A program made the translations under genes and the position numbers. This document shows positions 1 to 64,000 of a stretch of 64,000 nucleotides of DNA, one piece after another; within the stretch, counting starts at the first letter, position 1, and each line of letters starts with the position of its first letter. The stretch comes from Afipia sp. (GTDB taxonomy: Bacteria; Pseudomonadota; Alphaproteobacteria; Rhizobiales; Xanthobacteraceae). The DNA lies in the NCBI GenBank assembly GCA_024707075.1, contig JANQAK010000005.1:101362-165361 (forward strand), read 5' to 3'. Below the pieces are notes generated by a model, which saw only the letters and a list, made by a program, of their open reading frames with translations, was not told the DNA's origin and searched no databases.

Positions 1-1
1 A

Positions 2-610
2 GCCTGGACGAGGAGTGATCAGGGTAGCGTGATAACAATCCTCAACAAGCACCGCACGATTATTGCGTCTAGGCAGGAAAAGGAGCGAGTGTCCGGCGAT
101 CTCAATCGGCTGATTGAGATGACAAATAAGGGAGCCACGATCGGCGACGTGTTGGGGTATGTGCGATCAAGTAAGCTCATGCCTATACTCGATCAATTGG
201 CGGAGCGCTTAGATGCGAAGCAGGTCATCATAAAGGAAGATGGAGAGCCGGAGAAAGATGGCGTATTTTTCGCCGCGTTATTCGCTGTACCGTTCAAGCA
301 GGTGACCCTCTATCGCGCAGTCTTAGAACGAAACATGCCTTACTCGACCAAGCATGGCGTGAAGGGTGATGAATTCGACACTGTCTTCGTTGTTCTTGAC
401 GATGCAGGTGCGAATTGGAGCCAATATTCATTCTCGAATCTTCTGGCAGCCAGTGACACGAACGAGGCTCGGGTTCAGCGTACGCGAAATCTGTTTTATG
501 TTTGCTGTTCTCGCGCGAAGCGAAATCTCGCGGTGATTGATCTCGCAGGGGTTGGATCGGGAAGAGCTACGATTGAAGCGCTCTTCGGAGCGGAAAACTG
601 CATGTTTTAG
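2..610 (+). CDS. UvrD/SF1 helicase C-terminal part (5' truncated by window edge; GajB-like possible)
   Basis: Frame open from base 2; motifs TKHGVKGDEFDTV (V) and RNLFYVCCSRAK (VI). Confidence 0.85.
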   Translation, partial: AWTRSDQGSVITILNKHRTIIASRQEKERVSGDLNRLIEMTNKGATIGDVLGYVRSSKLMPILDQLAERLDAKQVIIKEDGEPEKDGVFFAALFAVPFKQVTLYRAVLERNMPYSTKHGVKGDEFDTVFVVLDDAGANWSQYSFSNLLAASDTNEARVQRTRNLFYVCCSRAKRNLAVIDLAGVGSGRATIEALFGAENCMF

Positions 611-1709
611 TTGCGGTGTGACATATCACCTCAGTGGGCCGAGCGACAGGGTGGACCGCCAGACCTTCAAAGGGCATTTAAGTACTTTGTCGAGCGGGTA
701 TTGCGCGGCCGGTCTTTAGACGACGCAAAGGACAAAGAAGCCAAGCTTGGAAAGTTCCGGATTTCGCTTGTTTCGCGACCTTGTGCTCATTGAGATGAAG
801 CATCTTGAAACCGATCAAAAAGATCGCCTCAACGACACGTATCAGAAGAATGTCGATCCAGAGGAACATCCTGTTTTCTTCGGTAGTCGTCCCATAGATT
901 TGGATAAACTAAGCAATGGCAAGCAAATCGGGGAAGTGCTTGCGAGCAAACTCTCCCAAACGATTGAAACACAGCTCCGCAAAGCTAACCGCCAGTTTGG
1001 TGATTACCTAAGCCGCAATCCGCGAAAGAATTCGGTTTCCATTTGTGTGTTTCTCAACTCTCGACTGGACGAGTTCAGTCCACAAGTTGTTTTGCATTCT
1101 ATTCATCGAAAGATGAAGGGCCCCGGCGGAGAGCCGCGCTTTCCGAGCATAGATGCCGTAATTTACATCACGGAGAAGCATTACCAGATGCTTCCTGACG
1201 GGCGGATGGCTTTTGCCATCGTCATATACGGTGGGGCTAGCATTGTTGAGCAGTACTGGAAATCTGAATTCATCGACCGCGTTGTACAAAAGTGGTCGCA
1301 TTTTCGAACCGGCGGCGATCCTGTTGACAGGTCGCATGACGGTTCGGGCTTCGAAGTGGTTGAGGACGTTCCCGAAAGAATGACACGCTCGGACTCCTGG
1401 CGACTAGCATACAAACGGAATCCTTATCTTCGCGGCATGACGGACCAGGAATTGAAAGTCCATTTCAATCGCTGCGTGGCCTTAAATTCTCTCTCCTTCG
1501 TTATAGGAGATTGGACAAAGCCAACGCATGAGGAAACAGCCGCAGGGATGAAGAGATTTACTGACGCCTTGGAGGAGATCAACAAGCGTAGCCTGGACAT
1601 GCGAGACGTTAGCCCCAAATTTTTATCTGCTGAGGAGCGTAGCGAAGTGCATAGGGGGTTGCCCGAAGAATTGGTCGCAATGTTATCTGGAAACCGCCCC
1701 GCACAATGA
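611..1709 (+). CDS. Putative PD-(D/E)xK nuclease, frameshifted near 757-772
   Basis: Joining ORFs 611-793 and 747-1709 through the third frame gives GKF-PDFACF-RDLVLIEMK; later KANRQF; TTG start abuts the helicase stop. Confidence 0.55.
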
Positions 1710-1912
1710 CGTTGGAATTTTTTATGGGCCTATCTCGTCCGATTCTCGGGCCAGTAGACATGAGATGCTAGCTTCACGAACCGGGTTTTCGGTGCGACCA
1801 GAATCTAAATGTCCAAAGAATGCGGACAACTCTACGCGTACCCGTTTTGTTCTTTACGGTGATTAGGTCCATGAGGTAGTGTCAAAGGAGTCATCAATAC
1901 GGGAATCGCCTA

Positions 1913-3628
1913 GTGCACCTTCAACGCTATCAATTACCGTTCACTTTTGGAGGGCCAACGCCTGTCGAACTGGCGGTCGAGCAACTTGCTGAAGCAGGTG
2001 CCGAAGTGCGGGGAGCGATATTCACGCGGCGGTCGGTCGTTAATTTTATTCTCGACCTGGCTGGGTACACGAGTGATCTTCCGCTTCATCAGGCGAGATT
2101 GCTGGAGCCGTCGTTGGGAGAGGGCGATTTCCTGATTCCTGCCTTGGAACGTCTTTTTTCCGCATGGCATGCGAGCGGTGACATTACCAATCCCGTTCTC
2201 GCTCTGAAAGATCTTATTCGCGGAGTTGAGCTTCACCGGCAAACTTTCAACGCGACCAAGGCGAAGCTTCTGGAGTTTCTGAAAACTGAGGGTTTGACGA
2301 CTGCGGAATCAACGACCCTGGCTGAAGCATGGATTCAGCAAGGAGATTTCCTTCTTACTGAATTTCCGGCGAATTTTACGCATGTCGTGGGTAATCCGCC
2401 GTACATCCGTCAGGAGCTCATTCCCGAGGTGCTGATGGAAGAATACCGTCGACGTTTCGGAACGATTTATGATCGAGCCGATATCTACGTGCCGTTTATT
2501 GAGCATAGCCTTTCAATGCTGGCTCCCGAAGGAAAGCTGAGCTTCATCTGTGCCGATCGGTGGATGAAGAACCGTTATGGCGGACCGCTGAGAAAGCTTG
2601 TCGCGTCACGATATCATTTGGAAACTTACGTTGACATGGTGAATACACCGGCTTTTCACTCGGATGTTATTGCCTATCCCGCGATTTTCGTTTTGGCGAA
2701 CCGTTCAGGTGGAAGGACAAGGGTGGCTCACCAGCCGGACTTGTCGCCTGCCGTTCTTGGGCCACTGGCGGCTGCGTTGGCGAGCGGCGGCACGCAACAT
2801 GCGGCAGTACAAGATTTGGAGCATGTTGCTATTTCGGCGGAGCCGTGGGGACTTTCAAACTTCGATCATCTTTCTGTGGTGCGGCGTTTGGAAAGTGATT
2901 TTCCCATTTTAGAAGAGGTGGGCTGCAAAGTCGGAATTGGTGTTGCGACAGGCGCCGACCGGATATTCATCGGCAGGTTCGATGAATTGGATGTTGAAGA
3001 CGACCGGAAGCTGCCGTTGGCGATGACGCGCGATATTAAATCCGGTGATGTCGAGTGGCGGGGGTATGGCGTCCTCAATCCCTTCAGCGAAAAAGGCTCG
3101 CTTGTTGATTTGAAGGATTATCCGAGGCTGGCAAAATACTTGGAGCTTCATGGCGAGGAAATCCGGCATCGCCACGTGTCGAAAAAGAATCCTAATAGCT
3201 GGTATCGGACTATCGATCGCATTTATCCTGATCTTGCCCTCCAGCCGAAGCTTTTAATCCCCGATATCAAAGGTCAAGCTCACATCGTATATGAGGAAGG
3301 AAGGCTGTATCCTCATCATAACCTTTACTATGTGACCTCAACCGAATGGGATTTGCATGCTCTACAGGCGATTTTGAAATCCAGACTAGGGCAGTTGTTC
3401 ATCGAGACGTATTCTACGCGTATGCGCGGCGGCTATCTGCGCTTTCAAGCTCAGTATCTTCGGCGTATTCGTTTGCCTCAGTGGTCAAATGTTTCTGCAA
3501 AGATGCGTGCCACCTTGATTCAGGCGGCGAAGAGCGGTGAGGCAGGGGCATGTGATGAAGCCGCATTCGAACTTTACGGCCTCTCTTTAAATGAACGTAA
3601 TTTATTGAAGGTGGCTACGTGGTGCTGA
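1913..3628 (+). CDS. Type II N6-adenine DNA methyltransferase, M.PaeR7I/M.XhoI-like
   Basis: [11 protein letters not shown] (SAM-binding), VVGNPPY (catalytic), TaqI-C-like C-terminus; overlaps the REase. Confidence 0.9.
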
Positions 3629-4353
3629 ATCTTGCCAATTATGAAGATGCGGCTGCCCAAGCCGTCAAAGCGTTTTGGGGTAATCGCGCGGCGGCAGTTG
3701 AGCGGCAAAGGGCGGCAGGTAAGATCGATCAGGGGGAGAGAGCTGGCGTTACATCCGGGAAAAACATGGACGGCTTCTTGGCGCTTTGCGCCGAAATCGT
3801 TCGCGCCAATGATTTGCACGACGCCGACATTCATCAATTGCGGGCTGTCGTAACATTGCCTGGTTTCTTCCGGCCCACCAAACTCTGGGATCTTGTCGTG
3901 ATGCGCAAAGGTCGGCTTGTTGCGGCTTTGGAGTTCAAGTCGCAAGTAGGGCCGTCCTTTGGAAATAACTTCAATAACCGCACAGAGGAAGCGTTAGGAA
4001 CTGCAACTGATATCTGGACGGCATACCGGGAAGGTGCATTTGGCGAACATCCCAAGCCTTTTATTGGTTGGATGATGTTGGTGGAAGATTGTGAAAAATC
4101 GCGCGCTCCTGTCACCGACCGGTCGCCACATTTCCCGATTTTCCCTGATTTTCGCGGTGCGTCTTATGCCGATCGCTACAATATTCTGTGCAAGAAATTG
4201 GTTCAGGAACAGTTGTACACGTCGGCGGCCCTTCTTTTGTCATCGCGAACCGCCGTCAATGATGGCAAGTTCGCGAGCATGGCTGAGTTGACGAGTCTTA
4301 AGACGTTCATCACCAGTTTTGCTGGTCATATCGCAGCCGAAGCGGCGCGTTAG
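3619..4353 (+). CDS. PaeR7I/XhoI-family type II restriction endonuclease (CTCGAG predicted)
   Basis: [46 protein letters not shown]. Confidence 0.85.
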
Positions 4354-4359
4354 GCTAAA

Positions 4360-5076
4360 ATGCCGGAAGAGCCAAAAAATAGCCTTCCCGCGCTTGGTCC
4401 CCGAATTCCTGACCGTTTTGCAGCCTTGCTACGCAGTGCAACTGGCGTAGTTCCATTTATAGGGGCAGCGATCGCTGAAGTGGTCACGGAATTGGTCCCT
4501 AATCAACGAGCCGACCGCATCGAAAAGTACCTTCTATATCTTGTGGACGAGATCGAAGCGCTCAAGCTGAAAGCTCCGTCTGAGCAATTGAAGACGCCGG
4601 AGAGCATCGATTTGATTGAAGATGGCGCCTACCAGGCGGCTCGGGCTCTATCAGATGAGCGGAAGCGCTACATTGCTCATGCCGTCGCTCAAGGTATTGC
4701 GGCTGAAGATCGCGAGAAACTGAGTGAAAAGCGCATCTTGGGTCTGATAGGCGAACTCGACGACGAGGAAATGCTTATCCTTGATGCATTTGGTACTGAC
4801 GACATTCCTCAACAAGGACTCAAGTTCAAACAATTGATACCCCCGGCTGCGACGATTAACGCCCCAAGAGAGGTGATAGATCGGGCGGCTTTGTACAAGG
4901 CTGCTTTGGTCAAACTTGAACGGCTCTCACTGGTGGATAATCGGGTAAAATTGGACAACAAAACAAAACTGCCTGAGTTCGATACCTTCACGGGCGAGCC
5001 AAAAGGGCGTCGTCAAATCAGCAGCCTAGGCAGGCTGGTGCTGAGACGCGCTGGTCTTCTTCAAAGCAAGCTGTAG
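4360..5076 (+). CDS. Hypothetical protein, DUF4393/Abi-alpha-like
   Basis: 238 aa; N-terminal GVVPFIGAAIAEVV hydrophobic hairpin, helical middle, possible winged-helix end. Confidence 0.4.
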   Translation: MPEEPKNSLPALGPRIPDRFAALLRSATGVVPFIGAAIAEVVTELVPNQRADRIEKYLLYLVDEIEALKLKAPSEQLKTPESIDLIEDGAYQAARALSDERKRYIAHAVAQGIAAEDREKLSEKRILGLIGELDDEEMLILDAFGTDDIPQQGLKFKQLIPPAATINAPREVIDRAALYKAALVKLERLSLVDNRVKLDNKTKLPEFDTFTGEPKGRRQISSLGRLVLRRAGLLQSKL

Positions 5077-5153
5077 CACTTCGACGCCGCTCACACCTAT
5101 CCTCATGGTGAATTCCTGAAAAGGAGAAGGATTTCTCCAAATTTGCTATGCGC

Positions 5154-7422
5154 CTACAAGAGACGCACTGTTATTTTTGCGCTGCCCTTGTTGTTTCGAA
5201 AATAGTGATCGTAAATCCAAGGCAGGCCGATAACGGCATCGTTTACGTAAAGGAATATCTCGCCGGAACGTTGGGCCGGGAATGTTGCTTTATAGACGAG
5301 GGCATTTGAATTTCTTTGAAGAACCGGATCGAGAAAGGATTCGTCTACCCCGGTGCTTCCGACCCTCGCAATGAGCCGGAACCATGGACGAAACAGGATG
5401 CGTCGCAAGAGAATGCCAGAATAGTACCGCCAACGCTCGCCGGAAGCTGCTGTTGACGTCCTGAATCCGGCTGGTGTCGTAAGCTGCGCATCGTCCATCC
5501 AGGGACTTGTAACGGTGATGGTCAGCTCATAGCTGTGACCGGCCTGCACGGTTAAGCCTGTCGGTGAGCATATCGAAGAGGTTTGGAAGTCCTTGGCATT
5601 CTGAGGAATGCCGAGGTTGACCCGCGTAAGTTCGTCGGCGGGGGATTCCTTACAGAAGGCTCCCATGGAGTCTGCAATGTTAAAGGACAGATGGCTGAGT
5701 GCCGTCGCTCCGTACCACACCATGATAGCTGTGAGCAGGAACGGGACGACGTAAAGCTTTCCGACTTTGATGAGCGTCGTGTAGACGATCCAAGTGCGGA
5801 ATTTGTAGATGAAGTTGTGCAGGACATTGGTGGGCACTGTGGATGCGCCGCGCGATTGCCAAATCACCCGCATGTCATCCTTGATACGGCTGCTAAGTGA
5901 TGAACCCACTGCCATCAGAGCGGCCACCGCGATGATGCCGCCAGCGAACCACTCCGGGTTTCCCGCATACCAGTCGGTCCACCAATGGAGAGAGCGCGGC
6001 AGGAACGATTCTATAAATCGGACGGTCTCTGAAACGAGCCTAAAGTTGGTGTCGAATTCATGTTCCCGGTTCTGATTGTGAAAAAGCCAGAACGCGGCGA
6101 GATGAAAGGATGCTGCAAGGGTCGCAAAGTAGGCCAAGCGCCTTAGCCAGACATAGTTCCACAGACGCTCTTGCGACGCATGCCTAGCCGCCGCTTGTGC
6201 TGGCGTTTCGAATGTCGTCGGCCCCAACGGAATGACGTTTCCGCTTCCGTCAACCACTACGTAATCGGGGGGCAAACCGATGGGTGCATAGGCGTTGCAG
6301 CCGCTGTCGATTCGCCCGAATACACTGTCATGGATTTTTGGCTTTGGAATGCTGACGCCAACGGATTTGTCGTTGCAAAGATCATGAACCTTGCGCGGGC
6401 CATAGCGATAATAGGCGCCCAGTCCCGAGCGTGAGTCATAGAGTCGTCCGTCCTTGTCCTGGGACGATCAGATCCATTTGACCGTGTCCGGATCGGCATA
6501 TGGTTCGAGCTTGAAAGTCAGCCCACATTTTTGCGCCTCTCCCAAGAGCCAGTACAGAGGCACGAAAGCCACAGCATCGTCAGGATAGCCGCCGCCGACA
6601 TTCGCGTGCATGCCCATGAACCAGACTTGAACCAGTCGCTCTCCTTCTATCGTGGCGGGAACGGAAGGCGCAGGGCTTCCCGGAAGCTGCTCTGTCCACA
6701 AGACCGGATGAAAGGTGGTTCGCTCGTCATCCAGCGCGAGCGCGTGACGGGCATGCCTTACCCTGTCACTGAGGACGCGATTTGGCAGTTCAAGGGGCCA
6801 GACCCAACTGCTAATTCCCCGCGTCATTTCATCAATGGGCAAGCCGTAAGCGGCGACGGTGTCCCAAATGCCGATGAATTCAATGGCGGGTATCGGCTCT
6901 CTCTTTATAGCCGCATAGCATTTACGGCCATGCATCGCATCCATAATTGGAACGAGAAGGTGGTCGCGAATGGCACGGAAAATCACCTCGACGCGCCAAA
7001 TCGAATGATAGCCTTTTGCACGATAAGCGCGATAAGCCTTCACCGCGCCGTTGTGCAATTCGGATTCTGTCTCCGCTTTGACCAGCCCCTGATCGAGAAC
7101 AAGGGCGGCTAAAACACGTGCCGTAAAGGCACCGCGGCTAAAACCAAAGAGATAGATTTTAGATGCGTTCTTGTAATCATAGTTGCGGCAGATGAACTTG
7201 TAGGCATCAAGGATATTCCTCTTGAGGCCGTAGCCGAAAACGCCGCCGAGGATGGCCAGAGGAAGAAAAAGACGAGGTGCCGACACCATCGTCGTACTTC
7301 GCTGCCTGATAATTTCCTTTGAGATCCAGAGCCTGAAACATGCGCCAGACGTTGGTGCGCCAGACGCTTGATGCCGCGTTTCCCGTTCCGTCGGAAAGAA
7401 TGATGATCTTAGGAACTGCCAT
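5154..7422 (-). pseudogene. DUF2235 (Tle1-like alpha/beta-hydrolase) membrane protein with a frameshift (~7270) and an in-frame TGA (6468-6470)
   Basis: IIILSDGTGN, YDDGVGT, GFSRGAFTAR, GIWDTV, HALALDDER, WFMGMHANVGGGY; frame continues after TGA as SSQDKDGRLYDSRSGLGAYYRYGPR into 5154-6275. Confidence 0.8.
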
Positions 7423-7690
7423 GGATCGCCCCCGCGCTGTGGCTGTACCGTTGCTGAACCCCGTTTCTTTGACTGGCCGGAATACTAGAGAACCGTGGCG
7501 GGATTGCAATCTTTGGTAGAGTCCAGTCCCAAGGCGTTGTTGCAGTCAGGCTCACACTTTGAGTGTTTGTCCTCTTCGAACCTAGTAAAACTCGTTTTAA
7601 ACGGCTCCTGCTTCGTCTCGGCGCCTATTCCCGTTGCCGTCTCGCTCCAACACGGCCGAATGGACGGGAAGTTAGGACCGAGGCGCATCC

Positions 7691-7747
7691 GCGCAAGGCA
7701 TCCAGCCGTATCCCGTGCCGGGTCCCTCGGCCGGAGCCTCCTTGCGC
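7691..7747. promoter_or_regulatory. Long imperfect hairpin upstream of the leading-region cassette (candidate ssDNA promoter)
   Basis: GCGCAAGG(7691-7698)/CCTTGCGC(7740-7747) with nested TCC/GGA, GCCG/CGGC and CCC/GGG pairings. Confidence 0.4.
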
Positions 7748-7828
7748 CGCTGCTTTGACCTCTTGTCCTTGAGCACTCCCGTCCGGCCGCGATTGGCGCA
7801 GCCGGGAAAACAAACGGGAGATAGTCAC

Positions 7829-8026
7829 ATGAGAAACAACCAGAAGAGCCAGAAGCCACATGCGGTTTATGTGGTCGAAGGTGAGGGCGAAAGTGCCTTC
7901 TGGACGAAGATCGGCGCAGCCTGGCGTCACGAGGACGGCAAGGGCTTCAACATCAGCCTGACCTGCATGCCGCTGAACGGCCGGTTGGTCGTTCGCGAGC
8001 CGAAGGCCGAGGAGGCGGGGCGATGA
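7829..8026 (+). CDS. Small plasmid/ICE-type hypothetical protein (65 aa)
   Basis: GGAG RBS; WTKIGAAWRHEDGKGFNISL motif typical of small alphaproteobacterial MGE proteins. Confidence 0.7.
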   Translation: MRNNQKSQKPHAVYVVEGEGESAFWTKIGAAWRHEDGKGFNISLTCMPLNGRLVVREPKAEEAGR

Positions 8027-8223
8027 GCCCCGTTACCTCTCGCCGCTATAACGTCCGGTTTGTGGACTGGACGTTGTACGAAACCGTCGTCTTCGCCGAT
8101 AGCGAAGACGACGCCGTTGCAAAGGCGCAGGCGCTCTATCACGCCGATGGCCTTGGCGCGTTCACCTTCAAGACCGTAGGTGATGAAGGTTGGGAAGCGG
8201 AAATCCTGGAGGATCAGTCATGA
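8023..8223 (+). CDS. Hypothetical protein (66 aa)
   Basis: ATGA overlaps with both neighbours. Confidence 0.6.
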   Translation: MSPVTSRRYNVRFVDWTLYETVVFADSEDDAVAKAQALYHADGLGAFTFKTVGDEGWEAEILEDQS

Positions 8224-8897
8224 GCCTCCTTCCCGATGAATTTCGCGACAGGGTGTTGCACGGTGATTGCGTGCAGGTCATGCGCGGCATGCCGTCGGCT
8301 TCGGTGGATTTCATTCTCACCGATCCGCCATATCTGGTGCGCTATCGCTCCCGCACGGGCCAGACAATAGCTAACGACGATCGCGACGGCTGGCTTGAGC
8401 CTGCCTTCGCTGAAATGTACCGCGTGCTAAAGCCTGGTTCGTTTTGTGCGAGCTTCTATGGCTGGAATGCCGCCGACAAGTTCATTGGCGCCTGGCGCAA
8501 GGCGAGATTCCGGATTGTCGGACACATTGTATTCAGGAAGCGATATGCATCGTCGGTCCGTTATTTCCGGCACCAGCATGAGCAGGCCTATGTCCTGGGA
8601 AAGGGCGACGTCGCCTTTCCGGACGAGCCATTGCCTGATGTGCTGGACTGGACTTATACCGGCAATCGCCTTCATCCGACCCAAAAACCTGTGCCGGTTC
8701 TACGGGAGCTGGTCACTTCGCTTAGCAAGCCAAACGCGATCGTGCTCGACCCATTCTGTGGCTCGGGGTCGACTCTCCTAGCCGCGCGCGAGGCTGGACG
8801 GAGCTACGTTGGAATCGAACTTGATGCCAAGCACCACAATACTGCAAGGCTTCGCTTGAATACGCCCATTCGACCCAGCCTATGGCCGTATCGATAG
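8220..8897 (+). CDS. Orphan N4/N6 DNA methyltransferase (beta class, leading-region type)
   Basis: ILTDPPY, HPTQKP, VLDPFCGSGST. Confidence 0.9.
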   Translation: MSLLPDEFRDRVLHGDCVQVMRGMPSASVDFILTDPPYLVRYRSRTGQTIANDDRDGWLEPAFAEMYRVLKPGSFCASFYGWNAADKFIGAWRKARFRIVGHIVFRKRYASSVRYFRHQHEQAYVLGKGDVAFPDEPLPDVLDWTYTGNRLHPTQKPVPVLRELVTSLSKPNAIVLDPFCGSGSTLLAAREAGRSYVGIELDAKHHNTARLRLNTPIRPSLWPYR

Positions 8898-8917
8898 TGT
8901 TGTGGCAAAATGGAAGG

Positions 8918-9658
8918 GTGTCGATCAAAGCGCCCTTCCTCAAACGTATCGTCCTCGAAGGAACGAAGGGCGATAGCTATCCGTATACAATCCCCCTGGT
9001 ACAAGCGGGGCTCGACCTTCCCTTAACCAAGCCGGTCACCTTCATCTGCGGGGAGAACGGTTCAGGGAAATCGACGCTGATAGAGAGTATCGCCTTTCAC
9101 TGCGGCTTCAACCACACGGGCGGCAGCCGTAACCACAACATATTCAACGAGGCGACCGATATTGCGACGCTCCAGGAACGTTTCAAGTTCTCATGGAAAC
9201 TGAAAGTTAACTCGGGTTTTTTCGTGCGGGCGGAAAGCCTTTACCAATTTGCAAGCTACATTGACGAGATTGCCCGGGAGGATGGGCAGGCCATTTACCG
9301 ATCATACGGCGGTGCTTCGCTGCACGCTCAGTCGCATGGCGAGGCATTCCTTTCTCTCTTCTCACATCAACTGAATCGCAAGGGGATATTCATTCTCGAC
9401 GAACCGGAGGCCGCGCTATCGCCGCAGCGGCAGATTGCGCTGCTTAAGATAATTGATGAGCGGGTCGAGACTGGAAACGCACAGTTCATCATCGCGACGC
9501 ACAGCCCGCTGCTCATGGCCTACCCGGATGCAAGTCTCTACTACATCAACCAAGGTGAGGTCGCTGAGCGGTCACTGCGTCAGATTCCGCACTTTCAGGT
9601 GATGGCGCGGTTCTTTTCGGACCCGGTCGCCTATCTGACACGTGCCCTGGAAGGTTAA
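8918..9658 (+). CDS. ABC-type/AAA ATPase (COG3910-like), no partner gene visible
   Basis: GENGSGKST, QSHGE, ILDEPEAALSP, IIATHSP. Confidence 0.85.
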   Translation: MSIKAPFLKRIVLEGTKGDSYPYTIPLVQAGLDLPLTKPVTFICGENGSGKSTLIESIAFHCGFNHTGGSRNHNIFNEATDIATLQERFKFSWKLKVNSGFFVRAESLYQFASYIDEIAREDGQAIYRSYGGASLHAQSHGEAFLSLFSHQLNRKGIFILDEPEAALSPQRQIALLKIIDERVETGNAQFIIATHSPLLMAYPDASLYYINQGEVAERSLRQIPHFQVMARFFSDPVAYLTRALEG

Positions 9659-9660
9659 GG

Positions 9661-9852
9661 CTACACCTCACCTTTGCCGTTGCACTGCGCGCAGCGGCCA
9701 GAGCCACGGCACTCGTAGCACCGGACAGACCCTGTACCTCCATTGACGTCGCCGGGGCTGGGATGGGGATTAATTTGCTTAGCGCTGCCGCTTCCATTGC
9801 ATGTATTGCAATCTCCATTGCCTTTGCACGCGTGGCATCTTGTAAGACCCAT
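9661..9852 (-). CDS. 63-aa protein made of four CxxCxGxG (DnaJ-type zinc finger) motifs
   Basis: CHACKGNG, CNTCNGSG, CYECRGSG, CAQCNGKG. Confidence 0.75.
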   Translation of the reverse strand: MGLTRCHACKGNGDCNTCNGSGSAKQINPHPSPGDVNGGTGSVRCYECRGSGRCAQCNGKGEV

Positions 9853-9925
9853 GTGACAGCTCCGACGGTAACTTTGTGTAAATGACAGCCAAGCGCCTTG
9901 GCCCAACATATCTGCGTGCTACGTT

Positions 9926-11338
9926 TCAGAAGCCAAAAACTTTCCCGATACTCTGCACGCCCTCGGCGAGCGCATTTCCAGCCTTTACGATCTCGTTGTT
10001 TTTCCCCGGGCCATTCCTAACGTCGCTGAGCCCATTATTGACGGCCTTTATGACCTCTCCGTTTGGTCCTGGTGCAAGCACGTTGTTTTGCCAGAGTTGG
10101 TAGGCTTGGTAAGCCACGCTGTTATCTCCGAGCGTCGTCCTCATCTGGGCATCGACACTCCTCAAGAATTTTCGATATTCGTTATTTGGTCCGAAGCAGC
10201 CATCGTTGGTTGCGATGCCATGCTGCCAACACTTGTCGAGTTCTCGCGTCAGAAGCTGTCCGCCCGTGCAAGCGGCAAAGGCGTGAGGTTGGCCGCCCGT
10301 GGATATGGCGCAAGATATCGCGATCTGTTGTTCTGGCGTAAGGTCTTTGGCGAGGGCGCACACTACAGCAGTTTTATAATCTCCCTTGTTCTTAGTAATG
10401 CAGGATAGGTAATACCTCTCGTTGGACCCGAGTGTGCTGTCACCGATGCATTGGGCGACCTGGTAGTTGTCCTGGCCTCCAGTTTGTTTCGTGCAGTCAT
10501 TGACCGCTTTAAACTTATCGTAGGCTTTTACAACATCGTTGCGCCCCGTCGAGCATGCGAGCGCACGACCGCTGTCGGTTTGGTTGGATGCGATGCATTG
10601 CTTCGTGATCTGGTATTCTTTCGGCATCGCGCTCTCGACCACACAAGAGTAGAAAGCGTCTCGTCCATTCGTGTTCTGGTGGCAGCTTCGCAACTGCTGC
10701 TCATTTGGGAGGGGAGGCCGGGCAAGTTGAACGCCGGTATTAAGTCCAGGATTGGATGCGCCTGGTTGTCCGGGAAGCACTACGCTAATCGTTGGGCTGA
10801 TCTGGCCAAATCCCGCCTGATCGGGATCGAATGGCAATATTGGCGGGGCACCCGGGATAACAGGTACTGGCAGGGGGCACATAAGGGCTCCCGGCCAGCC
10901 GCAAGGTAGGCCCATTTGGCAGAACGGCGAGCCCACAGCTCCGCAGGAAAAAGCCACCGGGAACGGTGGTAATGGATAGCCGGGTGGTGGAGGGCAAGGA
11001 ATTGTACCAGGTTGATTACAATTGCGGGCTACGGGACATGGTGGCGTTCCAGCCGCGCCGCAAAAGGGCACTCCCGGGGGAGGCGGCGGAGGCGCTGCCG
11101 CCGTCATAATACCGCTTTCGCCAAAGCAGGGCCCTCCCTGCATGCAGCTTAAAAAAGTAGGAGTGTCCACGAATAGCCCGCTGCACATTTGCATGAGTTG
11201 GGGATTGATAGCCCCTGACTGGACACAAAGGGCAATGCGCTGACGTGGCGATGGCATCTGACTGAAAGCGGCATCTGGCCCACCAGAAATACTCGACAAT
11301 GCTAACAAAAAAACAAAAATCTGCAAAAGATGGCGCAT
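9926..11338 (-). CDS. Exported Cys/Pro-rich repeat protein (470 aa)
   Basis: Signal peptide-like N-terminus, C-x3-G-x3-C x4, C-x12-14-C hairpins. Confidence 0.75.
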   Translation of the reverse strand: MRHLLQIFVFLLALSSISGGPDAAFSQMPSPRQRIALCVQSGAINPQLMQMCSGLFVDTPTFLSCMQGGPCFGESGIMTAAAPPPPPPGVPFCGAAGTPPCPVARNCNQPGTIPCPPPPGYPLPPFPVAFSCGAVGSPFCQMGLPCGWPGALMCPLPVPVIPGAPPILPFDPDQAGFGQISPTISVVLPGQPGASNPGLNTGVQLARPPLPNEQQLRSCHQNTNGRDAFYSCVVESAMPKEYQITKQCIASNQTDSGRALACSTGRNDVVKAYDKFKAVNDCTKQTGGQDNYQVAQCIGDSTLGSNERYYLSCITKNKGDYKTAVVCALAKDLTPEQQIAISCAISTGGQPHAFAACTGGQLLTRELDKCWQHGIATNDGCFGPNNEYRKFLRSVDAQMRTTLGDNSVAYQAYQLWQNNVLAPGPNGEVIKAVNNGLSDVRNGPGKNNEIVKAGNALAEGVQSIGKVFGF

Positions 11339-11415
11339 CGTCCTCTCCTGGAAGGTGGCCTAAAAACTGGTCCGTTTGTCTACCGGGCTCCGCGTATAGC
11401 GGAGCCGACAATTTC

Positions 11416-13066
11416 TTAGGTGTCGACTTGCGCAAAAAATTTGCGCCGAATGGACCTTTCAGTCTTACCGAAATAGTCCTTCCACCAGTCACCTGTCTCG
11501 AGTGGCTTGGGCGGTGTCTTCCGCCATTTCAAGTTCTCTGAAGGCGTGGTGGGAGTAGAGCCGCATAAACTCGCCGAGATAAATATCAGCTACGCGCTTG
11601 TTGCCGCGTATGACGAGCATGTTTTCGTCATTGTTAGTAGTCGAAGCGTCACTGAAGTTGGCAGAGCCAGCGATAACAATTGGATCATCGGAAAGAGGGT
11701 CAACGAGCATGAATTTATTATGCACGTACCGGACGTTCGTATTCAGTGTGGTGAGCTTCTCCTTGACCCATCCGTCGTACTTGTTGGTACGAATGAAGTC
11801 GCCAATCGCGAACGTGTTTTCCGGCATATTGCGGAGGTCCTGAATATCCTTCAGTTCCTTGTCTTTCTCCGGGCTGTCTTTCATGGGGCGCGTTGCCTTC
11901 TCAAGCAAGGCAAGCCGGAACTGCGCGTTATTCTTGCGATAAACGTCCTTCCAGACCTTGTTCATGCCGAAGGCGAACGTCATCATCAGTCCATCCTTTC
12001 GCCTGTCCCGCGATGGCGGCGTACCAGTTGAGTGCGCCAAGGCCATTGCGAGGGCTAAAAAGATGACCGTTGTTCCCTTGGCGGGTGAGCCCTTTGGCAA
12101 CGGTGTCAGTGCCTCGACGTCATTGCGGGCATCTGGGGTTTCGGGGTCTTCGACGAGTAATTTCCAGTAGTCGAAAAACTTCTTCGCAATTTCCTTGTTC
12201 TCAACAAGATGCCCCACATTGGAATGGCCGAAGATGCCGCCGTCGGAGAAATTCGTGCCGCCCGTCCACACTGATAGCGGCTTGCCGCCCCGCAAGTGAA
12301 CGATAAATTTGTTGTGCGAGATATAGGACGGGCCTTTCTTGCGCGGTGTACAGAAGGAGCCGATGCCTGCCGCTTTGATCGCGGCGCGATTTTTCTTGCC
12401 CGGGTCGGGTTTGCGATTGTCAAACACCACCTGAACATCCACGCCACGATTTTTCGCGCTTTTCAGCAGCTCTAGGAAGGGGATGTAATGAAATTCGTAA
12501 GCCGCAATACGCAGGCCATCACCGCGCTTGCAAGCTTTGACGTAGCCTTCCATCGCTTCATAGAGACCGCGTGATAGCCAAATCCATGCCTGATTGTTTG
12601 CAACATCTTTGGGCTGCTTATCACCAAAGCGTGCGACATATGCTTGCGAAGCGGCGACGCCACGGTTGAAGTAGATGTCTTGGTCGCCGCCCTCCGGACT
12701 TTCCGTGGTGATATCTATGGAGGTCTCTTTGAACACCGCTAAATCGCTTGGGTCGCCCTTAAGCGCCGACACCGTATAGGTATACTTGTGGCCTGGCTCT
12801 GCCGAATAGTCTGCCCACTGAAAGCTTTGAATGGGCTGTTCGCGCGTCGAGTAATGCGCTGGAACGGGAAAGCCGGGGTCCGTCTCAGCAAAGGCTTTCA
12901 TGCCTTGCATGTATCCTGCTTCGTCTGAAGTATGATCTGCCCGGTGGATCGCAAATCCTCTCAACCCAGCGCATTGCGCTTTCGGAAGATCGAAACCGAG
13001 CGTCACAACGTAGGTGCCTGAAACGGCATAGACCTTGAGGCCATTCTTGGTCTTCGAGACTCTCAT
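11416..13066 (-). CDS. Phospholipase D-superfamily protein (two HxK motifs); frameshifts at ~12060/~12000 (compensating) and ~11545
   Basis: SHNKFIV...WTGGTNFS and VHNKFML...IAGSANFS; alternative frames give SPRNGLGALNWYAAIAGQA and LKWRK...WWKDYFG...RRKFFAQVDT*. Confidence 0.85.
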
Positions 13067-13375
13067 AAAATTCTCCTGAAAATTAATTGCAAACTCTGGC
13101 GACGCGTGTCCGTAACAGAACCGGTCGATCGGAATAAAAATGCAATGATAGAAAGAGGGGTCAAAAACGTCGCGATTGAAACACTGACGTTAAAGATTTG
13201 CAATCAGCAGTTGCTGTCATAATTATGTGTCAGCCCCGCCATCCCGGAAGGTCGCAGCGGCTATTACTTCCAGCTCGCCTACGGCTTTTCGGAGCTTTCG
13301 GGCGGGGGTCTGGGGCTTGCCCCCAGCGGCGTGTATTCAACAGACGAATGACACCACGCTTTCGTCAGAGACTGA

Positions 13376-14300
13376 TCACTGAAAGGTAAATTTCGCTGAA
13401 TCGCGCGACGTATTGATGCGAAAAAAACCTTTCCGCGCTTCTCCCGCAATACACTGCTCGCCCACGCGAACGACCCTGTATGTTTGCCGAGGGCTGACGC
13501 AGGCATATGCTGTATCTCCGGCCCACTGATGGCCTCGTTGCTCAGCTTGTCCCGCTGCGAAAACAGCAAGGTCGGCTTTCGGAAACATTCCGGCTTCGGT
13601 GCATTTTCCAGGAGGGATGGAGAACCAACCGCTTAGCATGCGTTTTTTGGCATCATAGGGATGCTGGTGGTAGAGAATTGCTGCAGCATTAACGGAACTG
13701 GTATTGCACAAGGTAGTTGCGATCGTTTCAATTCGGTTCGATTGGTCAGTTGAAGGAGAAGTCTTCGCATTTGCTACAGGAACAGGAGTCAGCCGATAAA
13801 CAAGCTGAGCGGAATTTGCATAGGATCTCAATGCCGAGAATAACTTCTCGTTATCGTCAAAATAGCAGGTAGAAATGTAACCTCCTGAAACCTTCTCCTT
13901 GGGTGGATATTGTTCGGCGGCTGGGGTTTCCAGAAAGCCGCTGCAGTCTGGTCCATAGATTAAGATGGCTCCATCTTTGACACGCACCAAAGCGTAACTA
14001 TGCTCCGACCTTAAGCCGTAATCCAACACATATAAATCTCGATCGAGCTCATAGAAATTTGCTGTTGTACTGACGTTGCCGTCTCCAGAAATCTTGTAAA
14101 AATCGTTAGATATCTCGACGGTCATGGGATTCTCCGTTTTCCAGAGACCCTCGCTAAATTTCTCCACTTTGTATTGGCCCGCGGCAAAGGGGAAAACCGA
14201 AACGCTAGTATCAAAAACAGCTTCTTTGGAGAGAAAGCATCCCTGCACGAGGAAACAGATACACATCATCCAAATTGCACGGATAAAGCGGTTTACTCCT
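13376..14300 (-). CDS. Probable lipoprotein with C-terminal DUF1036-like domain (start uncertain)
   Basis: FLVQGC lipobox-like; TLCNTS...GWFSIPPGKC...WAG...CV. Confidence 0.6.
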
Positions 14301-14345
14301 ATGGATTGCGTGCACCGCTCGTGCAAAGGTATGGCCCTATTCATT

Positions 14346-14837
14346 ATGTCTCGACGCATGTCCAAGAGCGTTTGTTTTACGGTTAGGTGTTGGAAGGTCG
14401 CCGGGTGGTCAACGCTGGCACTGATGACGTTTTCTATGCTGGAGTTGCCGAGGCTTCGCGCGCAGAACGCTTCTAAGGTCAGCACTCTCACTTTCTCAAT
14501 CTGCAATAAGACGTCGAAAACGATAAGTGCAATTATTGTGCGTCGCTCGACATTTGACGAAAACTGGTGGTTGGAGGGCTGGTACGCTGCCGCTCCCAAT
14601 TCGTGCAAAGACGTTAGTGGAATTCCCCGTGGCTATTTCTATTATTATGTGACCCAGGAAGGCACGAATACTATTTGGTCAGGTGATGCGCGCCGCGTGT
14701 GCGTCGATACTAGGGTAGTGGAGAGAGTTATCTTCCCGAAGGAGCAATGTTTAACGGGAGAGACGAATGCGGGATTTGCTGAGGCTTTTAGTCTAAGTGA
14801 TAAGATCGAGTTGCCCTTCATGGATAAGGTCCGCTAG
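14346..14837 (+). CDS. Exported DUF1036-like protein
   Basis: FSICNKT...EGWYAAAPNSC...YYY...WSG...CV pattern. Confidence 0.7.
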   Translation: MSRRMSKSVCFTVRCWKVAGWSTLALMTFSMLELPRLRAQNASKVSTLTFSICNKTSKTISAIIVRRSTFDENWWLEGWYAAAPNSCKDVSGIPRGYFYYYVTQEGTNTIWSGDARRVCVDTRVVERVIFPKEQCLTGETNAGFAEAFSLSDKIELPFMDKVR

Positions 14838-15520
14838 CGGAGATTAATCCAGGCTGGCGGACTTCCGCGACCGAATGGCTCGATGTCTAATTGAGGAGGA
14901 GGAGCAAAGCTTCCGTCGGCACATACCCCGAGGTCACCTTTGACGTTGTAGTCCACGCATGGGTCTCCAAGTACCGAGCTGTCAGCTCTGTCGAGTTTGC
15001 GCTGTTCATCACGTGCAGCCTGACGGGCTAAAATGTAATCGTAACTGGCCAGAACGCCGCCCACTAACAACGCGGTGCCTCCTATGCCCAAAGCCAGCGG
15101 ACACCCCAAACCTGCCGTGCCAACACAGATCTCGGCTGCCGCCCCCATGCCGATCTCAGCTACGCCCCATCCAATAAATGCGCGGCCGCGTGCGTGGGTT
15201 TTATCTTGGCCCTGCCCGCGCCCCTCATCGTAGGTATCGTAGGCATTCCATGCGGCAAAGGCTCCGCCCGTTACTTTTAATGGTATTGTCGGAAGCTTAT
15301 TTCGCTCGGCCAATATTGTTAACGCTGAGATCGATGCTTCGGCAGTTAGTCGGGTCTCCTTTACTGCCATTTCTGATGGAGAGGCGTCGAGAATCTGTAT
15401 CTGACTTTTTTGAGCAGCAGCCTTTACAACGAAGGGCCAGGGTGATCCATCAAAGCCACAGAAGAAAGTCGTGGAGGCGACCGTCGCCGCCCTCAGTATT
15501 CGAAATGAGCAGCTCATCAA
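14834..15520 (-). CDS. Hypothetical protein with Gly-rich hydrophobic hairpin
   Basis: GWGVAEIGMGAAAEICVGTAGLGCPLALGIGGTALLVGGVLA. Confidence 0.6.
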   Translation of the reverse strand: MMSCSFRILRAATVASTTFFCGFDGSPWPFVVKAAAQKSQIQILDASPSEMAVKETRLTAEASISALTILAERNKLPTIPLKVTGGAFAAWNAYDTYDEGRGQGQDKTHARGRAFIGWGVAEIGMGAAAEICVGTAGLGCPLALGIGGTALLVGGVLASYDYILARQAARDEQRKLDRADSSVLGDPCVDYNVKGDLGVCADGSFAPPPQLDIEPFGRGSPPAWINLR

Positions 15521-15548
15521 GATTCCTCACAAGTATGTTCTGCAAAAA

Positions 15549-16373
15549 TCAATAAGAAAAGAAGATGCGCGCTTTCTTTACTTGGCATGAGGGAGCCGGT
15601 GTCGTTTCCAGGAAAGCGAATTCTCTGCCCAACTGATCGTCTTGCAAAATGACGTTATCGACGTTCGAAATACGCACCATTACCCTTGGGATCATGCGCT
15701 CGGCGACCTTCTTTCCCCCGGTAAAGCGGAGTGCGAAAGTTTCGCTTCCTCGATAAGCATCAATGTTTTCCACGCAAGTGGATGACAAATAGTCGTTGAC
15801 AGATTGAACGTAAGCCATCAAAGCCGTCGTGACTATCTTGGCGGCTTTTTCATCTTGCTGTAATGCCAAAATATCTCGGCGCATGCTGTCCTCATCTTTT
15901 TCCAAGAGGATGGCGGTATCTCTTTGTAATTTTGGCCGCTGCCTAAACGTACGCAAGGCAAAGTCCGAATCTTCGGAAATGCGACCTTTTCCCACCACAT
16001 AATTAAGCGCATCTCCATGGGCCAGGTAAACTACTTCCGGGCCACTCTGCTTGTTGGTGCCAATTATCGTAAAGAGATCTATTAGCGTTGAGTAAAGGAC
16101 AATGAACCGTCCGCTAGGGGACTTTTCCACACTTGAGGTGGAGATAATCATCTCTGCTAGGGCGTCGAATCCCATCGCTTGCTTGGCAGTCAGTTCTGAT
16201 GGGGAGACGCCATTCAAGCGCTCGATAGCTTCTGTAATTTTTTGTCTTAGCGCAGGCTGATTTGGAAGTTGACGCAAGATCAGGACTTCGGGAGGTCTGG
16301 TCTCCGCTTCTGCAGCTAGATTTAAAATTACGCTGGTAGTCAGAACCGCCAATAACGAAAGCCATTTCAACAT
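15549..16373 (-). CDS. Exported hypothetical protein (274 aa)
   Basis: Signal peptide MLKWLSLLAVLTTSVILNLAAEA. Confidence 0.7.
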   Translation of the reverse strand: MLKWLSLLAVLTTSVILNLAAEAETRPPEVLILRQLPNQPALRQKITEAIERLNGVSPSELTAKQAMGFDALAEMIISTSSVEKSPSGRFIVLYSTLIDLFTIIGTNKQSGPEVVYLAHGDALNYVVGKGRISEDSDFALRTFRQRPKLQRDTAILLEKDEDSMRRDILALQQDEKAAKIVTTALMAYVQSVNDYLSSTCVENIDAYRGSETFALRFTGGKKVAERMIPRVMVRISNVDNVILQDDQLGREFAFLETTPAPSCQVKKARIFFSY

Positions 16374-16669
16374 TTGGTTCAGCGCCTTTTTTGTTACTAT
16401 GCATGCTAGCTCGCGGCCTGTCCGATTAGAAGTGGTGCTTTGCTGAAGTTTGATGAATTAAGAGGCGCAAGAATACGGTTCGGACAATTGTTAGGCGCTC
16501 TAGCGAGGAACGCAAACGCGAGGGGCCGGACACACCTTTGGCCGGTTTGTCAGACCAACCACATACTTTGTCCGACGCTAAAATCGGTACTCTGAAGGGT
16601 TTCTGCTCGAGGCGTCTTGCGGCGAAATTACCGCGTATCTGAGATCGAAGAAGTCTCGATTAGGTAATT

Positions 16670-16694
16670 GCGCACTTATACATCGCTACGCGAC
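16670..16694 (-). mobile_element. oriT1 (MobQ/IncQ-pTi type)
   Basis: GCGCACTTATACATCGCTACGCGAC; minus strand has the TAAGTGCG^C nick core; TCGC/GCGA repeat; just upstream of relaxase. Confidence 0.75.
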
Positions 16695-16766
16695 AATAGG
16701 TGCACGGCCGACACAGGTGTGTCTAATGGCCGTAAGGTGTCGCAAGCGACAAGGGCAGGGAGGGCG

Positions 16767-17948
16767 ATGGCGTCTTATCATTTCTCGGCACAGGCGGTGA
16801 AACGCTCGGAAGGGCGTTCGGTCGTTGCCATGGCGGCCTATCGTGCTGGCGAGAAACTGAGAGATGAGCGTCGTGGGGTTGATGCTGATTACAGCAGGCG
16901 GCGTGGGGTTGTTCACGCCGAGATCATAGCGCCGGAAGGAAGCGCCGAATGGCTGCTTGACCGCGAGCAATTGTGGAACAGGGTTGAGAAGAGTGAAATC
17001 CGACGCGACGCACAGTTGGCGCGGGAGATCAACATGGCCTTGCCATGTGAGTTGACTGACGAGCAACGGCTTGCCCTGGTTCGGGAGTTTGTTGCTGCTG
17101 AGTTCGTATCGCTGGGGATGGTCGCGGATTTCGCCATCCACGAACCGGTTGCCGAGAAGGGGGACGATCCCCGGAATTTTCATGCGCATGTGCTGTTGAC
17201 CCTGCGCCAGGCGGGCGGCGGTGGGCTCCGCCGCGTAAAGACGCGGGAATGGAATAGCGACGCCATGCTGGCCAAATGGCGGGCCGCCTGGGCCGAACAC
17301 CAGAACAGGGTTCTGCGCGAACGCGGGCTCGCGGTGAAGGTCGATCATCGCAGTCTTGAGGTGCAGAGAGCGGAGGCCGTGGCCCGGCGCGAGCCAGGGC
17401 TGGCCGCTATGCTCGACAGGTTTGCGGAGATTCATGTGGGGCCGAAGGCCCGGAAGGCGGGCTTTGCCGGGACGCCGCAAAGTCGAGAGCGTGAGGCTGG
17501 GCCATTTCGTATACGGGAGATGCCATCTCCGGCCAGGCGCGTGGTTCGCTATCCCGAGTTGGACCAGGGCAGTCGTGGTTATGCGAACATCAAGAGGCTT
17601 AGCTCCAACGGGGAGCGGTTCGCGGCCATGGCGGCGAAGATCGAACGGCAAGCCGAGCGTATGCGCCGTAGGCAGGCTTATTACGAGTCGCTGATTGCGA
17701 AAGAGCGTTCGACCACCCAAGACCGGCAAAAATCATTTAAAGGGCGTCCTGAGCGGTATGAGCACGCCTTGAAGCGGTGCGAGCAGGTGGCGTTCTGGCT
17801 GGCGGAGCTGGATAAGCTTTTTTTCGCAGTATTGGGCATTCGCGAGAGCCAGCTTATGCGGCGCACCGTTTGGCCGAACCGGATGAGGCGGTGGCGGCGT
17901 CTTGATCTTGAGCCGACGCGGGGTGGTGGCCGGAATCGCGCGCGTTGA
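16767..17948 (+). CDS. MobA/MobL (MobQ) relaxase 1
   Basis: MASYHFSAQAVKRSEGRSVVAMAAYR, REINMALPCEL, FAIHEP...NFHAHVLLT, VDHRSL. Confidence 0.9.
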   Translation: MASYHFSAQAVKRSEGRSVVAMAAYRAGEKLRDERRGVDADYSRRRGVVHAEIIAPEGSAEWLLDREQLWNRVEKSEIRRDAQLAREINMALPCELTDEQRLALVREFVAAEFVSLGMVADFAIHEPVAEKGDDPRNFHAHVLLTLRQAGGGGLRRVKTREWNSDAMLAKWRAAWAEHQNRVLRERGLAVKVDHRSLEVQRAEAVARREPGLAAMLDRFAEIHVGPKARKAGFAGTPQSREREAGPFRIREMPSPARRVVRYPELDQGSRGYANIKRLSSNGERFAAMAAKIERQAERMRRRQAYYESLIAKERSTTQDRQKSFKGRPERYEHALKRCEQVAFWLAELDKLFFAVLGIRESQLMRRTVWPNRMRRWRRLDLEPTRGGGRNRAR

Positions 17949-19430
17949 ACTGCAGAGGCCAGCGGTCGTACTTGCCCCACCAGCGGAAATGACGCCACGA
18001 ACGGTAGTTGATTTTGGTGGCAAGCACTGGATACCGCAGCACGTCGCTGCGGTAGAATGCCAGCGCGCGGTTGCCGGGCAGGCGCATCACTTCGGAAGGA
18101 TCAAGAAGCCAGCGGCCGGTCTCCGCTATGCCGAGGGAATACTGCTGTCGCACGAAGTCGGTATTGGCCTGCGAGGTGCCCTGGTTATGGGCAAGGGAGG
18201 TGGTCTGGCCGATCATCTCCGAGATGAACCTGGCTGCTTCGAGGTCGGCGACGTTGAAGAAGACCTTGCAGGTCGCGTTGGCCAGGAATGAACCCGCGCG
18301 TTTGTAAAGCGCGCGAAGCTGGTTCAGGTCCTGAAAGATGAGCATGGGCGTGCAGTAGGCGCGCAAGTAACCGACGCCGCGTTCGAGTGGCTCAAGCGTG
18401 CCGAGCGCGGCGGCTTCGTCGAGCAGGAGCAGGACTTTGTGTTTTGGTCGCGGGCGGTTCTTGGCGCGCGTGAGTGCGTTGAGCACGCAGCCGACCATCA
18501 CGCGGAGGAATCCCGCGTAGATGGAGAGTTTCTCCTCATCGACAACGAGGTACAGCGTCTTGGTCTGGTCAACGAGTGCCGAGAGTTTGAACGTGGAGTG
18601 TGAGGAGATCGTGCCGGCAGGGCTGCCGGCCGACCATACCCGCGTAGCTTTCTCGGTGTTGGACATGACGCTGCGGAATTCCTCGCTGCCCTCCATGGCC
18701 AGGAAGCTGCCCGCCAGTTCGGCGGCTGCGCGCGGGCCATCGCGCGAGATCTGGAGCAGGAGCTCCTTGAACGATTCCGGTGGGAGCGTGGAAAGTGACC
18801 GCAGTTGAGCCAGCGTGCGGCGTTCGAGGTCCAGGCGGACCACGTGCAGGATCAGGCATGTGACCATGCCCTCCGCCTTGCTGTCCCAATGGCTTTCCTT
18901 GCCATCCGGAACGATCATGAGCTTGGCGAGCGCTTCGGCGTCGTCTTTTTCGTGGATGGTATCCACGCGAACCATGTCGAGCGGGTTGAAGCGGTCGGAA
19001 CTATGCGGATCGGTGGTGTCGAGGATACGCACCGGCCCGAACTCGCGGCGGCGACGATGGGTGATCGCACGGTTCTCGCCCTTGATGTCGGTACAGACAA
19101 CGGAGCCGCGATACTCAAGCAGGTTCGGGATGACGATGCCGACGCCTTTGCCCGCGCCCATTGGCGCGAACACGGTCACCATGCCGTCCTTGTTGAAGCG
19201 CAAAAAGAACGGCCTGTGCGGCCGATGATGGGACCATTGCCTCTCCGCACGCCTGACCAGAGCAACTCCCATGGGTTGGCGAAGCGGGCAGAGCCCAAGG
19301 CTCCCCCTGGGTTAAAGCCGCCCCAGCGATACAGCGTGCGCAACAGTGACGCTGTTCTTAGTGTGAGCCAGAAGGCGGTCCGTGCGAGCAACCAAGAGAG
19401 TTTCAACAGAAGCAAGAACGCACGCACCAT
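17854..19430 (-). CDS. VirD4/TraG-type coupling protein 1 (frameshift ~19210)
   Basis: N-terminal TM + GSARFA in ORF 19176-19445; APMGAGKG, TDIKGE, FNPLD, LLLDEAA in 17854-19272. Confidence 0.85.
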
Positions 19431-19625
19431 GCGCGAGTCTTGCACAGGGCGGGGTGAGGCTTAAGCGAATTGCAGACAGCGGGTGGCATTGTTGGGAAAG
19501 CCGGAGGGAAGGGCAGACGTAAGACATCGGAGGGCCGTACCCGCCGCCTGGCCGTCAAGGGTTATGCGAGCGGCTGCGCCGCCCTTGACTGCGGCGGCAG
19601 ATGGCGGCTGTTTGCTGGCCAGCGG

Positions 19626-21368
19626 CTAAGGCCGCACTCTGGACGCGTCCGAAGGCTCAACGGATTGGGCGCGGTGGAAGAATTGCTTGTGCAGCACCAG
19701 CGGTGTTTCGTTCGCGCCGAGCGTGAAGATGCTGTCCCGATGCGCTGGCCCCATGATGTCGGCCGTTTCGATGACCGGACGCTTGGTGCTTTCAAGTACG
19801 CTGTCGGCTTTGCCGAACGCCCGCGCGATGCGGTCCGCGATGGCGGACGGCGGGTTCATGTACATACGCACGTCGCAGTTTTCCATCATGCCGTCGCCGA
19901 CGCCGGGATAGGCGTGGACGATCTGCTCGGCATATTGCGCGAACATCCAGAGCTTGATGCCATAGGAGCGGCCGACCTCCAGTGCTTCGCGAACGGGCTC
20001 CATCCGGCCAAGTCGCGGCAGTTCGTCGAGCATGAACAGGATCGGTGCGGCGGGTTTGGAGTCGCGGCGCATCAACCGGCGTACATGCTGGCCGATGATG
20101 ACGCGCAGGACCGGGGCGTAGGTCTCGATCGCGTTGGGAGGAATGCAGAGATAGAGTGTGGGGCAGGGCGCGGTCGCCAAATCCTCGGGATGCCAATCGG
20201 AGTGCCCGGTGACACGCTCAAGCTTGGGCCCTTCCCATACTTGCAAATGCTGCGAGGCACCGCTGAGCACCCCTTCAAACTGCCTGGGGGCGGCTTTTGC
20301 CATTTGGCCAAAGCGCGCGGCCACGCGCTTCATCGCGGAGGGTAGCGGGCAATCAACATGGCTGACGGTCGCGAACATGTCAGCGAGACCAATGGTTGCG
20401 ACCAGGTCGAGCACTTGCGACATCTTTCTCGCGTCCGCTTCGTTCACGACTACATAGGCAATGATAAGGGTCAGCAGGTCCTTGCCCTGGCTTTCCCAGG
20501 TCGGATCGTGCTGGCTGCGCGTCACGACCAGGAGTTCGGCGAGGAATCGGGCGCTCTCCCACAACTCGTCGGGATGATCATCAACGAAGGCGAGTGGATT
20601 GTAGCTGGCGCTGTGTTCAGGCTCGACGGGGTTGAAGCGGATCACCGGTCCGATGTTCGCGCTGCGCCATGCCGCCGTGTGTTCGTGGCACTCGCCCTTG
20701 ATGTCGAGCACGATCGCGGGTCCACGGTACGACGCCAGCGCAGGCAATACGTGGCATTGGGTCTTGCCCTTGCCGGACGGCGCGATGGTGAGAAGCGAGG
20801 CTTCGCCGACGTAATGGACGGTCTTGCCGTTGGCGGGATTTTGGCCAAGTGGAAGCGCGTAAGGGCCGGGTTCTTCCGAGAACAGCGCTGAGTCCAGTCC
20901 TGTGGGTTTCGGCGGGGTAACGTGGCGGGCCAGCCAGGCCCGCAAGACCGGCGGAGAATCCGCCTGCTGATGTTCGCGGATTTTTTCGCTGATGAGGTTG
21001 GCGTAGGCCGACAGGTTCTTGGGGACGAAGTGTTCGGAGCGGTCGCTGATGAGACCATGCATGACCGCGTGGTCATGACCCGGATAGGTCACGCCGGAAA
21101 ACGCTGCTTTCCCGTCGGCGTAGGTGGCCGACGCGATGAGCTGTTCGGCCGTCGCGCGGTCAATCGAGCCGATACCCGCCAACAGCATGGTGAACTGGAA
21201 AACAAACTTCTCGTACTCGGAAAACTGATACGCGGGGCGGGCGAAGACGTAGGAGCCTTCGTTCAGCTTCCAGCCCGCCTTGACGATGTCGGTCGGCTCC
21301 TGAAACGTCTTCTCGGCAATCACGAGAAAACGCTGCAACGGCTCGTCGAAGGGATGAGGGCTGTCCAT
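19626..21368 (-). CDS. VirD4/TraG-type coupling protein 2 with soluble N-terminal extension
   Basis: APSGKGKT, LDIKGE, YNPL, FMLDELP, GRSYGIKLW. Confidence 0.85.
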   Translation of the reverse strand: MDSPHPFDEPLQRFLVIAEKTFQEPTDIVKAGWKLNEGSYVFARPAYQFSEYEKFVFQFTMLLAGIGSIDRATAEQLIASATYADGKAAFSGVTYPGHDHAVMHGLISDRSEHFVPKNLSAYANLISEKIREHQQADSPPVLRAWLARHVTPPKPTGLDSALFSEEPGPYALPLGQNPANGKTVHYVGEASLLTIAPSGKGKTQCHVLPALASYRGPAIVLDIKGECHEHTAAWRSANIGPVIRFNPVEPEHSASYNPLAFVDDHPDELWESARFLAELLVVTRSQHDPTWESQGKDLLTLIIAYVVVNEADARKMSQVLDLVATIGLADMFATVSHVDCPLPSAMKRVAARFGQMAKAAPRQFEGVLSGASQHLQVWEGPKLERVTGHSDWHPEDLATAPCPTLYLCIPPNAIETYAPVLRVIIGQHVRRLMRRDSKPAAPILFMLDELPRLGRMEPVREALEVGRSYGIKLWMFAQYAEQIVHAYPGVGDGMMENCDVRMYMNPPSAIADRIARAFGKADSVLESTKRPVIETADIMGPAHRDSIFTLGANETPLVLHKQFFHRAQSVEPSDASRVRP

Positions 21369-21373
21369 CGGCG

Positions 21374-22150
21374 TCAGAAGCGATCCATCTGGCGCTGCAC
21401 CACGTGCGCGATAGCCAGCTTCTTCTCGTTGATGAGACGAATGATCTCGGAGCCGCTGGATTGGAAATACCGGGGGCCGTCAAATTGGACGATGTAGACC
21501 TCTCCGGTTTTGAAATTCCATCCGACGATGTGACAGTGGTAAAGGCCGCGCGGGACCTGGACGGTCTGCTTGTCCTGGGTTTCGACCATGGCGGCACCAT
21601 CGGAGATTTCCGCGACGAATTTGGCGGGGAGTACCGGGTCAACCGGCTCAAAGTATTCGATGGCGCTAAGCTGGGGCTCCGAGCCATCGCGGCCAAACGC
21701 GACGGTGAATTCGAAACCGTCCTCTGAGCTGTAATCGCCGTCCTCGAACGGCAGGCCTGCGGGGTTGAGCTGGGTATCGCCCATCAAGGCGACAAAGTCG
21801 GCGAACAGGTGTTCCTCATCCTCCATGTTGCTCATCTGAAGGGACACCGCGCCGTCTTGGTGGGCAAACCCGAAGCGGGGATAATCATAGGTCTGGGCGT
21901 GCCAGCTCACCGACCAGAACTTGCCGGGGTCCACCCGGAGCTCACGAAAACCGTCCCAGGCGCGGATGAAGCCCGCAGGTGAGGTAGTGCGAAAGCGGCG
22001 TGCGCCTTCATCAAGGTATAGCGAACTTCCGGCTTCGACCTTCACGAGGGAAAAGTCGATCCTGGCGGGACTGCCATCGCGGATGTTGAGGGGCTGTAAC
22101 CACGGCAAAACAATTTCAGCCGCCTCCTGGGCGACAATTTCCAAAGCCAT
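21374..22150 (-). CDS. Hypothetical protein, likely co-transcribed with coupling protein 2 (start uncertain)
   Basis: 5-nt gap to the T4CP2 ATG; acidic, aromatic-rich, no recognisable motif. Confidence 0.6.
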   Translation of the reverse strand: MALEIVAQEAAEIVLPWLQPLNIRDGSPARIDFSLVKVEAGSSLYLDEGARRFRTTSPAGFIRAWDGFRELRVDPGKFWSVSWHAQTYDYPRFGFAHQDGAVSLQMSNMEDEEHLFADFVALMGDTQLNPAGLPFEDGDYSSEDGFEFTVAFGRDGSEPQLSAIEYFEPVDPVLPAKFVAEISDGAAMVETQDKQTVQVPRGLYHCHIVGWNFKTGEVYIVQFDGPRYFQSSGSEIIRLINEKKLAIAHVVQRQMDRF

Positions 22151-22359
22151 CGGGGAAAATCCAAAAAGTAAAACCGGGTTGCCAGCATCGAATATCCCGG
22201 CCCGAAACGTCAAGGCTTCCCGCACGACGACCCGGCAGTCAGGAGCTTCGCCCAGACATTCGGCGGGCGGCCGGGCCGCCATCGGACCTGCGTCCCGCTG
22301 GCGTGCCACGGCCGTTCTTGATTCCTGGCGGGATTTGGAGATAGCCTGGCCGGGTCGTT

Positions 22360-22390
22360 AGGGCGCACTTATGGGTTTGCAGGCAAACCC
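22360..22390 (-). mobile_element. oriT2 (RSF1010-like)
   Basis: AGGGCGCACTTA (minus strand TAAGTGCG^CCCT) plus perfect inverted repeat GGGTTTGC-AG-GCAAACCC. Confidence 0.9.
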
Positions 22391-22411
22391 GCGCCCTTCG
22401 GGAGTGCTCGT

Positions 22412-23335
22412 GTGGCGATCTACAGCCTTCACCACAGCCCCGTTGGCAAATCGACCCAGGCGCAGGCTTACACCGCCGCCGCGCATATCAAATACATTAC
22501 CAGGGCGAGAGCATTGAGCCGGGTGGCGGGTGCCCGCATGCCGACCGCTCCCGAAGACGCTATGCGATTCTTGCGGGGAGCCGAAGACACGGACCGGAAG
22601 AATGCGCGGGTGATCGATAAGGTCATGCTGGCCTTGCCGCGCGAGTTGAACGCCAGGCAGCGGGTCGAGCTGGTTCGGGCATATGCCGAGGCGATCACGC
22701 AGGGGCGCGCCTCCTGGCTCGCAGCCTTCCATGAGAAGGGCAAGGATGCCCAGAATCCGCATTGCCATCTGGTCATCCGCGACCGGGATTTTGAAAGCGG
22801 CAAGCGCGTGTTCGGCATGAGCGAAAACGGTTCGACCGAGAAACTGCGGGTGCTGTGGCAGGAATGTGCCAATGCGGCTCTGGTGCAGGCCGACAAGGAG
22901 GCCAGGATCGATCACCGCACGCTTGAGGCGCAGGGCATCGCCCGTGCACCAACCATCCATGAAGGCGTTCGCGGCCGCCGGATGCATCGCGAACGGCGGA
23001 AGGTCTCCTCACGCAAGCGCACGCGGCGTAACGCCGTGTCGGCCAGAAGCCGCAGCCGCGCGGTCGATTACCCGGCGATCGACAAGGGGCGTTCGCGTTG
23101 CGCCTACAATGAGGTTTTGCGGGCGCGCGCCAACGAGACGGCTTCGGATTATTGGCAGGCGCTTGATGCGGACGCGCAGCACAGGGAGATTGAACAGCTC
23201 CGCGCGATTCATAAACCTTCCCCCACGACCGCGGAGGGGCAGCGCGCGGTATTCCGCACGTACATGCGGAAAGCCAAGCCCGCCACTGCAACAAAGCATA
23301 CACGTAGCCGCGACGATGAGCACGAGCCTGAGTAA
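22412..23335 (+). CDS. MobA/MobL (MobQ) relaxase 2
   Basis: MAIYSL, KVMLALPREL, AAFHE...NPHCHLVIRDRD, IDHRTLEAQGI; GGAG RBS. Confidence 0.9.
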   Translation: MAIYSLHHSPVGKSTQAQAYTAAAHIKYITRARALSRVAGARMPTAPEDAMRFLRGAEDTDRKNARVIDKVMLALPRELNARQRVELVRAYAEAITQGRASWLAAFHEKGKDAQNPHCHLVIRDRDFESGKRVFGMSENGSTEKLRVLWQECANAALVQADKEARIDHRTLEAQGIARAPTIHEGVRGRRMHRERRKVSSRKRTRRNAVSARSRSRAVDYPAIDKGRSRCAYNEVLRARANETASDYWQALDADAQHREIEQLRAIHKPSPTTAEGQRAVFRTYMRKAKPATATKHTRSRDDEHEPE

Positions 23336-23703
23336 TGCTTGTCAACCGGGCCAGCTTTACCCATCATGAACTCATGGCTGATGCCTTGCCCACGCTGGAA
23401 GAGAACGTCGATTGGCGGCAGAAGATCGTGGAAACGCTTGCGGCGAAGCACGAGGCCATAGCGGAAATCGACCGCATGGAAGCCATCATTGCAGAAGCCC
23501 AGGTGGAGATAGATGCGATCCGCGAGTACATGCAGCTCAATCCAGATCCCGACACTGAATTATACGGCTTCGACTGGGCAACCCGCCTGATCGAGGATCA
23601 AAAGTTCTATAATGATCGCATTGCGCTCATGCGCCGTTGCATCGAAACGTTTGATAGGTACGTCGCTGCCGTTCAACCATTGGTGGGATCAAATGACGGA
23701 TGA
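23335..23703 (+). CDS. Hypothetical coiled-coil protein
   Basis: Start overlaps the relaxase stop; helical heptad pattern. Confidence 0.55.
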   Translation: MLVNRASFTHHELMADALPTLEENVDWRQKIVETLAAKHEAIAEIDRMEAIIAEAQVEIDAIREYMQLNPDPDTELYGFDWATRLIEDQKFYNDRIALMRRCIETFDRYVAAVQPLVGSNDG

Positions 23704-24106
23704 GGAAGATGCAACGGCCATCAAGATATTCCTGAAGAGCGGCAAGCCCGCAGATGCGCTTGATCTGTTGGCCATAGAGCGCCGTATCGCGGTTTTGGAA
23801 AGGAAAAGGACCGAGCTGGAGTCCAAGTCGCGGCTTATCCCCGGTCGCAGTGCGCACCTTCGACAGGTAAGGGAGGAGATTGCCGCGCTTGGCTGGGCAG
23901 AAATGTCAGCCAAGGAGCAAGTGCGCGCCAATCGTTACCAGTCCGAAATCCATCAAAAAGAAAAGGAGCGGGCGGTATCCGCCTCCAAACTTGCTTCACA
24001 AGAGCGGGAGGCCTTTCAGGCTTTTGTGGCTGCCCGCAAGGCCGAGGCTTCGTCGGACAAGAATGCAATATCAAGAGAATCCGAGTGCGGGAATGAGCCA
24101 GATTGA
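23693..24106 (+). CDS. Hypothetical coiled-coil protein
   Basis: Overlaps upstream gene; charged helical sequence. Confidence 0.55.
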   Translation: MTDEEDATAIKIFLKSGKPADALDLLAIERRIAVLERKRTELESKSRLIPGRSAHLRQVREEIAALGWAEMSAKEQVRANRYQSEIHQKEKERAVSASKLASQEREAFQAFVAARKAEASSDKNAISRESECGNEPD

Positions 24107-24115
24107 ACACTCTCT

Positions 24116-25258
24116 CTAATTGAGTGCCCGGGGCTTAAGCTCCAGTATTCCGCTTGAGAATGTAACGTTGAACCGGGCGAGGAAGGTCATTCCCAGCAGG
24201 CCATCGATCTGGTCGCCGAAGGCAGTTTCTCTGCCGACCGATATGGCCACCGGGACGCTGGTAGCACTTGTTTGGCCGACCTGGATAAGTTGGGCATAGC
24301 CCGGCGCGGATTGCACCGTGCCTCCGACCACTTGGAACGTCATCAGGTTCTGTTCGTCGGGGAGTATGCGCGCGCGGGCTGCCAGCCCGGGTGTGATCGA
24401 AACCATGGAGGCACCGGTATCAACAATCATGCGTGCCTTGACGCCGTTAATCGTTACATCGACGATATTGTTCTGTGTAATCCAGACTTTGTCGCTGCCG
24501 GATGCGTAGCTCGCGCGGCAGTTGCCGTCGTTGGCATATTCCGTGATCATTTTTGTGAGCTGTGGCGTCTGCCGCTTTGTGACATTGTACGAAATGTACA
24601 TCTCAAGCGGCGTGATCGCGTCGCAGTATCGTCCGATTGCCGCATACATGCGTGAGATGCGATAGAACTCGCTTACCGAAACGTTCGATAGATCGGTGAA
24701 GAGCTGGAGAGCGCTGACATAGTCGCTGAGTGCGCCTCGTGGGTTCTTCATTCCTTCATATGCCGTCCCACGCAGATAGCGGTAACGGCTTCGCGCCTGG
24801 TCGAGTTTGATCATCTCGTTGGCGACGGCGACGGCGCTGCTGAAATCATTGATCCGGGTCAGCGCGGCATATGCTTCCTCAAGAAGCTGGCTGTTGTGTC
24901 CGCAGCGCTCACCGAATTTACGTGCGGCGGTCGCTCCATCCCGGGGATACCCAACGCTCACCAGCAGTTTGACGAGCGGCAATATGGCTTCCCTATCGCA
25001 CGGCTCACGCTGGAGTTGGCCAAGAAATTTCGTGCCAGAGGCGCTCTTTTCAACGTCTGCGGTGGATGCGGGCGATAGGCCAAGCTGTTCGTAAACCGAT
25101 TTGAAATCAGGTCGCGAGTTGGCGATGCTCAGCGGGTAAGTTTGGCTAAAATAGATGTAAGCACCCACCGCAATCGCAATAAGCGTGGAGAAGCCTACGG
25201 CAATTGGGACGAAGTAACCTGAGCGTTCCGTGTAGGGCGGTGCAATTCGTTCGGGCAT
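24116..25258 (-). CDS. Membrane-anchored TPR + retropepsin-like aspartic protease
   Basis: N-terminal TM, TPR-like helices, MIVDTGAS, GLLGMTFL. Confidence 0.85.
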   Translation of the reverse strand: MPERIAPPYTERSGYFVPIAVGFSTLIAIAVGAYIYFSQTYPLSIANSRPDFKSVYEQLGLSPASTADVEKSASGTKFLGQLQREPCDREAILPLVKLLVSVGYPRDGATAARKFGERCGHNSQLLEEAYAALTRINDFSSAVAVANEMIKLDQARSRYRYLRGTAYEGMKNPRGALSDYVSALQLFTDLSNVSVSEFYRISRMYAAIGRYCDAITPLEMYISYNVTKRQTPQLTKMITEYANDGNCRASYASGSDKVWITQNNIVDVTINGVKARMIVDTGASMVSITPGLAARARILPDEQNLMTFQVVGGTVQSAPGYAQLIQVGQTSATSVPVAISVGRETAFGDQIDGLLGMTFLARFNVTFSSGILELKPRALN

Positions 25259-25512
25259 GGCAATACCATTGCGACGCCCGGCCTGTGATTACGGCGTCAG
25301 CATTCACATGCCGTTTTAGCGAATATCCTGATTTACGCATGAGAGCTGTAAGCGCAGATTGAAAGCAAACTAACCAATGAGAAGCAGTATTGATTGAATT
25401 GCCTAAGTTCGCGAAATGATTCAACTATCTCGGATAGCGACGGCCTCGATGCGTCTTCGGCGCTTAGACTTGCAAAAATCAGAACATTTGCAACGTTCGT
25501 TGAACGATAGCC

Positions 25513-25775
25513 ATGACCATTCTGGGATACGCTCGTGTTAGCACTGCAACCCAAGAGCTCGATATCCAGCTTGCTCAGTTAAAGCAGGCTGGTTGTTCGA
25601 AGCTATTTTTCGAAAAAGAGAGCGGCATTAAGGATGACCGTCGCGCTCTTAGAGATATGTTGCGCATAATCGAGCCTGGAGACGTTGTTGTCGTTCCTGC
25701 ACTGGATCGATTGACACGAGGTGGTGCTTTCAAAACGCTTCTCATCCTCGACGAAATCACATCGCGCGGTGCGAC
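25513..25775 (+). pseudogene. Truncated serine recombinase (resolvase) N-terminus
   Basis: GYARVST, EKESG, PGDVVVVPALDRLTR; similarity stops at ~25775. Confidence 0.85.
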
Positions 25776-26036
25776 TTGCCGGTCAAACTGCTTTTGCAGC
25801 GTAGGCGCTATTGCTTGATACGCTTCAAGATGTTGGGCAAGCATGCTTGCTGTCTGTGTGGCTTTCGCCACATCCAGCGCCTTATAGGTATCTAAGACTG
25901 AAGATGCAGCTCCTTGAAGTTTCAGGGCCTGCTCGGCGTTGCTGAATATGCCTGCAGCCCTTAAATTCTGCATTTGCTCTGCTACCAAGCGGTGGTTCGA
26001 AAATAGCGGGTCCATAAGCGGATCACGATGCTTCAT
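25776..26036 (-). pseudogene. Probable 5' remnant of an unknown gene joined tail-to-tail to the resolvase remnant
   Basis: Helical 85-aa N-terminus, then the ORF runs antisense through the resolvase. Confidence 0.35.
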
Positions 26037-26279
26037 GTGCGACTTTGCTTTCAGGAAGAATCTGTTAGGAGTTGGTCGCTATCCTATCCTGATCGGCCCC
26101 TATCAGCGATGTATGCAATTTAAATGGCGATCGTCGGGCAATTTTGCAGCCGCTAATCCTAATTTCTTCAATGATTTAGCGGTGTGCGTAGACGCAGGGG
26201 ACATTGCCGCTCGATTTCCGCAGAAATCCGGGGCTTTGAACTAGCACGTTAGTCCTTTGCGGCTATAAGAATAAATTCC

Positions 26280-26313
26280 TCGACCGAAATCCAACCCTGA
26301 CTTATAACCGCGC
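26280..26313 (+). promoter_or_regulatory. Putative sigma70 promoter of the tRNA gene
   Basis: TCGACC-N17-TATAAC then GC-rich discriminator CGCGC, 11 nt before the tRNA. Confidence 0.5.
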
Positions 26314-26324
26314 TGTCCCCCAGT

Positions 26325-26635
26325 GCGGGTGTGGCGAAATTGGTAGACGCAACGGACTTAAACGATCGCTTGATTGCTCGGAGGGAAATCTCCGATGCAG
26401 AACTGCTCAAAGTCGGGGAAACCTTTTAAATGGCAATCCCGAGCCAAGCCCCAACAAGGTTGGGGAAGGTGTAGAGACTAGACGGGCAGCACCTAAGGCA
26501 GTTGAGTTATCTTGCTAGGGTGAAGGGATAGTCCAGACCACAAACGCATTTAAAACGCGGCGGCGAAAGCCGTAGAGGGTAAGAAAATCCGTAGGGCAAT
26601 TGCCTGTCCCGGTTCGAGTCCGGGCGCCCGCACCA
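26325..26635 (+). tRNA. trnL: tRNA-Leu(UAA), intron-containing (exons 26325-26359 and 26584-26635; 87 nt mature)
   Basis: Spliced form: acceptor GCGGGTG/CGCCCGC, anticodon arm ACGGA-CTTAAAA-TCCGT, long variable arm, CCCGG-TTCGAGT-CCGGG, encoded CCA. Confidence 0.95.
26360..26583 (+). ncRNA. Group I intron (trnL/IC3-like, 224 nt, no ORF)
   Basis: Inserted U^AA, ends in G; core elements AAAGTCGGGGAAACC, GGCAATCCCGAGCCAAGC, AGGTGTAGAGACTAGACGG, GAAGGGATAGTCCA; hairpins TCGGAG/CTCCGA, CCCCAAC/GTTGGGG, GCGGC-GAAA-GCCGT. Confidence 0.92.
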
Positions 26636-26654
26636 AATTACAGATTGCAAGAAA

Positions 26655-27671
26655 ATGACCGAAGAGAGGAAAGACAAGCGCCCGATTGACCGCATTCGCG
26701 AGTCGGCAATGAGCATGAGCGTCGGTACGCCCGATGACCAAACACCCATTACGGAGATGATTGGGCTTGGCGGTATTCTCTACATTATAAAGGAGGGCGG
26801 GGTTTATGCGACGCAACTTGCCGATAAAATAGACCCACAGCGAACCAACGCCAGCGTTCCGAATGTTCAGCAGAGGCTCCTTTCGATTGGCTCTAGCTCG
26901 GAATTGGTGGGAAAAACCCTGTTGACGGCCAGAGAACTGCTCAACCCAACATTCCTTCCTGCCGGTTTCGACAAGGAGGCTGGATTAACCTCGGCCCTCT
27001 CTGGCCTCAAGGATCTTGCGGCAATGCAGGATATGGCCGTTAATATCGAGGAAGCACAAAAGAAGGCCGAGGTTCAAGATTATCGTCAGCGCGATCGCTC
27101 GGTGTTGTTGCCATCCGTGGGGGATATTACCGCGCAGACCAAAGCTTTTGCCCAGAAAGCCGACTATGTTCTCCAGTCATTGTTGGGAATAGCCAAGCTG
27201 TTTTATGGAGAGAAGGCAGGGAAGCGCTGGTTCAGATCTCTCGCAGATCTGGCTACGCAACATTACGGTGTTGAAGATGATTTTTCCAAGTTCATGCAGC
27301 AAGCTCTACCGGTGCTGCAGTTCGTAAGGAATGTGCGAAATTGCGTGGAGCACCCAAAGCCAGACCAGTACGTGGTTGCGAGTGACTTTACTTTGAGCCC
27401 GGCTCTTGAACTCGTGCCTCCGACAATCGAGGTTGTTCATCCGAAAACACCGCAGCCGCGCATTCAAGCTTCTGTTTTTATGAGAGATGTCACGGCACAG
27501 CTGGCAGACATCTTTGAGATTATGCTGGCATTTCTTAGTGGAAAGAACGCCCAGCCATTCGCCGGGTTTCCGATCGGCATTATCGTTCTCTTGCCAGAAC
27601 AACGCCGCTCGCCGCATGTGCGCTATTCCTACGGAACTATCATGGGCGACCAAATAAGTCCGATAGGATAG
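26655..27671 (+). CDS. Hypothetical protein with HEPN-like R-x4-H motif
   Basis: VRNVRNCVEHP after a helical region. Confidence 0.55.
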   Translation: MTEERKDKRPIDRIRESAMSMSVGTPDDQTPITEMIGLGGILYIIKEGGVYATQLADKIDPQRTNASVPNVQQRLLSIGSSSELVGKTLLTARELLNPTFLPAGFDKEAGLTSALSGLKDLAAMQDMAVNIEEAQKKAEVQDYRQRDRSVLLPSVGDITAQTKAFAQKADYVLQSLLGIAKLFYGEKAGKRWFRSLADLATQHYGVEDDFSKFMQQALPVLQFVRNVRNCVEHPKPDQYVVASDFTLSPALELVPPTIEVVHPKTPQPRIQASVFMRDVTAQLADIFEIMLAFLSGKNAQPFAGFPIGIIVLLPEQRRSPHVRYSYGTIMGDQISPIG

Positions 27672-27675
27672 AGGC

Positions 27676-29114
27676 GTGACCACCGTGGATAATCCGCCAA
27701 AGCAGTATCTGGGACATTTTTCGATCCAGGGACGGCGGCTTCCTGGTCAAGTTACTCTCGCGGGAAGGGACTCAAAGCTCGAAGTGTTCTCCGATCACCA
27801 TATTCATCTTCCCAAGGAGAAAATGCAGACAATTCGTGGTGTGGCCCGCAGCGGAGAGAAGGTTACGATCTGCAACGCGATCGGTGCAGAGATGAGCGGG
27901 AGCTCCTTTTATTACGGCACTACAAAGCATTTCATTTCGCTATTCCCACACCATGTTGCAATTGGTCCGCGCCATATCGATGCTGAAAGAAAGATAGTTT
28001 CTCGGATTTCATTTACGACCACGGGAGCAATTAATCTCTTCTATGATCACGGCGCATTCGGCAGTTCGTCCAGCAAGAACATTCGCAGATTGATGCCCGA
28101 TTGGGCCAAAAAAGATCGGCGGAAAATCACTTACAATAGAATCTATTATTATGCGGATCGGGGTCCAATCGTTTCTGCCAAGAGCAAGGATTATGAGATT
28201 GTCGTGTTTAATGGGGGTACGTTCAGCTCCCCTTCGCCAAAGGGAATCAACGTAAAGAACGAGGTCCGCATCGCACTAAACTTCAAGAAAGCTGTATCTC
28301 TTGAAGATGCGCTACACGCTGCGCATGAGTTTCGCATTCTCTGTGAATTCTTAAGCCATGCAAAACAGTGTATTCAAAATGTCCGCATCCAACATAAGAA
28401 TTCAGAACAACAAGAGGGAGAGATCACTCTCCACTCTTCCTACGAGAATCGGGTTCTGGCCAAGAGGCCGACTTTCGCGACAACCTGATCTCAGGTGGGT
28501 TCCACAGGGGTGAGTTCAAGCAAGTTATAGAGCGTTGGTTAGCAAAGCCAACTCATGCAAGCGCGCGGCAGCGTGTCATCCAAAATATGCGCGAAGAAAT
28601 CTATACGATTGATCGGCTTGTTGGCGCGGCTAACGCATTTGATATTTTGCCAGAGGTCAATGTTGCAAAGCCGCTGCCTGCTCGCGCGATGAAAATCCTC
28701 AGCAAGCTGAGGAAGGATGCGAAGAACCTACCCGCGCCTTATAATGAGCAGATTCTAAATAGCTTAGGCCGAGTAAAGGCGCAGACTCTTCGTAAGAAGA
28801 TTGAGGCCCATTTCTCTTCGCTTCCGCATCCTCTAAAACAGCGTCTTCCAGACATGTTGCTTGTCATCGAGCATTGTGTTCGGGCACGCAATTATTTCGT
28901 TCACGGTACGCCACCCAAGATATCGGTGGACGCCACTCATCAGCAGATTTTCTTTCTAACCGACACACTCGAGTTTATTTTTGTCATCTCAGAACTCGCG
29001 AAATGCGGCTGGAAGTATGATCGTTGGATAAAAGAACCTGGGTGGGGACGCTATCGGCAATATTTACAATCCTACGAGCTCTCGCTCCGTGCTTTTAAGG
29101 AGCTTATCCCGTAA
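27676..29114 (+). CDS. ApeA-like HEPN protein (frameshift ~28450)
   Basis: Beta-rich N-terminus; one added base joins both ORFs into 480 codons; DRLVGAANAFDILP and RARNYFVHG (R-x4-H). Confidence 0.7.
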
Positions 29115-29128
29115 CTTTGTCATTAGAA

Positions 29129-29985
29129 CTAGCCTGCATTAAGCGTGCGGGTCGGCTGTAGAGGCCACGTAGCTAAAGCCTCTCTTACCTGCTGAGCATT
29201 GGCAAACAGATGTGGATTTGCAATGAATTGCGTAACAGATGCAAATTCACCAGGCTGGTAAAATCTTTCGCGCACGAATCCAAGAAAGTGCACTCTTTCT
29301 CGGGCGTGGGGCGCACCTCTCATGGGGTTATTCAAGTCAAATACCCCTGCAATGAGGCGTCCCGCCCAATAGCGTCGTAGAAAAGCATCGGGAAGCCATG
29401 CTCCCCCTAATCCTACGTGAATTCGATCATACTCATCTCCCCCATGCAGGAATGTTCGAAAATCGATTAATAACGCATGTAGCGCCCCGTTCGGCCGGGG
29501 AAATTTATACGGCAAGCCGTCTTTCTCGCATTTCTGACATATCCTTTGTACAGCTTTGATAGTTTCGCCCTCTTCGGATCGCGTAGGGTCTTCGGCATTG
29601 GTTGTGAGAATGCGTTGAGACCAAACAATTCCGTCTTCATCAGCATGCGCGGTCGTCGCGGCGCGCGCAGCTGCGGTTTCTTCGAGGCGCATCAGCTCGA
29701 CACGCCAATCTCTACCGGCGGAATTGAAGCCAAAGTCTAGATTGGATTGTCCTTCTCCTTGAATTTCATAAGCCGGAGCAATTCCGGCATTATGCAATTC
29801 ATGAGCAAACCGTAATTCTAGCAGGCGAGATTTATTCTCTCTGCTAATGCCACCGTTTTCTTCAACTCCACGAACAAGGGAGCCGCCCATTGATGAGGAC
29901 GCAGCACATTTAGCAGCGGAGCGGTCGCATCTGCTTCTTCTCCGCTAAGATAATCCCAATCAATTGCGTGGACTCCATTTGGCAT
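29129..29985 (-). CDS. Hypothetical protein, possible restriction-endonuclease-like fold (frameshift ~29885)
   Basis: LLELRFAHEL...LDFGF...WRVE; N-terminus MPNGVHAIDW in the adjacent frame; start 10 nt after the Fic stop. Confidence 0.5.
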
Positions 29986-29995
29986 GGGAATATCG

Positions 29996-30579
29996 CTAGC
30001 CCCGTCTTTCAATTATTAGCTCTAGAATCAACTTAACTAGAGGCTTCTCATTCCCACCAAAGCTGGCAATCACCGCCTGCATAATAGCCTCGGGCTTCAT
30101 CTTCTTCAGGTCGATAGGATGCCCGGCTTTCTCGGCCAGTAAAATGTAGAAGCTCAGCTGGCTACGGCCGTTGCCTTCCCGGAAGGGGTGGATGGCGTTG
30201 AGGTCGGCCAGGAAATGCGCCGCTGCCTCTGAGAATTTCTGCGGCGTGAGTCCGTTAAAGTACTTTGCCTCCACCAATTGCTTGAACAGCTTCTTTGCCT
30301 CGCGATCGATGCTCTCCGGATAGCAGAACATGCTGCCGCCCTTGGCAATGCGCACCGTGCGGGGCTTGCCAGCCCAAGTGTAGACGTCCTGAAACAGGTG
30401 TTTATGGATGGCGCAATAGTGAGAGTAGGTCAGCTTCCCGGCGGGAGGGGCTCGGTCGAACGCTGGAATGAGATTTCAGCCTCGAACTTATCGAGATCAG
30501 CTTGTTTCCTGAGTCCGAGCTTATTTTTGAGAACAGACGTTCCTGGGTAGCAGTACGGGTCATCAATGGCCTCGTACAT
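29996..30579 (-). CDS. Fic-domain toxin (FicT-like; frameshift ~30445)
   Basis: DPYCYPGTSVLKNKLG, IHKHLFQDVYTWAG, HPFREGNGRSQL. Confidence 0.9.
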
Positions 30580-30588
30580 GCTCAATCA

Positions 30589-30792
30589 TCAAGCTTTCTT
30601 GTAAGTTTTGATAATCTCTTTGCGACGTTGAGCAGGAGACAATCCCTCACGATCGAAACGATCGCTACGCTTTTTCATTTCAGCGGTAAGCTTGATACCT
30701 TCAACCGCACTGATCTGCGTAAAGCGTTCCCTGCCAATCACGAACTTGGCGGAAATGCGCTTATTCGCGCCGGATTTCTTAAGAGGAGCCAT
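30589..30792 (-). CDS. Putative FicA/VbhA-like antitoxin (67 aa)
   Basis: Small gene directly upstream of Fic, with ISAVEGI helix. Confidence 0.65.
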   Translation of the reverse strand: MAPLKKSGANKRISAKFVIGRERFTQISAVEGIKLTAEMKKRSDRFDREGLSPAQRRKEIIKTYKKA

Positions 30793-31237
30793 ATCCAGAT
30801 AATACCAGAATCTGCAAGAATTTCCAGTTAAGAGGTAACGGAGCTTGAAGTCGGTGTGGCACTAAAGCTTGACCTAGATAGGTCCTCGACTCATATGGAT
30901 ACATCGCTCCTTCGAGCGGTTATGTACGAAAAGGACCGCAGTAACGGCCCCTTTTGTTTAGCAGGCCAAGCCCTCAAGACTCTGTTAGAGAAGTCCGGCT
31001 AGATTCAGGATGAGCTTCGGCATTGCTTCGCCTTCGCTGCGACAGTAACGACACTCAGACCCAGTTGGGTGCGTAGTCAAGGCCCGGTGCCCACCGCCAG
31101 CCCCGTTGTATGATGTTCAGCACATTCGGGAGGCAAAAAAGAGCAGAAATCGTCATTTTCTAGCATCGATTTTAGCACGCTGAGTTTTTAATATGAAAAT
31201 TCATCAATGAAATCAAATAGTTTAAGTAGACCAGTTA

Positions 31238-31295
31238 GGACTTAAAATCCCTCGATGGCAACGTCGTGCGGGTTCGATTCCCGCCGTCCGCACCA
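31238..31295 (+). mobile_element. attR-like site: 3' half of tRNA-Leu(UAA)
   Basis: GGACTTAAAATCC, variable arm CGATG-GCAA-CGTCG, GCGGG-TTCGATT-CCCGC, CCA; no D-arm or 5' acceptor upstream; AT-rich flank with paired TAGCA repeats (31161, 31173). Confidence 0.85.
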
Positions 31296-31324
31296 GTACA
31301 AATGGATAGCGCCTCCGAAGAGCA

Positions 31325-31744
31325 ATGTTATCAGGATCAAACGTGTTTCTCAAAATTGCCGGATGCGCTGCGTTCCTTATTTCAGGTTTGCTTGTTTCAA
31401 GAACCTCCTCGGCTCAGGCCGATGTATCGCCTTGGCCGGCCGCACTGGTCTGTCAGGCCAGTGTCCAGTCCTATTTCAATCTGACGCAGCCCCCGCGCCA
31501 GATCGATGAAAGTTTTGGCTGGCTGATCTTTCGGAGTTCTCTGGGAGGCATCTATGATTGTCAGGTCCGGGGCAATTTCATTTCGTTGAAATGGAAAAGC
31601 CATAACGGGACCATGACCAACAGTAAGACTCAGTTCGACGCGAACGGATCTGTGCTCACCGTGCACCCGAGCGGTGTCGGTCAGTGGCGATTTCGCCGTG
31701 TTGCCGATGGATATGGTTTGTTAAACGCGGGCAAGTCTCGTTAA
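31325..31744 (+). CDS. Exported hypothetical protein
   Basis: Signal peptide-like N-terminus, two Cys; start uncertain. Confidence 0.55.
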   Translation: MLSGSNVFLKIAGCAAFLISGLLVSRTSSAQADVSPWPAALVCQASVQSYFNLTQPPRQIDESFGWLIFRSSLGGIYDCQVRGNFISLKWKSHNGTMTNSKTQFDANGSVLTVHPSGVGQWRFRRVADGYGLLNAGKSR

Positions 31745-31804
31745 ATGTGATTGCCGAGGGAATCTCCGAAAACCTCATCCGATCTGCCGACCGAAGGACA
31801 GGAC

Positions 31805-32011
31805 ATGGACAAGAAGGCACTGCGCGAAGAGACGGAACGCCTCGTTCGCGAGGCGATGGAGCGCAAGTCTCTTGTCGTCAAGCAGGGCAACACCCGCATC
31901 GAGGCGAAGTGCGGCAAGTGCGGCGCGGCGAACCGCGTCTCGGCGGAGAAGGGCGTGACCCGCGTCGCGTTCGTTTGCAAGGAATGCGGTCAGAAGCAGG
32001 AGACGCTCTGA
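31805..32011 (+). CDS. Small zinc-ribbon protein (68 aa)
   Basis: CGKC...CKEC; AGGA RBS. Confidence 0.7.
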   Translation: MDKKALREETERLVREAMERKSLVVKQGNTRIEAKCGKCGAANRVSAEKGVTRVAFVCKECGQKQETL

Positions 32012-32033
32012 GCCGCTCGTCCGCAGTCAGTTG

Positions 32034-33134
32034 TCAGCGAACCGCCGGCATCAGGTCGGGCCGGTCCTTGAGTTGCGGCAGGGACGACGCGATGGTCTTG
32101 CCGAGCCGCTGTGTCGGCATCTCCACCAGACGATGAACGATCCACGCGGCGAGCATTGCAAAGAGCAATGCGGCGAGGAATGCGAGCGTGCCGTTCAGCG
32201 CGAATGACTGGATCAGGATCGTCATCACGGCATAGCCGATGAACGAGTGGACGACATAGAGCGGATAGCTGATGTCGGCCATGAATGTGGTGATGCGCGA
32301 GGCCTGGAAGAAGCGCGAGCCGAGCATGCTCGCGACGAAGATGACGAACCCCGCCGCGTAGTTGATGCTCCACCACGGCAAGTCCTTCGGCGGCACGATG
32401 CTGCCGGCGCCGATCATAAGCGCCGTAACGACGACAGCGGTCGGGATGCCTGCCAGCTTTCCGCGAAACCAGAAATTGAAGGCCGTGCCCACAAACATGA
32501 ACACGAGGTACGGTAACGCCTGATCCAGCCAGTGCGGCAGTGCATGGTTGAAAGCCAGCAGCCACAGGATCGCCGGGACCGCAAAGCAGGCCATGCTCGC
32601 GCGGCGCAGCAGCGGGCCGATCAGGAAGGCGAGGGCGTAGAATTTGATTTCCACTTCCAGCGTCCACACGACGGGATCGATCGCAGGCTCTCCGAGAAGT
32701 TGCCTCAGTCCCAAAACCGAATGCGACAGGGCGGTGCCGAAGCTGAACGGAAGCGACGTTTTGAAATGGCGATCGGCCAGATAGAGGACGAGAACGGACG
32801 CCAGAAATCCGACGGTGTAGGTCGGCCAGATTCTTAAGATACGCGCCAGCGCGAATTGCAGCCGCGACTGGTGCTCGAACGAGAACGGGATCACGAAGCC
32901 GCTGATCAGGAAAAAGATCGAGACGCCGAGCGGTCCCAGATGAATCGGCTGCGGCAGAAGGAAAATAGAGGTCGCCGCCGGCGCGGCGATATGGTCTGGA
33001 AGCAGCGGCAGGCCGGTCAGCGCTGCAACGTCCGGGCGGGCGAACCAGAACAGCCCGAGATAATGCGACAGAACGACAATGATTGCGGCAATCCCGCGCA
33101 GCGTATTCGCGAACTGAACTTTGTGCTGAGTCAC
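32034..33134 (-). CDS. Acyltransferase family 3 (OafA-like)
   Basis: LRGIAA, GVSIFFLISGFVI, RILRIWP, WTLEVE, ISYPLYVVH. Confidence 0.9.
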   Translation of the reverse strand: MTQHKVQFANTLRGIAAIIVVLSHYLGLFWFARPDVAALTGLPLLPDHIAAPAATSIFLLPQPIHLGPLGVSIFFLISGFVIPFSFEHQSRLQFALARILRIWPTYTVGFLASVLVLYLADRHFKTSLPFSFGTALSHSVLGLRQLLGEPAIDPVVWTLEVEIKFYALAFLIGPLLRRASMACFAVPAILWLLAFNHALPHWLDQALPYLVFMFVGTAFNFWFRGKLAGIPTAVVVTALMIGAGSIVPPKDLPWWSINYAAGFVIFVASMLGSRFFQASRITTFMADISYPLYVVHSFIGYAVMTILIQSFALNGTLAFLAALLFAMLAAWIVHRLVEMPTQRLGKTIASSLPQLKDRPDLMPAVR

Positions 33135-33198
33135 GCGATGCGCCCGGATCGGTTTTGCGGAAGCCCAGCGTATCGGGACGCCGTCGGCGAATGCGCCG

Positions 33199-33213
33199 TT
33201 AAGCCTCTGTTAA
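33199..33213. promoter_or_regulatory. CtrA box
   Basis: TTAA-GCCTCTG-TTAA. Confidence 0.6.
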
Positions 33214-33364
33214 AAGCCTTTCACAACCTTTAACGCCACCGCGAGAAGGCTTTCCTTCATACAAGAGAGTGGCCAATCGCCGTCGGGGCATGGCACAGTC
33301 GCCGGGGCCGATTCCCGCGAGCGCCCACCACAAATTCAACACGAAGACCCGCAACACGACGTTC

Positions 33365-33793
33365 ATGGACCATGAGTGGATGACCGATCGTCGCGATCGC
33401 AATCGAGACAGGCAAGGACTGCGCGCAGCGGTGTCGCGGTTTGCCGTAGTTGGCGTTCTTGCGGCGGGCCTCGGCGCATGTGCATCGGGACCGTCGTCGA
33501 GCGTGTTCGTCGATCCCGCCACCTATGAACTGTACAACTGCCAGCAGCTCGGCGCGGCGCGCAAGCGCAGCAATGACCGGGTGGTCGAACTCGAAGGGCT
33601 GATGGCGAAGGCGGAAACCGGCGCGGGCGGATCGCTGGTGTCGGGACTGGCCTATCAGACCGACTATCTGTCCGAGCGTGCGCGCCGCGACCAGATCGAC
33701 GAAAAAATCACCAGCAACAATTGCAGCCGGGCCGATCTCGCGCCGCCCGCCGAGCCGGCCGCGCCGCCTGTTCATCCGAAGAAGCGGCGTTAG
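33365..33793 (+). CDS. Probable lipoprotein
   Basis: LAAGLGAC lipobox; YELYNCQQL; start uncertain. Confidence 0.65.
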   Translation: MDHEWMTDRRDRNRDRQGLRAAVSRFAVVGVLAAGLGACASGPSSSVFVDPATYELYNCQQLGAARKRSNDRVVELEGLMAKAETGAGGSLVSGLAYQTDYLSERARRDQIDEKITSNNCSRADLAPPAEPAAPPVHPKKRR

Positions 33794-33811
33794 ACACCGC
33801 GCCTCAAACGA

Positions 33812-35006
33812 TCACGACAAACGCCAGTCGTAGATCCAGTCCTGCCGCGACAGCAGCCGCGATCCGCCCAGCAGTCTGATGACCTGATCGCGGGCGAAGC
33901 CGGCCGGGCCGCCGAGATGATAGGTCTGGCCGTTTTTGCGCGCCGTGCGCGTCACGCGCGTCACGCGCGGAGCGCGCAGGCTGGCGTATTGCGCGAACGC
34001 CGCCGTTGGATTTGTCGGCGAACCCTCAAGGCATTTCGCGATCACGGCGGCGTCCTCGATCGCCATGCCCGCACCCTGCGCTGCGAACGGCAGCATGGCA
34101 TGCGACGCGTCGCCGAGCAGCGCGATGGGACCCTTATTCCACGCGCCGCCGTCGGGCATAGCGAACAGCGCCCACTTCCGCCAGCCATCGACCGCGCCGA
34201 TCATCATGCGCGCGGCGATCGGCCATTGCGGCGCTGAAAAATGGTTGGCGATCTCGACGACATCGCCGGGCTCGTTCCAGCCGGGCCTGTTCCATTTGCC
34301 CGAGACGACCGCGACCATGTTGATGCGCTTGCCGTCCGCCATCGGATAGGCGACGAGATGCGCGTTCGTGCCCATCCAGAGCTGCACGCGCCGCGCATTG
34401 AAGCCGCGCGGCAGTTGCGTGGCGTCGACGGTGCCGCGCCAGGCGATGCTGCCGGTGAACTGCGGCTGCGCATCGGGGAAAATCTGGTGCCGCACGCTCG
34501 ACCACACGCCGTCCGCGCCGATCAGTGCCAGCACAGGCTCCTGCTGCCGCAATGTGTGACGGCGTTGAACGACGGTGACGCCCTTCGGATAAACCGCGAC
34601 GTCCTCGAACTGCGCGCCGAGCCGCAGGTCGATGTCGGGATGATCCTTCACCTTCGCCACCAGTGCGGCCTGAAGGTCGGGGCGGCGCACGATCCAGTAG
34701 GGCGCGCCATAGCGGAAGGTGGCGGCCTGGCCGAGCGGGATGCGGCCGATTTCTTTGCCGGTGCGCGCGGTCATGATGCTGATCGATTCCGGCGCGATCA
34801 CATGGGGCGCGAGCATCGGTTCAAGGCCGAGGTCGATCAGCACGCGGCTGGCGTTGGGCGACAGTTGCAGGCCCGCGCCGACTTCCTCGAGCCGTTCGAC
34901 GCGTTCCAGAATGATGACACGGAAGCCGCGCGCGGCGAGCGCAAGCGAGGCGGTCAGTCCCCCGATGCCCGCACCAGCGACAACGATGGTGCGCGAGATC
35001 CGCCAC
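33812..35006 (-). CDS. FAD-dependent monooxygenase (one extra base near the start)
   Basis: TIVVAGAGIGGLT in frame upstream of the tracked ORF; IGADG; LLGDASHAMLPFAAQGAGMAIED. Confidence 0.9.
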
Positions 35007-35012
35007 TAATTT

Positions 35013-35258
35013 TTAGGCCACTTTATCCTTCACGACGCATTCTGGAGGCCGCGATTCGCCAGCCTTGAGGTCCGCAGCGTAGCGGTAGAGCGTCGAGCAG
35101 TAGGGGCAAATGATCTCGTTGTCGTCGCCGAGGTCGAGGAACACATGCGGATGGTCGAATGGCGGATTGGCGCCCACGCACATGAACTCGCGCGAGCCGA
35201 TTTCGATGATGGCCACGCCCGCATCGTTATGAAAGTGAGGGACGACGTGATCCGCCAT
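35013..35258 (-). CDS. zf-CHCC zinc-finger protein
   Basis: FMC...DHPHVFL...CPYCST. Confidence 0.85.
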   Translation of the reverse strand: MADHVVPHFHNDAGVAIIEIGSREFMCVGANPPFDHPHVFLDLGDDNEIICPYCSTLYRYAADLKAGESRPPECVVKDKVA

Positions 35259-35548
35259 AGCAATCCTACCCCAATCCTGGTCTTGTGCGTCTTTGCCCAT
35301 ACCCCGGCACGCAGCGACGACGCAGCCGCTGCCTTGCAGCATACCGGGGGATACAGCTTATTCCTAGATCGCGGCGCCGGTTTAGTCCAATTCGCCGCAG
35401 CGGTTAGCATGTGAATTCGACACAATCTCGCCGTCTTGGGAAAGCCCTTCTTTCGTTGGGGAGGTTGTGTCCGAAAAACGGCACACCATGTCATCGGCCA
35501 GTCACGGTTTTCCCCGATCGGCATGGCTGAGAGGAACGTTATTTCGCG

Positions 35549-36682
35549 ATGAAGGCATCCTGGCGCATTGGTCTGGCCGTCGCGGCCATGGTGGCTTCGG
35601 CGGGGACGCTCGCCGTGCTGTGGCCCCATGCGCATGACGCCGGAACGCTGCTGTTGGCGCAGGATGATCCGGCGCAATTGTCCGACATTCAAGTCGGTTC
35701 TGCGCTGCGAAACAACGAAGCCGTTATCGCGCAGGGCGTGTCTCAGGCGCTCGATGCTCGCGACGCCGATCTCGCAAAGAGCTTCACCGATCTTGCGAAG
35801 GACCGGAATATTGCCGTGCCGTCCGATGTGGCCGAGCGGGTTGACGCCGCCGTCGCCGAGGAGACTTCCACCGCCGGCACGATCAAGCGTTTTGCCACCG
35901 GCCTCGCGACCGGCGAGGCGGACGACGTGGCCAGTTTGTCAGGCACCGTCGCAGGCGATTTGTTCGTGTTCGGCGACATCCGCGACGTGGTGCGCGAGGG
36001 CAAGCGGCTCGCCATGGGCGAGGACGCCGACCGGCTGGTGCTCGGATTGGCAGGCGTCGGTCTTGCGGTAACGGCGGCGACCTATGTTTCGGTGGGCGGC
36101 ACCGTGCCGGTGCGGGCTGGGCTTTCGATGGTGAAGGATGCGCGAAAGGTCGGCCGGCTCGGCGCCGGTCTCACTGAGTGGGCTGGTCGTTCGGCGCGCG
36201 GCGTGGTCGATGCGCCGATGTTGCAGCAGGCAGTCGCGACCGCCTCATTGGCGCGCCCGGGACAGGCCATCAGCGCAGTGAAGGCGGCGTTCAAAGCCGA
36301 GAAGGCGGGTGCGCTCGTGCGCCTCGCCAAGGATGTCGGCCGCGTCGGCGAGAAGGCCGGCACCAAGGGCGCGCTCGACGTGCTGCGTATCGCGGACGGG
36401 CCGAAGGATGTTGCGCGCGCGGCACGGCTTGCCGAATCGAAAGGCAGCCAGACTCGCGCCATCGTGAAGATTCTCGGGCGCGGCGCATTGCTGCTGACGG
36501 CCGGTGCATTCAATCTGGCGTGGTGGGTGTTTGCCGCATTGCTGTCGCTGTTCGGATTTATCGCTTCGATCAAGGCGACCACGGAGCGGCTCACCCTGTC
36601 CTGGATTCACCGCAGCAAACTCAGGCGGGCGCGGCGCGATCTCGCGGCGGCGCAGGCCTCCATACAGGCGCAGGTGATTTGA
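35549..36682 (+). CDS. Conserved hypothetical membrane protein
   Basis: 377 aa, Ala-rich, hydrophobic segments, host-like codon bias. Confidence 0.7.
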   Translation: MKASWRIGLAVAAMVASAGTLAVLWPHAHDAGTLLLAQDDPAQLSDIQVGSALRNNEAVIAQGVSQALDARDADLAKSFTDLAKDRNIAVPSDVAERVDAAVAEETSTAGTIKRFATGLATGEADDVASLSGTVAGDLFVFGDIRDVVREGKRLAMGEDADRLVLGLAGVGLAVTAATYVSVGGTVPVRAGLSMVKDARKVGRLGAGLTEWAGRSARGVVDAPMLQQAVATASLARPGQAISAVKAAFKAEKAGALVRLAKDVGRVGEKAGTKGALDVLRIADGPKDVARAARLAESKGSQTRAIVKILGRGALLLTAGAFNLAWWVFAALLSLFGFIASIKATTERLTLSWIHRSKLRRARRDLAAAQASIQAQVI

Positions 36683-36778
36683 CCCCGCTGGTCAGACGTG
36701 TCGCGTCCCGATAAACTGCATTCCCTCACATCACGACCGCTCCGGTCACATTCTCTTCTCCCAATCATGGATCTTTCG

Positions 36779-37531
36779 ATGCCGAGTTTTCACAACGGCT
36801 CCGTTGAAATTGCCTATCTCGACGAAGGCGAGGGCGATCCGATCGTGCTGGTGCATGGCTTCGCGTCGACCAAGAATGTGAACTGGGTCTACCCGTCGTG
36901 GACGTCGGTGCTGACCAAGGCCGGACGTCGCGTCATCGCGCTCGACAATCGCGGTCATGGGGACTCGTCGAAGCTCTACGATCAGGAAGACTATCACATC
37001 GGCACCATGGCGGGCGACGTGCGCGCGCTGATGGACCACCTCAACATCGAACGCGCCGATGTGATGGGTTATTCGATGGGCGGCCGCATCACCGCGTATC
37101 TCGGGCAGCGCGATCCGGAGCGGCTGCGTTCGGCGATCATCGCCGGCGTCGGCATGGGCCTGATCGAAGGCGGCGGCCCGGGCGAGAACGTCGCCTCGGC
37201 GCTGGAAGCCGCATCGCTCGACGACGTCACCGATCCCGTGGGGCGCACATTTCGGGCCTTTGCAGATCAGACCCGCTCGGATCGCAGGGCGCTGGCGGCA
37301 TGCCTGCGCGGCTCCCGCAGGCTCATGACCCGCGAGGAAGCGGCGGCCATTTCGGTTCCGGTGCTCATTGCGGTGGGGACGACCGACGAGATTGCCGGCT
37401 CCGCGCACCGGCTTCAGGAGATCATCCCGGGGTCGCAAGTGCTTGATATTCCAAACCGCGATCACATGCGGGCGGTGGGCGACCGTGTCTACAAGGACGG
37501 CGTGCTGGATTTTCTCAGCCGGCGGCCCTGA
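36779..37531 (+). CDS. Alpha/beta hydrolase
   Basis: LVHGFAS, GYSMGG, RDHM. Confidence 0.9.
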   Translation: MPSFHNGSVEIAYLDEGEGDPIVLVHGFASTKNVNWVYPSWTSVLTKAGRRVIALDNRGHGDSSKLYDQEDYHIGTMAGDVRALMDHLNIERADVMGYSMGGRITAYLGQRDPERLRSAIIAGVGMGLIEGGGPGENVASALEAASLDDVTDPVGRTFRAFADQTRSDRRALAACLRGSRRLMTREEAAAISVPVLIAVGTTDEIAGSAHRLQEIIPGSQVLDIPNRDHMRAVGDRVYKDGVLDFLSRRP

Positions 37532-37664
37532 ACAGGCGCGTAGATAATTATTCTCCGGTCGCGGGAGATAATTATTCCAACGTCAACCTTCATAGATGTT
37601 GCAGCCTTCCTTCCCCCCATTATGTGGTAATATCTCCTCAACGCTCATAGCCGGACCTCATTCC

Positions 37665-38489
37665 ATGGCCAAGCATCATCTCGATCCGAAGGCGGCCCTC
37701 TCGACCGTCGATCCTGTCTGGACCCGCATCCGGGACGAGGCTGAGGAAATCGTGCAGCGCGAGCCGGAACTCGCGACCTTCATCTATTCCACGGTGCTGC
37801 ACCACACCCGTCTCGAGGATGCCGTTGTGCACCGCATTGCGGAACGGCTCGATCACTCGGCACTCTCCGGCGATCTGATCCGTCAGGCCTATCTGGAAGC
37901 GATCCGCCTCGATCCTGATTTCGGCAATGCGTTCCGCGCCGATCTCGTCGCGGTGTTCGACCGCGATCCGGCGACCTCGCGCTTCATCGATCCGCTGCTT
38001 TACTTCAAGGGCTTCCACGCCATTCAGGCGCATCGCCTGGCGCACTGGCTCATCAACAACGGCCGCAAGGATTTCGCCTATTACATCCAGAGCCGCTCGT
38101 CGGCGGAATTCCAGACCGACATCAATCCGAATGCGAAAATCGGACGCGGCATTTTCCTCGACCACGCCACCGGCCTTGTGGTCGGCGAGACCGCGGTGAT
38201 CGAGGACAACGTCTCCATTCTTCATGGCGTGACGCTCGGCGGCACCGGCAAGGAGAACGAGGACCGTCATCCGAAAATCCGTCATGGCGTGATGATCGGC
38301 GCCGGCGCGAAGATTCTCGGCAACATCGAGGTCGGACATTGCGCGCGGATCGCGGCAGGTTCGGTGGTGGTGAAACCGGTGCCGAACAACGTCACGGTTG
38401 CGGGCGTGCCTGCGAAGATCGTGGGCGAGGCGGGATGCGCCGAGCCGTCGCGCACCATGAACCAGATGCTCAACGCCATCGGCATTTGA
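37665..38489 (+). CDS. cysE: Serine O-acetyltransferase
   Basis: DRDPA, YFKGFHAIQAHR, IFLDHATGLVVGET, VTLGGTGKE...RHPK. Confidence 0.97.
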   Translation: MAKHHLDPKAALSTVDPVWTRIRDEAEEIVQREPELATFIYSTVLHHTRLEDAVVHRIAERLDHSALSGDLIRQAYLEAIRLDPDFGNAFRADLVAVFDRDPATSRFIDPLLYFKGFHAIQAHRLAHWLINNGRKDFAYYIQSRSSAEFQTDINPNAKIGRGIFLDHATGLVVGETAVIEDNVSILHGVTLGGTGKENEDRHPKIRHGVMIGAGAKILGNIEVGHCARIAAGSVVVKPVPNNVTVAGVPAKIVGEAGCAEPSRTMNQMLNAIGI

Positions 38490-38595
38490 TGCGATCTGTT
38501 TGCGATTTATCGCGATCCGATTGGTGCAGCCTCTAGCGGTCTGCGCCATATCGCATTAAAGCTGTCGCAAACATCATTCAGTTGGAGAACACCTC

Positions 38596-38814
38596 GTGGA
38601 CGTTACGGAAGTCAGGAAACTCGACGCCTATCTCAAGCGGCTGTTCGGCAATCCCAAAATCCGCGTCGTGCCGCGTCCGAAGAAGGACGACTCGGCCGAG
38701 GTCTATATCGGCGAGGAATTCATCGGCGTGCTGTTCGTCGATGACGAGGACGATGACCGGTCCTACCAGTTCCAGATGGCGATCCTCGAGACCGACATCG
38801 AGGAAGAGGTTTAA
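38596..38814 (+). CDS. DUF3126 family protein
   Basis: KLDAYLKRLFGN...DSAEVYIGEEFIGV. Confidence 0.8.
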   Translation: MDVTEVRKLDAYLKRLFGNPKIRVVPRPKKDDSAEVYIGEEFIGVLFVDDEDDDRSYQFQMAILETDIEEEV

Positions 38815-38848
38815 GACTTCTTCGCTTGTTTTACCGACAATCGCGATA

Positions 38849-38963
38849 CGTCAACCCGAGGTGCGAGCGCACTTTTGCGCGAGCCTCGAAGGATGACGGT
38901 CACACGCTGTAGCAGCCGTCGCCCTTCGAGGCCTCCGCTGCGCTACGGCACCTCAGGGTGACG
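38849..38963. repeat. REP-like palindromic intergenic repeat (family A')
   Basis: GAGGTG...GAGCCTCGAAGGATGAC...CCCTTCGAGGCC...GCTACGGCACCTCAGGGTGACGG; sister copy at 62738. Confidence 0.8.
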
Positions 38964-38993
38964 GCGATTTCTGTCTGGTGCCAGGGTTTATGT

Positions 38994-39704
38994 TTATCCC
39001 CGCGGCGTGCGCATTCGGCTGATGATCTGATCCATCGCGCCGGCGACGTCGCGCCACTTGTCGAGCCACGCGCGCGGAAACCTGAAGGTCAGGTCCGCTC
39101 CCTCGATACGCCGCTCGGCGAGACACATGCCGGGCGTCTTTGCATCACGCGTGCAGCGCGCGATGATCTGCGGCGACGAGGCATAAACCAGATCCTCGCT
39201 GGCGTAGGGCGTGTTGTCGCGGAACGGACGAATGCTCAAGCCGTCTTGCAGGCTTCCCGATGTCTGGTCGAGATAGCGCGGATAGATCGTCCGCGTCCGC
39301 TCGTCCGGCGACAGCGCGTCATGGTGGGCCGCGATCGACAGGAAGATGCGGTCAATGTCCGGAAGGTTTTCTTCGACCGTCTCCTGGGTGACATGGCGCG
39401 GCGCTTCTGGCGCTTCCAGCGACGGATAGACGAAGTTGAGATCGACACGCTCCTGCGGGCCGGTGCGCTTCTGCACCTTCACCCGGATCGCCTTGGTCGG
39501 CACGTTGAACAGCGTGTTGCCGATGCTGACCGGCAGTCGCGAGGGATCGTCAACTTTCTCGACGCCCCATGTCGGCCACAGCAGATAGGCGACGATGCCG
39601 ACGGCGCATGCGCCGATTCCGCCCATGACCAGAAGCGGCACGAGGTGGCTATGCGGCGCGCGGCGCGCGTTGGTTCGCGGTGAAGTCGAGGACGTCAGAG
39701 CCAT
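38994..39704 (-). CDS. Conserved hypothetical membrane-anchored protein
   Basis: N-terminal TM, 236 aa. Confidence 0.7.
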   Translation of the reverse strand: MALTSSTSPRTNARRAPHSHLVPLLVMGGIGACAVGIVAYLLWPTWGVEKVDDPSRLPVSIGNTLFNVPTKAIRVKVQKRTGPQERVDLNFVYPSLEAPEAPRHVTQETVEENLPDIDRIFLSIAAHHDALSPDERTRTIYPRYLDQTSGSLQDGLSIRPFRDNTPYASEDLVYASSPQIIARCTRDAKTPGMCLAERRIEGADLTFRFPRAWLDKWRDVAGAMDQIISRMRTPRG

Positions 39705-39852
39705 GTGCGGGCGTCAGGGTTTCCGGAACGGGAAGGCCTCATGGCCCGGTCAGATCGGCCGAGATTATGCCATGTCCGGCGGCTTTCTCCGAAGTTCCGC
39801 GCGGCGGGACGCAGTCCAGGCCATGCACACAAAGCCGAGCGGCTTCGTCACG

Positions 39853-39867
39853 TTAACCTTTCCTTAA
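39853..39867. promoter_or_regulatory. CtrA box
   Basis: TTAA-CCTTTCC-TTAA. Confidence 0.6.
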
Positions 39868-39982
39868 GGATAAGGTGGCGGGCGCGGCGGCATTTTGCGA
39901 AGGGGGACGGGCGAACCAACGGGCCGCCTGCGGCTTTGTCGTTCAGCCGAAGCGTTCTCGTGTGTTTTGAAAGTCCTGTCCG

Positions 39983-40312
39983 ATGTCGCCTGAAGCGTTG
40001 AATTCGTTCTTTGCCATCCTGATCGGATTTGCGCTGGCCGGCGCGCTGACCAGCGGTTTTCAGGCTTTCGTGCAACGTCCGCCAGGATTCGGACTGCTGG
40101 CGCAGGAGGCCGCGCCAAAGGCCTTCGCGGCCGTGCCGTTTCTGGTGTTCGCAGCGCCCTTCATCATCATGCGCAACACCGTGCGCGGGCGGACCATTGA
40201 GGGGCGGCGGGTCGAGTTCGTGGCGCTGGCCACGATCATCGCCGGTTTCTGGAGCATGATGTCGGGAACGTTCGTTCTCATGCTGCTGGAGACCTCCGGG
40301 CTGATCGCCTGA
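39983..40312 (+). CDS. Small membrane protein (3 TM)
   Basis: Hydrophobic pattern; LVFAAPFIIMRN. Confidence 0.7.
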   Translation: MSPEALNSFFAILIGFALAGALTSGFQAFVQRPPGFGLLAQEAAPKAFAAVPFLVFAAPFIIMRNTVRGRTIEGRRVEFVALATIIAGFWSMMSGTFVLMLLETSGLIA

Positions 40313-40420
40313 ACGCCAGGGCGTTTGCTGTTTCCACACTCTCGCCAGACCATGTTCGTTCATGGCATTGTCGCGCCGAATTTTCGCGCTTGGACTGAAG
40401 CGCGCTGACCGGAGACAGGA

Positions 40421-40951
40421 ATGGCGATCTACGAACTCGACGGCAAATCCCCCGAACTTCCCGCGGACGGACACTACTTCATCGCTGAAACCGCGACAGT
40501 GATCGGCAATGTGCGCCTGAAAACCGACGCAAGCGTCTGGTTCGGCTCGGTGCTGCGCGGCGACAACGAACTGATCGAGATCGGCGAAGGCTCCAACGTG
40601 CAGGACAACTGCACCTTCCACACCGATCCCGGCTTTCCGCTCACCATCGGCAAGAACTGCACCATCGGCCACAACGTTATCCTGCATGGCTGCACCATCG
40701 AGGACGGCGCGCTGATCGGCATGGGCGCGATCGTCATGAACGGTGCGATCATCCGCAAGGGCTGCGTCGTCGGCGCGGGCGCGGTCATCACCGAAGGCAA
40801 GCAGTTCGAGGAACGCTCGCTCGTGGTCGGCGCGCCGGCGCGCGTGATCCGCACGCTGACCGAGGAACAGGTCAAGGCCATGACCTATGGCGCGGCTCAC
40901 TACGTCCACAATGGCAAGCGATTCAAGGCGGGCCTGAAGAAGATCGGGTGA
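40421..40951 (+). CDS. Gamma-carbonic anhydrase family protein
   Basis: SVWFGSVLRGDNE, NVQDNCTFH, GHNVILHGC. Confidence 0.93.
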   Translation: MAIYELDGKSPELPADGHYFIAETATVIGNVRLKTDASVWFGSVLRGDNELIEIGEGSNVQDNCTFHTDPGFPLTIGKNCTIGHNVILHGCTIEDGALIGMGAIVMNGAIIRKGCVVGAGAVITEGKQFEERSLVVGAPARVIRTLTEEQVKAMTYGAAHYVHNGKRFKAGLKKIG

Positions 40952-40968
40952 GGCGCGGGGGACCGCGC

Positions 40969-41310
40969 CTAATATCCCACAGCCAGACTGAATTCCTCGG
41001 CGTATTCTTCGTCATGGCGTCTGGGAACCGCGCCGGATGCGCCGCCGCGCGGCGGATCGCCGTCATCGTCGAGACTGCGAAGCGCGGACAATATCTCTGC
41101 AAGCGGGATGGGATCTTTGTGCCCCGCGATCTGGCGAAGCCAGGGCTTTCCCTCAACGGCGAATGCATCGGACGCCCACGCGGCGAGGATGCATCTTTTC
41201 TGGACCGGGGTAAGCGTGGGGTCCGTCAGAACGTCCGACGGGTGAGTGAATGAACTCGCGAGAAATGAATGGGCGTGAATGTCGATTGCGTTGTGCTCAA
41301 CCGATAGCAT
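40969..41310 (-). CDS. Conserved hypothetical protein
   Basis: HPSDVL...KRCILAAWASDA motif. Confidence 0.7.
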   Translation of the reverse strand: MLSVEHNAIDIHAHSFLASSFTHPSDVLTDPTLTPVQKRCILAAWASDAFAVEGKPWLRQIAGHKDPIPLAEILSALRSLDDDGDPPRGGASGAVPRRHDEEYAEEFSLAVGY

Positions 41311-41499
41311 GGCCTCCTCCTGTGCTCCTTTCGTTGGGATGGCGGAAAGCTATTTAGAAAAACGGTTTTCGGTTTCAAGACCCGCCGGCAGGATTTTCGG
41401 TTGCGAAATAGGGAGCAACTTCGGGTTGACGCCGGAACCTGGGGCGGCCATGACCTGCGCCCGGAACCATTCCCTGAAAACTGCGATCAAGGAGATAGC

Positions 41500-41892
41500 A
41501 TGGTGCAGAAGACCGCAGCCAACTGGATTGGCTATGCCATGAGCGGCATTGTGGTGCTGGCGCTGCTCGCCGATGCAGGCACGCAATTGTTCCTGCCGCA
41601 TCTGCTGAAGGCCGAAATGGACGCGACCGGCTTTGCACAGAGTCTGGCAACGCCGCTCGGCATCATCATGCTCGTGTGCGGGGTTCTCTACGCGATACCC
41701 CGGACCGCCGTGCTTGGCGCGATTCTGATCACGGGATTTCTCGGCGGCGCGATCTGCACCCATTTTCGCCTCGGGGAATTCGCTTCTCCACCGCAGCTTA
41801 TCTGTCTGCTGCTCGGCGTTCTGACGTGGGGCGGTCTTTATCTGCGTGACGCGCGGCTGCGCGCGTTGTTGCCGTTCACCTCCGCGCCGTAG
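41500..41892 (+). CDS. DoxX family membrane protein
   Basis: AGGAG RBS; PRTAVLGAILITGFLGGAICTH. Confidence 0.85.
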   Translation: MVQKTAANWIGYAMSGIVVLALLADAGTQLFLPHLLKAEMDATGFAQSLATPLGIIMLVCGVLYAIPRTAVLGAILITGFLGGAICTHFRLGEFASPPQLICLLLGVLTWGGLYLRDARLRALLPFTSAP

Positions 41893-42067
41893 CGCTCGGA
41901 GCGACGGCCAGCGGCCACGGCAGAGCGGCGGTGGCTGTCGCATCGCAGGCGCATCCGCAAAAAGTTGCGGCCAGCCCTGGGGGAGAGCTGGCCGCGCACG
42001 ATCCGGTCTGGGACGGGGAGGGGTGGGGATACGACCGGGTCGTGGGTCTCCGTGTTGAAGTTCCTGT

Positions 42068-42689
42068 TTAGCGTGAACTTGCCGTCGCAACTGCCGGACG
42101 GGAATCTCCAAGCGAGACCCATGCGTTCGGATCGGTCTGCGACTGCCGCTTCACGAAGCGGTAGCCGGTGTCGGTCCAGGCCACGACGTCCTCGTTCTGG
42201 TTGTCGAGGACGAATTCGCCCTTGTCGGACTTCACGGTCAGCACTGCGTGGCCTTCGCCCTTCTTGTCGCGGACCACCGTGATCAGCAGCGCCTCGCGCG
42301 GCCATCCGGCATCGATCAACATCTTGCGCTTCAGAAGAACGTAGTCCTCGCAGTCGCCATATCCGTCGCTTGGATACGACCACCGCTCGACGACCCCCCC
42401 AATGATCCATATCGGTCATCGGCTTGATGGTGTCGTTGACCCAGCGGTTGACCCGCAGCAGATCTTTCCACGCCGCCTGCGTCATCACGATGTCGCGGGC
42501 CTGCGTCGCGCCGCCCCGGCAATCGCCCGGATTGTCGGCGCAGAATTCGACCCAGCCGATCGGCGAGCGCGTGGTGTCGCCCAGGCTGGCATAGAGCGCT
42601 CGTTCGCCCGCGGCATGGGCGGCGACAGACATGCACATCAGGCCGGCGGCAATCGCCAGACCAACTCCCCGTCCACGAATTGAAAACAT
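42068..42689 (-). CDS. Transglutaminase-like cysteine peptidase (BTLCP); one extra base in a 7-C run at ~42395
   Basis: PIGWVEFC, VNRWVN, GDCEDY, HAVLTV, VLDN. Confidence 0.9.
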
Positions 42690-43029
42690 TGTGGCCCCCG
42701 TTTCTTGTTGGGACCACTTTTCACACAAAGGATTTGCGCGGCGGCTAAGTCGTCGAAGTACAATTGAAGCAAACGCTAGTAAAAACTGGCGCTACTTCAA
42801 TTTATACTTGAGTAAAATGAGCATAAAATTTGAAATAACTGCATTTGATTCAAATTTTAGCTATTGTCGGTCAAGATGCTGAGATTATTGCTATTTCTGG
42901 TGCAGCCGGTACTGCTCGCGGGGAGCCGCACGGGCCCGCTGAGCGCATTTCAAAATGCATCAAGGCGACACCCGGGTGCGGATATCGTCTTGGCAGGCCT
43001 CAAAATCAGGAATTGGTAACCGCGGCTTT

Positions 43030-43644
43030 TTACCGGGCGCTTACGTTGTCCTCGACAGTCTCGGGAAGCTGCGCGTGGATGAACTCGATCGCGAAGCCTT
43101 CCTCGAGATGGCGAATGACGCGTGCCTGAATACGGCCGAGCACGACAGCCTCGCCGACCAGCGGCTTGATCTCCGCGGCAAGCGCGGCGCCCGACAGCGA
43201 CAGGTCGATGATCCGGCAGGGCATGGCGCGCCCGTCTTCGAATTTCAGGATCGCCACCGGGTTGCGCGGCACGATGCGGTCGTGGCGGCGGTCTTCCGGC
43301 AGATTGAGGATCTGGCGATTGGCAAGCCAGGTGAGCTGGGCTGCGAGCTTGTCGCGCTTGCGCGGCGTCGCGCTGACCGTCATCGCGAAGCCGTTGTCGA
43401 GCAGGCGGGTGATCTTGCCTTCGACCCGGCCGATATGGTCGAGATAGGCCACCACGCGTTCACCGACATTGCCGATGCCGGGCGCCAGCATGGCGAGACC
43501 GCCCGGCGACATATTGATGACCTGACATGGAAATTCACGCCGGTCCGCCAGCATGTAGCGTCCGAGCAGATGGACTTTCACCCGCTGAAAGCGTCGCCGC
43601 TCCTGAGCGGACGGACAGATCGATTGTCGCTGCGCCAACGCCAT
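43030..43644 (-). CDS. Tandem PilZ domain protein
   Basis: RRRFQRV...NMSPGG and RRHDR...DLSLSG. Confidence 0.9.
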   Translation of the reverse strand: MALAQRQSICPSAQERRRFQRVKVHLLGRYMLADRREFPCQVINMSPGGLAMLAPGIGNVGERVVAYLDHIGRVEGKITRLLDNGFAMTVSATPRKRDKLAAQLTWLANRQILNLPEDRRHDRIVPRNPVAILKFEDGRAMPCRIIDLSLSGAALAAEIKPLVGEAVVLGRIQARVIRHLEEGFAIEFIHAQLPETVEDNVSAR

Positions 43645-43729
43645 TTTTCACACCGGTCGACCGGTTTTTCAGTATGGATGGACCTTACGGGGTTCAGGGT
43701 TAACGATGCGTTAGCCTTGATGGCGCGGA

Positions 43730-44296
43730 TCAGCGCAGCCCCTCGTAGACGGTGAAGCCGCGGATCATCGACCATTTCCGCAAGGCGCGCGGCCCGCGCC
43801 GATCCTGGCCGAGATGTCGCCAGGAGGTGAGGCTGAAGTCTTTCAGGCTGCCATAGGCCTGCGGTCCCTGAACGGGATTGAGCGGGGCAAGCAATCCGGT
43901 CAGGCTGACCGGTGTGTGCGAGCGGGCGCTGAAGGGCAGGAGCAACAGCTCCAGGTGAACGCGCGTCCCGTCCGGCGCCTGCGCCGTCATGCCGGCGACG
44001 GTGGCCAGCGTTTCCTCGGTCACGATCCCCAGAATGTCCTGGATGTCGCCGCGATCGCCATCATGGAACAGGCCGGTGAAACTTTGCCCCTTCAGGTCGC
44101 GGCCGAGCAGGGCGCACATCCGGGTTCCCGCCACCCGAAACGGGTAGCCGGCCGCTGTATCGCAGGACAACACGAAGATATCGCCCAGCAAATGACGGAC
44201 GTGCTCGGGTTCCATGTCGCTGCGCTCGGGCGCAGCGGCACCGGCCCGTTTCTCGTCCCAGTAGGAGTAAAACTCCCGGTTCGCTGGATGTTTCAT
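43730..44296 (-). CDS. PAS_5-type domain protein
   Basis: YWDEKR, FRVAGT, ELLLLP. Confidence 0.8.
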   Translation of the reverse strand: MKHPANREFYSYWDEKRAGAAAPERSDMEPEHVRHLLGDIFVLSCDTAAGYPFRVAGTRMCALLGRDLKGQSFTGLFHDGDRGDIQDILGIVTEETLATVAGMTAQAPDGTRVHLELLLLPFSARSHTPVSLTGLLAPLNPVQGPQAYGSLKDFSLTSWRHLGQDRRGPRALRKWSMIRGFTVYEGLR

Positions 44297-44445
44297 CGTC
44301 GTATCCCGCCCCGCGCATGACGATGGCGAGACAGATTTGTCCCGCTTTCAGGCACCGCGAGGCCCCTTTGTTGTTGTGCGGGACTGGAGGTGCAGCGTCC
44401 ATGCCGGAGCGGCGATTTGCTGGCTGAAGACCCAACTTTGCGCCG

Positions 44446-44461
44446 TTAACGTTAAGTTAAC
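44446..44461. promoter_or_regulatory. CtrA box
   Basis: TTAA-CGTTAAG-TTAAC. Confidence 0.6.
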
Positions 44462-44674
44462 TATGAGCTTCGTGAATACGCCTATCCTGGCTAGTATTCA
44501 TGCACTCCAAATCGCCGGTCTTTCTCCAGGGATCGGCGGTGGCAAGAACTTTCAAGTTGAACGACAGGCGGCGGAAAACGATCTGGTCATTGTGCGGGGA
44601 GGGGGTGGGGATACCCGGAGCGTGAAGCAGCGCTCTTACGCAACAAGCCCGCGCAAAAAGACCGGCAAGACACG

Positions 44675-44705
44675 GGGAGGGCCTTCAAGCCCTCCCTTTT
44701 CTTTT
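44675..44705 (+). terminator. Rho-independent terminator-like hairpin upstream of rhomboid
   Basis: GGGAGGGC-CTTCAA-GCCCTCCC-TTTTCTTTT. Confidence 0.55.
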
Positions 44706-44757
44706 GTGCGGCCCTGGCCTTCCGCTTGCACCGCACCGGGAAACCCGCCTATCTCAA

Positions 44758-45579
44758 TGCAACGGCCCTTTCGCCGCCCGTTCCGGACCCTGTGCGCCCT
44801 TGGACTCTTCTGAATCCCCTCGCGAGCCGATCCTGACCATTCCCGCGGGGATGACGGCGCTTCTCATCATCATGGTGGGCATCCACGGCGTGCGCGCGCT
44901 GTTGCCGCTCGATACCGATCAGGACGTGATCTGGACATTCGGGTTCGTGCCTGCGCGCTACGATACATCTGTGCTGGCCGGACAGTTTCCCGGTGGGGTC
45001 GGCGCCGAGATATGGACCTTCCTGACCTACGCCTTCCTGCATGCGGACATCACCCACATCGCCTTCAACATGCTGTGGATGCTGCCGTTCGGCAGTGCGG
45101 TGGCGCGCCGGTTCGGAACGGCGAGGTTCTTTGCGTTTTTTGCCGTCACTGCCATCGCGGGCGCGTTCGCGCATCTGGTGACGCACCAGCACGAGGTCGC
45201 ACCGATGATCGGCGCATCGGCAGCGGTGTCGGGCATGATGGCAGCCGCCATCCGCTTCGCCTTCCAGCATGGCAGTTTCCTGTCATTCGGGCGCGGCGAT
45301 GCGGAGGAAGCGGCGCGCGTGCCCGCCCTCTCGCTGGCGCGGTCGCTCCAGAACTCGCGGGTGCTCGGATTTCTCGCGGTCTGGTTCGGCCTCAACGTCA
45401 TCACGGGCCTCGGCGCGGTCGCCATCGGCGCTTCGGCGCAAAGCATCGCCTGGCAGGCGCATATCGGCGGCTTCGTCGCGGGATTGCTGCTGTTTTCGCT
45501 GTTCGATCCGGTGCCCCGCGCGATCGGGCAGGACAACAAGGCAGGTGCGCTGCCGCCGGATGGCTCCGACATTCGCTGA
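44758..45579 (+). CDS. Rhomboid intramembrane serine protease (start uncertain)
   Basis: FLHADITHIAFN, GASAAVSG, WQAHIGG. Confidence 0.92.
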   Translation, partial: CNGPFAARSGPCAPLDSSESPREPILTIPAGMTALLIIMVGIHGVRALLPLDTDQDVIWTFGFVPARYDTSVLAGQFPGGVGAEIWTFLTYAFLHADITHIAFNMLWMLPFGSAVARRFGTARFFAFFAVTAIAGAFAHLVTHQHEVAPMIGASAAVSGMMAAAIRFAFQHGSFLSFGRGDAEEAARVPALSLARSLQNSRVLGFLAVWFGLNVITGLGAVAIGASAQSIAWQAHIGGFVAGLLLFSLFDPVPRAIGQDNKAGALPPDGSDIR

Positions 45580-45764
45580 GCAGACCTGCATGATGATGCA
45601 TGTTGCAGGCGGACCAATTCTTCGACATCATCGGGCGGTATCGTTGGGTTGTGCCAAACCGCCGCACTTGGGTTGGATAGGTGCAACCAAGTTGACGCTG
45701 CGTTGTTTGACTCAAGAGCATAAGTGCCGCCGGCAAGCCGGGCGGCCTGTCTGGGGAGACGACA

Positions 45765-46193
45765 ATGACGGTTCGATCAGTTCTGGATACCAAAGGCCAT
45801 CAGGTCATCAGTGTGTCGCCCGACGCCAAACTCTCGGCGGCGGTGAAGATTCTCTCCGAGCGCCGCATCGGTGCGGTCATGGTGATGAGCGGTCAGAAAA
45901 TCGACGGCATTCTCTCCGAGCGCGATGTGGTGCGCGTGCTGGGCGAACGCGGTGCGGGCGTGCTCGATGAGCCGGTTCGCAGCGTGATGACGTCGAAGGT
46001 CATTACCTGCCGCGAGACTGACACCGTCAGCGCGATCATGGAAGTCATGACCACCGGAAAATTCCGGCACTTGCCTGTCGTCGAGAGCGACCGCATCGTC
46101 GGCCTGATCTCCATCGGCGACGTGGTGAAGTGGCGTGTCGCCGAATACGAGCGCGAACAGGAAGCGCTGCACGATTACATCAAGACGGCATAG
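45765..46193 (+). CDS. CBS domain protein
   Basis: Two CBS repeats: GILSERD, GLISIGDVVK. Confidence 0.92.
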   Translation: MTVRSVLDTKGHQVISVSPDAKLSAAVKILSERRIGAVMVMSGQKIDGILSERDVVRVLGERGAGVLDEPVRSVMTSKVITCRETDTVSAIMEVMTTGKFRHLPVVESDRIVGLISIGDVVKWRVAEYEREQEALHDYIKTA

Positions 46194-46202
46194 ATTCGGA
46201 TA

Positions 46203-46322
46203 CCTCATCCTGAGGAGCGCGTTTTTTTGCGCGCGTCTCGAAGGATGAGGATGTAAGGATTCCTGTCGCTCGGCCTCATGGTTCGAGACGCGAGGCTGAC
46301 GCCTCGCTCCTCACCATGAGGA
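46203..46322. repeat. REP-like palindromic intergenic repeat (family A)
   Basis: CCTCATCCTGAGGAGCGCG...GCGTCTCGAAGGATGAGG...CTCATGGTTCGAGACGCGAGGCTG...CTCCTCACCATGAGGA; near-identical copy at 51399. Confidence 0.85.
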
Positions 46323-46343
46323 GTGCCGTGACGCTTGCGACAT

Positions 46344-47387
46344 TTAAGGCTGCGTGGGCTGCGCCGTGCCCGGCGTCTGGCTCGCCGTCGGGGTAAGCAG
46401 GCTGATCGCTTCCTGAATCGATTCAATGTTGCGCTCGGCCGCGCGCGCGCCGTGGGCGATGGTTTCCTCGGCGCGATGGAAATCGAACCATCCGATCTTG
46501 CCGACGCGCGGCGAGATCAGCACGTCCGGCGGATCGCCGGCGAGGCGCGAACGCGTGATGCGGTCCTGCATGATGTTGAAGGCTTCCACCATCACCGTCG
46601 AAATTCCCGGTCGCCCGGCGCTGCCGAAGAATTCCCGCTTCACGGTTTTCTCGGCCGAGAAGAACTTCCCGAAGCCGCGCTTTTCCGGCACCGGTTCGGC
46701 GGGTTGCTCTGGCGGGGGCTCAACAGGGATCTTGCCGTGCGCGGAGATGATGGTGCCGTGTCCGAACACGTCGGTCGAGACATTGCAGGCGATGACGACT
46801 TCCGCGCCGAGCGCGCGCGCCGCCGACACCGGCACCGGATTGACGAGCGCGCCATCCACTAGCCAGCGGTCGCCGATCAGCACCGGCTCGAAAATGCCGG
46901 GCAGGGCGTAGGATGCGCGCACCGCATCGACCAGCCGTCCGTCTGTGATCCAGATCTCGTGGCCGGTGTTGACCTCGGTGGAGACCGCCGCGAATTTCAG
47001 CGGAAGCTCGTCGATCAGGATACCGCCGAATGACGACTCGAGCTGCGCGGCGAGCTTGCTGCCGCCGATCAGGCCGGAGCCGTTGAGACGGATGTCAAGA
47101 TAGCTGAAGATATTCCGCGGCAGCAGGCCCTTGGCCCACGACTCCAGCGTATCGAGATGCCCTGCGGCATAGGATGCGCCGACCACGGCGCCGATGGATG
47201 TTCCGACTACGATGTCCGGCACGATCCCGTTGGCCAGAAGCGTGCGCAGGATGCCGATATGGGCAAAACCGCGCGCGGCGCCGCCGCCCAGCGCGAGCCC
47301 TATCGTCGGCTTCTTGTTTGCAGGCCCTCCGACCCCGATCTTGCTCCGGGCGCCTGTCTGGCGAAATCCGATCAAACTTTCCAGCAA
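46344..47387 (-). CDS. Patatin-like phospholipase (RssA-like)
   Basis: GGGAARG, GTSIG, DGA; AGGAG + TTG start. Confidence 0.92.
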   Translation of the reverse strand: MLESLIGFRQTGARSKIGVGGPANKKPTIGLALGGGAARGFAHIGILRTLLANGIVPDIVVGTSIGAVVGASYAAGHLDTLESWAKGLLPRNIFSYLDIRLNGSGLIGGSKLAAQLESSFGGILIDELPLKFAAVSTEVNTGHEIWITDGRLVDAVRASYALPGIFEPVLIGDRWLVDGALVNPVPVSAARALGAEVVIACNVSTDVFGHGTIISAHGKIPVEPPPEQPAEPVPEKRGFGKFFSAEKTVKREFFGSAGRPGISTVMVEAFNIMQDRITRSRLAGDPPDVLISPRVGKIGWFDFHRAEETIAHGARAAERNIESIQEAISLLTPTASQTPGTAQPTQP

Positions 47388-47631
47388 CGCATGTCTCCTG
47401 ACGATCCATAGGTTCGAATCGGCCGTCCGCGATCGGTCGCGATTCAGCCACCAGAACGCGAATTGAGTGTGATTGTGCCTCGGACACGCGTTTCGCGTAA
47501 TCAGGAAATGTGACTGTAGCGCGGCTTGTGCCGCCGCAGAAGGCGTTATTCGGCGGATGAGGGCTGCGCTGAAGGCGTCAAGCACCTTGTAAGGCTTGAA
47601 TTTGCCTCGTTTTCGGTGAAAAACCACCGCC

Positions 47632-48729
47632 ATGACAGCCCTCGGACTCAGCCGCAGGACAGCCGTGTGCAATGCGCGGGCCGATGACCCTCATGCTTTG
47701 CGCCATCGCGCAGGAGCGTGGGTGCTTGCGCTGGCCTTGCTGTTTGCGGCGCTGGCCGCACATCCCGCCGCTGCCCAGTTCGTAGGCGACGCGCCGCCAC
47801 CCGTCCCGCCAGCCAACGTGCCGATTCAGCCGACGCCGTCTGGCCCGGCCATCAGTCTTGCTCCGCCATCCGGTCCTGCGGCGACACCCGGACTGCCTGC
47901 GACCCTGACCCAGCCTCCTGTCACGCTGGCCACGCCACCGACGCCTGCGCCTTTGCCCGCGTCATCGCCGGCGCAAGGCGTGCTCGCGCTGATGGCGCGA
48001 TTCGGCAAGGATCTCCCGCCGGTGAACGGCGGCGTGGTGTGGCGGATTTATTCCGACAAGCCCGACGCCAGCGGCGCATTCCAACTGGTGCGTGAAGATC
48101 GCACCGCGACGCCGAATATCGTTCTCGCCCCCGGCGGTTATGTGGTTCACGCCGCGCTCGGCCTTGTGAGCGCGGTTCGTCCGGTCACGGTGCGCAACGA
48201 GACGCTGCGCGAGCAGTTCGATCTTCCTGCCGGCGGCCTGCGTATCGAGGGACGCGTCGGCACCAGCAAGATCCCGCAAGGGCAGATCACGTTCTCGATC
48301 TATAAAGGCAGCCAGTTCGAAGTCGGCGAGCGCGCGCCGCTCGCGCAGAACGTCGCCGCGGGCGATGTCATGCTGGTGCCCGAGGGCACCTACTACATCA
48401 TCTCGAACTACGGTGACGCCAACTCGGTGGTGCGGTCGGACATTCGCGTGCAGGCCGGCAAGCTGACCGATGTGACCGTGACGCACCGTGCGGCGGTCAT
48501 CACGCTCAAGCTGGTCAGCGACAAGGGCGGCGAGGCGCTGGCCAACACCGCTTGGTCGGTCATCACGCCTGCCGGCGACGTCATCAAGGAATACAACGGT
48601 GCTTTCCCGAAGGTGATCCTGTCCGAAGGCGAGTACCGCGTGATCGCCAAAAACGAAGGCAAGGTGTTCGAGCGTCCCTTCAACGTCAGCAACGGCGTCG
48701 ACGGCGAGATCGAAGTCATCGCGCGATGA
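47632..48729 (+). CDS. Exported hypothetical protein with Pro-rich linker
   Basis: Signal-like segment, Pro-rich linker, beta-rich repeats; start uncertain. Confidence 0.7.
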   Translation: MTALGLSRRTAVCNARADDPHALRHRAGAWVLALALLFAALAAHPAAAQFVGDAPPPVPPANVPIQPTPSGPAISLAPPSGPAATPGLPATLTQPPVTLATPPTPAPLPASSPAQGVLALMARFGKDLPPVNGGVVWRIYSDKPDASGAFQLVREDRTATPNIVLAPGGYVVHAALGLVSAVRPVTVRNETLREQFDLPAGGLRIEGRVGTSKIPQGQITFSIYKGSQFEVGERAPLAQNVAAGDVMLVPEGTYYIISNYGDANSVVRSDIRVQAGKLTDVTVTHRAAVITLKLVSDKGGEALANTAWSVITPAGDVIKEYNGAFPKVILSEGEYRVIAKNEGKVFERPFNVSNGVDGEIEVIAR

Positions 48730-48895
48730 TGTCTGCGCTGTCATGCGCGCGTATTGAAACTGTCATGGTTTCTAAAACGCGCTAACCATCAGACGACTTA
48801 GAACTTGCACAAATCCCGCATTGTTCCAAACCGCTCGCGGCGTTTACGCGCCTTTAAGCGTGCGCGCATTGGATGCCGTTCGCTGACACGGCAGA

Positions 48896-51394
48896 ATGCC
48901 GCGTCGATGTGTGGGGTGCGTTGTGGTGGCCGTCGCGAAATCGAAGAAGTCGTCCAATCCGGAATTGTTCAGCGACGTTTCGGTGTTGAAGCGAAAATGG
49001 CAGGCGGCTCTCAAGCCCGGCAAGGATTTGCCTTTCTTTGAAGACGTCATGCTGGGCAGCCTCGGCCGGCTGGCGGATCACGTCATGCTCATCAAGGAGC
49101 AGGGCGCGCAGCTCGAGATTTCCCGCGCCGGCCGTTACGTCGAGCAGTGGCTTGAGACCCAGGTATGGGATACGCCGCTCGATGGATGTCCGCCGGATTG
49201 CGCGCTGATACTGGGCGAGGCGGTGGCGAGTGCGCGGCGCACCAGCAGGCCGCATCTGGCGACGGCGCATTGTGTGCGCGACGGTCTTGTTCAGGTGTAC
49301 GACGTTCTCGCGCTGCCAGTCGCCTCGCGCTGGGGCGGCGTGATGGTCAGCGCCTATGTGAACCGGCGCGGCCTCCAGTACAATCTGCTCGATGCGATCT
49401 TCTGCGCCACCGACGACGGCATATTGTCTCTGGCGACGATCCGGGACGCCGCCGGCCATCCCGTCGATTTCCAGATCGTCCACCTCAATCAGGGCACCGC
49501 GCGCCTGCTCAGGCAGCCCGCGGACGAATTGCGCTGGCGCCGGCTGAGTGCGGGGACGCATGCGTTGTGTTCGCCGCAGGTTCTCGACTGGCTGTTCGCC
49601 ATTGTCGGCGGCGGTATGGCCGACCAGTTCGAGGTCGGCGACGACACCAGCACGCTGAAGATCAATGCGTCGCCGGTCGGAGACCTGATCGCGCTGTCGC
49701 TGACCGATGTCACGAACATGAAGCGCCGCGAACAGTCGTTCCGGCTGCTGTTCGAGAGCAACCCGATGCCGATGTGGGTGTTCGACGTCGAGACGAGGAA
49801 TTTTCTCGGCGTCAACGACGCCGCGGTGAGCCACTACGGTTATGACCGCGCGAGCTTCCTGAAAATGAAATTGCAGGACATCTGGCCGGAAGACGAATGG
49901 GAAGAACATACCCATGCGCTGGGGCGGCTCGGTGATGTCTATCAGTCGGGCCGCAACTGGCGGCACTTGAAAGCCGACGGCAACGAGATCGAGGTGCTGA
50001 CATTCGGCCGCCGGGTCACGTTCGAGGGGCGCGACAGCTTTCTGGTCTCGGCCGTCGACATCACCGAGCGCCGCAAGGCGGAGGCGCGAGTCGCCTACAT
50101 GGCGCACCACGACGCGCTGACCGACCTTGCGAACCGCGTGATGTTCCAGGACCGGCTGCGGCAGGACCTCGAACGCAGCCGTCTCGCCCACAACAGCATC
50201 GCGGTGCTTTGCATCGATCTCGACCTGTTCAAGAACGTCAATGATTCCTTCGGTCATCCGATGGGCGACAGGTTGCTGAGGCTGGTGGCGGAACGGCTGA
50301 CGGCGGATCTGCATCCCAGCAATCTGGTGGCGCGGCTTGGCGGCGACGAGTTTGCGATGATTCTCGCAACCGATACCTTGCCGAATGAAGTCAGCGACCA
50401 GGCGTTACGGATGATCGAGACGCTTAGTGCGCCTTACGAGATCGACGGCCTTGAGATCGTGATCGGCGCCAGCATCGGCATCGCGATCTCGCCCGGCGAC
50501 GGTGAGACCAGCGAGGAATTGCTGCGCAATGCCGACATGGCATTGTATCGCGCCAAATCCGAAGGCGGCGGCGTGCATCGTTTCTTCGAGAAGGAAATGG
50601 ATCGCCACGCGCAGCGGCGCCGCGACATGGAAATCGATCTGCGCCGCGCATTGGCGAACGGCGAATTCGAACTGCACTATCAGCCGCTGGTCGATCTGGC
50701 GCAGGATCGCATCGTCGCCTTCGAGGCGCTGTTGCGCTGGCAGCATCCGCTGAAGGGCATGATCTCGCCCGCCGAGTTCATTCCGGTCGCCGAGGACATC
50801 GGCCTGATCGTTCCGCTCGGCGAATGGGTGCTGCGCGAAGCGTGCATGCAGGCGGCGAAGTGGCCATCGGACATCAAGGTCGCGGTCAACCTGTCGCCGT
50901 CGCAGTTCCGCAGCCGCAGCCTGACCCAGGTCGTGTTCTCGGCGCTGGCGCAATCAGGCCTGTCGCCGCTGCGTCTCGAACTGGAAATCACCGAATCCAT
51001 TTTCCTCGCGGACAGCGAGATCAACCTTGCGATCCTGCATCAGTTGCGGGAATTCGGCGTCCGCATTTCGATGGACGATTTCGGCACCGGCTATTCAAGT
51101 CTGAGCTACCTGCGCAGCTTCCCGTTCGACAAGATCAAGATCGACCGCTCGTTCGTGCGCGACATCGCGGAGCGGCCCGACAGCGTCGCCATCGTGCGGG
51201 CGATTTCCGGGCTTGGCCGCAGCCTGAATATCTCGACGACGGCGGAAGGCGTCGAGACGATGGACCAGCTCGACTGGCTGCGCGCCGAAGGCTGCACCGA
51301 GGTACAGGGTTTTCTGTTCAGCCCGGCACGTCCCGCATCGGAGATCGATGCGCTGCTTGGAAAATTCGGCAACAAGGCGTCGCAAGCGGCGTGA
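48896..51394 (+). CDS. PAS-GGDEF-EAL c-di-GMP enzyme (start approximate)
   Basis: HDALTDLANR, RLGGDEF, FEALLRW, DDFGTGYSSLSYL. Confidence 0.95.
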   Translation: MPRRCVGCVVVAVAKSKKSSNPELFSDVSVLKRKWQAALKPGKDLPFFEDVMLGSLGRLADHVMLIKEQGAQLEISRAGRYVEQWLETQVWDTPLDGCPPDCALILGEAVASARRTSRPHLATAHCVRDGLVQVYDVLALPVASRWGGVMVSAYVNRRGLQYNLLDAIFCATDDGILSLATIRDAAGHPVDFQIVHLNQGTARLLRQPADELRWRRLSAGTHALCSPQVLDWLFAIVGGGMADQFEVGDDTSTLKINASPVGDLIALSLTDVTNMKRREQSFRLLFESNPMPMWVFDVETRNFLGVNDAAVSHYGYDRASFLKMKLQDIWPEDEWEEHTHALGRLGDVYQSGRNWRHLKADGNEIEVLTFGRRVTFEGRDSFLVSAVDITERRKAEARVAYMAHHDALTDLANRVMFQDRLRQDLERSRLAHNSIAVLCIDLDLFKNVNDSFGHPMGDRLLRLVAERLTADLHPSNLVARLGGDEFAMILATDTLPNEVSDQALRMIETLSAPYEIDGLEIVIGASIGIAISPGDGETSEELLRNADMALYRAKSEGGGVHRFFEKEMDRHAQRRRDMEIDLRRALANGEFELHYQPLVDLAQDRIVAFEALLRWQHPLKGMISPAEFIPVAEDIGLIVPLGEWVLREACMQAAKWPSDIKVAVNLSPSQFRSRSLTQVVFSALAQSGLSPLRLELEITESIFLADSEINLAILHQLREFGVRISMDDFGTGYSSLSYLRSFPFDKIKIDRSFVRDIAERPDSVAIVRAISGLGRSLNISTTAEGVETMDQLDWLRAEGCTEVQGFLFSPARPASEIDALLGKFGNKASQAA

Positions 51395-51398
51395 TTTC

Positions 51399-51501
51399 CT
51401 CCTCCTGAGGAGCGCGCTTTTCGCGCGCGTCTCGAAGGATGAGGTTCATTCTTCTCATGGTTCGAGACGCGAGGCTGGCGCCTCGCTCCTCACCATGAGG
51501 A
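51399..51501. repeat. REP-like palindromic intergenic repeat (family A)
   Basis: Near-identical to 46203-46322. Confidence 0.85.
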
Positions 51502-51502
51502 T

Positions 51503-52066
51503 CTAGAACCGCGTCACGATCTCGCTGAGCGCGGGGCGGGGCCGGTCGTCGGTGGGCCGCTCGGCCTTGCCGATGTGGATGAAGCCCGCGAGCTTCTCGT
51601 CCGCCGTCAGGCCGAGCGCATCGAGCACATCGCGGTCGAACGCTATCCAGCCGGTCAGCCAGTTCGCCACATAGCCCAGCGCGTGCGCAGCATGGACGAC
51701 GTTCATGGCGCTGGCGCCTGCGGACAGTTCCTGCTCCCACGGCGGCACCTTGGGATGCTTCGCGGTCCTGCTCACCACGGCGATGACGAGCGGTGCGTGC
51801 GTGAAACGCTTTTTCTCGGCGTCGACCTGATCCGGCGTCGCGGTGACGTTCTTGGCGCGGAACACGCGTCCGAAAATCTCGCCGGCCCTGACGCGAGCGT
51901 CGCCCTCGAAAACGATGAAGCGCCACGGCACCATCTTGCCGTGATCAGGCACACGCGCGCCGATGGTCAGGATCGTCTCAAGTTCGGCGGGTGAGGGGCC
52001 GGGGCCGGTCATGTCGAACGGCTTCAGCGAGCGCCGCGTTTTCAGAAGGTCGAGGGCATCGGGCAT
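51503..52066 (-). CDS. Nitroreductase (YdjA-like)
   Basis: TRRS, RVPDHGKMVPWRF, WLTGW. Confidence 0.9.
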   Translation of the reverse strand: MPDALDLLKTRRSLKPFDMTGPGPSPAELETILTIGARVPDHGKMVPWRFIVFEGDARVRAGEIFGRVFRAKNVTATPDQVDAEKKRFTHAPLVIAVVSRTAKHPKVPPWEQELSAGASAMNVVHAAHALGYVANWLTGWIAFDRDVLDALGLTADEKLAGFIHIGKAERPTDDRPRPALSEIVTRF

Positions 52067-52185
52067 TGTCTATCCGGATTGTTGGCACACCGTACCGATG
52101 CGCGATGCTGATATCGGAAATTCAAACCGCGATAACAAGGCTTGCAGTTTATGAGGCCTCTAAAAGAAGAGGCCTCATAAATGTC

Positions 52186-54225
52186 TCAAGCGTTGGCCCG
52201 TTTCAGGTCCGGCGGCATCGCCTCGTCAACCAGCGCCTTGAGCGCCTCGTCGAGCGGCAGCACGGTCTGGCCTTCGCTGCCGAGACGGCGGATCGAGACC
52301 GCGCGGCTTTCGGCTTCCTTCTTGCCGACCACGAGAAGCGCCGGCACCTTCGCCAGCGAGTGTTCGCGCACCTTGTAGTTGATCTTCTCGTTGCGCAGGT
52401 CGATCTCGGTGCGCAGCCCGGCCTTGCGGCAGGCGGCCAGAACCTCGCGTGCGTAATCGTCGCCATCGGACGTGATGGTGGTGACCACCGCCTGCACAGG
52501 CGCGAGCCAGAGCGGGAAGTGCCCCGCGAAATGCTCGATCAGGATGCCGGTGAAGCGCTCCAGCGATCCGCAGATGGCGCGATGGACCATCACCGGCGTT
52601 ACCTTGTTGGAGTGATCGTCGATGTAAAACGCGCCGAACCGGCCGGGCAGGTTGAAGTCGACCTGTGTGGTGCCGCACTGCCATTCGCGGCCGATGGCGT
52701 CGCGCAGCACGTATTCGAATTTCGGCCCGTAGAACGCGCCTTCGCCGGGATTGATCGAGGTCTTGATCCGGTTGTGGCCCTGCGCCGCGATCTGTTCGAG
52801 CACCTTGGCCATCACCGTCTCGGCGTGGTCCCAAGCCTCGTCGGAGCCCACGCGCTTTTCCGGACGGGTCGAGAGCTTGACCGTCAATTCGCCCACAAAA
52901 CCGAAATCCTCATAGGTCGACAGGATCAGATCGTTGATCTTGAGGCACTCTTCGGCAAGCTGGTCTTCGGTGCAGAACACATGGGCGTCGTCCTGCGTGA
53001 AGCCGCGCACGCGCATCAGCCCGTGCATCGCGCCCGATGGCTCGTAGCGATGCACGATGCCGAACTCGGCAAGCCGGATCGGCAGTTCGCGATAGCTTTT
53101 CAGTCCGTGCTTGAAGATCAGCACATGGCCCGGACAGTTCATCGGCTTGATCGCGAACCAGCGCTTGTCTTCCGCCTCGTCGCCGGCGGACTGCGCCGCG
53201 AACATATTCTCGCGATACCATTCCCAGTGGCCGGAGGTTTCCCACAGCGACTTGTCGAGCATCTGCGGCGCGTTGACTTCCTGATAATCGCCAGCGAGGC
53301 GGCGGCGCATGTAGGCGATGATCGCCTGGAACAGGGTCCAGCCTTTCGCGTGCCAGAACACGACGCCGGGGCCTTCCTCCTGGAAATGGAACAGGTCCAT
53401 CTCGCGGCCGAGGCGGCGGTGGTCGCGCTTCTCGGCTTCCTCAAGCTGCTTGAGATAGGCGTCGAGTTCTTCCTGCTTGGCGAAGGCGGTGCCGTAGATG
53501 CGCGTCAGCATCGGGTTGTTGCTGTCGCCGCGCCAGTAGGCGCCCGCAACCTTCATCAGCTTGAAGGCGTTGCCGACCTTGCCGGTGGACGTCATGTGCG
53601 GGCCGCGGCAGAGATCGAACCAGTCGCCCTGATGGTAGATCTTGATCGGCTCGTCGCCCGGAATGGCGTCGACCAGTTCGACCTTGAAGGCTTCGCCCTT
53701 GTCGCGGAAGACCTGCTTGGTTTTATCCCGCGACCATTCTTCCTTGGTGAAGGGCCTATCCTTCGCGATGATCTCGCGCATCTTCTTCTCGATGGCGGCG
53801 AAGTCTTCCGGCGTGAACGGCTCGTTGCGGAAGAAGTCGTAATAGAAGCCGTTATCGATCACCGGGCCGATGGTGACCTGCGTGCCGGGCCACAGCGTCT
53901 GCACGGCCTCGGCCAGCACATGCGCGGCGTCGTGCCGGATCAGCTCCAGCGCGCGAGGATCGTCGCGGTTGATGAATTCGATTTTCGCGTCGTGCGCGAT
54001 CGGATCGGCGAGATCGCTCACGATGCCATCCAGCGCCATCGCCACGGTCCGCTTGGCCAGCGACGGGGAGATGCCCTTGGCGATGTCGAGGCCGGTGGTG
54101 TTCTTCGGGAATTCGCGCTCAGCGCCGTCGGGGAAGGTGACCTTGACCTTGCTGCTGTTATCGACGGGCTTCAGGTTGGCGAGGCTGTAGTGGAATCCGG
54201 GCGCGGGGGTATTTTTATCGGGCAT
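52186..54225 (-). CDS. thrS: Threonine--tRNA ligase
   Basis: [44 protein letters not shown]. Confidence 0.98.
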
Positions 54226-54400
54226 GTCATTCTCCTGTGGCTCACTCCTGCGAACGGGCGCAGGTAAGCGGTAGACGCGTTGTATAGCAGCGGATTCGGG
54301 CGGTGCAATCGGCAGTTCCTGCCCGGCATGAAGGCCGCAAGCGGCGTGAGCATGGCTTTCATGCAGTTGCATTAAATCGGTTGTCTGCTAACAACGCGGC

Positions 54401-55537
54401 GTGAAACGCTTCGCCCCCACAGCCCTGATGCTCGGCAACTTCGTCACCGGCGTCAGCATCATGGCCCCGGCCGGGATGCTGCCGGAATTGTCGCACGCGT
54501 TCGGGGTTTCCGTTCACGAGGCGGGCCTGCTCATCACCTTCGGCGCGGTCGTGCTGTGCGTCGGTTCGCCAGTGTCGGCGTGGCTGACCAGCCGTTTCGA
54601 CCGGCGGCTTCTGTTGTCGGTGAGTGTGGCGGTCATGGCGGCGGCGCAGTTCGCATCCATGCTCGCGCCGAACTATGCAACGCTGATGGTGGTCCGGCTC
54701 GTCATGCTTGCGGTCGCGGCCTTGTTCACGCCGCAGGCAGCAGGCACGGCCGCGATGATGGTGCCGCCGGAGCGGCGCGGCAGCACGATGTCTTATGTCT
54801 TCCTCGGCTGGTCGCTGGCGCTTGCCGTGGGCCTGCCGCTGGTCGCCTATGCCGCCAGCCATATCGGGTGGCGCGTCGCCTATGGCGGCATCGGCGTCAT
54901 CGCGCTGGCCAATCTGGCATTGCTGATCTGGCGTATCCCCGCTGGTCTCGTCGGCACACCGGTCGATCTGAAGACGTGGGGTGACCTCGCGCGCAATCCG
55001 CTGATCGTGCTGCTGGTGGTTATCACGGTGCTACAAACGTCCGGGCAGTTCGTTGTGTTCACCTATCTCGGGCCATTGTTCGCCAAACTTGGCGGCAGTG
55101 CTCAACTTGCGATCATCGCGTTCGGCATTTACGGCGCGATGGGTTTTATCGGAAACGTGATCGCCAGCCGTGTCGTCGATAGTTGGGGCGCCTACAGAAC
55201 ATCGCTGGCGGCGATTTCGATGCTGCTGGTCGGAGTTGCGACGTGGGCACTGGGCGCAGGCATCGTGCCGGTCATGTTGGCGTCGATGTTTCCTTGGGGC
55301 ATGGCGTTCTCATCGGCCAACTCGATGCAGCAGGTCAGGCTCGCAGGCGCGGCACCTCTGTTCGCCAGCGCTACGGTGTCGCTGAACACGTCGGGTCTCT
55401 ACATCGGCCAGGCCATCGGCTCAGGCATTGGCGGCGCGCTGTTCGCCCACGAACTGTATTACGCGATCGGGTATGTCGGGGTGGGCTTCCTTGTGCTCGC
55501 GCTGGGCTCGGTCATCCTCTCGCGGCGCGCGCTTTAG
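54401..55537 (+). CDS. MFS transporter
   Basis: About 12 TM; SRFDRRLLL loop. Confidence 0.9.
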   Translation: MKRFAPTALMLGNFVTGVSIMAPAGMLPELSHAFGVSVHEAGLLITFGAVVLCVGSPVSAWLTSRFDRRLLLSVSVAVMAAAQFASMLAPNYATLMVVRLVMLAVAALFTPQAAGTAAMMVPPERRGSTMSYVFLGWSLALAVGLPLVAYAASHIGWRVAYGGIGVIALANLALLIWRIPAGLVGTPVDLKTWGDLARNPLIVLLVVITVLQTSGQFVVFTYLGPLFAKLGGSAQLAIIAFGIYGAMGFIGNVIASRVVDSWGAYRTSLAAISMLLVGVATWALGAGIVPVMLASMFPWGMAFSSANSMQQVRLAGAAPLFASATVSLNTSGLYIGQAIGSGIGGALFAHELYYAIGYVGVGFLVLALGSVILSRRAL

Positions 55538-55875
55538 TCATTCGAGCCGTCGTTGACGCCGCGCCAGCGTGCGTAACGCCACGGCAGATACCACCGGGCA
55601 TCGGGCGATACCGCGTCCGGCACGTTGTCGATGCCCGAGGTGCCCCACGGCTGACAGCGCAACAGGCGCGCCAGCGTCATCCAGCCGCCGGCCCACAGCC
55701 CGTACCGTGCGATGGCTTCGTCGCCGTAGACCGAGCAGGTCGGCAGGTGCCGGCAATTGTAGCCCACCAGCGGCGAGAGCGTGTGGCGGTAGATCCAGAT
55801 CATCCCCCGGCCGGCATTGCGCGGCAGGTTCTGAACTGTGCCGGCGCAATCGGGGCATCGGGCCGAATGTTTCAT
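55534..55875 (-). CDS. yidD: Membrane protein insertion efficiency factor
   Basis: CRHLPTCSVY...RLLRCQPW. Confidence 0.9.
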   Translation of the reverse strand: MKHSARCPDCAGTVQNLPRNAGRGMIWIYRHTLSPLVGYNCRHLPTCSVYGDEAIARYGLWAGGWMTLARLLRCQPWGTSGIDNVPDAVSPDARWYLPWRYARWRGVNDGSND

Positions 55876-56035
55876 GTCACTGTCTTGCCGGATCTTTTGC
55901 GGGGTTCGTTAGCGTTTGCCGCAATTGATGGCGGCGCAATGGCGAGTTCCGGCGCAGGGAACTGCGCCATGTTGTCTTTCGCGCCACACTACACAACTTA
56001 TCGCACGATTTTGACTGCGTCGCAGCAAAAGTCGC

Positions 56036-57061
56036 ATGGACGTGGATTCGCAGCGCCGTTACGCTTTCCATAACAACCATGTGACAGAATCGTCTCATGG
56101 TTTTGGGGCCGATGCCGTTGTCCATTGGGGCGGGGAAGGAACCAGATTGTCTGTCGTGAGGTCGCTGAATCCGAGCGGCTGGGCGCGACTTTGCGCCGCC
56201 GCCATTTGTTTTGTGCTGCCTGGCTCCGTCATGCTGGGCGGCGCGGTTCGTGCCGCGACCACCCTCGAAGAACGCAAACTCCCGATGACTTTCAAATGGC
56301 ACGAGGCCGCCGCCGCGTGCGCGCAGGATTGCGCCGGCTGGATCGGCGCGGTCGGCGTCATCACGGCGGAGACGCCCGCGAAGTTCGAGGAGTTTTCGAC
56401 CGGCCGCAACCTCAAGGGCGCAACCGTCGTGCTCGATTCCAGCGGCGGGTCGGTGCTGGATGCGATCGCGCTCGGGCGACGCTGGCGCGGCCTCGGCCTG
56501 CGCACCACCGTCGGCATCGTGATCGAACGAGAGAGCGCCGGCGGTGTGGCGCGCGACACCATTCCGGACGCCTATTGCGAGTCGATGTGCGTGTTCTTGC
56601 TGCTGTCGGGCAACACGCGCACCGTGCCGGATGGCGCGCATGTACGCGTGCACCAGATCTGGATGGGCGATCGCGCCGACGACGCCAAGGCTGCAAGTTA
56701 TTCGGCAGACGACATGATGATCGTCGAGCGCGATATCGGGCGGCTGGCGAAATACACCTTCGATATGGGCGGCACCGGCGACCTGTTGTCGCTGGCGCTG
56801 AGCGTGCCGCCATGGGAGCCATTGCATCAACTGTCGGCGGAGGAACTGCGCCTGACCCATCTTGTCACGCTGGATGTGGTCGCGGATGGCCGGAAGCCGA
56901 CGGACGCTGTGGTTGGAAGTGCGTCACCGAAGGTGTTTCAGGATCGTGTGGTGAGCGACACCGATGTGCCTGCGAAAGCCGCGCGGCTCACACCCGGCAC
57001 CAGGACCGCCGAAGCCATCGCACCGACCGGTGGCGCGGCTGCGCTATCTGACCGGAAGTAG
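56036..57061 (+). CDS. Exported ClpP/crotonase-like (COG3904-like) protein; start uncertain
   Basis: VVLDSSGGSV, CESMCVF, VRVHQ. Confidence 0.7.
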   Translation: MDVDSQRRYAFHNNHVTESSHGFGADAVVHWGGEGTRLSVVRSLNPSGWARLCAAAICFVLPGSVMLGGAVRAATTLEERKLPMTFKWHEAAAACAQDCAGWIGAVGVITAETPAKFEEFSTGRNLKGATVVLDSSGGSVLDAIALGRRWRGLGLRTTVGIVIERESAGGVARDTIPDAYCESMCVFLLLSGNTRTVPDGAHVRVHQIWMGDRADDAKAASYSADDMMIVERDIGRLAKYTFDMGGTGDLLSLALSVPPWEPLHQLSAEELRLTHLVTLDVVADGRKPTDAVVGSASPKVFQDRVVSDTDVPAKAARLTPGTRTAEAIAPTGGAAALSDRK

Positions 57062-57067
57062 CTTGTC

Positions 57068-57526
57068 CTAGCTCTGCGCGGGAGCGAGTGTACCTGCCGC
57101 CTTGGCCTCGATCTGGCCGATGGCGTCCACCACCGCATCGAAGGTCAGCATGGTTGAGGCATGGCGCGCCTTGTAGTCGCGCACGGGCTCCAGCATCGCC
57201 ACATCCGCCCATTTGCCCTCGGGCGGTGCGCCATTCTCCTTGAGCATCTTGCGCACGGTTTCGCGCAACTCGCGCAGTTCGGCCGCGTTCGAGCCGATGA
57301 CATGCCGCGCCATAATGGAGGAGGAGGCCTGTCCCAGCGCGCAGGCTTTCACGTCGTGGGCGAAATCGCTGACCACGCCGTCCTTCATCTTGAGGTCGAC
57401 CTTGACGGTCGAGCCGCACAGTTTGGAATGGGCTGTGGCCGAGGCGTCCGGGTCGGGAAGCCGCCCCAGACGGGGGATATTGCCGGCCAGTTCGATGATT
57501 TTCTTGTTGTAGATGTCGTTCAGCAT
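57068..57526 (-). CDS. NifU/IscU-like Fe-S scaffold protein
   Basis: SKLCGS, VKACALGQASSS. Confidence 0.88.
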   Translation of the reverse strand: MLNDIYNKKIIELAGNIPRLGRLPDPDASATAHSKLCGSTVKVDLKMKDGVVSDFAHDVKACALGQASSSIMARHVIGSNAAELRELRETVRKMLKENGAPPEGKWADVAMLEPVRDYKARHASTMLTFDAVVDAIGQIEAKAAGTLAPAQS

Positions 57527-57780
57527 GGCGGGCGAAATCGCTCCTGCATAAGACCGTTGCCGGTCTGCCGCTCTTGGCGGTCATGTTCTGGAACCTATAT
57601 AATGACCCAGATGCAGGAATAAACCGCCTGCATTTCAGCAATGCGGGAAATATAGACGGTTTTTTCCCGGATTTGCTGCAATCATGCAGGAAGGCGTCCG
57701 GTGGCCGATGGGCCGCTGCGGCTGACCGGTGACACTCCGGCCCTCATACTGACGGTAGAGGCCGGTCGAACGGAGACGAC

Positions 57781-58449
57781 ATGGACGCGATTATCAAGCC
57801 GATCCGAACCGGCAAGCCGGCGGAAAAATCCGAAATTCCTGCCTCCGACTACATGGCGTCGGCCCTCAATCCCGATCTGGTCCGCCCGTCGCGGGACGAG
57901 GCCGAGGCGGCGGTCAAGACGCTGCTGGCCTATATCGGCGAGAACGTCGAGCGCGAAGGCCTGCTCGACACGCCGCGCCGTATGATCGAGGCCTATGACG
58001 AACTGTTCCAGGGCTACGCCCAGTGCCCCGCCGAGATCCTCGACCGCACCTTCGGCGAGACCGCGGGCTACGATGATTTCGTGCTGATCCGCGACATCAA
58101 CTTCCATTCGCATTGCGAGCATCACGTCATGCCGTTCTACGGCAAGGCGCATATCGCTTACGCCCCGGTGGACCGCGTGGTCGGCCTGTCGAAGCTGGCG
58201 CGGCTGGTCGATGCGTTCGCCCACCGCCTGCAAACGCAGGAACATCTGACCGCGCAGGTGGCGGGTGCGATCAACGCCATTCTCAAGCCGCGCGGTGTCG
58301 CGGTGGTGATGGAAGCCGAGCACACCTGCATGTCGGTGCGCGGCATTGCCAAGGAAGGCGCCAAGACGCTGACGACGCGTTTCACCGGCGTGTTTCATGA
58401 TAATCCTGACGAACAGGCCCGTTTCCTCAACATGGTTCGCGGGGTCTAG
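57781..58449 (+). CDS. folE: GTP cyclohydrolase I
   Basis: [27 protein letters not shown]. Confidence 0.96.
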
Positions 58450-58483
58450 CGCTTCCTTCAGGGGCGCGGCCTCCGCCCTCTGA

Positions 58484-58924
58484 ATGAAAGCCGAATCCGT
58501 GACTTCACACTCGCATTCCCACGACATCGAGGAAGGGCTGGCTTTTCAGCCCAAGTTCGACGCATCCGGACTCGTGACCTGCGTTGCCACCGACGCCGCC
58601 ACCGGCGACGTTCTGATGGTTGCGCACATGAACGACGAGGCCCTGCGCAAGACCATCGAAACCGGGGAGGGCTGGTACTACAGCCGCTCGCGCAAATCGC
58701 TTTGGAAGAAGGGCGAAAGCTCGGGGCACGTCCAGCGCGTTGTCGAGATGCGGATGGACTGCGACCAGGACGCCGTGTGGATTCGCGTCGAGCAGGCGGG
58801 CGCGGCCTGCCACACCGGCCGACGCTCGTGTTTCTATCGCGCGGTAAAGAACGAAGATGGTGGCGCGAAACTGACCTTTGTCGACGCGGACAAGGTGTTC
58901 GATCCGGCGAAGGTGTATCGGTAA
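58484..58924 (+). CDS. hisI: Phosphoribosyl-AMP cyclohydrolase
   Basis: YSRSR, KGESSGH, DCDQD, ACHTG. Confidence 0.96.
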
Positions 58925-58961
58925 GCAGCCGTTATCTGACGGATGTTCGCTGAACGTAAGG

Positions 58962-59079
58962 CGTCGTCCCGGCGAAGGCCGGGACCCATAACCACCAAGT
59001 TCTCGGTAAGAATGGATCGCGGGCTTCCAGCATAACAACGACGACAGGGATGATGGGTCCCGGCCTCCGCCGGGGCGAC
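58962..59079. repeat. REP-like inverted repeat (family B)
   Basis: GTCGTCCCGGCGAAGGCCGGGACCCAT ... ATGGGTCCCGGCCTCCGCCGGGGCGAC. Confidence 0.8.
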
Positions 59080-59132
59080 CAGTTGCTAAAGCCGTCGGCT
59101 CAATGAGAGTCTGTGAGCTCGGCCCTCCCGCA

Positions 59133-59148
59133 TTAACCCTTTGTTAAC
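59133..59148. promoter_or_regulatory. CtrA box
   Basis: TTAA-CCCTTTG-TTAAC upstream of the transglycosylase. Confidence 0.65.
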
Positions 59149-59196
59149 CATAATTGCGGCACGGTGCGTGAGGTTCCTGGGGAGCGGGCACCACAC

Positions 59197-60183
59197 ATGG
59201 CGGTCGATACTTCATCCATAACCAATGGGCTTGATTCCGCGCGCGCGCAAATCGCGGGCACGATCAGGAATGCCGCCAACGCGACCGGCGCGAGCTTCGA
59301 GTATCTGGTCTCGGCGGCGAAGATCGAATCCAATCTCAACCCGAAGGCGCAGGCCTCCACATCCTCGGCGCGGGGACTCTACCAGTTCATCGAGCAGACC
59401 TGGCTCGGCACGGTAAAAGAGGCGGGCGCGACATTCGGTTTTGGCAAATATGCCGACGCCATCTCGAAATCATCGTCGGGCAGCTACTCGGTCAGCGATC
59501 CGTCCACGCGCGACGAGATCCTCAAGCTGCGCGACGACCCTGCCGCCAACGCCGCCATGGCAGGCGTGCTGACGCAATCCAACAGCTTCAAGCTGACCGG
59601 CGCGATCGGCCGCCGCCCGACCGACGGCGAACTCTACATCGCGCATTTCATGGGCGTCGGCGGCGCTTCAAAACTGATCTCGAAGGCCGAGGACAGTCCG
59701 AACGCCTCCGGTCCGGCGCTGTTTCCGAGCGCCGCCGCGGCCAACCGCTCGATCTTCTACAATCGCGATGGCAGCGCCCGCAGCGTGTCGCAGGTCTATT
59801 CGGTGCTGACATCGCGTTACGACGCTGCCGCGAATTCACAGACGGCGCGCACGGCGATGGCTGCCGCGGGCGTCACGCCGGGACAATCGCGCGTGGCGGC
59901 AATGCCCGCCGATAATGCCGCCTATCTTTCGCATTTCCCGCAGGCTCAGACTCCTATCGCTGCCCCCATGCAGGTCGCCTCGGCGCAAACATCGAGCGAG
60001 CCGGTGTTCCGCTCGCTGTTCCAGACCGGAGACCGGGCCGAACCGGTCTCGACCACTGTGCGCGAATTGTGGGGCAACAGGGCATCGCCGACGGCACCGG
60101 CCGCGCCGGGCGGCGCTGCCAGGACGGATACCCCGCAGGGCCTCGGACTGTTCAGCGACTCCACCGGCGTGTTCAGCGGGTAG
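59197..60183 (+). CDS. Lytic transglycosylase (SLT-like)
   Basis: AKIES, SSARGLYQF, LYIAHFMG. Confidence 0.88.
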   Translation: MAVDTSSITNGLDSARAQIAGTIRNAANATGASFEYLVSAAKIESNLNPKAQASTSSARGLYQFIEQTWLGTVKEAGATFGFGKYADAISKSSSGSYSVSDPSTRDEILKLRDDPAANAAMAGVLTQSNSFKLTGAIGRRPTDGELYIAHFMGVGGASKLISKAEDSPNASGPALFPSAAAANRSIFYNRDGSARSVSQVYSVLTSRYDAAANSQTARTAMAAAGVTPGQSRVAAMPADNAAYLSHFPQAQTPIAAPMQVASAQTSSEPVFRSLFQTGDRAEPVSTTVRELWGNRASPTAPAAPGGAARTDTPQGLGLFSDSTGVFSG

Positions 60184-60376
60184 GGCTGCGCGCATCCCCG
60201 GAGCGTCATGCGCGGGCCGCTCGCCTCTGCGCTCTTAAAATCCATCATTTGGTGCATTCCTTCACCTCCCCCTTTCAGGGGAGGGAGTCGATTGAGTTCA
60301 ACGCGTTCGCATGCGGCCGTCGAATCCGACTATAAGTTTTTGTTTCAGTTTGCGAACTTTCTCGGGGCAACCCACC

Positions 60377-61102
60377 TTGATCTATGTCTTCGTTCTTACC
60401 GTCGGCCTCATCGCAGGCGTCCTCAGCGGCATCGTGGGCACCGGCTCCTCGATCATGCTGCTGCCGGTGCTGGCCTATGCCTTCGGGCCGAAGCAGGCGG
60501 TGCCGATCATGGCTATCGCGGCAATCATGGCGAACCTGTCGCGCATCATGGCGTGGTGGCGCGAGGTCGACTGGCGCGCTGTCGCCGCGTATTCCATTCC
60601 CGGCGTGCCCGCGGCGGCGCTCGGCGCGCGGACGCTGCTGGTGCTGCCGTCGCACACGGTCGACATCGCCATCGGCGTGTTTCTGATTTCGATGATTCCG
60701 CTGCGGCGCTGGCTTGCCGTGCGCAACTTCACATTGCCGCTGTGGTCGATGGCTGTGGTGGGTGCGGTCGCCGGTTATCTCACCGGCATCGTCGCCTCGA
60801 CCGGACCGATGACGGTGCCGATCTTCATGTCTTATGGCCTCGTGAAGGGGGCGCTGCTCGGCACTGAAGCCGCCAGTTCGCTCTTAGTCTATATCAGCAA
60901 GGCCATCACGTTCCGGCGCTTCGATGCGATGCCGTTCGATGTTCTGCTGAAAGGCCTGATCGCCGGATCGTCGCTGTTTGCCGGGGCATTCGTCGCCAAG
61001 CGTTTCGTGCTGCGGCTCGATCCCGAGTCATTCCGTCTGCTGATGGATGGTCTGATGCTGGTCGCGGGCCTGTCGATGCTCTGGAGTGCATTTCAAGGCT
61101 GA
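60377..61102 (+). CDS. TauE/SafE family membrane protein
   Basis: GIVGTGSSIMLLP...GIVASTGP duplicated halves. Confidence 0.88.
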   Translation: MIYVFVLTVGLIAGVLSGIVGTGSSIMLLPVLAYAFGPKQAVPIMAIAAIMANLSRIMAWWREVDWRAVAAYSIPGVPAAALGARTLLVLPSHTVDIAIGVFLISMIPLRRWLAVRNFTLPLWSMAVVGAVAGYLTGIVASTGPMTVPIFMSYGLVKGALLGTEAASSLLVYISKAITFRRFDAMPFDVLLKGLIAGSSLFAGAFVAKRFVLRLDPESFRLLMDGLMLVAGLSMLWSAFQG

Positions 61103-61339
61103 GGTTTTGATTCAGCTTTGAATCGCATGTCCTTGGTGCGACTCACGTTGGCTGTGAATCCTTTGCATGAAGTTTTGCGGATTCCGCACTGACTGGGCCG
61201 ATGCCGCGAAGTTAACAAAACCTCAATAACCGCAAGCGGTTATGGTGAACGTTTTCTTAAGTGTCATGGTTTACGTTTTCTGACAGTGGCGTCGCGTCGC
61301 GTCGCGGTGCCTTGGCATGTTGCGTAAGCCGGAACACCC

Positions 61340-62698
61340 ATGATCGTTCGGCAGTTTATTACCTGGGTTCGTACCGCTCCCGCAGGGGAGCGCGCAGAGG
61401 CGACGCGGTGTCTGGCGCGCGCCTGGCTCGTTTCCGATCTGTCCGAAGACGATCGCGCCGCCGCGGAAGGCGCGCTGCTGATGCTGCTCGACGATGCGTC
61501 GCCGCTGGTCCGGCAGGCGATGGCCGAGGTGTTTGCCCACGCCGTCGATGCGCCGCCCGCGATTATCGCCGCACTGGCTATCGATCAGGCCTCGGTGGCC
61601 GTGCCGATCCTCGAACATTCACCGCTGCTGCTCGACGCTGATCTGGTGGACATTGTTGCAACCGGAAATTCCGAGACGCAATGCGCCATCGCACGCCGCT
61701 CCGATCTGCCTGCCTCGGTCTGCGCTGCGATTGCGGAAGTGGGATGTGCCTCGGCCACGCTCGAACTGATCGAAAATCCGGTTGCCGAACTGGTGCCGTT
61801 CTCACTGACCCGCATCGCCGACCGGCACGGGCATCTCGCGGCCATCCGCGAAGCGCTGCTGATGCTGAACGATCTGCCGGCCGCGATCCGGCTGATGCTG
61901 GCGGAAAAACTCTCCAATACGCTGACGCAGTTCGTTGCGGGTCGCGCGTGGCTGAACCCGGATCGCGCGCTGCGTGTCGCCGGCGAAGCGATGGAGCGCT
62001 CCACGGTCAACATCGCGGCGCAAACGCGCGGCGAGGACATGACCGCGCTCATCCAGCATCTGCGCTCGGTCGGGCAACTCAACACCGGTTTGATCCCGCG
62101 CGCGCTGCTGTCAGGCAATATCGAATTGTTCGAGGAATCGCTGGTGGAACTGTCCGGCCTGCCGCGCAGCCGGGTCGCGGCGATCGTGCACGATCGCGGC
62201 GGCATCAGTCTGAAAGCGCTGCTTGCGAAAGCGGGTCTGCCGGAATCGACGCATTCGGCCTTCCGCGCCGCACTCGAAGCCAGCCACGAGATCGGATTTG
62301 TCGGCACCGTCGCCGGTGCGACGCGGCTGCGCCGCCGCATGGTCGAGCGCGTGCTGACCCATTGCGAAACCGCGGAGACGGTGGCCGAGCCGCTGCTGAT
62401 CCTGCTGCGGCGGTTTGCGACGGAATCCGCGCGCGAGGAAGCGCGTCTATATTGCGACGAACTTGCCGCCGATGATTTCATCGATACATTGAACGCCCAT
62501 GCCGCCTTCGAGCAGGTGGACGACTACGAGGATGCGTATCAGGACTATGCAGAAGCCGATGACTACGTAGCGACCGATGAATACGCGCAGGCCGATGAGT
62601 ATGCAGAGGTTGACCATTACGCAGAGGCGATTGCGTACGTCGAACGCAGCTACCGTGAAAACGACTACGGTTATGACGACCGGCTGATCGCGGCGTAG
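61340..62698 (+). CDS. DUF2336-like protein with acidic Tyr-repeat tail
   Basis: LLDDASPLVR, SPLLLDADLVD, QCAIARR; C-terminal D/E-Y-A repeats. Confidence 0.8.
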   Translation: MIVRQFITWVRTAPAGERAEATRCLARAWLVSDLSEDDRAAAEGALLMLLDDASPLVRQAMAEVFAHAVDAPPAIIAALAIDQASVAVPILEHSPLLLDADLVDIVATGNSETQCAIARRSDLPASVCAAIAEVGCASATLELIENPVAELVPFSLTRIADRHGHLAAIREALLMLNDLPAAIRLMLAEKLSNTLTQFVAGRAWLNPDRALRVAGEAMERSTVNIAAQTRGEDMTALIQHLRSVGQLNTGLIPRALLSGNIELFEESLVELSGLPRSRVAAIVHDRGGISLKALLAKAGLPESTHSAFRAALEASHEIGFVGTVAGATRLRRRMVERVLTHCETAETVAEPLLILLRRFATESAREEARLYCDELAADDFIDTLNAHAAFEQVDDYEDAYQDYAEADDYVATDEYAQADEYAEVDHYAEAIAYVERSYRENDYGYDDRLIAA

Positions 62699-62737
62699 TG
62701 TTTCAATAATCGACGCATTTATTCAAAAATTATGAAT

Positions 62738-62888
62738 CGTCATCCTGAGGTGCTAGCCGCGTTTGCAGCGAGCCTCGAAGGATGACCGATCAGAATAACG
62801 CCGTCGCCCTTCGAGGCCCATAGCCGTTCGAAGAACGGCGTTCTTTCGAACGCCTATTGCTTCGCTACGGCACCTCAGGGTGACGGCG
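62738..62888. repeat. REP-like palindromic intergenic repeat (family A')
   Basis: CGTCATCCTGAGGTG...GAGCCTCGAAGGATGAC...GCTACGGCACCTCAGGGTGACGG. Confidence 0.8.
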
Positions 62889-62918
62889 AGCTAGGACCGG
62901 GACGACATTGCGGGTGTG

Positions 62919-63500
62919 TCAGCTTTCCGGCACGATGCTCGGCGCAAGCACCGCTTCGAGATGCTCGGGCCGGTCGCGGTTGGCGTGGATGAGGAATTCG
63001 TCTGCCACGCCGCGCAGGCGCTTGCTCAACTCGTCCGCCATGCCGAGGGCGTCGATCCGGGACTGTTCCCGGAAGATGGCCAGGATGGCGTTGACATGAT
63101 GCAGGACCAGTTCGCCCGGCACCTTTGCGAGATCCGGTGCGTGTTCGATGATCCGGCACAGGCTTTCCGCAGCGGCGGCAGCGGTAGGATAGCCGAACGT
63201 CGCGGCGCCGCCCTTGATGTCATGGGCTGCGCGGAACAGCTCTTCATGATTCTGGCCGTTCAGTCCGTCGCGCTGGATCGTTGCATAGGCCGCGCTTAAC
63301 CGTTCGCATTCGACGTGCATCCAGTCCTTGAACTCGCCGGACAGGCCGGCCAGAGCCTGCTCGGCCCGTGCGATGGGATCGTCGATCTTTTCGTTGTCCT
63401 CGGCGTATCGCACCACCTTCCGCAGCGGATTGGGCTGCGAGATGACCTGATGGTCCGCGAAGGTGTCGACCTTGATGTCTGCGGGCGGCTTGCGGGCCAT
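62919..63500 (-). CDS. Hpt (histidine phosphotransfer) domain protein
   Basis: LFRAAHDIKGGAATFGY. Confidence 0.88.
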   Translation of the reverse strand: MARKPPADIKVDTFADHQVISQPNPLRKVVRYAEDNEKIDDPIARAEQALAGLSGEFKDWMHVECERLSAAYATIQRDGLNGQNHEELFRAAHDIKGGAATFGYPTAAAAAESLCRIIEHAPDLAKVPGELVLHHVNAILAIFREQSRIDALGMADELSKRLRGVADEFLIHANRDRPEHLEAVLAPSIVPES

Positions 63501-63508
63501 GATCTGTC

Positions 63509-64000
63509 CTAGCTTCCCGAACGGGCTTTTTCGAGCAGCGAGGGCTGCTGCATGATTTCAGCCTTGCCGCCCACGCGGCGTTCGACACCGATATACGCAG
63601 CGTTGGTGTTGCGGCGGCGATCCGGCCCGAAATAGTTCTTGGTCTTGATGAAGGGACGGGGATTGGCCACGACGTTGAGGATGCGCTGATAAAGCCCCTT
63701 GGCGGAGATCGGCTTGGCGAGGAATTCGGTGACGCCGGCGTCGCGCGCCACCATGACGCGGCGCTTCTCGGAATGGCCGGTCAGCATGATGATGGGGGCG
63801 TAGGGATTGCCCGCGCCTTCCGGCTGCCGGATCATCTGCGCAAGCTCCAGCCCGTCGAAAATCGGCATCGACCAGTCGGTGATGACGATGTCCGGAACGT
63901 AGTGGGAGTACATTTCGAGGGCGGTGGCGCCATCCTCGGCCTCGTAGACTTCGCGCGCGCCGAACGAATGCAGCAGCGTGCGCAGGATGCGTCGCATATG
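63509..64000 (-). CDS. Response regulator receiver protein (5' end outside window)
   Basis: DIVITDW, DGLEL, PIIMLT, FLAKP. Confidence 0.92.
   Translation of the reverse strand, partial: HMRRILRTLLHSFGAREVYEAEDGATALEMYSHYVPDIVITDWSMPIFDGLELAQMIRQPEGAGNPYAPIIMLTGHSEKRRVMVARDAGVTEFLAKPISAKGLYQRILNVVANPRPFIKTKNYFGPDRRRNTNAAYIGVERRVGGKAEIMQQPSLLEKARSGS

Follow-up and report, generated by a model that had tools for sequence, protein, structure and literature searches.

Among mobilizable elements, RSF1010/R1162 is the archetype of the MOBQ class. Its HUH relaxase carries a catalytic Tyr and a three-His motif, its oriT consists of an inverted repeat followed by TAAGTGCGCCCT, and its transfer depends on a helper. 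In all these respects it resembles the island described here. RSF1010 differs, however, in having no T4CP of its own and using that of the helper, in the fusion of MobA to a primase, and in the accessory proteins MobB and MobC. The relaxases of the island are short, each of them has a separate VirD4-family ATPase as its partner, and one, MobA2, stays below the NCBIfam cut-off for MobQ. Two functional origins of transfer in one integrated element are known from ICEclc, but that element is self-transmissible and has one relaxase for both oriTs, while the island has two relaxases and two T4CPs and no mating-pore genes.

Like the island, CloDF13 is a mobilizable element that has its own relaxase, oriT, and T4CP (MobB) and borrows the mating channel only, and mobilizable elements with their own T4CP are described as rare (PMC7431656). 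CloDF13 has a single module with a MOBC relaxase and a T4CP with an essential membrane domain of three helices, whereas the island contains two MOBQ modules, with at most one weak helix in one T4CP and none in the other. In Mesorhizobium, mobilizable plasmids and IMEs lacking traACD carry one or more virD4-like T4CP genes, four MOBQ genes are present on three plasmids, and one plasmid harbors two mobP1C loci and virD4 but no T4SS (Colombi et al. 2021, PMC8627217). In that study the pairing was mentioned in passing, oriTs were not mapped, and neither an analysis of a conserved unit nor islands from Afipia or Bradyrhizobium were included. From plasmids that carry two relaxases, it was concluded that there is little selection for having more than one (Coluzzi et al. 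2022, PMC9185392). As in the island, both relaxases of a non-conjugative element then come from a single MOB class, but in the clade of the island the pair is fixed, is under purifying selection, and includes a separate T4CP for each relaxase.

The window, which is the whole stretch of 64,000 nt of Afipia DNA analysed, contains at 16670-23335 two genes for MobA/MobL relaxases with two genes for VirD4-family T4CPs between them. According to our main reading, to which a probability of about 0.7 is assigned, the region from 16.67 to 24.1 kb is the transfer core of an integrative mobilizable element (IME) of ~36 kb in tRNA-Leu(UAA) and is composed of two MOBQ-type modules of separate lineage. The following features are located in this region or next to it:

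16664-16735, minus strand: oriT1, core at 16670-16679
16767-17948, plus strand: mobA1, MobQ-family relaxase, 393 aa from ATG
17854-19430, minus strand: T4CP1, short VirD4/TraG-family coupling protein, frameshifted here
19626-21368, minus strand: T4CP2, VirD4-family ATPase of 580 aa
21374-22309, minus strand: orfX (orf311), partner of T4CP2, likely true start at 22150 resulting in 258 aa
22350-22400, minus strand: oriT2, core at 22363-22372
22412-23335, plus strand: mobA2, divergent MobA/MobL relaxase, 307 aa
23335-24106, plus strand: orf122 and orf164, small genes directly 3' of mobA2
24116-25258, minus strand: membrane-anchored, retropepsin-like aspartyl protease (PF13975, PF13650 at 1e-17)

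Module 1 is formed by oriT1, mobA1, and the convergent gene for the short T4CP1, module 2 by oriT2, mobA2, the two small downstream genes, and, in divergent orientation, orfX followed by T4CP2. The first-pass annotation had described a helper-dependent mobilization region with two distinct sets of relaxase, oriT, and T4CP, which proved to be correct. The absence of VirB/Trb genes it had noted extends beyond the window, with no VirB4/TrbE match (PF03135) on the entire contig (C4), and no mating-pair-formation protein was detected among the island ORFs scanned with Pfam. A relaxase and an oriT with no mating-pair-formation genes, the combination found here, are indicative of an IME. The only two VirB4/TrbE matches of the genome are located on contig C3, and the two genes identified there are ~94% identical and represent one type; two TraG genes specifying proteins with two transmembrane helices are present elsewhere in the genome.

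At the left end of the island, an integrase-like ORF of 402 aa was found, in which Phage_int_SAM_5 scored below the threshold (E 7.6e-4, 20.2 bits vs 22.3). A fragment of the 5' half of tRNA-Leu at 96432-96463 of contig C4 matches the island-borne tRNA-Leu at 26331-26362. The only copies of the att core were found at the left end, in the island-borne tRNA-Leu, and, as a 12-nt repeat, near 31238-31249, all of them outside the module, and neither an att copy nor a recombinase gene was found within 16.7-24.1 kb. The island also carries defence cargo, comprising an XhoI restriction-modification system, a Gabija-like OLD ATPase, PLD, ApeA/HEPN, and Fic. A second island with the same layout is present in the same genome at ~31.5-40.3 kb of contig C5.

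Both relaxases belong to the MobA/MobL family (PF03389), MobA1 with 207.9 bits (2e-61) and MobA2 with 87.4 bits (1.6e-24) vs a cut-off of 26.7. With the NCBIfam MobQ equivalog NF041496, MobA1 reached 247.8 bits, above the cut-off of 200 and in line with MOBQ membership, while MobA2 remained below it with 67.3 bits. Matches of MobA1 in the PDB were NES (4HT4, 9e-25) and R1162 MobA (2NS6). The Tyr in its AAYRAG sequence aligns with the position of the catalytic Tyr of NES, which is Phe in the 4HT4 chain, and the H..HAH motif of the three-His metal site is present (IHE...FHAHVLL). The best PDB match of MobA2 was R1162 MobA (2NS6, 7.5e-8) with the H...NPHCH motif aligned. Its FHEKGKDAQNPHCH aligns to the His residues of R1162 MobA and its Tyr, Y28 in (H)I.YI(T/M)R, is retained in 14/14 homologues, so that the Tyr and three-His signature is present in MobA2 as well. 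The divergence of the two relaxases in sequence, noted in the first-pass annotation, amounts to 33% identity over 122 aa; the two T4CPs share 26%.

Each relaxase gene is preceded by its own oriT, as had been proposed, with a shared core, a differing hairpin, and a distance of 40-97 nt to the relaxase start. In 64 kb, there are exactly two copies of the 10-mer ATAAGTGCGC (chance expectation 0.12), and both are on the minus strand, as had been noted for the nick cores. The oriTs are of the RSF1010 type, and their inverted repeats are different. On the nicked strand 5' of the core, oriT1 has a proximal short inverted repeat, TCGC..GCGA, and a distal hairpin, GACACA..TGTGTC, inside GGCCG arms; the predicted DNA fold has -15 kcal/mol (z = -3.1). 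Core and flank are retained upstream of mobA1 homologues, with the exact 10-mer missing in two distant loci, and covariation in the proximal repeat was detected in loci L025 and L026. In oriT2, the inverted repeat GGGTTTGC-CT-GCAAACCC at 22373-22390 is directly adjoined on the nicked strand by ATAAGTGCGCCCT, and the fold has -14.6 kcal/mol (z = -3.8). Repeat and core are found upstream of every mobA2 homologue compared, with compensatory changes in L021, L058, and L060. Compared to the published MOBQ oriT consensus NWACCNNTAAGTGCGCCCTYNN, oriT2 agrees at all specified positions except Y (PMC3832669), and oriT1 retains TAAGTGCGC and has AAT or CAT where the consensus has CCT. Both have the organization of a MOBQ-type oriT, that is, a repeat followed by a TAAGTGCGCCCT-like predicted nick region, conserved and adjoining a relaxase gene.

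The VirD4/TraG assignment of the coupling proteins is based on a T4SS-DNA_transf domain with Walker A and B motifs in both (PF02534, cut-off 20.1; T4CP1 231 bits at 3e-68, T4CP2 171 bits at 5e-50); Walker A APSGKGKT and Walker B FMLDE were read from the T4CP2 sequence. A curated NCBIfam cut-off for a TraG or VirD4 subfamily was reached by neither. Members of this class typically possess an N-terminal transmembrane domain, usually of two helices, which was not recognized in these T4CPs. Using a Kyte-Doolittle hydropathy scan as the only transmembrane search, no N-terminal hydrophobic segment was detected in T4CP2 and four homologues, one weak N-terminal helix in the T4CP1 family, and two in the canonical TraG proteins of the genome. 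For the model of the N-terminal domain of T4CP2 (~190 aa, pLDDT 72), no fold match was obtained in the PDB.

In this copy, the ATPase body of T4CP1 (17854-19272) is out of frame with an N-terminal fragment of 84 codons (19430-19176), which contains the hydrophobic helix typical of the family. The lesion is a run of T5 at 19206-19202 compared to T6 in 8/8 intact orthologues, a deletion of 1 nt by which the helix is cut off from the ATPase. As judged from this frameshift, module 1 is probably disabled here. Intact T4CP1 homologues have 504-525 aa; the copy in the paralogous island on contig C5 is intact, and the ATPase part compared to it yielded a dN/dS of 0.06. Thus, the two complete modules suggested in the first-pass annotation are two distinct sets, one of which is incomplete. 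An inactive module, named there as evidence to the contrary, is indicated by the frameshift for this copy, but not for the family. Further genes of the island are split as well, and this copy of the island may be decaying.

For orfX of module 2, no match was detected in Pfam or NCBIfam, and its mostly beta AF2 model (pLDDT 86.8) had no fold match in the PDB. In type-a module-2 loci, orfX is located directly upstream of T4CP2. An unrelated ORF takes this place in L027 and L037, where it forms a single reading frame with T4CP2 of 1175 and 1252 aa, respectively. The small genes orf122 and orf164 had no family match in Pfam and NCBIfam. They are syntenic in L020, L028, L031, and L034, and small ORFs at their position occur also on plasmids with module 2 alone, suggesting that they probably encode accessory proteins of module 2. 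The aspartyl protease, with one predicted transmembrane helix, adjoins the module in L019, L028, L031, L034, L037, and L059.

In the T4CP1 clade of Afipia and Bradyrhizobium, 11/11 loci examined contain both modules, among them the island on contig C5. Dual loci are present in B. japonicum (CP126006), B. diazoefficiens, the metagenome islands L028-L030, genomes of two other Afipia species, and the MAG SZAS LIN-22; three further dual Bradyrhizobium genomes had been picked without prior knowledge of the gene context. The loci show two gene orders, one with adjacent and co-oriented T4CP genes (arrangement A) and one with non-adjacent T4CP genes (arrangement B), and at least three types of T4CP2. 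Each module was also detected singly on small Rhizobiales plasmids. Carriers of module 2 without module 1 are a Labrenzia plasmid, pAtCFBP6626d, Rhodoplanes, and a Rhizobium paknamense contig with plasmid replication and partition genes; module 1 without module 2 is present on a Gellertiella plasmid, on pMLSU343b of M. loti, and at six further loci. In the T4CP tree, a check that had been proposed beforehand, the T4CP1 clade is sister to canonical TraG proteins and T4CP2 falls into a clade of its own. Loci with both modules are spread over at least three places of the tree, and the type of module 2 alternates between loci with closely related modules 1. The identity mosaic has its breakpoint between the modules, at the T4CP1/T4CP2 junction. 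These patterns indicate that module 2 is swapped between types while the pair persists in the clade. A pair of MobQ with T4CP and MobA/MobL with T4CP was also found on plasmid NZ_AP023253 of Mesorhizobium sp. 131-2-5, in a gene order different from that of the island, and looser pairings arose separately in this plasmid and in another genus. Values of dN/dS were 0.06-0.3 in each of the five core genes with unsaturated dS (mobA1 and mobA2 0.10-0.14, T4CP2 0.14-0.21, orfX 0.21-0.29), a range that points to purifying selection on both modules.

Tandem or nested elements had been considered in the first-pass annotation, but no integrase gene or att site separates the modules and their genes travel together in 11/11 related loci; tandem accretion of two elements is therefore not supported. 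By these comparisons, the pair of relaxases and T4CPs did not originate from a tandem insertion by chance or from recent duplication. It could still be a neutral scar of two fused mobilizable elements, with one module as dead weight heading for loss. Two relaxases on one plasmid are an infrequent combination that has been read as transient (Coluzzi et al. 2022, PMC9185392), and lesions do exist: the T4CP1 frameshift here, a stop in the orfX homologue of L028, and a frame change in the C-terminal part of T4CP1 in the MAG L031. However, these lesions are in different genes in different copies, both modules are kept across two genera at low dN/dS for every gene, module 2 has been replaced by other types and not lost, and there were at least three independent pairings, all of which makes a scar improbable. 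Somewhat less improbable, but still unlikely, is one interdependent machine, in which the unanchored T4CP2 works only with the anchored T4CP1, by mixed hexamers or a relay, and the relaxases share a route. The hydropathy results and the universal pair in the clade are in accordance with such a machine, as is the interval of about 195 bp between the T4CP2 stop and the T4CP1 start in arrangement A. In addition, deletion of the membrane domain abolishes the function of TrwB, MobB of CloDF13, and PcfC, the systems tested (PMC7431656); given these data, the missing membrane domain of T4CP2 would count against the main reading of two separate modules. On the other hand, at least four plasmids or scaffolds carry module 2 but no T4CP1, module 1 is alone in eight loci, the T4CP genes are apart in arrangement B, and module 2 is intact here despite the broken T4CP1.

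Two other explanations have very little probability. One, raised already in the first-pass annotation, is transfer or excision of the ~5.7 kb between the oriTs as a mini-element. Wherever both 10-nt cores of a dual locus were located, they have the same sequence and are directly oriented, homology to related islands ends at most 4 nt from the oriT1 core, and an insert of 3.3 kb abuts this core. The breakpoints, however, are near the 5' end of T4CP1, at the junction with T4CP2, and not at oriT2 or at both nick sites. Neither a plasmid or locus with mobA1-T4CP1-T4CP2-orfX alone, the gene set predicted and absent from the single-module plasmids, nor a hybrid-oriT island with mobA2 only was found. 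Cross-recognition by the relaxases is not expected either, since the inverted repeats of oriT1 and oriT2 differ. The other is that one module, rather than mobilizing the island, interferes with co-resident conjugative elements or belongs to the defence cargo, acting for instance through a decoy relaxase or T4CP. Defence genes are densely packed on the island and both relaxases gave weak PADLOC matches to DpdH (~3e-10), but canonical, conserved oriTs lie directly upstream of both relaxase genes, each module constitutes the sole transfer genes on small plasmids, and no PADLOC system model convincingly matched the T4CPs.

Under the main reading of two separate modules, the island would excise, and either relaxase would then cut the minus strand inside the ATAAGTGCGC of its own oriT, presumably recognized via the module-specific inverted repeat. 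The relaxase would remain on the 5' end and be passed by its cognate T4CP to a T4SS channel encoded elsewhere; the TrbE/VirB4 loci on contig C3 could represent such channel genes outside the island. DNA left of each nick should enter the recipient first and the relaxase gene last. It is plausible that two pairs of relaxase and T4CP widen the range of helper T4SSs that can be used, like two keys, and purifying selection on both modules as well as repeated independent pairing favour this idea. In this host, the TrbE genes identified are nearly identical, and no gain from a choice between different helpers is apparent. As two such kits are reported to be rare, their conserved pairing in islands of Afipia and Bradyrhizobium is unusual, and the island would carry two different kits for borrowing the mating machinery of another element.

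The two transfer modules lie at 16.6-25.3 kb, where the G+C content is 0.58-0.63 within a surrounding stretch of about 0.50. The following genes are present:

16767-17948, plus strand: mobA1, relaxase gene (Pfam MobA_MobL, 2e-61; NCBIfam MobQ, 247.8 bits)
17854-19272, minus strand: ORF of the T4CP1 ATPase body (strong T4SS-DNA_transf match)
19626-21368, minus strand: T4CP2 (strong T4SS-DNA_transf match)
21374-22309, minus strand: orfX, an ORF without family assignment
22412-23335, plus strand: mobA2, relaxase gene (Pfam MobA_MobL, 87 bits)
23335-24106, plus strand: two small ORFs
24116-25258, minus strand: membrane-anchored aspartyl protease

The 3' ends of mobA1 and T4CP1 overlap by 95 nt. 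Walker A and Walker B motifs are readable in both type IV coupling proteins (T4CPs), and the three-histidine motif is kept in both relaxases. MobA1 exceeds the NCBIfam MobQ cut-off of 200 bits, contains the tyrosine of the AAY motif, and has the NES nicking enzyme as nearest solved structure (4HT4, 9e-25). MobA2 passes the Pfam cut-off and scores 67 bits for NCBIfam MobQ, below 200; its nearest solved structure is R1162 MobA (2NS6, 7.5e-8), and the tyrosine of its YITR motif is invariant in 14 homologues, while a neighbouring tyrosine varies. The retropepsin-like protease, with one N-terminal transmembrane helix and a helical middle region, neighbours the dual module in several genera (the window and compared loci L019, L028, L031, L034, L037, and L059).

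The nick core ATAAGTGCGC occurs exactly twice in the 64 kb, at 16670-16679 and 22363-22372, with 0.12 copies expected by chance. Both are on the minus strand, each 5' of its own relaxase gene, and the repeats beside them differ, in agreement with the coordinates, strands, and distinct oriTs of the first-pass annotation. On the nicked strand, oriT2 reads GGGTTTGC-CT-GCAAACCC, directly followed by ATAAGTGCGCCCT, and all specified positions of the published MOBQ oriT consensus (PMC3832669) agree except one. The core of oriT1 is the same, its proximal short repeat differs, and a distal hairpin is present. In oriT2 (22350-22400, minus strand), part of the nick core pairs, in an outer stem GGGCGC / GCGCCC, with the region that precedes the inverted repeat, so that the predicted nick site would be base-paired in the folded single strand. 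Among relatives, the oriT1 core and its flank were found 5' of mobA1 homologues, the exact 10-mer being missing in two distant loci, and oriT2 was found upstream of all mobA2 homologues examined. Compensatory changes in the repeats were detected, for example in loci L058 and L060 (GGGTTTTC..GAAAACCC) and in L026 (ACATTGAT..ATCAATGT). In every dual locus where both cores were located, they are in direct orientation.

Two complete module types exist, each with a conserved oriT, and each is also found alone. Module 2 (mobA2, oriT2, orfX, T4CP2) provides the sole transfer genes of a Labrenzia plasmid (23 kb), of a Rhizobium paknamense contig (32 kb) that also has genes for plasmid replication and partition, of pAtCFBP6626d from A. 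tumefaciens, and of a scaffold from Rhodoplanes. Module 1 (mobA1 and T4CP1 in convergent orientation, oriT1) is found by itself on a Gellertiella plasmid of 12.5 kb, on pMLSU343b of M. loti, and in six further genomes of the family. In the T4CP tree, T4CP1 forms a well-supported clade, sister to the canonical two-helix TraG proteins of the genome, and T4CP2 falls into a clade of its own. The dual state is seen at three or more separate positions within the T4CP1 clade; among them are a Mesorhizobium plasmid, whose gene order is a third one, and L054 from another genus of the family. Close module-1 relatives carry alternating module-2 types.

A second, paralogous island on contig C5 of the same genome contains the same gene set, inverted. 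Its mobA1 and T4CP1 are 86% identical to those of the window at the DNA level, while its module 2 is of a different type (T4CP2 36% and mobA2 59% identical, orfX proteins unrelated). Dual loci were also detected in B. japonicum and B. diazoefficiens, in metagenome islands, in genomes of two other Afipia species and one MAG, and in three more Bradyrhizobium genomes, which had been picked from the T4CP1 match list with their gene context not known beforehand. A search of genome contigs with the T4CP2 alignment returned three loci only; further loci were obtained by genome searches. Near-identical DNA was not found in plasmids: a megablast search of PLSDB with the region gave two trivial matches only. 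In total, both modules are present in 11 of 11 examined loci of the Afipia/Bradyrhizobium T4CP1 clade. They are arranged as mobA1> <T4CP1 <T4CP2 <orfX oriT2 mobA2> or as T4CP1> <mobA1 ... <mobA2 oriT2 T4CP2>, and T4CP2 has at least three architectures: 580 aa with an N-terminal domain, about 800-1250 aa with the ORF at the orfX position fused and a C-terminal extension, and about 430 aa. For mobA1, T4CP1, T4CP2, orfX, and mobA2, dN/dS was 0.06-0.3 where dS was unsaturated; the pairing of the two module types is conserved under purifying selection. A variant locus is found in Tardiphaga sp. P9-11 (L026/L050), where T4CP1 and mobA1 are accompanied by a distant T4CP2-like ATPase and by a protein of 565 aa with homology to the extension at the C terminus of C5-type T4CP2; neither a second relaxase nor an oriT2 core was found at this locus.

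Given the recurrence of both modules together, the pair is no chance insertion, and recent duplication is rejected because the paired proteins are only 26-33% identical. In identity profiles, a recombination breakpoint falls at the junction of T4CP1 and T4CP2; exchange of cassettes from nick site to nick site is rejected, since the breakpoints are not at oriT2.

The first-pass annotation regarded both modules as complete, which does not hold for T4CP1 in the window copy. Intact relatives are 504-525 aa long and start with a hydrophobic helix. In the window, the 84 N-terminal codons (19430-19176) are out of frame with the ATPase body, caused by a T5 run at 19206-19202 that is T6 in 8/8 intact orthologues, among them the C5 copy and the 95%-identical metagenome island. 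The dN/dS of the ATPase part against the C5 copy is 0.06, so the lesion is recent or else an assembly error. The estimated genome completeness of 99.7% weakly favours a real mutation. Of 454 candidate ORF breaks linked to homopolymers across this high-GC genome, most were adjacent genes, and the scan was uninformative on assembly quality. By analogy with TrwB, MobB, and PcfC mutants without membrane domain (PMC7431656), module 1 is probably disabled in the window copy.

Lesions strike different genes in different island copies. In the C5 island (L019 7798-11213 = C5:33798-37213), T4CP2 and the orfX-like gene are in different frames and share 67 nt. One open frame of 1252 aa is found instead in the 98%-identical Afipia relative G167 (L037), and a 1166-aa fusion in B. 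diazoefficiens; the C5 copy may therefore hold a module-2 frameshift of its own. In the metagenome island L028, orfX has an in-frame stop at about 7390 (..KVEA*SSLY..), and in L034 (Afipia genome G037) a TAG at about 9212 cuts the last ~10 residues off T4CP2.

No membrane segment was predicted in T4CP2. Its partner in type-a loci is orfX; in type-b loci an ORF unrelated to orfX, at the same position, is fused to it. For orfX the model is mostly beta and confident (pLDDT 86.8); for the T4CP2 N-domain it is moderate (pLDDT 72.4). Fold searches with both revealed no relative in the PDB (best E 0.06 and 0.11, TM-scores <0.25).

The modules are part of an island of about 36 kb, from C4:~96.4 kb to about 31.25 kb of the window, with boundaries partly checked here (C4 is the contig of the window). 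Its left end carries a 5' fragment of tRNA-Leu and an integrase-like ORF, and a tRNA-Leu with intron is located within the island at 26325-26635. The cargo is largely defence: XhoI restriction-modification, a Gabija-like OLD ATPase with split helicase, PLD, ApeA/HEPN, and Fic. In the Gabija-like pair at the left end (C4:98290-101159 and window 2-610), the OLD-family ATPase (666 aa) looks intact, and the adjoining UvrD-like helicase seems to be broken into two or more ORFs (158 aa, 202 aa). A low-GC segment of 3.3 kb at 13360-16665, with genes for a DUF1036 protein and for two small proteins that look exported, stands where L028, 95% identical, has 82 bp. Its right edge is at most 4 nt from the oriT1 nick core, and homology to the C5 copy likewise ends at 16666; on its nick-distal side, oriT1 seems to have a hot spot for cargo insertion or recombination. 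The modules themselves were also considered as a defence system, a reading rejected as no PADLOC system model fits; the only hits were weak ones of the relaxases to DpdH and a marginal one to mad8. The reported lack of mating-pore genes extends, for VirB4/TrbE, to the whole of C4. TrbE-type genes were detected only on contig C3, as two copies with about 94% mutual identity; two TraG genes of canonical type are on C3 and C4. These genes could serve as helpers.

The conjugative machines usable by an element are thought to be set by the match of relaxase, coupling protein, and channel. From large surveys, the carriage of several relaxases was concluded to be uncommon and probably unselected. Going by published work on MOBQ and T4CPs, each relaxase would nick its own oriT on the minus strand, and its own T4CP would hand it to a borrowed channel. 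We infer that the module pair may widen the helper range. More tentatively, at a probability of roughly 0.3, the Afipia/Bradyrhizobium islands may represent a selected two-channel system, in which each relaxase-T4CP pair addresses a different helper class and T4CP2 with orfX is a new kind of soluble adaptor. This adaptor would dock on the coupling protein or channel of the helper and not enter the membrane itself. The lack of a membrane segment in T4CP2 is the main point left unexplained by the proposed mechanism.

Mobilisable elements with their own T4CP are known and described as rare, CloDF13 being an example (PMC7431656). In a survey of Mesorhizobium, brief mention is made of multi-relaxase plasmids, and of integrative mobilizable elements and mobilisable plasmids that carry 'one or more' virD4-like genes (PMC8627217). 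Two-relaxase plasmids are rare and have been read as unselected (PMC9185392); here, in contrast, paired relaxase/oriT/T4CP sets are fixed across two genera. In our literature search, no paper was found that describes a conserved dual MOBQ-T4CP core for islands of Afipia or Bradyrhizobium.

Plasmid typing was drawn from records NZ_CP033370.1, CP039921.1, and other PLSDB matches. MOB-suite labels 6 of the 7 module-1 plasmids 'non-mobilizable', while pMLSU343b, the one inspected, has an annotated MobQ relaxase, a T4CP, and the oriT core. The module-2 plasmid pAtCFBP6626d is labelled 'conjugative, MPF_T' despite a record without VirB genes, which rules it out as a self-transmissible carrier. Compared with gene content, such labels misjudge how mobile these Rhizobiales replicons and defence-gene islands are. 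The VirD4-like ATPases without membrane anchor, accompanied by or fused to an adjacent protein, form a family that bears on the docking of coupling proteins to the channel. The pair, which has been reassembled in two or more gene orders and renewed by module swap, offers a natural system to test whether two 'keys' widen the helper range. If true, the two-channel system would be a counter-example to the view that several relaxases bring mobilisable elements little gain.

Follow-up and report, generated by a model that had tools for sequence, protein, structure and literature searches.

A group I intron-split tRNA-Leu(UAA) gene, very probably one of two replacements on a mobilisable island that split the native gene in Afipia

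Background

Why does a tRNA gene carried on mobile DNA in an alphaproteobacterium hold a group I intron, and what does the cell use such a gene for? The question is raised by a gene of Afipia sp. located at positions 26325 to 26635 of the window, by which we mean the whole 64-kb stretch of DNA that was analysed (C4:101362-165361, in a genome of 5.3 Mb and 7 contigs that is 99.7% complete). The class 'Leu.3Ug' (IC3) intron of tRNA-Leu(UAA) is classical in cyanobacteria and plastids, and thousands of such bacterial tRNA introns were catalogued in the Williams 2020 survey (bioRxiv 10.1101/2020.01.27.920355). An earlier reading of the window, made from its letters only and referred to below as the sequence-only reading, had taken the gene for an island-borne tRNA-Leu(UAA) with an intron of cyanobacterial or plastid type in an alphaproteobacterium, a host assignment that our analysis supports.

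In this report, we examined the intron, the DNA that surrounds it, the other tRNA-Leu(UAA) genes of the genome, and comparable loci in the genus, in the class and beyond. Our main finding is that a mobilisable island has split the native tRNA-Leu(UAA) gene and very probably brought two genes to replace it, one of which is the gene of the window (designated copy B).

Results and discussion

A genuine group I intron at the classical site

The insert in copy B is a genuine group I intron of the IC3 type, placed between U34 and A35, which is the classical site of tRNA-Leu(UAA). The gene is organized as follows:

26325..26635, plus strand: copy B, island-borne intron-split tRNA-Leu(UAA) gene, reported by ARAGORN with introns allowed as tRNA-Leu(taa)i(36,224)
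26325..26359, plus strand: 5' exon of 35 nt, whose last base is the wobble U34 (CTT)
26360..26583, plus strand: group I intron of 224 nt (RF00028), IC3-like, without ORF, whose 3' end is the omega-G
26584..26635, plus strand: 3' exon of 52 nt, which begins AAAATCCGT and encodes the CCA
26356..26376, plus strand: P1 helix, with the internal guide sequence at 26370-26376

When 26360-26583 was deleted in silico, ARAGORN returned a clean 87-nt tRNA-Leu(UAA) cloverleaf: its anticodon stem counts 5 bp, its variable arm is long, the CCA is encoded, and the sole blemish is a U6.G67 wobble in the acceptor stem. The sequence-only reading had proposed just this restored tRNA, with an insert that follows the U of the anticodon and ends in G, and both points were confirmed (T26359 as the end of the 5' exon, G26583 as the omega-G). 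It had also predicted that many annotators would miss the gene, and indeed ARAGORN with default settings called zero tRNAs anywhere in the 64-kb window and was blind to all four tRNA-Leu(UAA) genes of the genome (see below); intron mode was required. With default tRNA finders, the genome would therefore seem to be without an essential isoacceptor.

The assignment to group I was borne out by a covariance-model check: RF00028 (Intron_gpI) matches 26350-26555 over the full model length, with 56.2 bits against a gathering score of 50 (E 1.4e-11), and is the sole Rfam family above its gathering score within the window. In an alignment with 96 homologous tRNA-Leu(UAA) introns, copy B matches 130 of the 131 columns conserved at 93% or more, and RNAalifold, run on 47 homologues, gave 59 pairs with compensatory changes in 28 of them, and recovered P1, P2 and the core helices. 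The RF00028 score is thus joined by the U34/A35 site, a U-1.G wobble, the omega-G and a conserved P3-P8 core. A chance or artefactual origin of the intron is ruled out by the Rfam E-value together with some 200 homologous tRNA-Leu(UAA) introns that have identical splice boundaries. With a length of 224 nt, the intron is too short for a homing-endonuclease gene, in agreement with the earlier statement that it holds no ORF; two minus-strand ORFs that overlap it are mechanical ORF calls without support. Guanosine-dependent self-splicing is presumed, on the ground that the genome has no other tRNA-Leu(UAA) gene (see below).

The intron by itself is ordinary

A group I intron in tRNA-Leu(UAA) is a common find in Alphaproteobacteria, and that of copy B is, by itself, nothing unusual. 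Its 23-nt core string, GGTGTAGAGACTRGACGGGCRGC, is present in at least 120 species of the genome collection; the matches listed are mostly from Alphaproteobacteria (Bradyrhizobium, Sphingomonas, Caulobacter, Rhodobacter, Brevundimonas and others), and also include Acidobacteriota and a few Gammaproteobacteria. At least about 87 loci are tRNA-Leu(UAA) genes with identical CTT/...G/AAAA boundaries (80 among the matches listed, and 7 integrase-linked loci of the class sample), and about 10 loci among the matches listed are tRNA-Arg(CCU). An even sample of 401 alphaproteobacterial species gave a group I intron in 38, at least 21 of which have it in tRNA-Leu(UAA) versus 3 in tRNA-Arg(CCU). The rarity of tRNA-Leu(UAA) introns outside cyanobacteria and plastids, as asserted in the sequence-only reading, is at odds with these counts (at least 21 of 401 alphaproteobacterial species, and at least 120 species overall).

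The supposed cyanobacterial or plastid affinity did not stand either. In a FastTree tree of 126 introns, copy B was placed in a proteobacterial/acidobacterial clade, and the 30 introns with a cyanobacterial-type core formed one clade, with support 100, apart from the other 96 (alphaproteobacterial, acidobacterial and own-genus introns), a split that is in part by construction because each set was selected with a core string of its own. The 30 introns come from metagenome contigs without organism names, and were picked with the core string of the Anabaena intron, a string for which a full-text literature search found no paper.

Copy B resembles the Leu.3Ug/IC3 introns in its site (CTT/intron...g/AAAA), U-1.G wobble, omega-G, length of about 200-250 nt, lack of an ORF and RF00028 match. 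It differs from those of cyanobacteria and plastids in its proteobacterial/acidobacterial placement (partly by construction, as noted), in its location on a mobile island and not in a native gene, and in a guide-sequence mismatch that is unique to it. Group I introns were reportedly found in Agrobacterium tRNA-Arg(CCU) and Azoarcus tRNA-Ile(CAU) by Reinhold-Hurek and Shub in 1992. These are likewise small IC3 ribozymes in the anticodon loops of proteobacterial tRNAs, which differ in the tRNA concerned and in the loop position, and to our knowledge they have never been described as island-borne replacement genes.

The native gene is split around an island

What sets this locus apart is its surroundings. 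Whole-genome ARAGORN found no intron-free tRNA-Leu(UAA) in this 99.7%-complete genome. Four intron-bearing genes are present, two on an island of C4 and two on a second element, on C5:

C4:97917-98211: copy A, intron of 206 nt
window 26325-26635, plus strand: copy B, intron of 224 nt
C5:56176-56470, minus strand: copy A of the second element, intron of 206 nt
C5:23474-23781, minus strand: copy B' of the second element, intron of 222 nt

In most species of the genus, tRNA-Leu(UAA) is intron-free and its exons are unlike those of the intron-bearing copies. This native gene is found here in two halves:

C4:96426-96466, 4.9 kb left of the window: 5' half of the native tRNA-Leu(UAA), nt 1-41
31238..31295, plus strand: 3' half of the native tRNA-Leu(UAA), nt 30-87, which is attR at the right island junction, 100% identical to the genus-typical intron-free gene

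The two halves have in common a 12-bp direct repeat, GGACTTAAAATC, the right-hand core of which lies at 31238-31249. The native 5' half runs on into non-tRNA DNA (GCAAATTAAG...), island DNA precedes the 3' half, and no tRNA was called at either island junction: the native gene has not been rebuilt. When the halves were joined in silico, they gave an intact 87-nt tRNA, and both flanks proved to be collinear with the locus of a relative. Copies A, which are 80% identical, were considered as candidates for the native core gene and ruled out, since it is the genus-typical intron-free tRNA that lies in two halves on either side of the island.

Because the island has cut the native gene, the cell now relies on the intron-bearing copies. 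Of 436 long ORFs, 184 contain a TTA codon, and UUA makes up 0.9% of leucine codons; given these codons and the lack of an intron-free tRNA-Leu(UAA), at least one of the intron-bearing copies must be spliced. The sequence-only reading had missed that the island destroyed the native gene and that the intron-bearing genes would be its replacements.

Content of the island

The island (C4:96467-132598, about 36 kb) was delimited by its junctions, GC and cargo, and covers positions 1..31237 of the window; its left 4.9 kb, with the native 5' half, the integrase and copy A, lies outside the window. In parts of the island, GC is about 50-57%, versus about 62% outside. From left to right, it is composed of:

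1-3: left junction, 402-aa integrase, intron-tRNA copy A
4: OLD/Gabija-like ATPase-nuclease and a broken UvrD-like helicase
5: Eco57I-type methylase with an XhoI-type endonuclease
6: Tle1-like lipase, another methylase, AAA_21 ATPase and PLD nuclease
7: two VirD4-type coupling proteins and a MobA/MobL relaxase
8-9: aspartyl protease, then intron-tRNA copy B
10: 338-aa protein of unknown function and an ApeA/HEPN pair
11-12: block of minus-strand ORFs without family match, then right junction

Within this order, the genes that bear on mobility and those next to copy B are:

17854..19272, minus strand: type IV coupling protein 1 (VirD4/TraG family; PF02534, 231 bits)
19626..21368, minus strand: type IV coupling protein 2 (PF02534, 171 bits)
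22412..23335, plus strand: MobA/MobL relaxase (PF03389, 87 bits)
26655..29114, plus strand: 338-aa protein, ApeA N-terminal-domain protein and Apea-like HEPN protein (PF18862, PF18739)

The presence of a relaxase and coupling proteins agrees with the earlier placement of the gene on a mobilisable island. Among the island ORFs scanned, several of which have no family match, we found neither phage structural genes nor VirB/Trb matches. Judged by its gene set, which joins the integrase, the MobA/MobL relaxase, the two VirD4-type coupling proteins and the att repeats to defence genes (OLD/Gabija-like, restriction-modification, ApeA/HEPN and PLD), the island is not a phage and is probably an integrative, mobilisable defence island. 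No excised circle or empty site was seen in this strain; the predicted attP junction of the island reads ...CCAGTTAGGACTTAAAATCGCAAATT....

The ApeA/HEPN module starts 20 nt downstream of copy B, and a three-gene module 95% identical to it lies 82 nt upstream of copy B' on C5. This double proximity would be expected if copy B were coupled to the module, say as a tRNA that resists nucleases or serves as a decoy in an anti-phage system. We consider such a coupling highly improbable: the order of tRNA and module is swapped between the two elements, an arrangement more in keeping with a cassette that once had a tRNA copy on either side than with an operon, and neither copy A nor the copies of other species lie next to such a module. 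Moreover, we know of no mechanism that links an intron-bearing tRNA with ApeA/HEPN genes.

A divergent tyrosine integrase

The integrase ORF (402 aa, C4:96603-97811) begins 137 nt past the left junction and precedes copy A. Its Pfam matches are weak (PF00589 with 18.6 bits against a cut-off of 27.1, and also PF13102), it has no NCBIfam match, and neither the single sequence nor a 9-sequence profile found a PDB sequence match. It was fold comparison that allowed the protein to be named, where sequence searches had failed to: the best 50 PDB matches that Foldseek returned for its AlphaFold model (mean pLDDT 77.6) are all tyrosine recombinases, among them XerA (E 5.6e-8), Tn1549 Int, Cre and lambda Int. 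R240, K272, R336 and Y368 are invariant in the integrase family. On the strength of the modelled fold, the protein is a divergent tyrosine integrase, and we infer that it catalysed the insertion of the island.

Probable integration that destroys a tRNA gene and brings its own

These elements can be assembled into the following scenario. The tyrosine integrase would act on the short core GGACTTAAAATC, which covers anticodon stem and loop, and recombine it with the native intron-free tRNA-Leu(UAA). Integration would split this gene without restoring it, and the decoding of UUA would then depend on the island-borne, intron-bearing copies, at least one of which would need to be transcribed and then spliced, presumably in a GTP-dependent self-splicing reaction.

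By analogy, the closest known system is the tRNA-dependent lysogeny of actinobacteriophages (Fionnbharth, Cluster L, Gaia), which uses a core of about 10 bp, does not rebuild the tRNA gene, and supplies a tRNA of that isotype on the phage (Guerrero-Bustamante and Hatfull, mBio 2024, PMC10865867). In both cases a tyrosine integrase lies by the att site, a short core is situated within a tRNA gene, the gene is not rebuilt, and the element brings its own tRNA. Unlike the phages, the element here is a non-phage defence island of an alphaproteobacterium, with a relaxase and coupling proteins, known from sequence alone, and a group I intron splits its replacement tRNA at the point of crossover; introns are not mentioned in the context of tRNA-dependent lysogeny in PMC10865867.

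Conventional tRNA-integrating islands of the Islander type carry the 3' part of a tRNA gene and regenerate the gene at the junction (PMC4383910). The island described here has in common with them the tyrosine integrase, the tRNA target, the direct repeats at both ends and the location of the integrase by one junction, but its 5' half enters non-tRNA DNA and the tRNA gene remains in two parts. No paper on an integrase together with an intron-bearing replacement tRNA was found in literature searches. As a whole, the arrangement varies a known integration strategy in a way that has not been described before in the literature found.

A sister element on C5

The second element, which spans about 57936 down to 20240 on C5 and holds two of the intron-bearing tRNA-Leu(UAA) genes, lies inside a heavy-metal P-type ATPase gene, at a site that has GGGACTT in common with the core; across the joined flanks, the reading frame of the ATPase gene is continuous. 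The secondary sites of tRNA-dependent lysogeny are likewise located in protein-coding genes, and have little beyond 5'-CTT in common with the core (PMC10865867). The element is not inserted in either intron-bearing tRNA, although both hold GGACTTAAA. Its copy B' is clearly decaying, as it has 4 deviations in the conserved core of the intron, 2 mismatches in the anticodon stem and a shortened D-loop.

Which copy is at work

Copy A shows 0 deviations from the conserved intron columns, lies about 100 bp downstream of the integrase, and has the orientation of the native tRNA promoter. An intact intron in this position makes it the likelier working copy and, on these sequence features, the likelier main supplier of tRNA-Leu(UAA).

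Copy B, whose exons differ from those of copy A in the variable arm and at positions 6, 16 and 27, is less regular. Its P1 helix is formed by the pairs A26356-T26375, T26358-A26373, T26359.G26372 (the splice-site wobble), A26360-T26371 and A26361-T26370, and adjoining this wobble is a C.U mismatch in which C26357 faces T26374, a base that stands in place of a 99%-conserved G of the internal guide sequence. Copy B alone has a mismatch at this pair among 96 homologues, the 95 others being without. The promoter-like element that the sequence-only reading had proposed was not recovered, as a sigma-70 consensus scan upstream of copy B gave 0 sites.

It is conceivable that copy B is a non-functional, decaying duplicate and that tRNA-Leu(UAA) comes from copy A only. 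The unique guide change, the lack of a promoter match and the intact state of copy A are in keeping with this, as are the decay of its counterpart B' and the survival of copy B in one relative (G005) only as 3' fragments. Yet the 130 other conserved intron positions of copy B are all intact, its tRNA body is flawless but for the acceptor-stem wobble, and P1 keeps 5 of its 6 pairs, the U.G wobble among them. We are inclined to doubt this view, while granting it a substantial chance. The preferred reading, that copy B is a replacement gene like copy A, leaves room for a lesser role: copy B may be a less efficient, redundant copy, in which the G-to-T guide change would weaken P1.

Recurrence in the genus and in the class

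The split gene is not confined to this strain. Among 48 species of the genus, 37 have an intact intron-free tRNA-Leu(UAA), and 6 (G000, G002, G005, G046, G049 and G063) have a group I intron, always inside an island; the gene is thus not a common core-genome allele of the relatives, whereas the sequence-only reading had named such an allele as the outcome that would speak against it. In all six, the native gene is split in the anticodon loop, and the right junction holds an intron-free 3' half. The gap between the native halves is 23-40 kb in the five species in which both lie on one contig, and the integration cores of the relatives are 7-9 bp long. In one type of island, the intron-bearing tRNA follows 1.45 kb downstream of the 5' half and the integrase separates the two; in the other type (G049/G046), in which no integrase was found, the distance is about 160 bp. 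The introns of the genus form four lineages, all island-borne, which branch at four places of the intron tree, suggesting that they were acquired separately.

At the level of the class, the integrase family was found in 22 of 401 alphaproteobacterial species, and in 20 of 308 genera. Nine of its loci, 7 from other species and 2 from this genome, adjoin tRNA-Leu(UAA), and all nine have an intron-bearing tRNA about 100 bp downstream; their integrases are 50-65% identical to each other. The cassette of integrase, intron and tRNA is present in 9 of the 38 intron-positive genomes, with further cases in Bradyrhizobium lablabi, in a Phenylobacterium genome, in a Micavibrio genome and in Acidobacteriota, and a set selected by pattern contained at least 7 integrase loci with an intron. 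The same integrase family is also found with intron-free replacements of tRNA-Leu(CAA) and tRNA-Leu(UAG) (loci L180 and L166), and the genome G052 has a 1.1-kb islet with an intron-free replacement tRNA-Leu(UAA). Mantel tests of integrase versus intron distances gave r = -0.03 and 0.09, neither significant, with no co-variation beyond close relatives; long-term co-inheritance of integrase and intron is thus not established.

Why an intron in the replacement tRNA?

One view of the intron is that of a passive passenger: an ancestral element would have acquired a complete tRNA-Leu(UAA) gene from a host whose native allele had the intron, and the intron would persist only since bacteria rarely lose group I introns precisely. 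Donors of this kind are at hand, as at least 12 stand-alone intron-bearing tRNA-Leu(UAA) genes, without an integrase or half-tRNA within 2.5 kb, were counted in the 401-species sample, and both the intron-free replacements in the same integrase family and the lack of deep co-divergence between integrase and intron are consistent with it. It is harder to reconcile with the perfect association of the intron with the tRNA-Leu(UAA)-adjoining integrase loci, whose integrases are only 50-65% identical, with an insertion point that is exactly the crossover site, and with four separate intron lineages in the genus that are all island-borne. We give the passenger view slightly less than an even chance.

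Alternatively, the intron may shield the replacement tRNA from the integrases of its own element and of sister elements, by splitting the 7-bp anticodon-loop overlap CTT^AAAA: the 3' half of the anticodon stem would be moved more than 200 bp off at the DNA level, and the RNA would still give a normal tRNA. The position of the intron exactly within the crossover core speaks for this, and so do its presence at 9 of 9 tRNA-Leu(UAA)-adjoining integrase loci (2 of them from this genome) and at the at least 7 pattern-selected ones, and the intron-free 3' halves at all six right junctions of the genus. Moreover, the C5 element sits at a poor secondary site instead of in either intron-bearing tRNA, an argument which assumes the order in which the C4 and C5 elements arrived. 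The intron-free replacements of tRNA-Leu(CAA) and tRNA-Leu(UAG), the islet of G052, the common occurrence of stand-alone intron-bearing tRNA-Leu(UAA) genes and the non-significant Mantel test (r = 0.09) all count against shielding, which we regard as rather unlikely. It would add to our main explanation without contradicting it; that copy B is a replacement gene holds either way.

An extension of the same idea, put forward tentatively and with more doubt than belief, is that a widespread family of tyrosine-integrase elements acts as a homing-like system for an endonuclease-free group I intron: the integrase would recognise the anticodon loop of the intron-free tRNA-Leu(UAA), do away with this allele and put an intron-bearing one in its place, whose split crossover site would hide it from the same integrase and from competitors. 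The family concerned occurs in about 2% of the sampled alphaproteobacterial species, and also in Acidobacteriota.

Conclusions

The strategy of destroying a tRNA gene and bringing one's own, known experimentally from actinobacteriophages only (2024), would extend to non-phage mobilisable islands in Alphaproteobacteria and beyond. The island of Afipia further links this strategy to an intron of the self-splicing type, placed exactly at the recombination site. It suggests a testable route for the patchy spread, long a puzzle, of endonuclease-free bacterial tRNA introns, which may travel within an integrase cassette; and if the homing-like reading were true, it would explain both the sporadic spread and the retention of endonuclease-free group I introns that sit in tRNA genes.

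A related element at a secondary site

Contig C5 of the same genome carries a second element, related to the defence island on contig C4 that splits the native tRNA-Leu(UAA) and lying outside the window.

C5:20240-57936, minus strand: second, related element of about 38 kb
C5:51452-51635, minus strand: decayed third copy of intron-tRNA A
Window 26635-29176 and C5:26401-23860: 2.5-kb ApeA/HEPN module of the C4 and C5 elements, respectively

The integrases of the two elements are 97% identical. The C5 element is inserted at a secondary site within a heavy-metal P-type ATPase gene, and joining its flanks gives an unbroken ORF with GMDCASC, CPC and DKTGT motifs. Compared with the core, the 12-bp repeat present in both native tRNA halves at the C4 island junctions, this site has only GGGACTT in common.

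The module, whose three genes encode a 338-aa protein, a protein with an ApeA N-terminal domain and a HEPN protein, is 95% identical between the elements. It lies just downstream of intron-bearing tRNA copy B on C4 and just upstream of the counterpart, B', on C5, a placement that would fit a cassette formerly bordered by two tRNA copies. The decayed third copy, 4.5 kb downstream of copy A on C5, retains the 3' part of the intron, with internal deletions, and the 3' exon; it follows a type III-like restriction-modification cassette with a frameshift in the methylase.

Defence and mobilisation genes

C4:100260-101971 (window start to 610): UvrD-like helicase, adjoining an OLD/Gabija-like ATPase
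Window 17854-21368, minus strand: two adjoining VirD4-type coupling-protein genes

Because the helicase of the C4 island is broken into at least three separate ORFs, the defence pair that it forms with the ATPase looks inactivated. Only the first of the VirD4-type genes has a counterpart (86% identity) in the C5 element and in that of another genome of the genus, G005.

Contigs C1, C3, C4, C5 and C6 contain dozens of copies of a dispersed repeat. Each copy spans about 105-150 nt, identity between copies is 80-90%, and together they look like a REP- or MITE-like family.

Window 38849-38965, 46203-46322, 51398-51501 and 62738-62888: repeat copies
C4:82810-82915 and C4:85487-85599: repeat copies outside the window

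Arrangements in relatives

In another species of the genus, the native tRNA-Leu(UAA) is split by a 1.1-kb islet. On the opposite strand, this islet carries a replacement tRNA-Leu(UAA) that lacks an intron; another displaced 3' half is found 2 kb beyond. Arrangements vary at loci of integrase relatives from other Alphaproteobacteria.

L022 (G052:C102:49268-50468): the split gene with islet
L180: split tRNA-Leu(CAA) 5' half, integrase, intron-free tRNA-Leu(CAA)
L166: integrase, intron-free tRNA-Leu(UAG)
L177: integrase between two differing initiator-type tRNA-Met genes
L151: tRNA-Leu(CAA) 5' half upstream of integrase, intron-bearing tRNA downstream

The intron-tRNAs of two further genomes of the genus, G002 and G063 (L003 and L019), combine a native-like 5' exon (GCGGACG...) with an island-like 3' exon (...CGCCCGC), which leaves the acceptor stem with a mismatched A5.C68 pair. 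Gene conversion involving the displaced native 5' half may account for this mix.

Follow-up and report, generated by a model that had tools for sequence, protein, structure and literature searches.

An Afipia island that splits the host tRNA-Leu(UAA) gene and carries intron-bearing replacements: a plausible DNA-level mask against its own integrase

The DNA analysed here, referred to as the window, is a stretch of 64,000 nucleotides from Afipia sp. (assembly GCA_024707075.1, contig JANQAK010000005.1, here C4, positions 101,362 to 165,361). It holds a tRNA-Leu(UAA) gene interrupted by a group I intron and, separately, the 3' part of another tRNA gene. An earlier note on this DNA had placed the intron inside the integration core of the element carrying it and had proposed that it renders the element's tRNA copy immune to the integrase. 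The locus raises the question of what an intron does at the very sequence that an integrase recombines. The account favoured here, and regarded as fairly probable, is that an island has split the host tRNA gene, has brought its own copies with it and has these masked from the integrase by the intron.

A host tRNA gene cut in two

In sister Afipia genomes both flanks of the island are contiguous around an uninterrupted, intronless 87-nt tRNA-Leu(UAA) gene (the empty site), and the fragment at the right-hand end of the island matches, with 100% identity, the 3' half of this intact gene as present in at least ten of them. When the fragment is rejoined with the half gene at attL, the product folds as tRNA-Leu(taa) in ARAGORN, the program finding no tRNA at attL and only the 3' half at attR. 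Between the halves lies an integrative and mobilisable island of 36.1 kb (C4:96467-132598), of which window positions 1-31237 (forward strand) form the right-hand ca. 31 kb; the left 4.9 kb, containing attL, the integrase gene and one intron-bearing tRNA (copy 1), lies outside the window (Table 1). A 12-bp direct repeat flanks the island at both ends. This 12-mer, GGACTTAAAATC, occurs three times in the 5.3-Mb genome, each time at an island junction, where ca. 0.6 occurrences are expected by chance, and beyond it attL continues into an AT-rich arm (gcaaattaag...) that is without a T-arm. As attP and the gene have only GGACTTAAAATC in common, the host gene was split and not rebuilt; the aligned junctions indicate that recombination by the island integrase joined a short attP core to the anticodon stem-loop of tRNA-Leu(UAA), of which the host apparently had a single gene.

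These junctions bear on several points of the earlier note. The crossover falls within the anticodon stem-loop, as it had supposed. The 13 bp at 31238-31250 do read GGACTTAAAATCC and are present in the island tRNA of the window only once this is spliced (GGACTT at 26354-26359, AAAATCC at 26584-26590), and outside them the two 3' halves differ. That the island tRNA and the fragment are not attL and attR halves of one gene was correctly seen, because the true 5' partner of the fragment (GCGGACG...AGGGA) lies 36 kb to the left. The statement that TCCCT in the fragment is unable to pair with ACGGA was too strong, since four of the five pairs can form, with one C-C mismatch. At the left junction an intact GCGGACG-acceptor tRNA-Leu plus an integrase gene had been expected; a tRNA-Leu(UAA) with this acceptor, followed by the integrase gene, is found 4.9 kb left of the window, but as a 5' half only.

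Copy 2 and the fragment could also be read as attL and attR of a classical 4.6-kb island, its tRNA rebuilt with the 5' part from the host and the 3' part from the element. An intact tRNA (26325-26635) is indeed followed, 4.6 kb further on, by a 3' fragment of the same orientation (31238), G+C content is low (ca. 0.50) over 25000-31500, and the acceptor GCGGGTG could pair with CGTCCGC of the fragment through two G-U pairs. The empty-site alignment with sister genomes rejects this arrangement, in that the exact 5' partner is flanked by host DNA and, joined together, the two halves give the gene of the sister species; moreover, the DNA left of the intron-bearing tRNA is island cargo (relaxase, coupling proteins, resolvase fragment), and a second, related island on another contig (C5) contains the same intron-bearing tRNA at 90% identity. 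Practically no weight is left for a small classical island.

In addition to the genes listed in Table 1, the cargo includes restriction-modification genes and an OLD nuclease, and phage structural genes were absent among the island ORFs scanned. The element is a mobilisable island, not a temperate phage, though it works like a phage system. Its arm-type repeats stand against a background of 0.22 per kb for TAGCA(T/C) on contig C4. The attP junction TAGGACTTAAAATCGCA, sought as a sign of the excised circle, gave no match in viral contigs and 37 matches in metagenomes, which are attributed to chance because an integrase is near none of them.

The island integrase matches PHROG_1 ('integrase') with an E value of 5.8e-28 and reaches only 18.6 bits against Pfam PF00589, under the 27.1 cut-off; NCBIfam gave no match and a PDB sequence search nothing useful. 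All 82 relatives compared share R240, K272, R336, H337 and Y368, while the first His position of the catalytic set is occupied by an invariant Tyr (Y333). Judged on these comparisons, the enzyme is a divergent branch of the tyrosine recombinases.

Table 1. Features of the island and of the split host gene; positions are those of the window unless prefixed with C4.
Feature	Position	Strand	Evidence or remark
5' half of host tRNA-Leu(UAA), GCGGACG...AGGGA	C4:96417-96466		36 kb left of 3' half
attL copy of 12-bp common core GGACTTAAAATC	C4:96455-96466
Arm-type repeats TAGCA(T/C), three more, P' arm	C4:96544-96570
Tyrosine integrase	C4:96603-97811		137 bp from attL
Island tRNA-Leu(UAA) copy 1	C4:97917-98211		directly after integrase
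Type IV coupling proteins, two (VirD4/TraG family)	17854-21368	-	PF02534, E 2.6e-68 and 4.5e-50
MobA/MobL relaxase (mobilisation)	22412-23335	+	PF03389, E 1.6e-24
Serine recombinase, truncated, resolvase N-terminal domain only	25513-25818	+	PF00239, E 1.2e-19; just upstream of tRNA copy 2
5' exon, island tRNA-Leu(UAA) copy 2, ends ...ACGGACTT (U34)	26325-26359	+
Group I intron, 224 nt, at U34^A35 of copy 2	26360-26583	+	RF00028
3' exon, island tRNA-Leu(UAA) copy 2, AAAATCCGT...CGCCCGCACCA	26584-26635	+
ApeA-like HEPN gene, split into two ORFs (27676-28488, 28587-29114)	27676-29114	+	PF18862, PF18739
Fic/Doc-family gene, N-terminal part out of frame	29996-30792	-	PF02661, E 2.9e-10
Small ORF, upstream partner of Fic/Doc-family gene	30589-30792	-	ORF list
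Arm-type repeats TAGCA(T/C), two, P arm	31161-31179	+
attR copy of 12-bp common core GGACTTAAAATC	31238-31249	+	direct repeat
Displaced 3' half of host intronless tRNA-Leu(UAA), position 29 to CCA	31238-31295	+

Replacement tRNAs and the position of their intron

Four tRNA-Leu(UAA) genes are left in the genome, two on this island and two on its sister, all with a group I intron at U34^A35, and no intronless tRNA-Leu(UAA) is found elsewhere in the 99.7%-complete assembly. UUA codons are present in 166 of 599 long ORFs. The earlier note had described the element's copy as a spare; because the host tRNA is split and all four remaining genes are island-borne, the copies are instead replacements and the sole tRNA-Leu(UAA) genes found in the genome. 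Run without intron mode, ARAGORN reports no tRNA in the window, the intron-bearing genes having come from Rfam and BLAST; with its insert removed, copy 2 is an 87-nt tRNA-Leu(UAA) of canonical fold according to the same program.

The intron of the window scores 56.2 bits against RF00028 (E 1.4e-11) and those of the other three copies 41.5-53.3 bits, the cut-off being 50. Its boundaries, CTT^AAAC...TAAG^AAAATCC, include U-1, whose P1 partner is G, and a G as last base; the intron has TTGA(G/T)T as guide sequence for pairing with ACTT^AA. In copy 2 the guide reads TTGATT against the family's TTGAGT, leaving one P1 mismatch, owing to which the window copy may splice poorly. With double compensatory changes in 30 of the 68 pairs predicted from a 20-sequence alignment, the secondary structure is conserved through covariation. 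Group I introns in the tRNA-Leu(UAA) genes of Proteobacteria and Cyanobacteria form class Leu.3Ug (Williams, 2020; bioRxiv 10.1101/2020.01.27.920355), with which the present intron shares insertion at CUU/AAAA, U-1, the terminal G, the lack of an ORF and a length of ca. 200-250 nt; that catalogue draws no connection from the introns to integrases, to split host genes or to att cores.

The placement of the intron inside the integration core holds, the insertion point lying at the caret in the 12-bp core GGACTT^AAAATC. This point borders, on the 3' side, the hexamer GGACTT that contains the mapped crossover, and the intron shifts the right arm or half-site (TCC...) 224 bp away; the minimal core across the family is GACTTAAAA. 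The crossover is located by the C5 island, which interrupts a P1B-ATPase (metal-ATPase) reading frame at AAGGGA-CTTgccA-TCCtc and whose attL (AAGGGACTTAAAATCgca) and attR (ctaGGACTTgccatcc) together place the exchange within GGACTT. The C5 insertion site retains GGA-N7-TCC and was chosen over all four intron-bearing copies, while attL, attR and the four intron-tRNAs in the same cell hold more of the core. This choice suggests that both stem-like arms are needed.

Related loci and known systems

The survey of the family covered 80 related integrase loci from several phyla, their hosts being Alphaproteobacteria, Acidobacteriota, Planctomycetota and Verrucomicrobiota. At all 51 Leu-type core loci the core or a cut host half stands ca. 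140 bp before the integrase (one further locus, without upstream sequence, is outside the 51), and at 33 of them the host half is cut in the loop. A complete tRNA-Leu follows the integrase at 47 of the 51; two loci rebuild the gene classically and two are without a tRNA. The classical, tRNA-restoring arrangement is still seen in two relatives of the Afipia element within the same integrase clade, L037 and L072.

Among known systems, the closest is the tRNA-dependent lysogeny of actinobacteriophages (Fionnbharth, Cluster L, Gaia) (Guerrero-Bustamante and Hatfull, 2024; PMC10865867). In both, a tyrosine integrase uses an attB inside a tRNA gene, and the common core is only ca. 8-12 bp, so that the host tRNA is not rebuilt; where the phages insert at secondary sites, the conserved part is chiefly 5'-CTT on the left side of the core, and the C5 site is alike. 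Features of tRNA-dependent integration found here are two tRNA-Leu(UAA) genes per island, a short core and a functional tRNA at neither junction. The Afipia element differs in being a mobilisable island with relaxase, coupling proteins and defence cargo and not a phage, in the host groups named above, and in a replacement tRNA that has a group I intron in the core. That study (PMC10865867) does not take up the question of how the tRNA of the element itself is spared by the integrase.

Classical islands of Islander type with an anticodon-loop crossover, as described in PMC4383910, likewise have a displaced tRNA fragment marking one island end; however, their attP carries the 3' part of the tRNA and the target is regenerated, whereas here there is no regeneration and a separate whole gene is supplied. 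A further parallel is the hypothesis of Randau and Soll, as summarised in PMC4390854, that disrupted archaeal tRNA genes, intron-containing or split, resist integration of mobile elements. Both ideas rely on an anticodon-loop intron that removes a recombination target from the DNA and leaves the RNA functional, but in that hypothesis the host guards its genes with protein-spliced archaeal introns, while here an element would use a self-splicing group I intron to keep the integrase that it encodes off the tRNA that it carries as cargo. The literature search returned no publication in which an integrase core is connected with a group I intron of a tRNA gene. In homing-endonuclease immunity an intron splits the recognition site, so that the enzyme no longer acts on the intron-plus allele. 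The present case is unlike it in that the enzyme is the site-specific integrase of a different mobile element and the intron lacks an endonuclease ORF.

A mask or a passenger

From the established mechanism of tyrosine recombinases it follows that two integrase subunits cannot bind 6-8 bp apart on a split core. At the DNA level the left half-site, together with the crossover bases, would be 224 bp from the right half-site and, because the intron parts the two, the island's own tRNA gene would be unable to serve as a second attB. The mask would block recombination between attP and the tRNA, which would delete the integrase gene between them, and would also stop sibling elements from targeting the copy, while the spliced RNA would still be a normal tRNA; the predicted self-splicing would be needed for reading UUA codons. 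Carrying a whole tRNA instead of a 3' half would relieve the element of matching each host's acceptor stem, a freedom that fits the spread of the family over several phyla. The site geometry of tyrosine recombinases, the secondary site that was chosen and the pattern across the family make shielding by the intron plausible.

Its main rival is that the island splits and replaces the host tRNA with the intron as a mere passenger, an inherited or selfish part of a captured cassette that hitchhikes with no selected protective role. The case for shielding is weakened by ca. 12 of ca. 48 Leu-type elements of the same integrase family (L038, L042, L045, L056, L057, L070, L076, L096 and others), whose intronless replacement tRNAs keep a 7-nt loop equal to the core, so that a shield in the loop is not obligatory. 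Also counting against it, the intron copies keep GGACTTAA(A/G) and with it the CTT, seemingly the most important part. Further in favour of a passenger, the intron-tRNA also stands away from any integrase in copy 2, in the Afipia genome G025, on a Bradyrhizobium plasmid and in 1272 plasmid records beside aac(3)-IId, and an integrase lies within 1.5 kb of only ca. 5 of ca. 19 intron-bearing tRNA-Leu(UAA) genes sampled in Alphaproteobacteria. The constant GCGGGCG acceptor of the cassettes suggests a single origin, and they look like one lineage exchanged among elements; the intron is present in 19 of 22 UAA-targeting elements and at least five integrase lineages, which may thus not equal five independent gains. 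Yet this retention across hosts of several phyla sits poorly with hitchhiking, as does the homologous intron of three CAA-targeting elements, which lies at U33^C34, one base upstream and still within the core, and as does the inability of a split core to bind both subunits. An intron without protective role is therefore a serious possibility, though on balance we doubt it.

A base change was considered as a second form of shield. Compared with the host gene, the element tRNA-Leu(CAA) of Acidocella shows just two changes, C32T within the core and one base of the variable loop, which is suggestive. For CAA-type element tRNAs in general this idea was weakened, T32 occurring in the tRNA-Leu(CAA) of 59 of 301 alphaproteobacterial genomes with an integrase beside none of 30 sampled loci; being common in cellular genes away from integrases, T32 is weak evidence for shielding.

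An effect on the RNA, by which the intron times or limits the supply of tRNA-Leu(UAA) or keeps a precursor pool from anticodon nucleases, is very improbable. It would accord with the HEPN (ApeA-like) genes that begin 20 nt after the tRNA and with the proposal, in the discussion of PMC10865867, that phage tRNAs counter anticodon nucleases. However, the HEPN genes are broken here, the HEPN module is on the other side of the tRNA in the C5 island, copy 1, in its conserved position beside the integrase, has no HEPN neighbour, and the mature tRNA does not differ from an ordinary one.

In its widest form the masking account holds that a group I intron has been co-opted by widespread tRNA-replacing integrative elements as a DNA-level mask of an essential cargo tRNA against their own and sibling integrases, the RNA maturing normally; that these elements spread tRNA-Leu introns through Proteobacteria, Acidobacteriota and other phyla, with fragments on clinical resistance plasmids; and that acquiring cells depend on a ribozyme for UUA. 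This wider claim is advanced tentatively, and we would stop short of calling it probable.

Bacterial group I introns are usually seen as selfish or neutral. If the masking account is true, one of them would have a concrete function, the masking of a recombination site, and the range of tRNA-dependent integration, which in 2024 had been described for actinobacteriophages alone, would come to include mobilisable islands with defence cargo from at least four phyla. Outside Cyanobacteria, tRNA-Leu introns are distributed in a patchy, horizontal manner, for which the account would also provide a mechanism, and the host would be addicted to an element-borne, ribozyme-dependent tRNA. The combination of a minimal att core with a self-contained, masked tRNA suggests a route to broad host range for integrative elements, one that may be usable for integration vectors.

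The split host gene and its intron-bearing copies

The genome containing the window (7 contigs, 61% G+C) carries GCGGACGTGGCGGAACTGGTAGACGCAAGGGACTTAAAATC at C4:96417-96466, 4.9 kb to the left of the window (C4:101362-165361) on the same contig, followed by AT-rich DNA that is not tRNA. The acceptor stem (GCGGACG) and anticodon stem (AGGGA) on this attL side pair perfectly with TCCCT...CGTCCGC in the displaced fragment of the window, and the two halves rejoined fold as tRNA-Leu(UAA). The GCGGACG-acceptor junction expected in the earlier note is thus present, with an integrase 137 bp further on, but as a 5′ half only, in which no tRNA is detected by itself. In four sister genomes (G015, G017, G022 and G024) the same flanks surround an intact, intronless gene of 87 nt, with the left-flank and right-flank matches in G015 overlapping by precisely the 12-bp core, which shows that a 36.1-kb insertion (C4:96467-132598) split the host gene, duplicating GGACTTAAAATC. 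The 5.3-Mb genome has three copies of this 12-mer, each of them at an island junction, and excision of the element would restore an attB of GCAAGGGACTTAAAATCCCTCG. The structure of the island, with a split host gene and replacement intron-bearing tRNA genes, can be regarded as established.

ARAGORN in default mode reports no tRNA in the whole 64-kb window, while Rfam identifies one group I intron there (26350-26555, RF00028, 56.2 bits, E 1.4e-11). The predicted spliced product of this second island copy folds as a canonical 87-nt tRNA-Leu(UAA), and the sequence bears out the earlier observation that 13 bases at the start of the displaced fragment are shared with the island tRNA solely in its spliced form. 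As 30 of the 68 predicted intron pairs carry compensatory changes, the intron appears to evolve under structural selection. Its guide sequence (26370-26376) reads TTGATT, as opposed to TTGAGT in 19 relatives, giving a C-T mismatch at P1 position -3. Splicing of the window copy may be weaker than that of copy 1.

Features of the islands and of related loci (G, genomes, G000 being this Afipia sp.; C, contigs; L, loci of integrase relatives)
Feature	Location	Strand	Details
Tyrosine integrase, predicted, 402 aa	C4:96603-97811		Starts 137 bp past attL; PHROG_1, E 5.8e-28
Intron-tRNA copy 1	C4:97917-98211		105 bp beyond integrase
5′ exon, copy 2	window 26325-26359		Ends ACGGACTT; read from sequence
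Insert (intron), copy 2	window 26360-26583		224 nt, last base G; read from sequence
3′ exon, copy 2	window 26584-26635		Begins AAAATCCGT; read from sequence
3′ tRNA fragment, 58 nt	window 31238-31295		Begins GGACTTAAAATCC
Related C5 island, 37.7 kb	G000 C5:57936-20236 (L022-L024)	minus	Integrase ~97% identical to that on C4
Intron-bearing element tRNA-Leu(CAA) genes	L036:5278-5581; L080:5415-5735; L093:5431-5747		Homologous group I intron, U33/C34
Acidocella sp. KAb 2-4 island, 15 kb	L179/L185, G361 C1:67831-82872		Same family; longer shared core, ~29 bp
Intron-bearing tRNA-Leu(UAA)	L117 (pCTX-M3, NC_004464.2) 5834-6301		~70% identity, apparently intact
Integrase C-terminal remnant, then intron-bearing tRNA-Leu(UAA)	L118 (Bradyrhizobium sp. 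ISRA443 plasmid NZ_CP094524.1) 5722-6290

Gene content of the island

The integrase matches Pfam weakly, with R240, K272, R336, H337 and Y368 invariant across 82 relatives. Cargo comprises an OLD-family nuclease, an Eco57I-like methylase with a XhoI-type endonuclease, a Tle1-like lipase and a PLD protein, alongside two VirD4-type coupling proteins and a MobA relaxase for mobilisation. TAGCA(C/T) repeats lie on both arms around the core. The island ORFs scanned include no phage structural genes, and the island is therefore described as an integrative mobilisable element; it is the counterpart of tRNA-dependent lysogeny (PMC10865867), the element here being an island.

Its downstream part holds a resolvase fragment, copy 2 and broken ApeA-HEPN and Fic genes. 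G+C falls to ~0.50 over window positions 25000-31500 and the two tRNA copies of the island share only 80% identity, so that the right end is probably an older, accreted element. Frameshifts or stops interrupt both the ApeA-like HEPN gene (27676-29114) and the Fic-family gene (29996-30580), hence this end looks degraded. A 2.5-kb module encoding an unknown 338-aa gene and ApeA-HEPN is 95% identical between the islands (window 26635-29176, C5:26401-23860); it begins precisely at the tRNA CCA end in the window and lies upstream of the equivalent tRNA in the C5 island. For cargo, the 3′ end of the tRNA may act as a hot spot of recombination.

Crossover position and the integrase family

The C5 island is inserted not in a tRNA but in a P1B metal ATPase gene, a pseudo-att site (AAGGGA-CTTgccA-TCCtc), and joining its flanks restores a single reading frame (...WIYKGL|AILLIGCPC...DKTGT). 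This frame stops ~95 codons beyond the junction, for which reason the interrupted gene is probably decaying. Given the attL (AAGGGACTTAAAATCgca) and attR (ctaGGACTTgccatcc) of this island, the switch between host and element falls within GGACTT. The site retains GGA-N7-TCC, the geometry of an anticodon stem-loop, with 4 of 7 loop bases different, and shares with tRNA-dependent lysogeny the tendency of secondary sites to keep mainly CTT (PMC10865867). The attR junctions of two other genomes (cta|GGACTT in G005, taa|GACTT in G002), together with attL junctions in at least 30 relatives (AAAA|gc...), narrow the common core of the family to GACTTAAAA, and in all cases the intron is inserted within it, at CTT^AAAA. 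A degenerate partial copy, consisting of the intron 3′ part and a complete 3′ exon, is found at C5:51635-51452, separated by 4.5 kb from the first of the C5 island's tRNA copies (copy 1), and G005 has similar ones at C5:480358 and C5:481960; all begin within the intron rather than at a splice site.

Relatives of the integrase number at least 318 in genome contigs (Alphaproteobacteria, Acidobacteriota, Planctomycetota and Verrucomicrobiota), and loci were surveyed for the best 80. In one branch the loci follow an intact tRNA-Met or tRNA-Arg gene, as is classical. The Leu branch has the order core, ~140 bp, integrase, 50-100 bp and complete tRNA-Leu, and in most loci the core is preceded by the 5′ half of the host gene, cut within its anticodon loop. 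A complete tRNA-Leu follows the integrase in 47 of 51 Leu-branch loci; of the remaining four, two (L037, L072) regenerate the gene in the classical way and two lack a tRNA at this position. The intron is present in 19 of 22 UAA-type elements, a count that includes both islands of this genome, the other three being intronless with a different stem. Among CAA-type elements, three have a homologous intron between U33 and C34, a single base 5′ of the insertion point in UAA-type elements; 13 have T32 against a host C32, and nine leave the loop unchanged. The UAA-plus-intron state requires at least 5 changes when placed on the integrase tree. The acceptor of the cassette is constant (GCGGGCG), which suggests that elements exchange the cassette and do not gain it anew each time.

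Homologous intron-tRNAs also occur in 1272 plasmid records, next to aac(3)-IId and a tmrB-like ATPase; these conjugative plasmids come from Escherichia, Klebsiella, Salmonella and Acinetobacter, among others. The pCTX-M3 copy carries no annotated feature and is preceded by ...ccagcGGACTTAAAAAgtc and a 150-bp arm with 84% identity to the left end of an Afipia island (G025) that splits tRNA-Leu(UAA). The widespread aac(3)-IId resistance segment seems to include the left end of an island of this kind. The Bradyrhizobium segment adjoins trb genes on a 317-kb conjugative plasmid.

Shielding, and the supply of tRNA-Leu(UAA)

The two subunits of a tyrosine recombinase bind half-sites 6-8 bp apart. 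As DNA, the island copies read GGA-CTTAAAC-TAT, GGA-CTTAAGC-CAT, GGA-CTTAAAC-GAT and GGA-CTTAAGC-GTA, retaining the left arm and CTTAA with the right arm displaced by 224 bp. This spacing requirement, together with the site chosen by the C5 island, argues that the intron shields the element's tRNA gene, and an intron-plus site is very likely to be physically inert to the integrase. The attP and element tRNA are 1.4 kb apart and have the same orientation; in an unshielded element, the integrase gene would be lost if the two recombined. That shielding is the function for which the intron was selected stands at about even or slightly below, the main rival being a passenger intron, in keeping with roughly 12 unshielded relatives and with intron-tRNAs that occur without an integrase. 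The Acidocella tRNA-Leu(CAA) differs from the host gene, as rebuilt from attL and attR, by C32T and one variable-loop base; T32 being common in ordinary alphaproteobacterial genes, this is suggestive only. A scan for attP junctions gave chance matches only.

Intron-plus alleles are immune to homing endonucleases, and shielding of the tRNA gene resembles this immunity. It also resembles the Randau-Soll proposal on archaeal tRNA introns, as far as the summary in PMC4390854 conveys it. Williams (bioRxiv 10.1101/2020.01.27.920355) catalogues such tRNA-Leu introns and draws no link to integrases; full-text literature searches found no description of an intron placed in the core.

Across the whole genome ARAGORN detects tRNA-Leu with anticodons CAA, GAG, TAG and CAG, and no intronless tRNA-Leu(UAA). 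One 78-nt tRNA-Leu(caa) call (C1:533430-533507), without the D-arm or long variable arm of tRNA-Leu, is probably false. BLAST recovers four intron-bearing UAA genes, two on the C4 island and two on the C5 island, and the island tRNA, earlier considered a spare, is accordingly a replacement. Though rare, at 0.54 per 1000 codons, UUA occurs in 166 of 599 long ORFs and, since no intronless UAA gene was detected, we infer that its reading depends on spliced island tRNAs.
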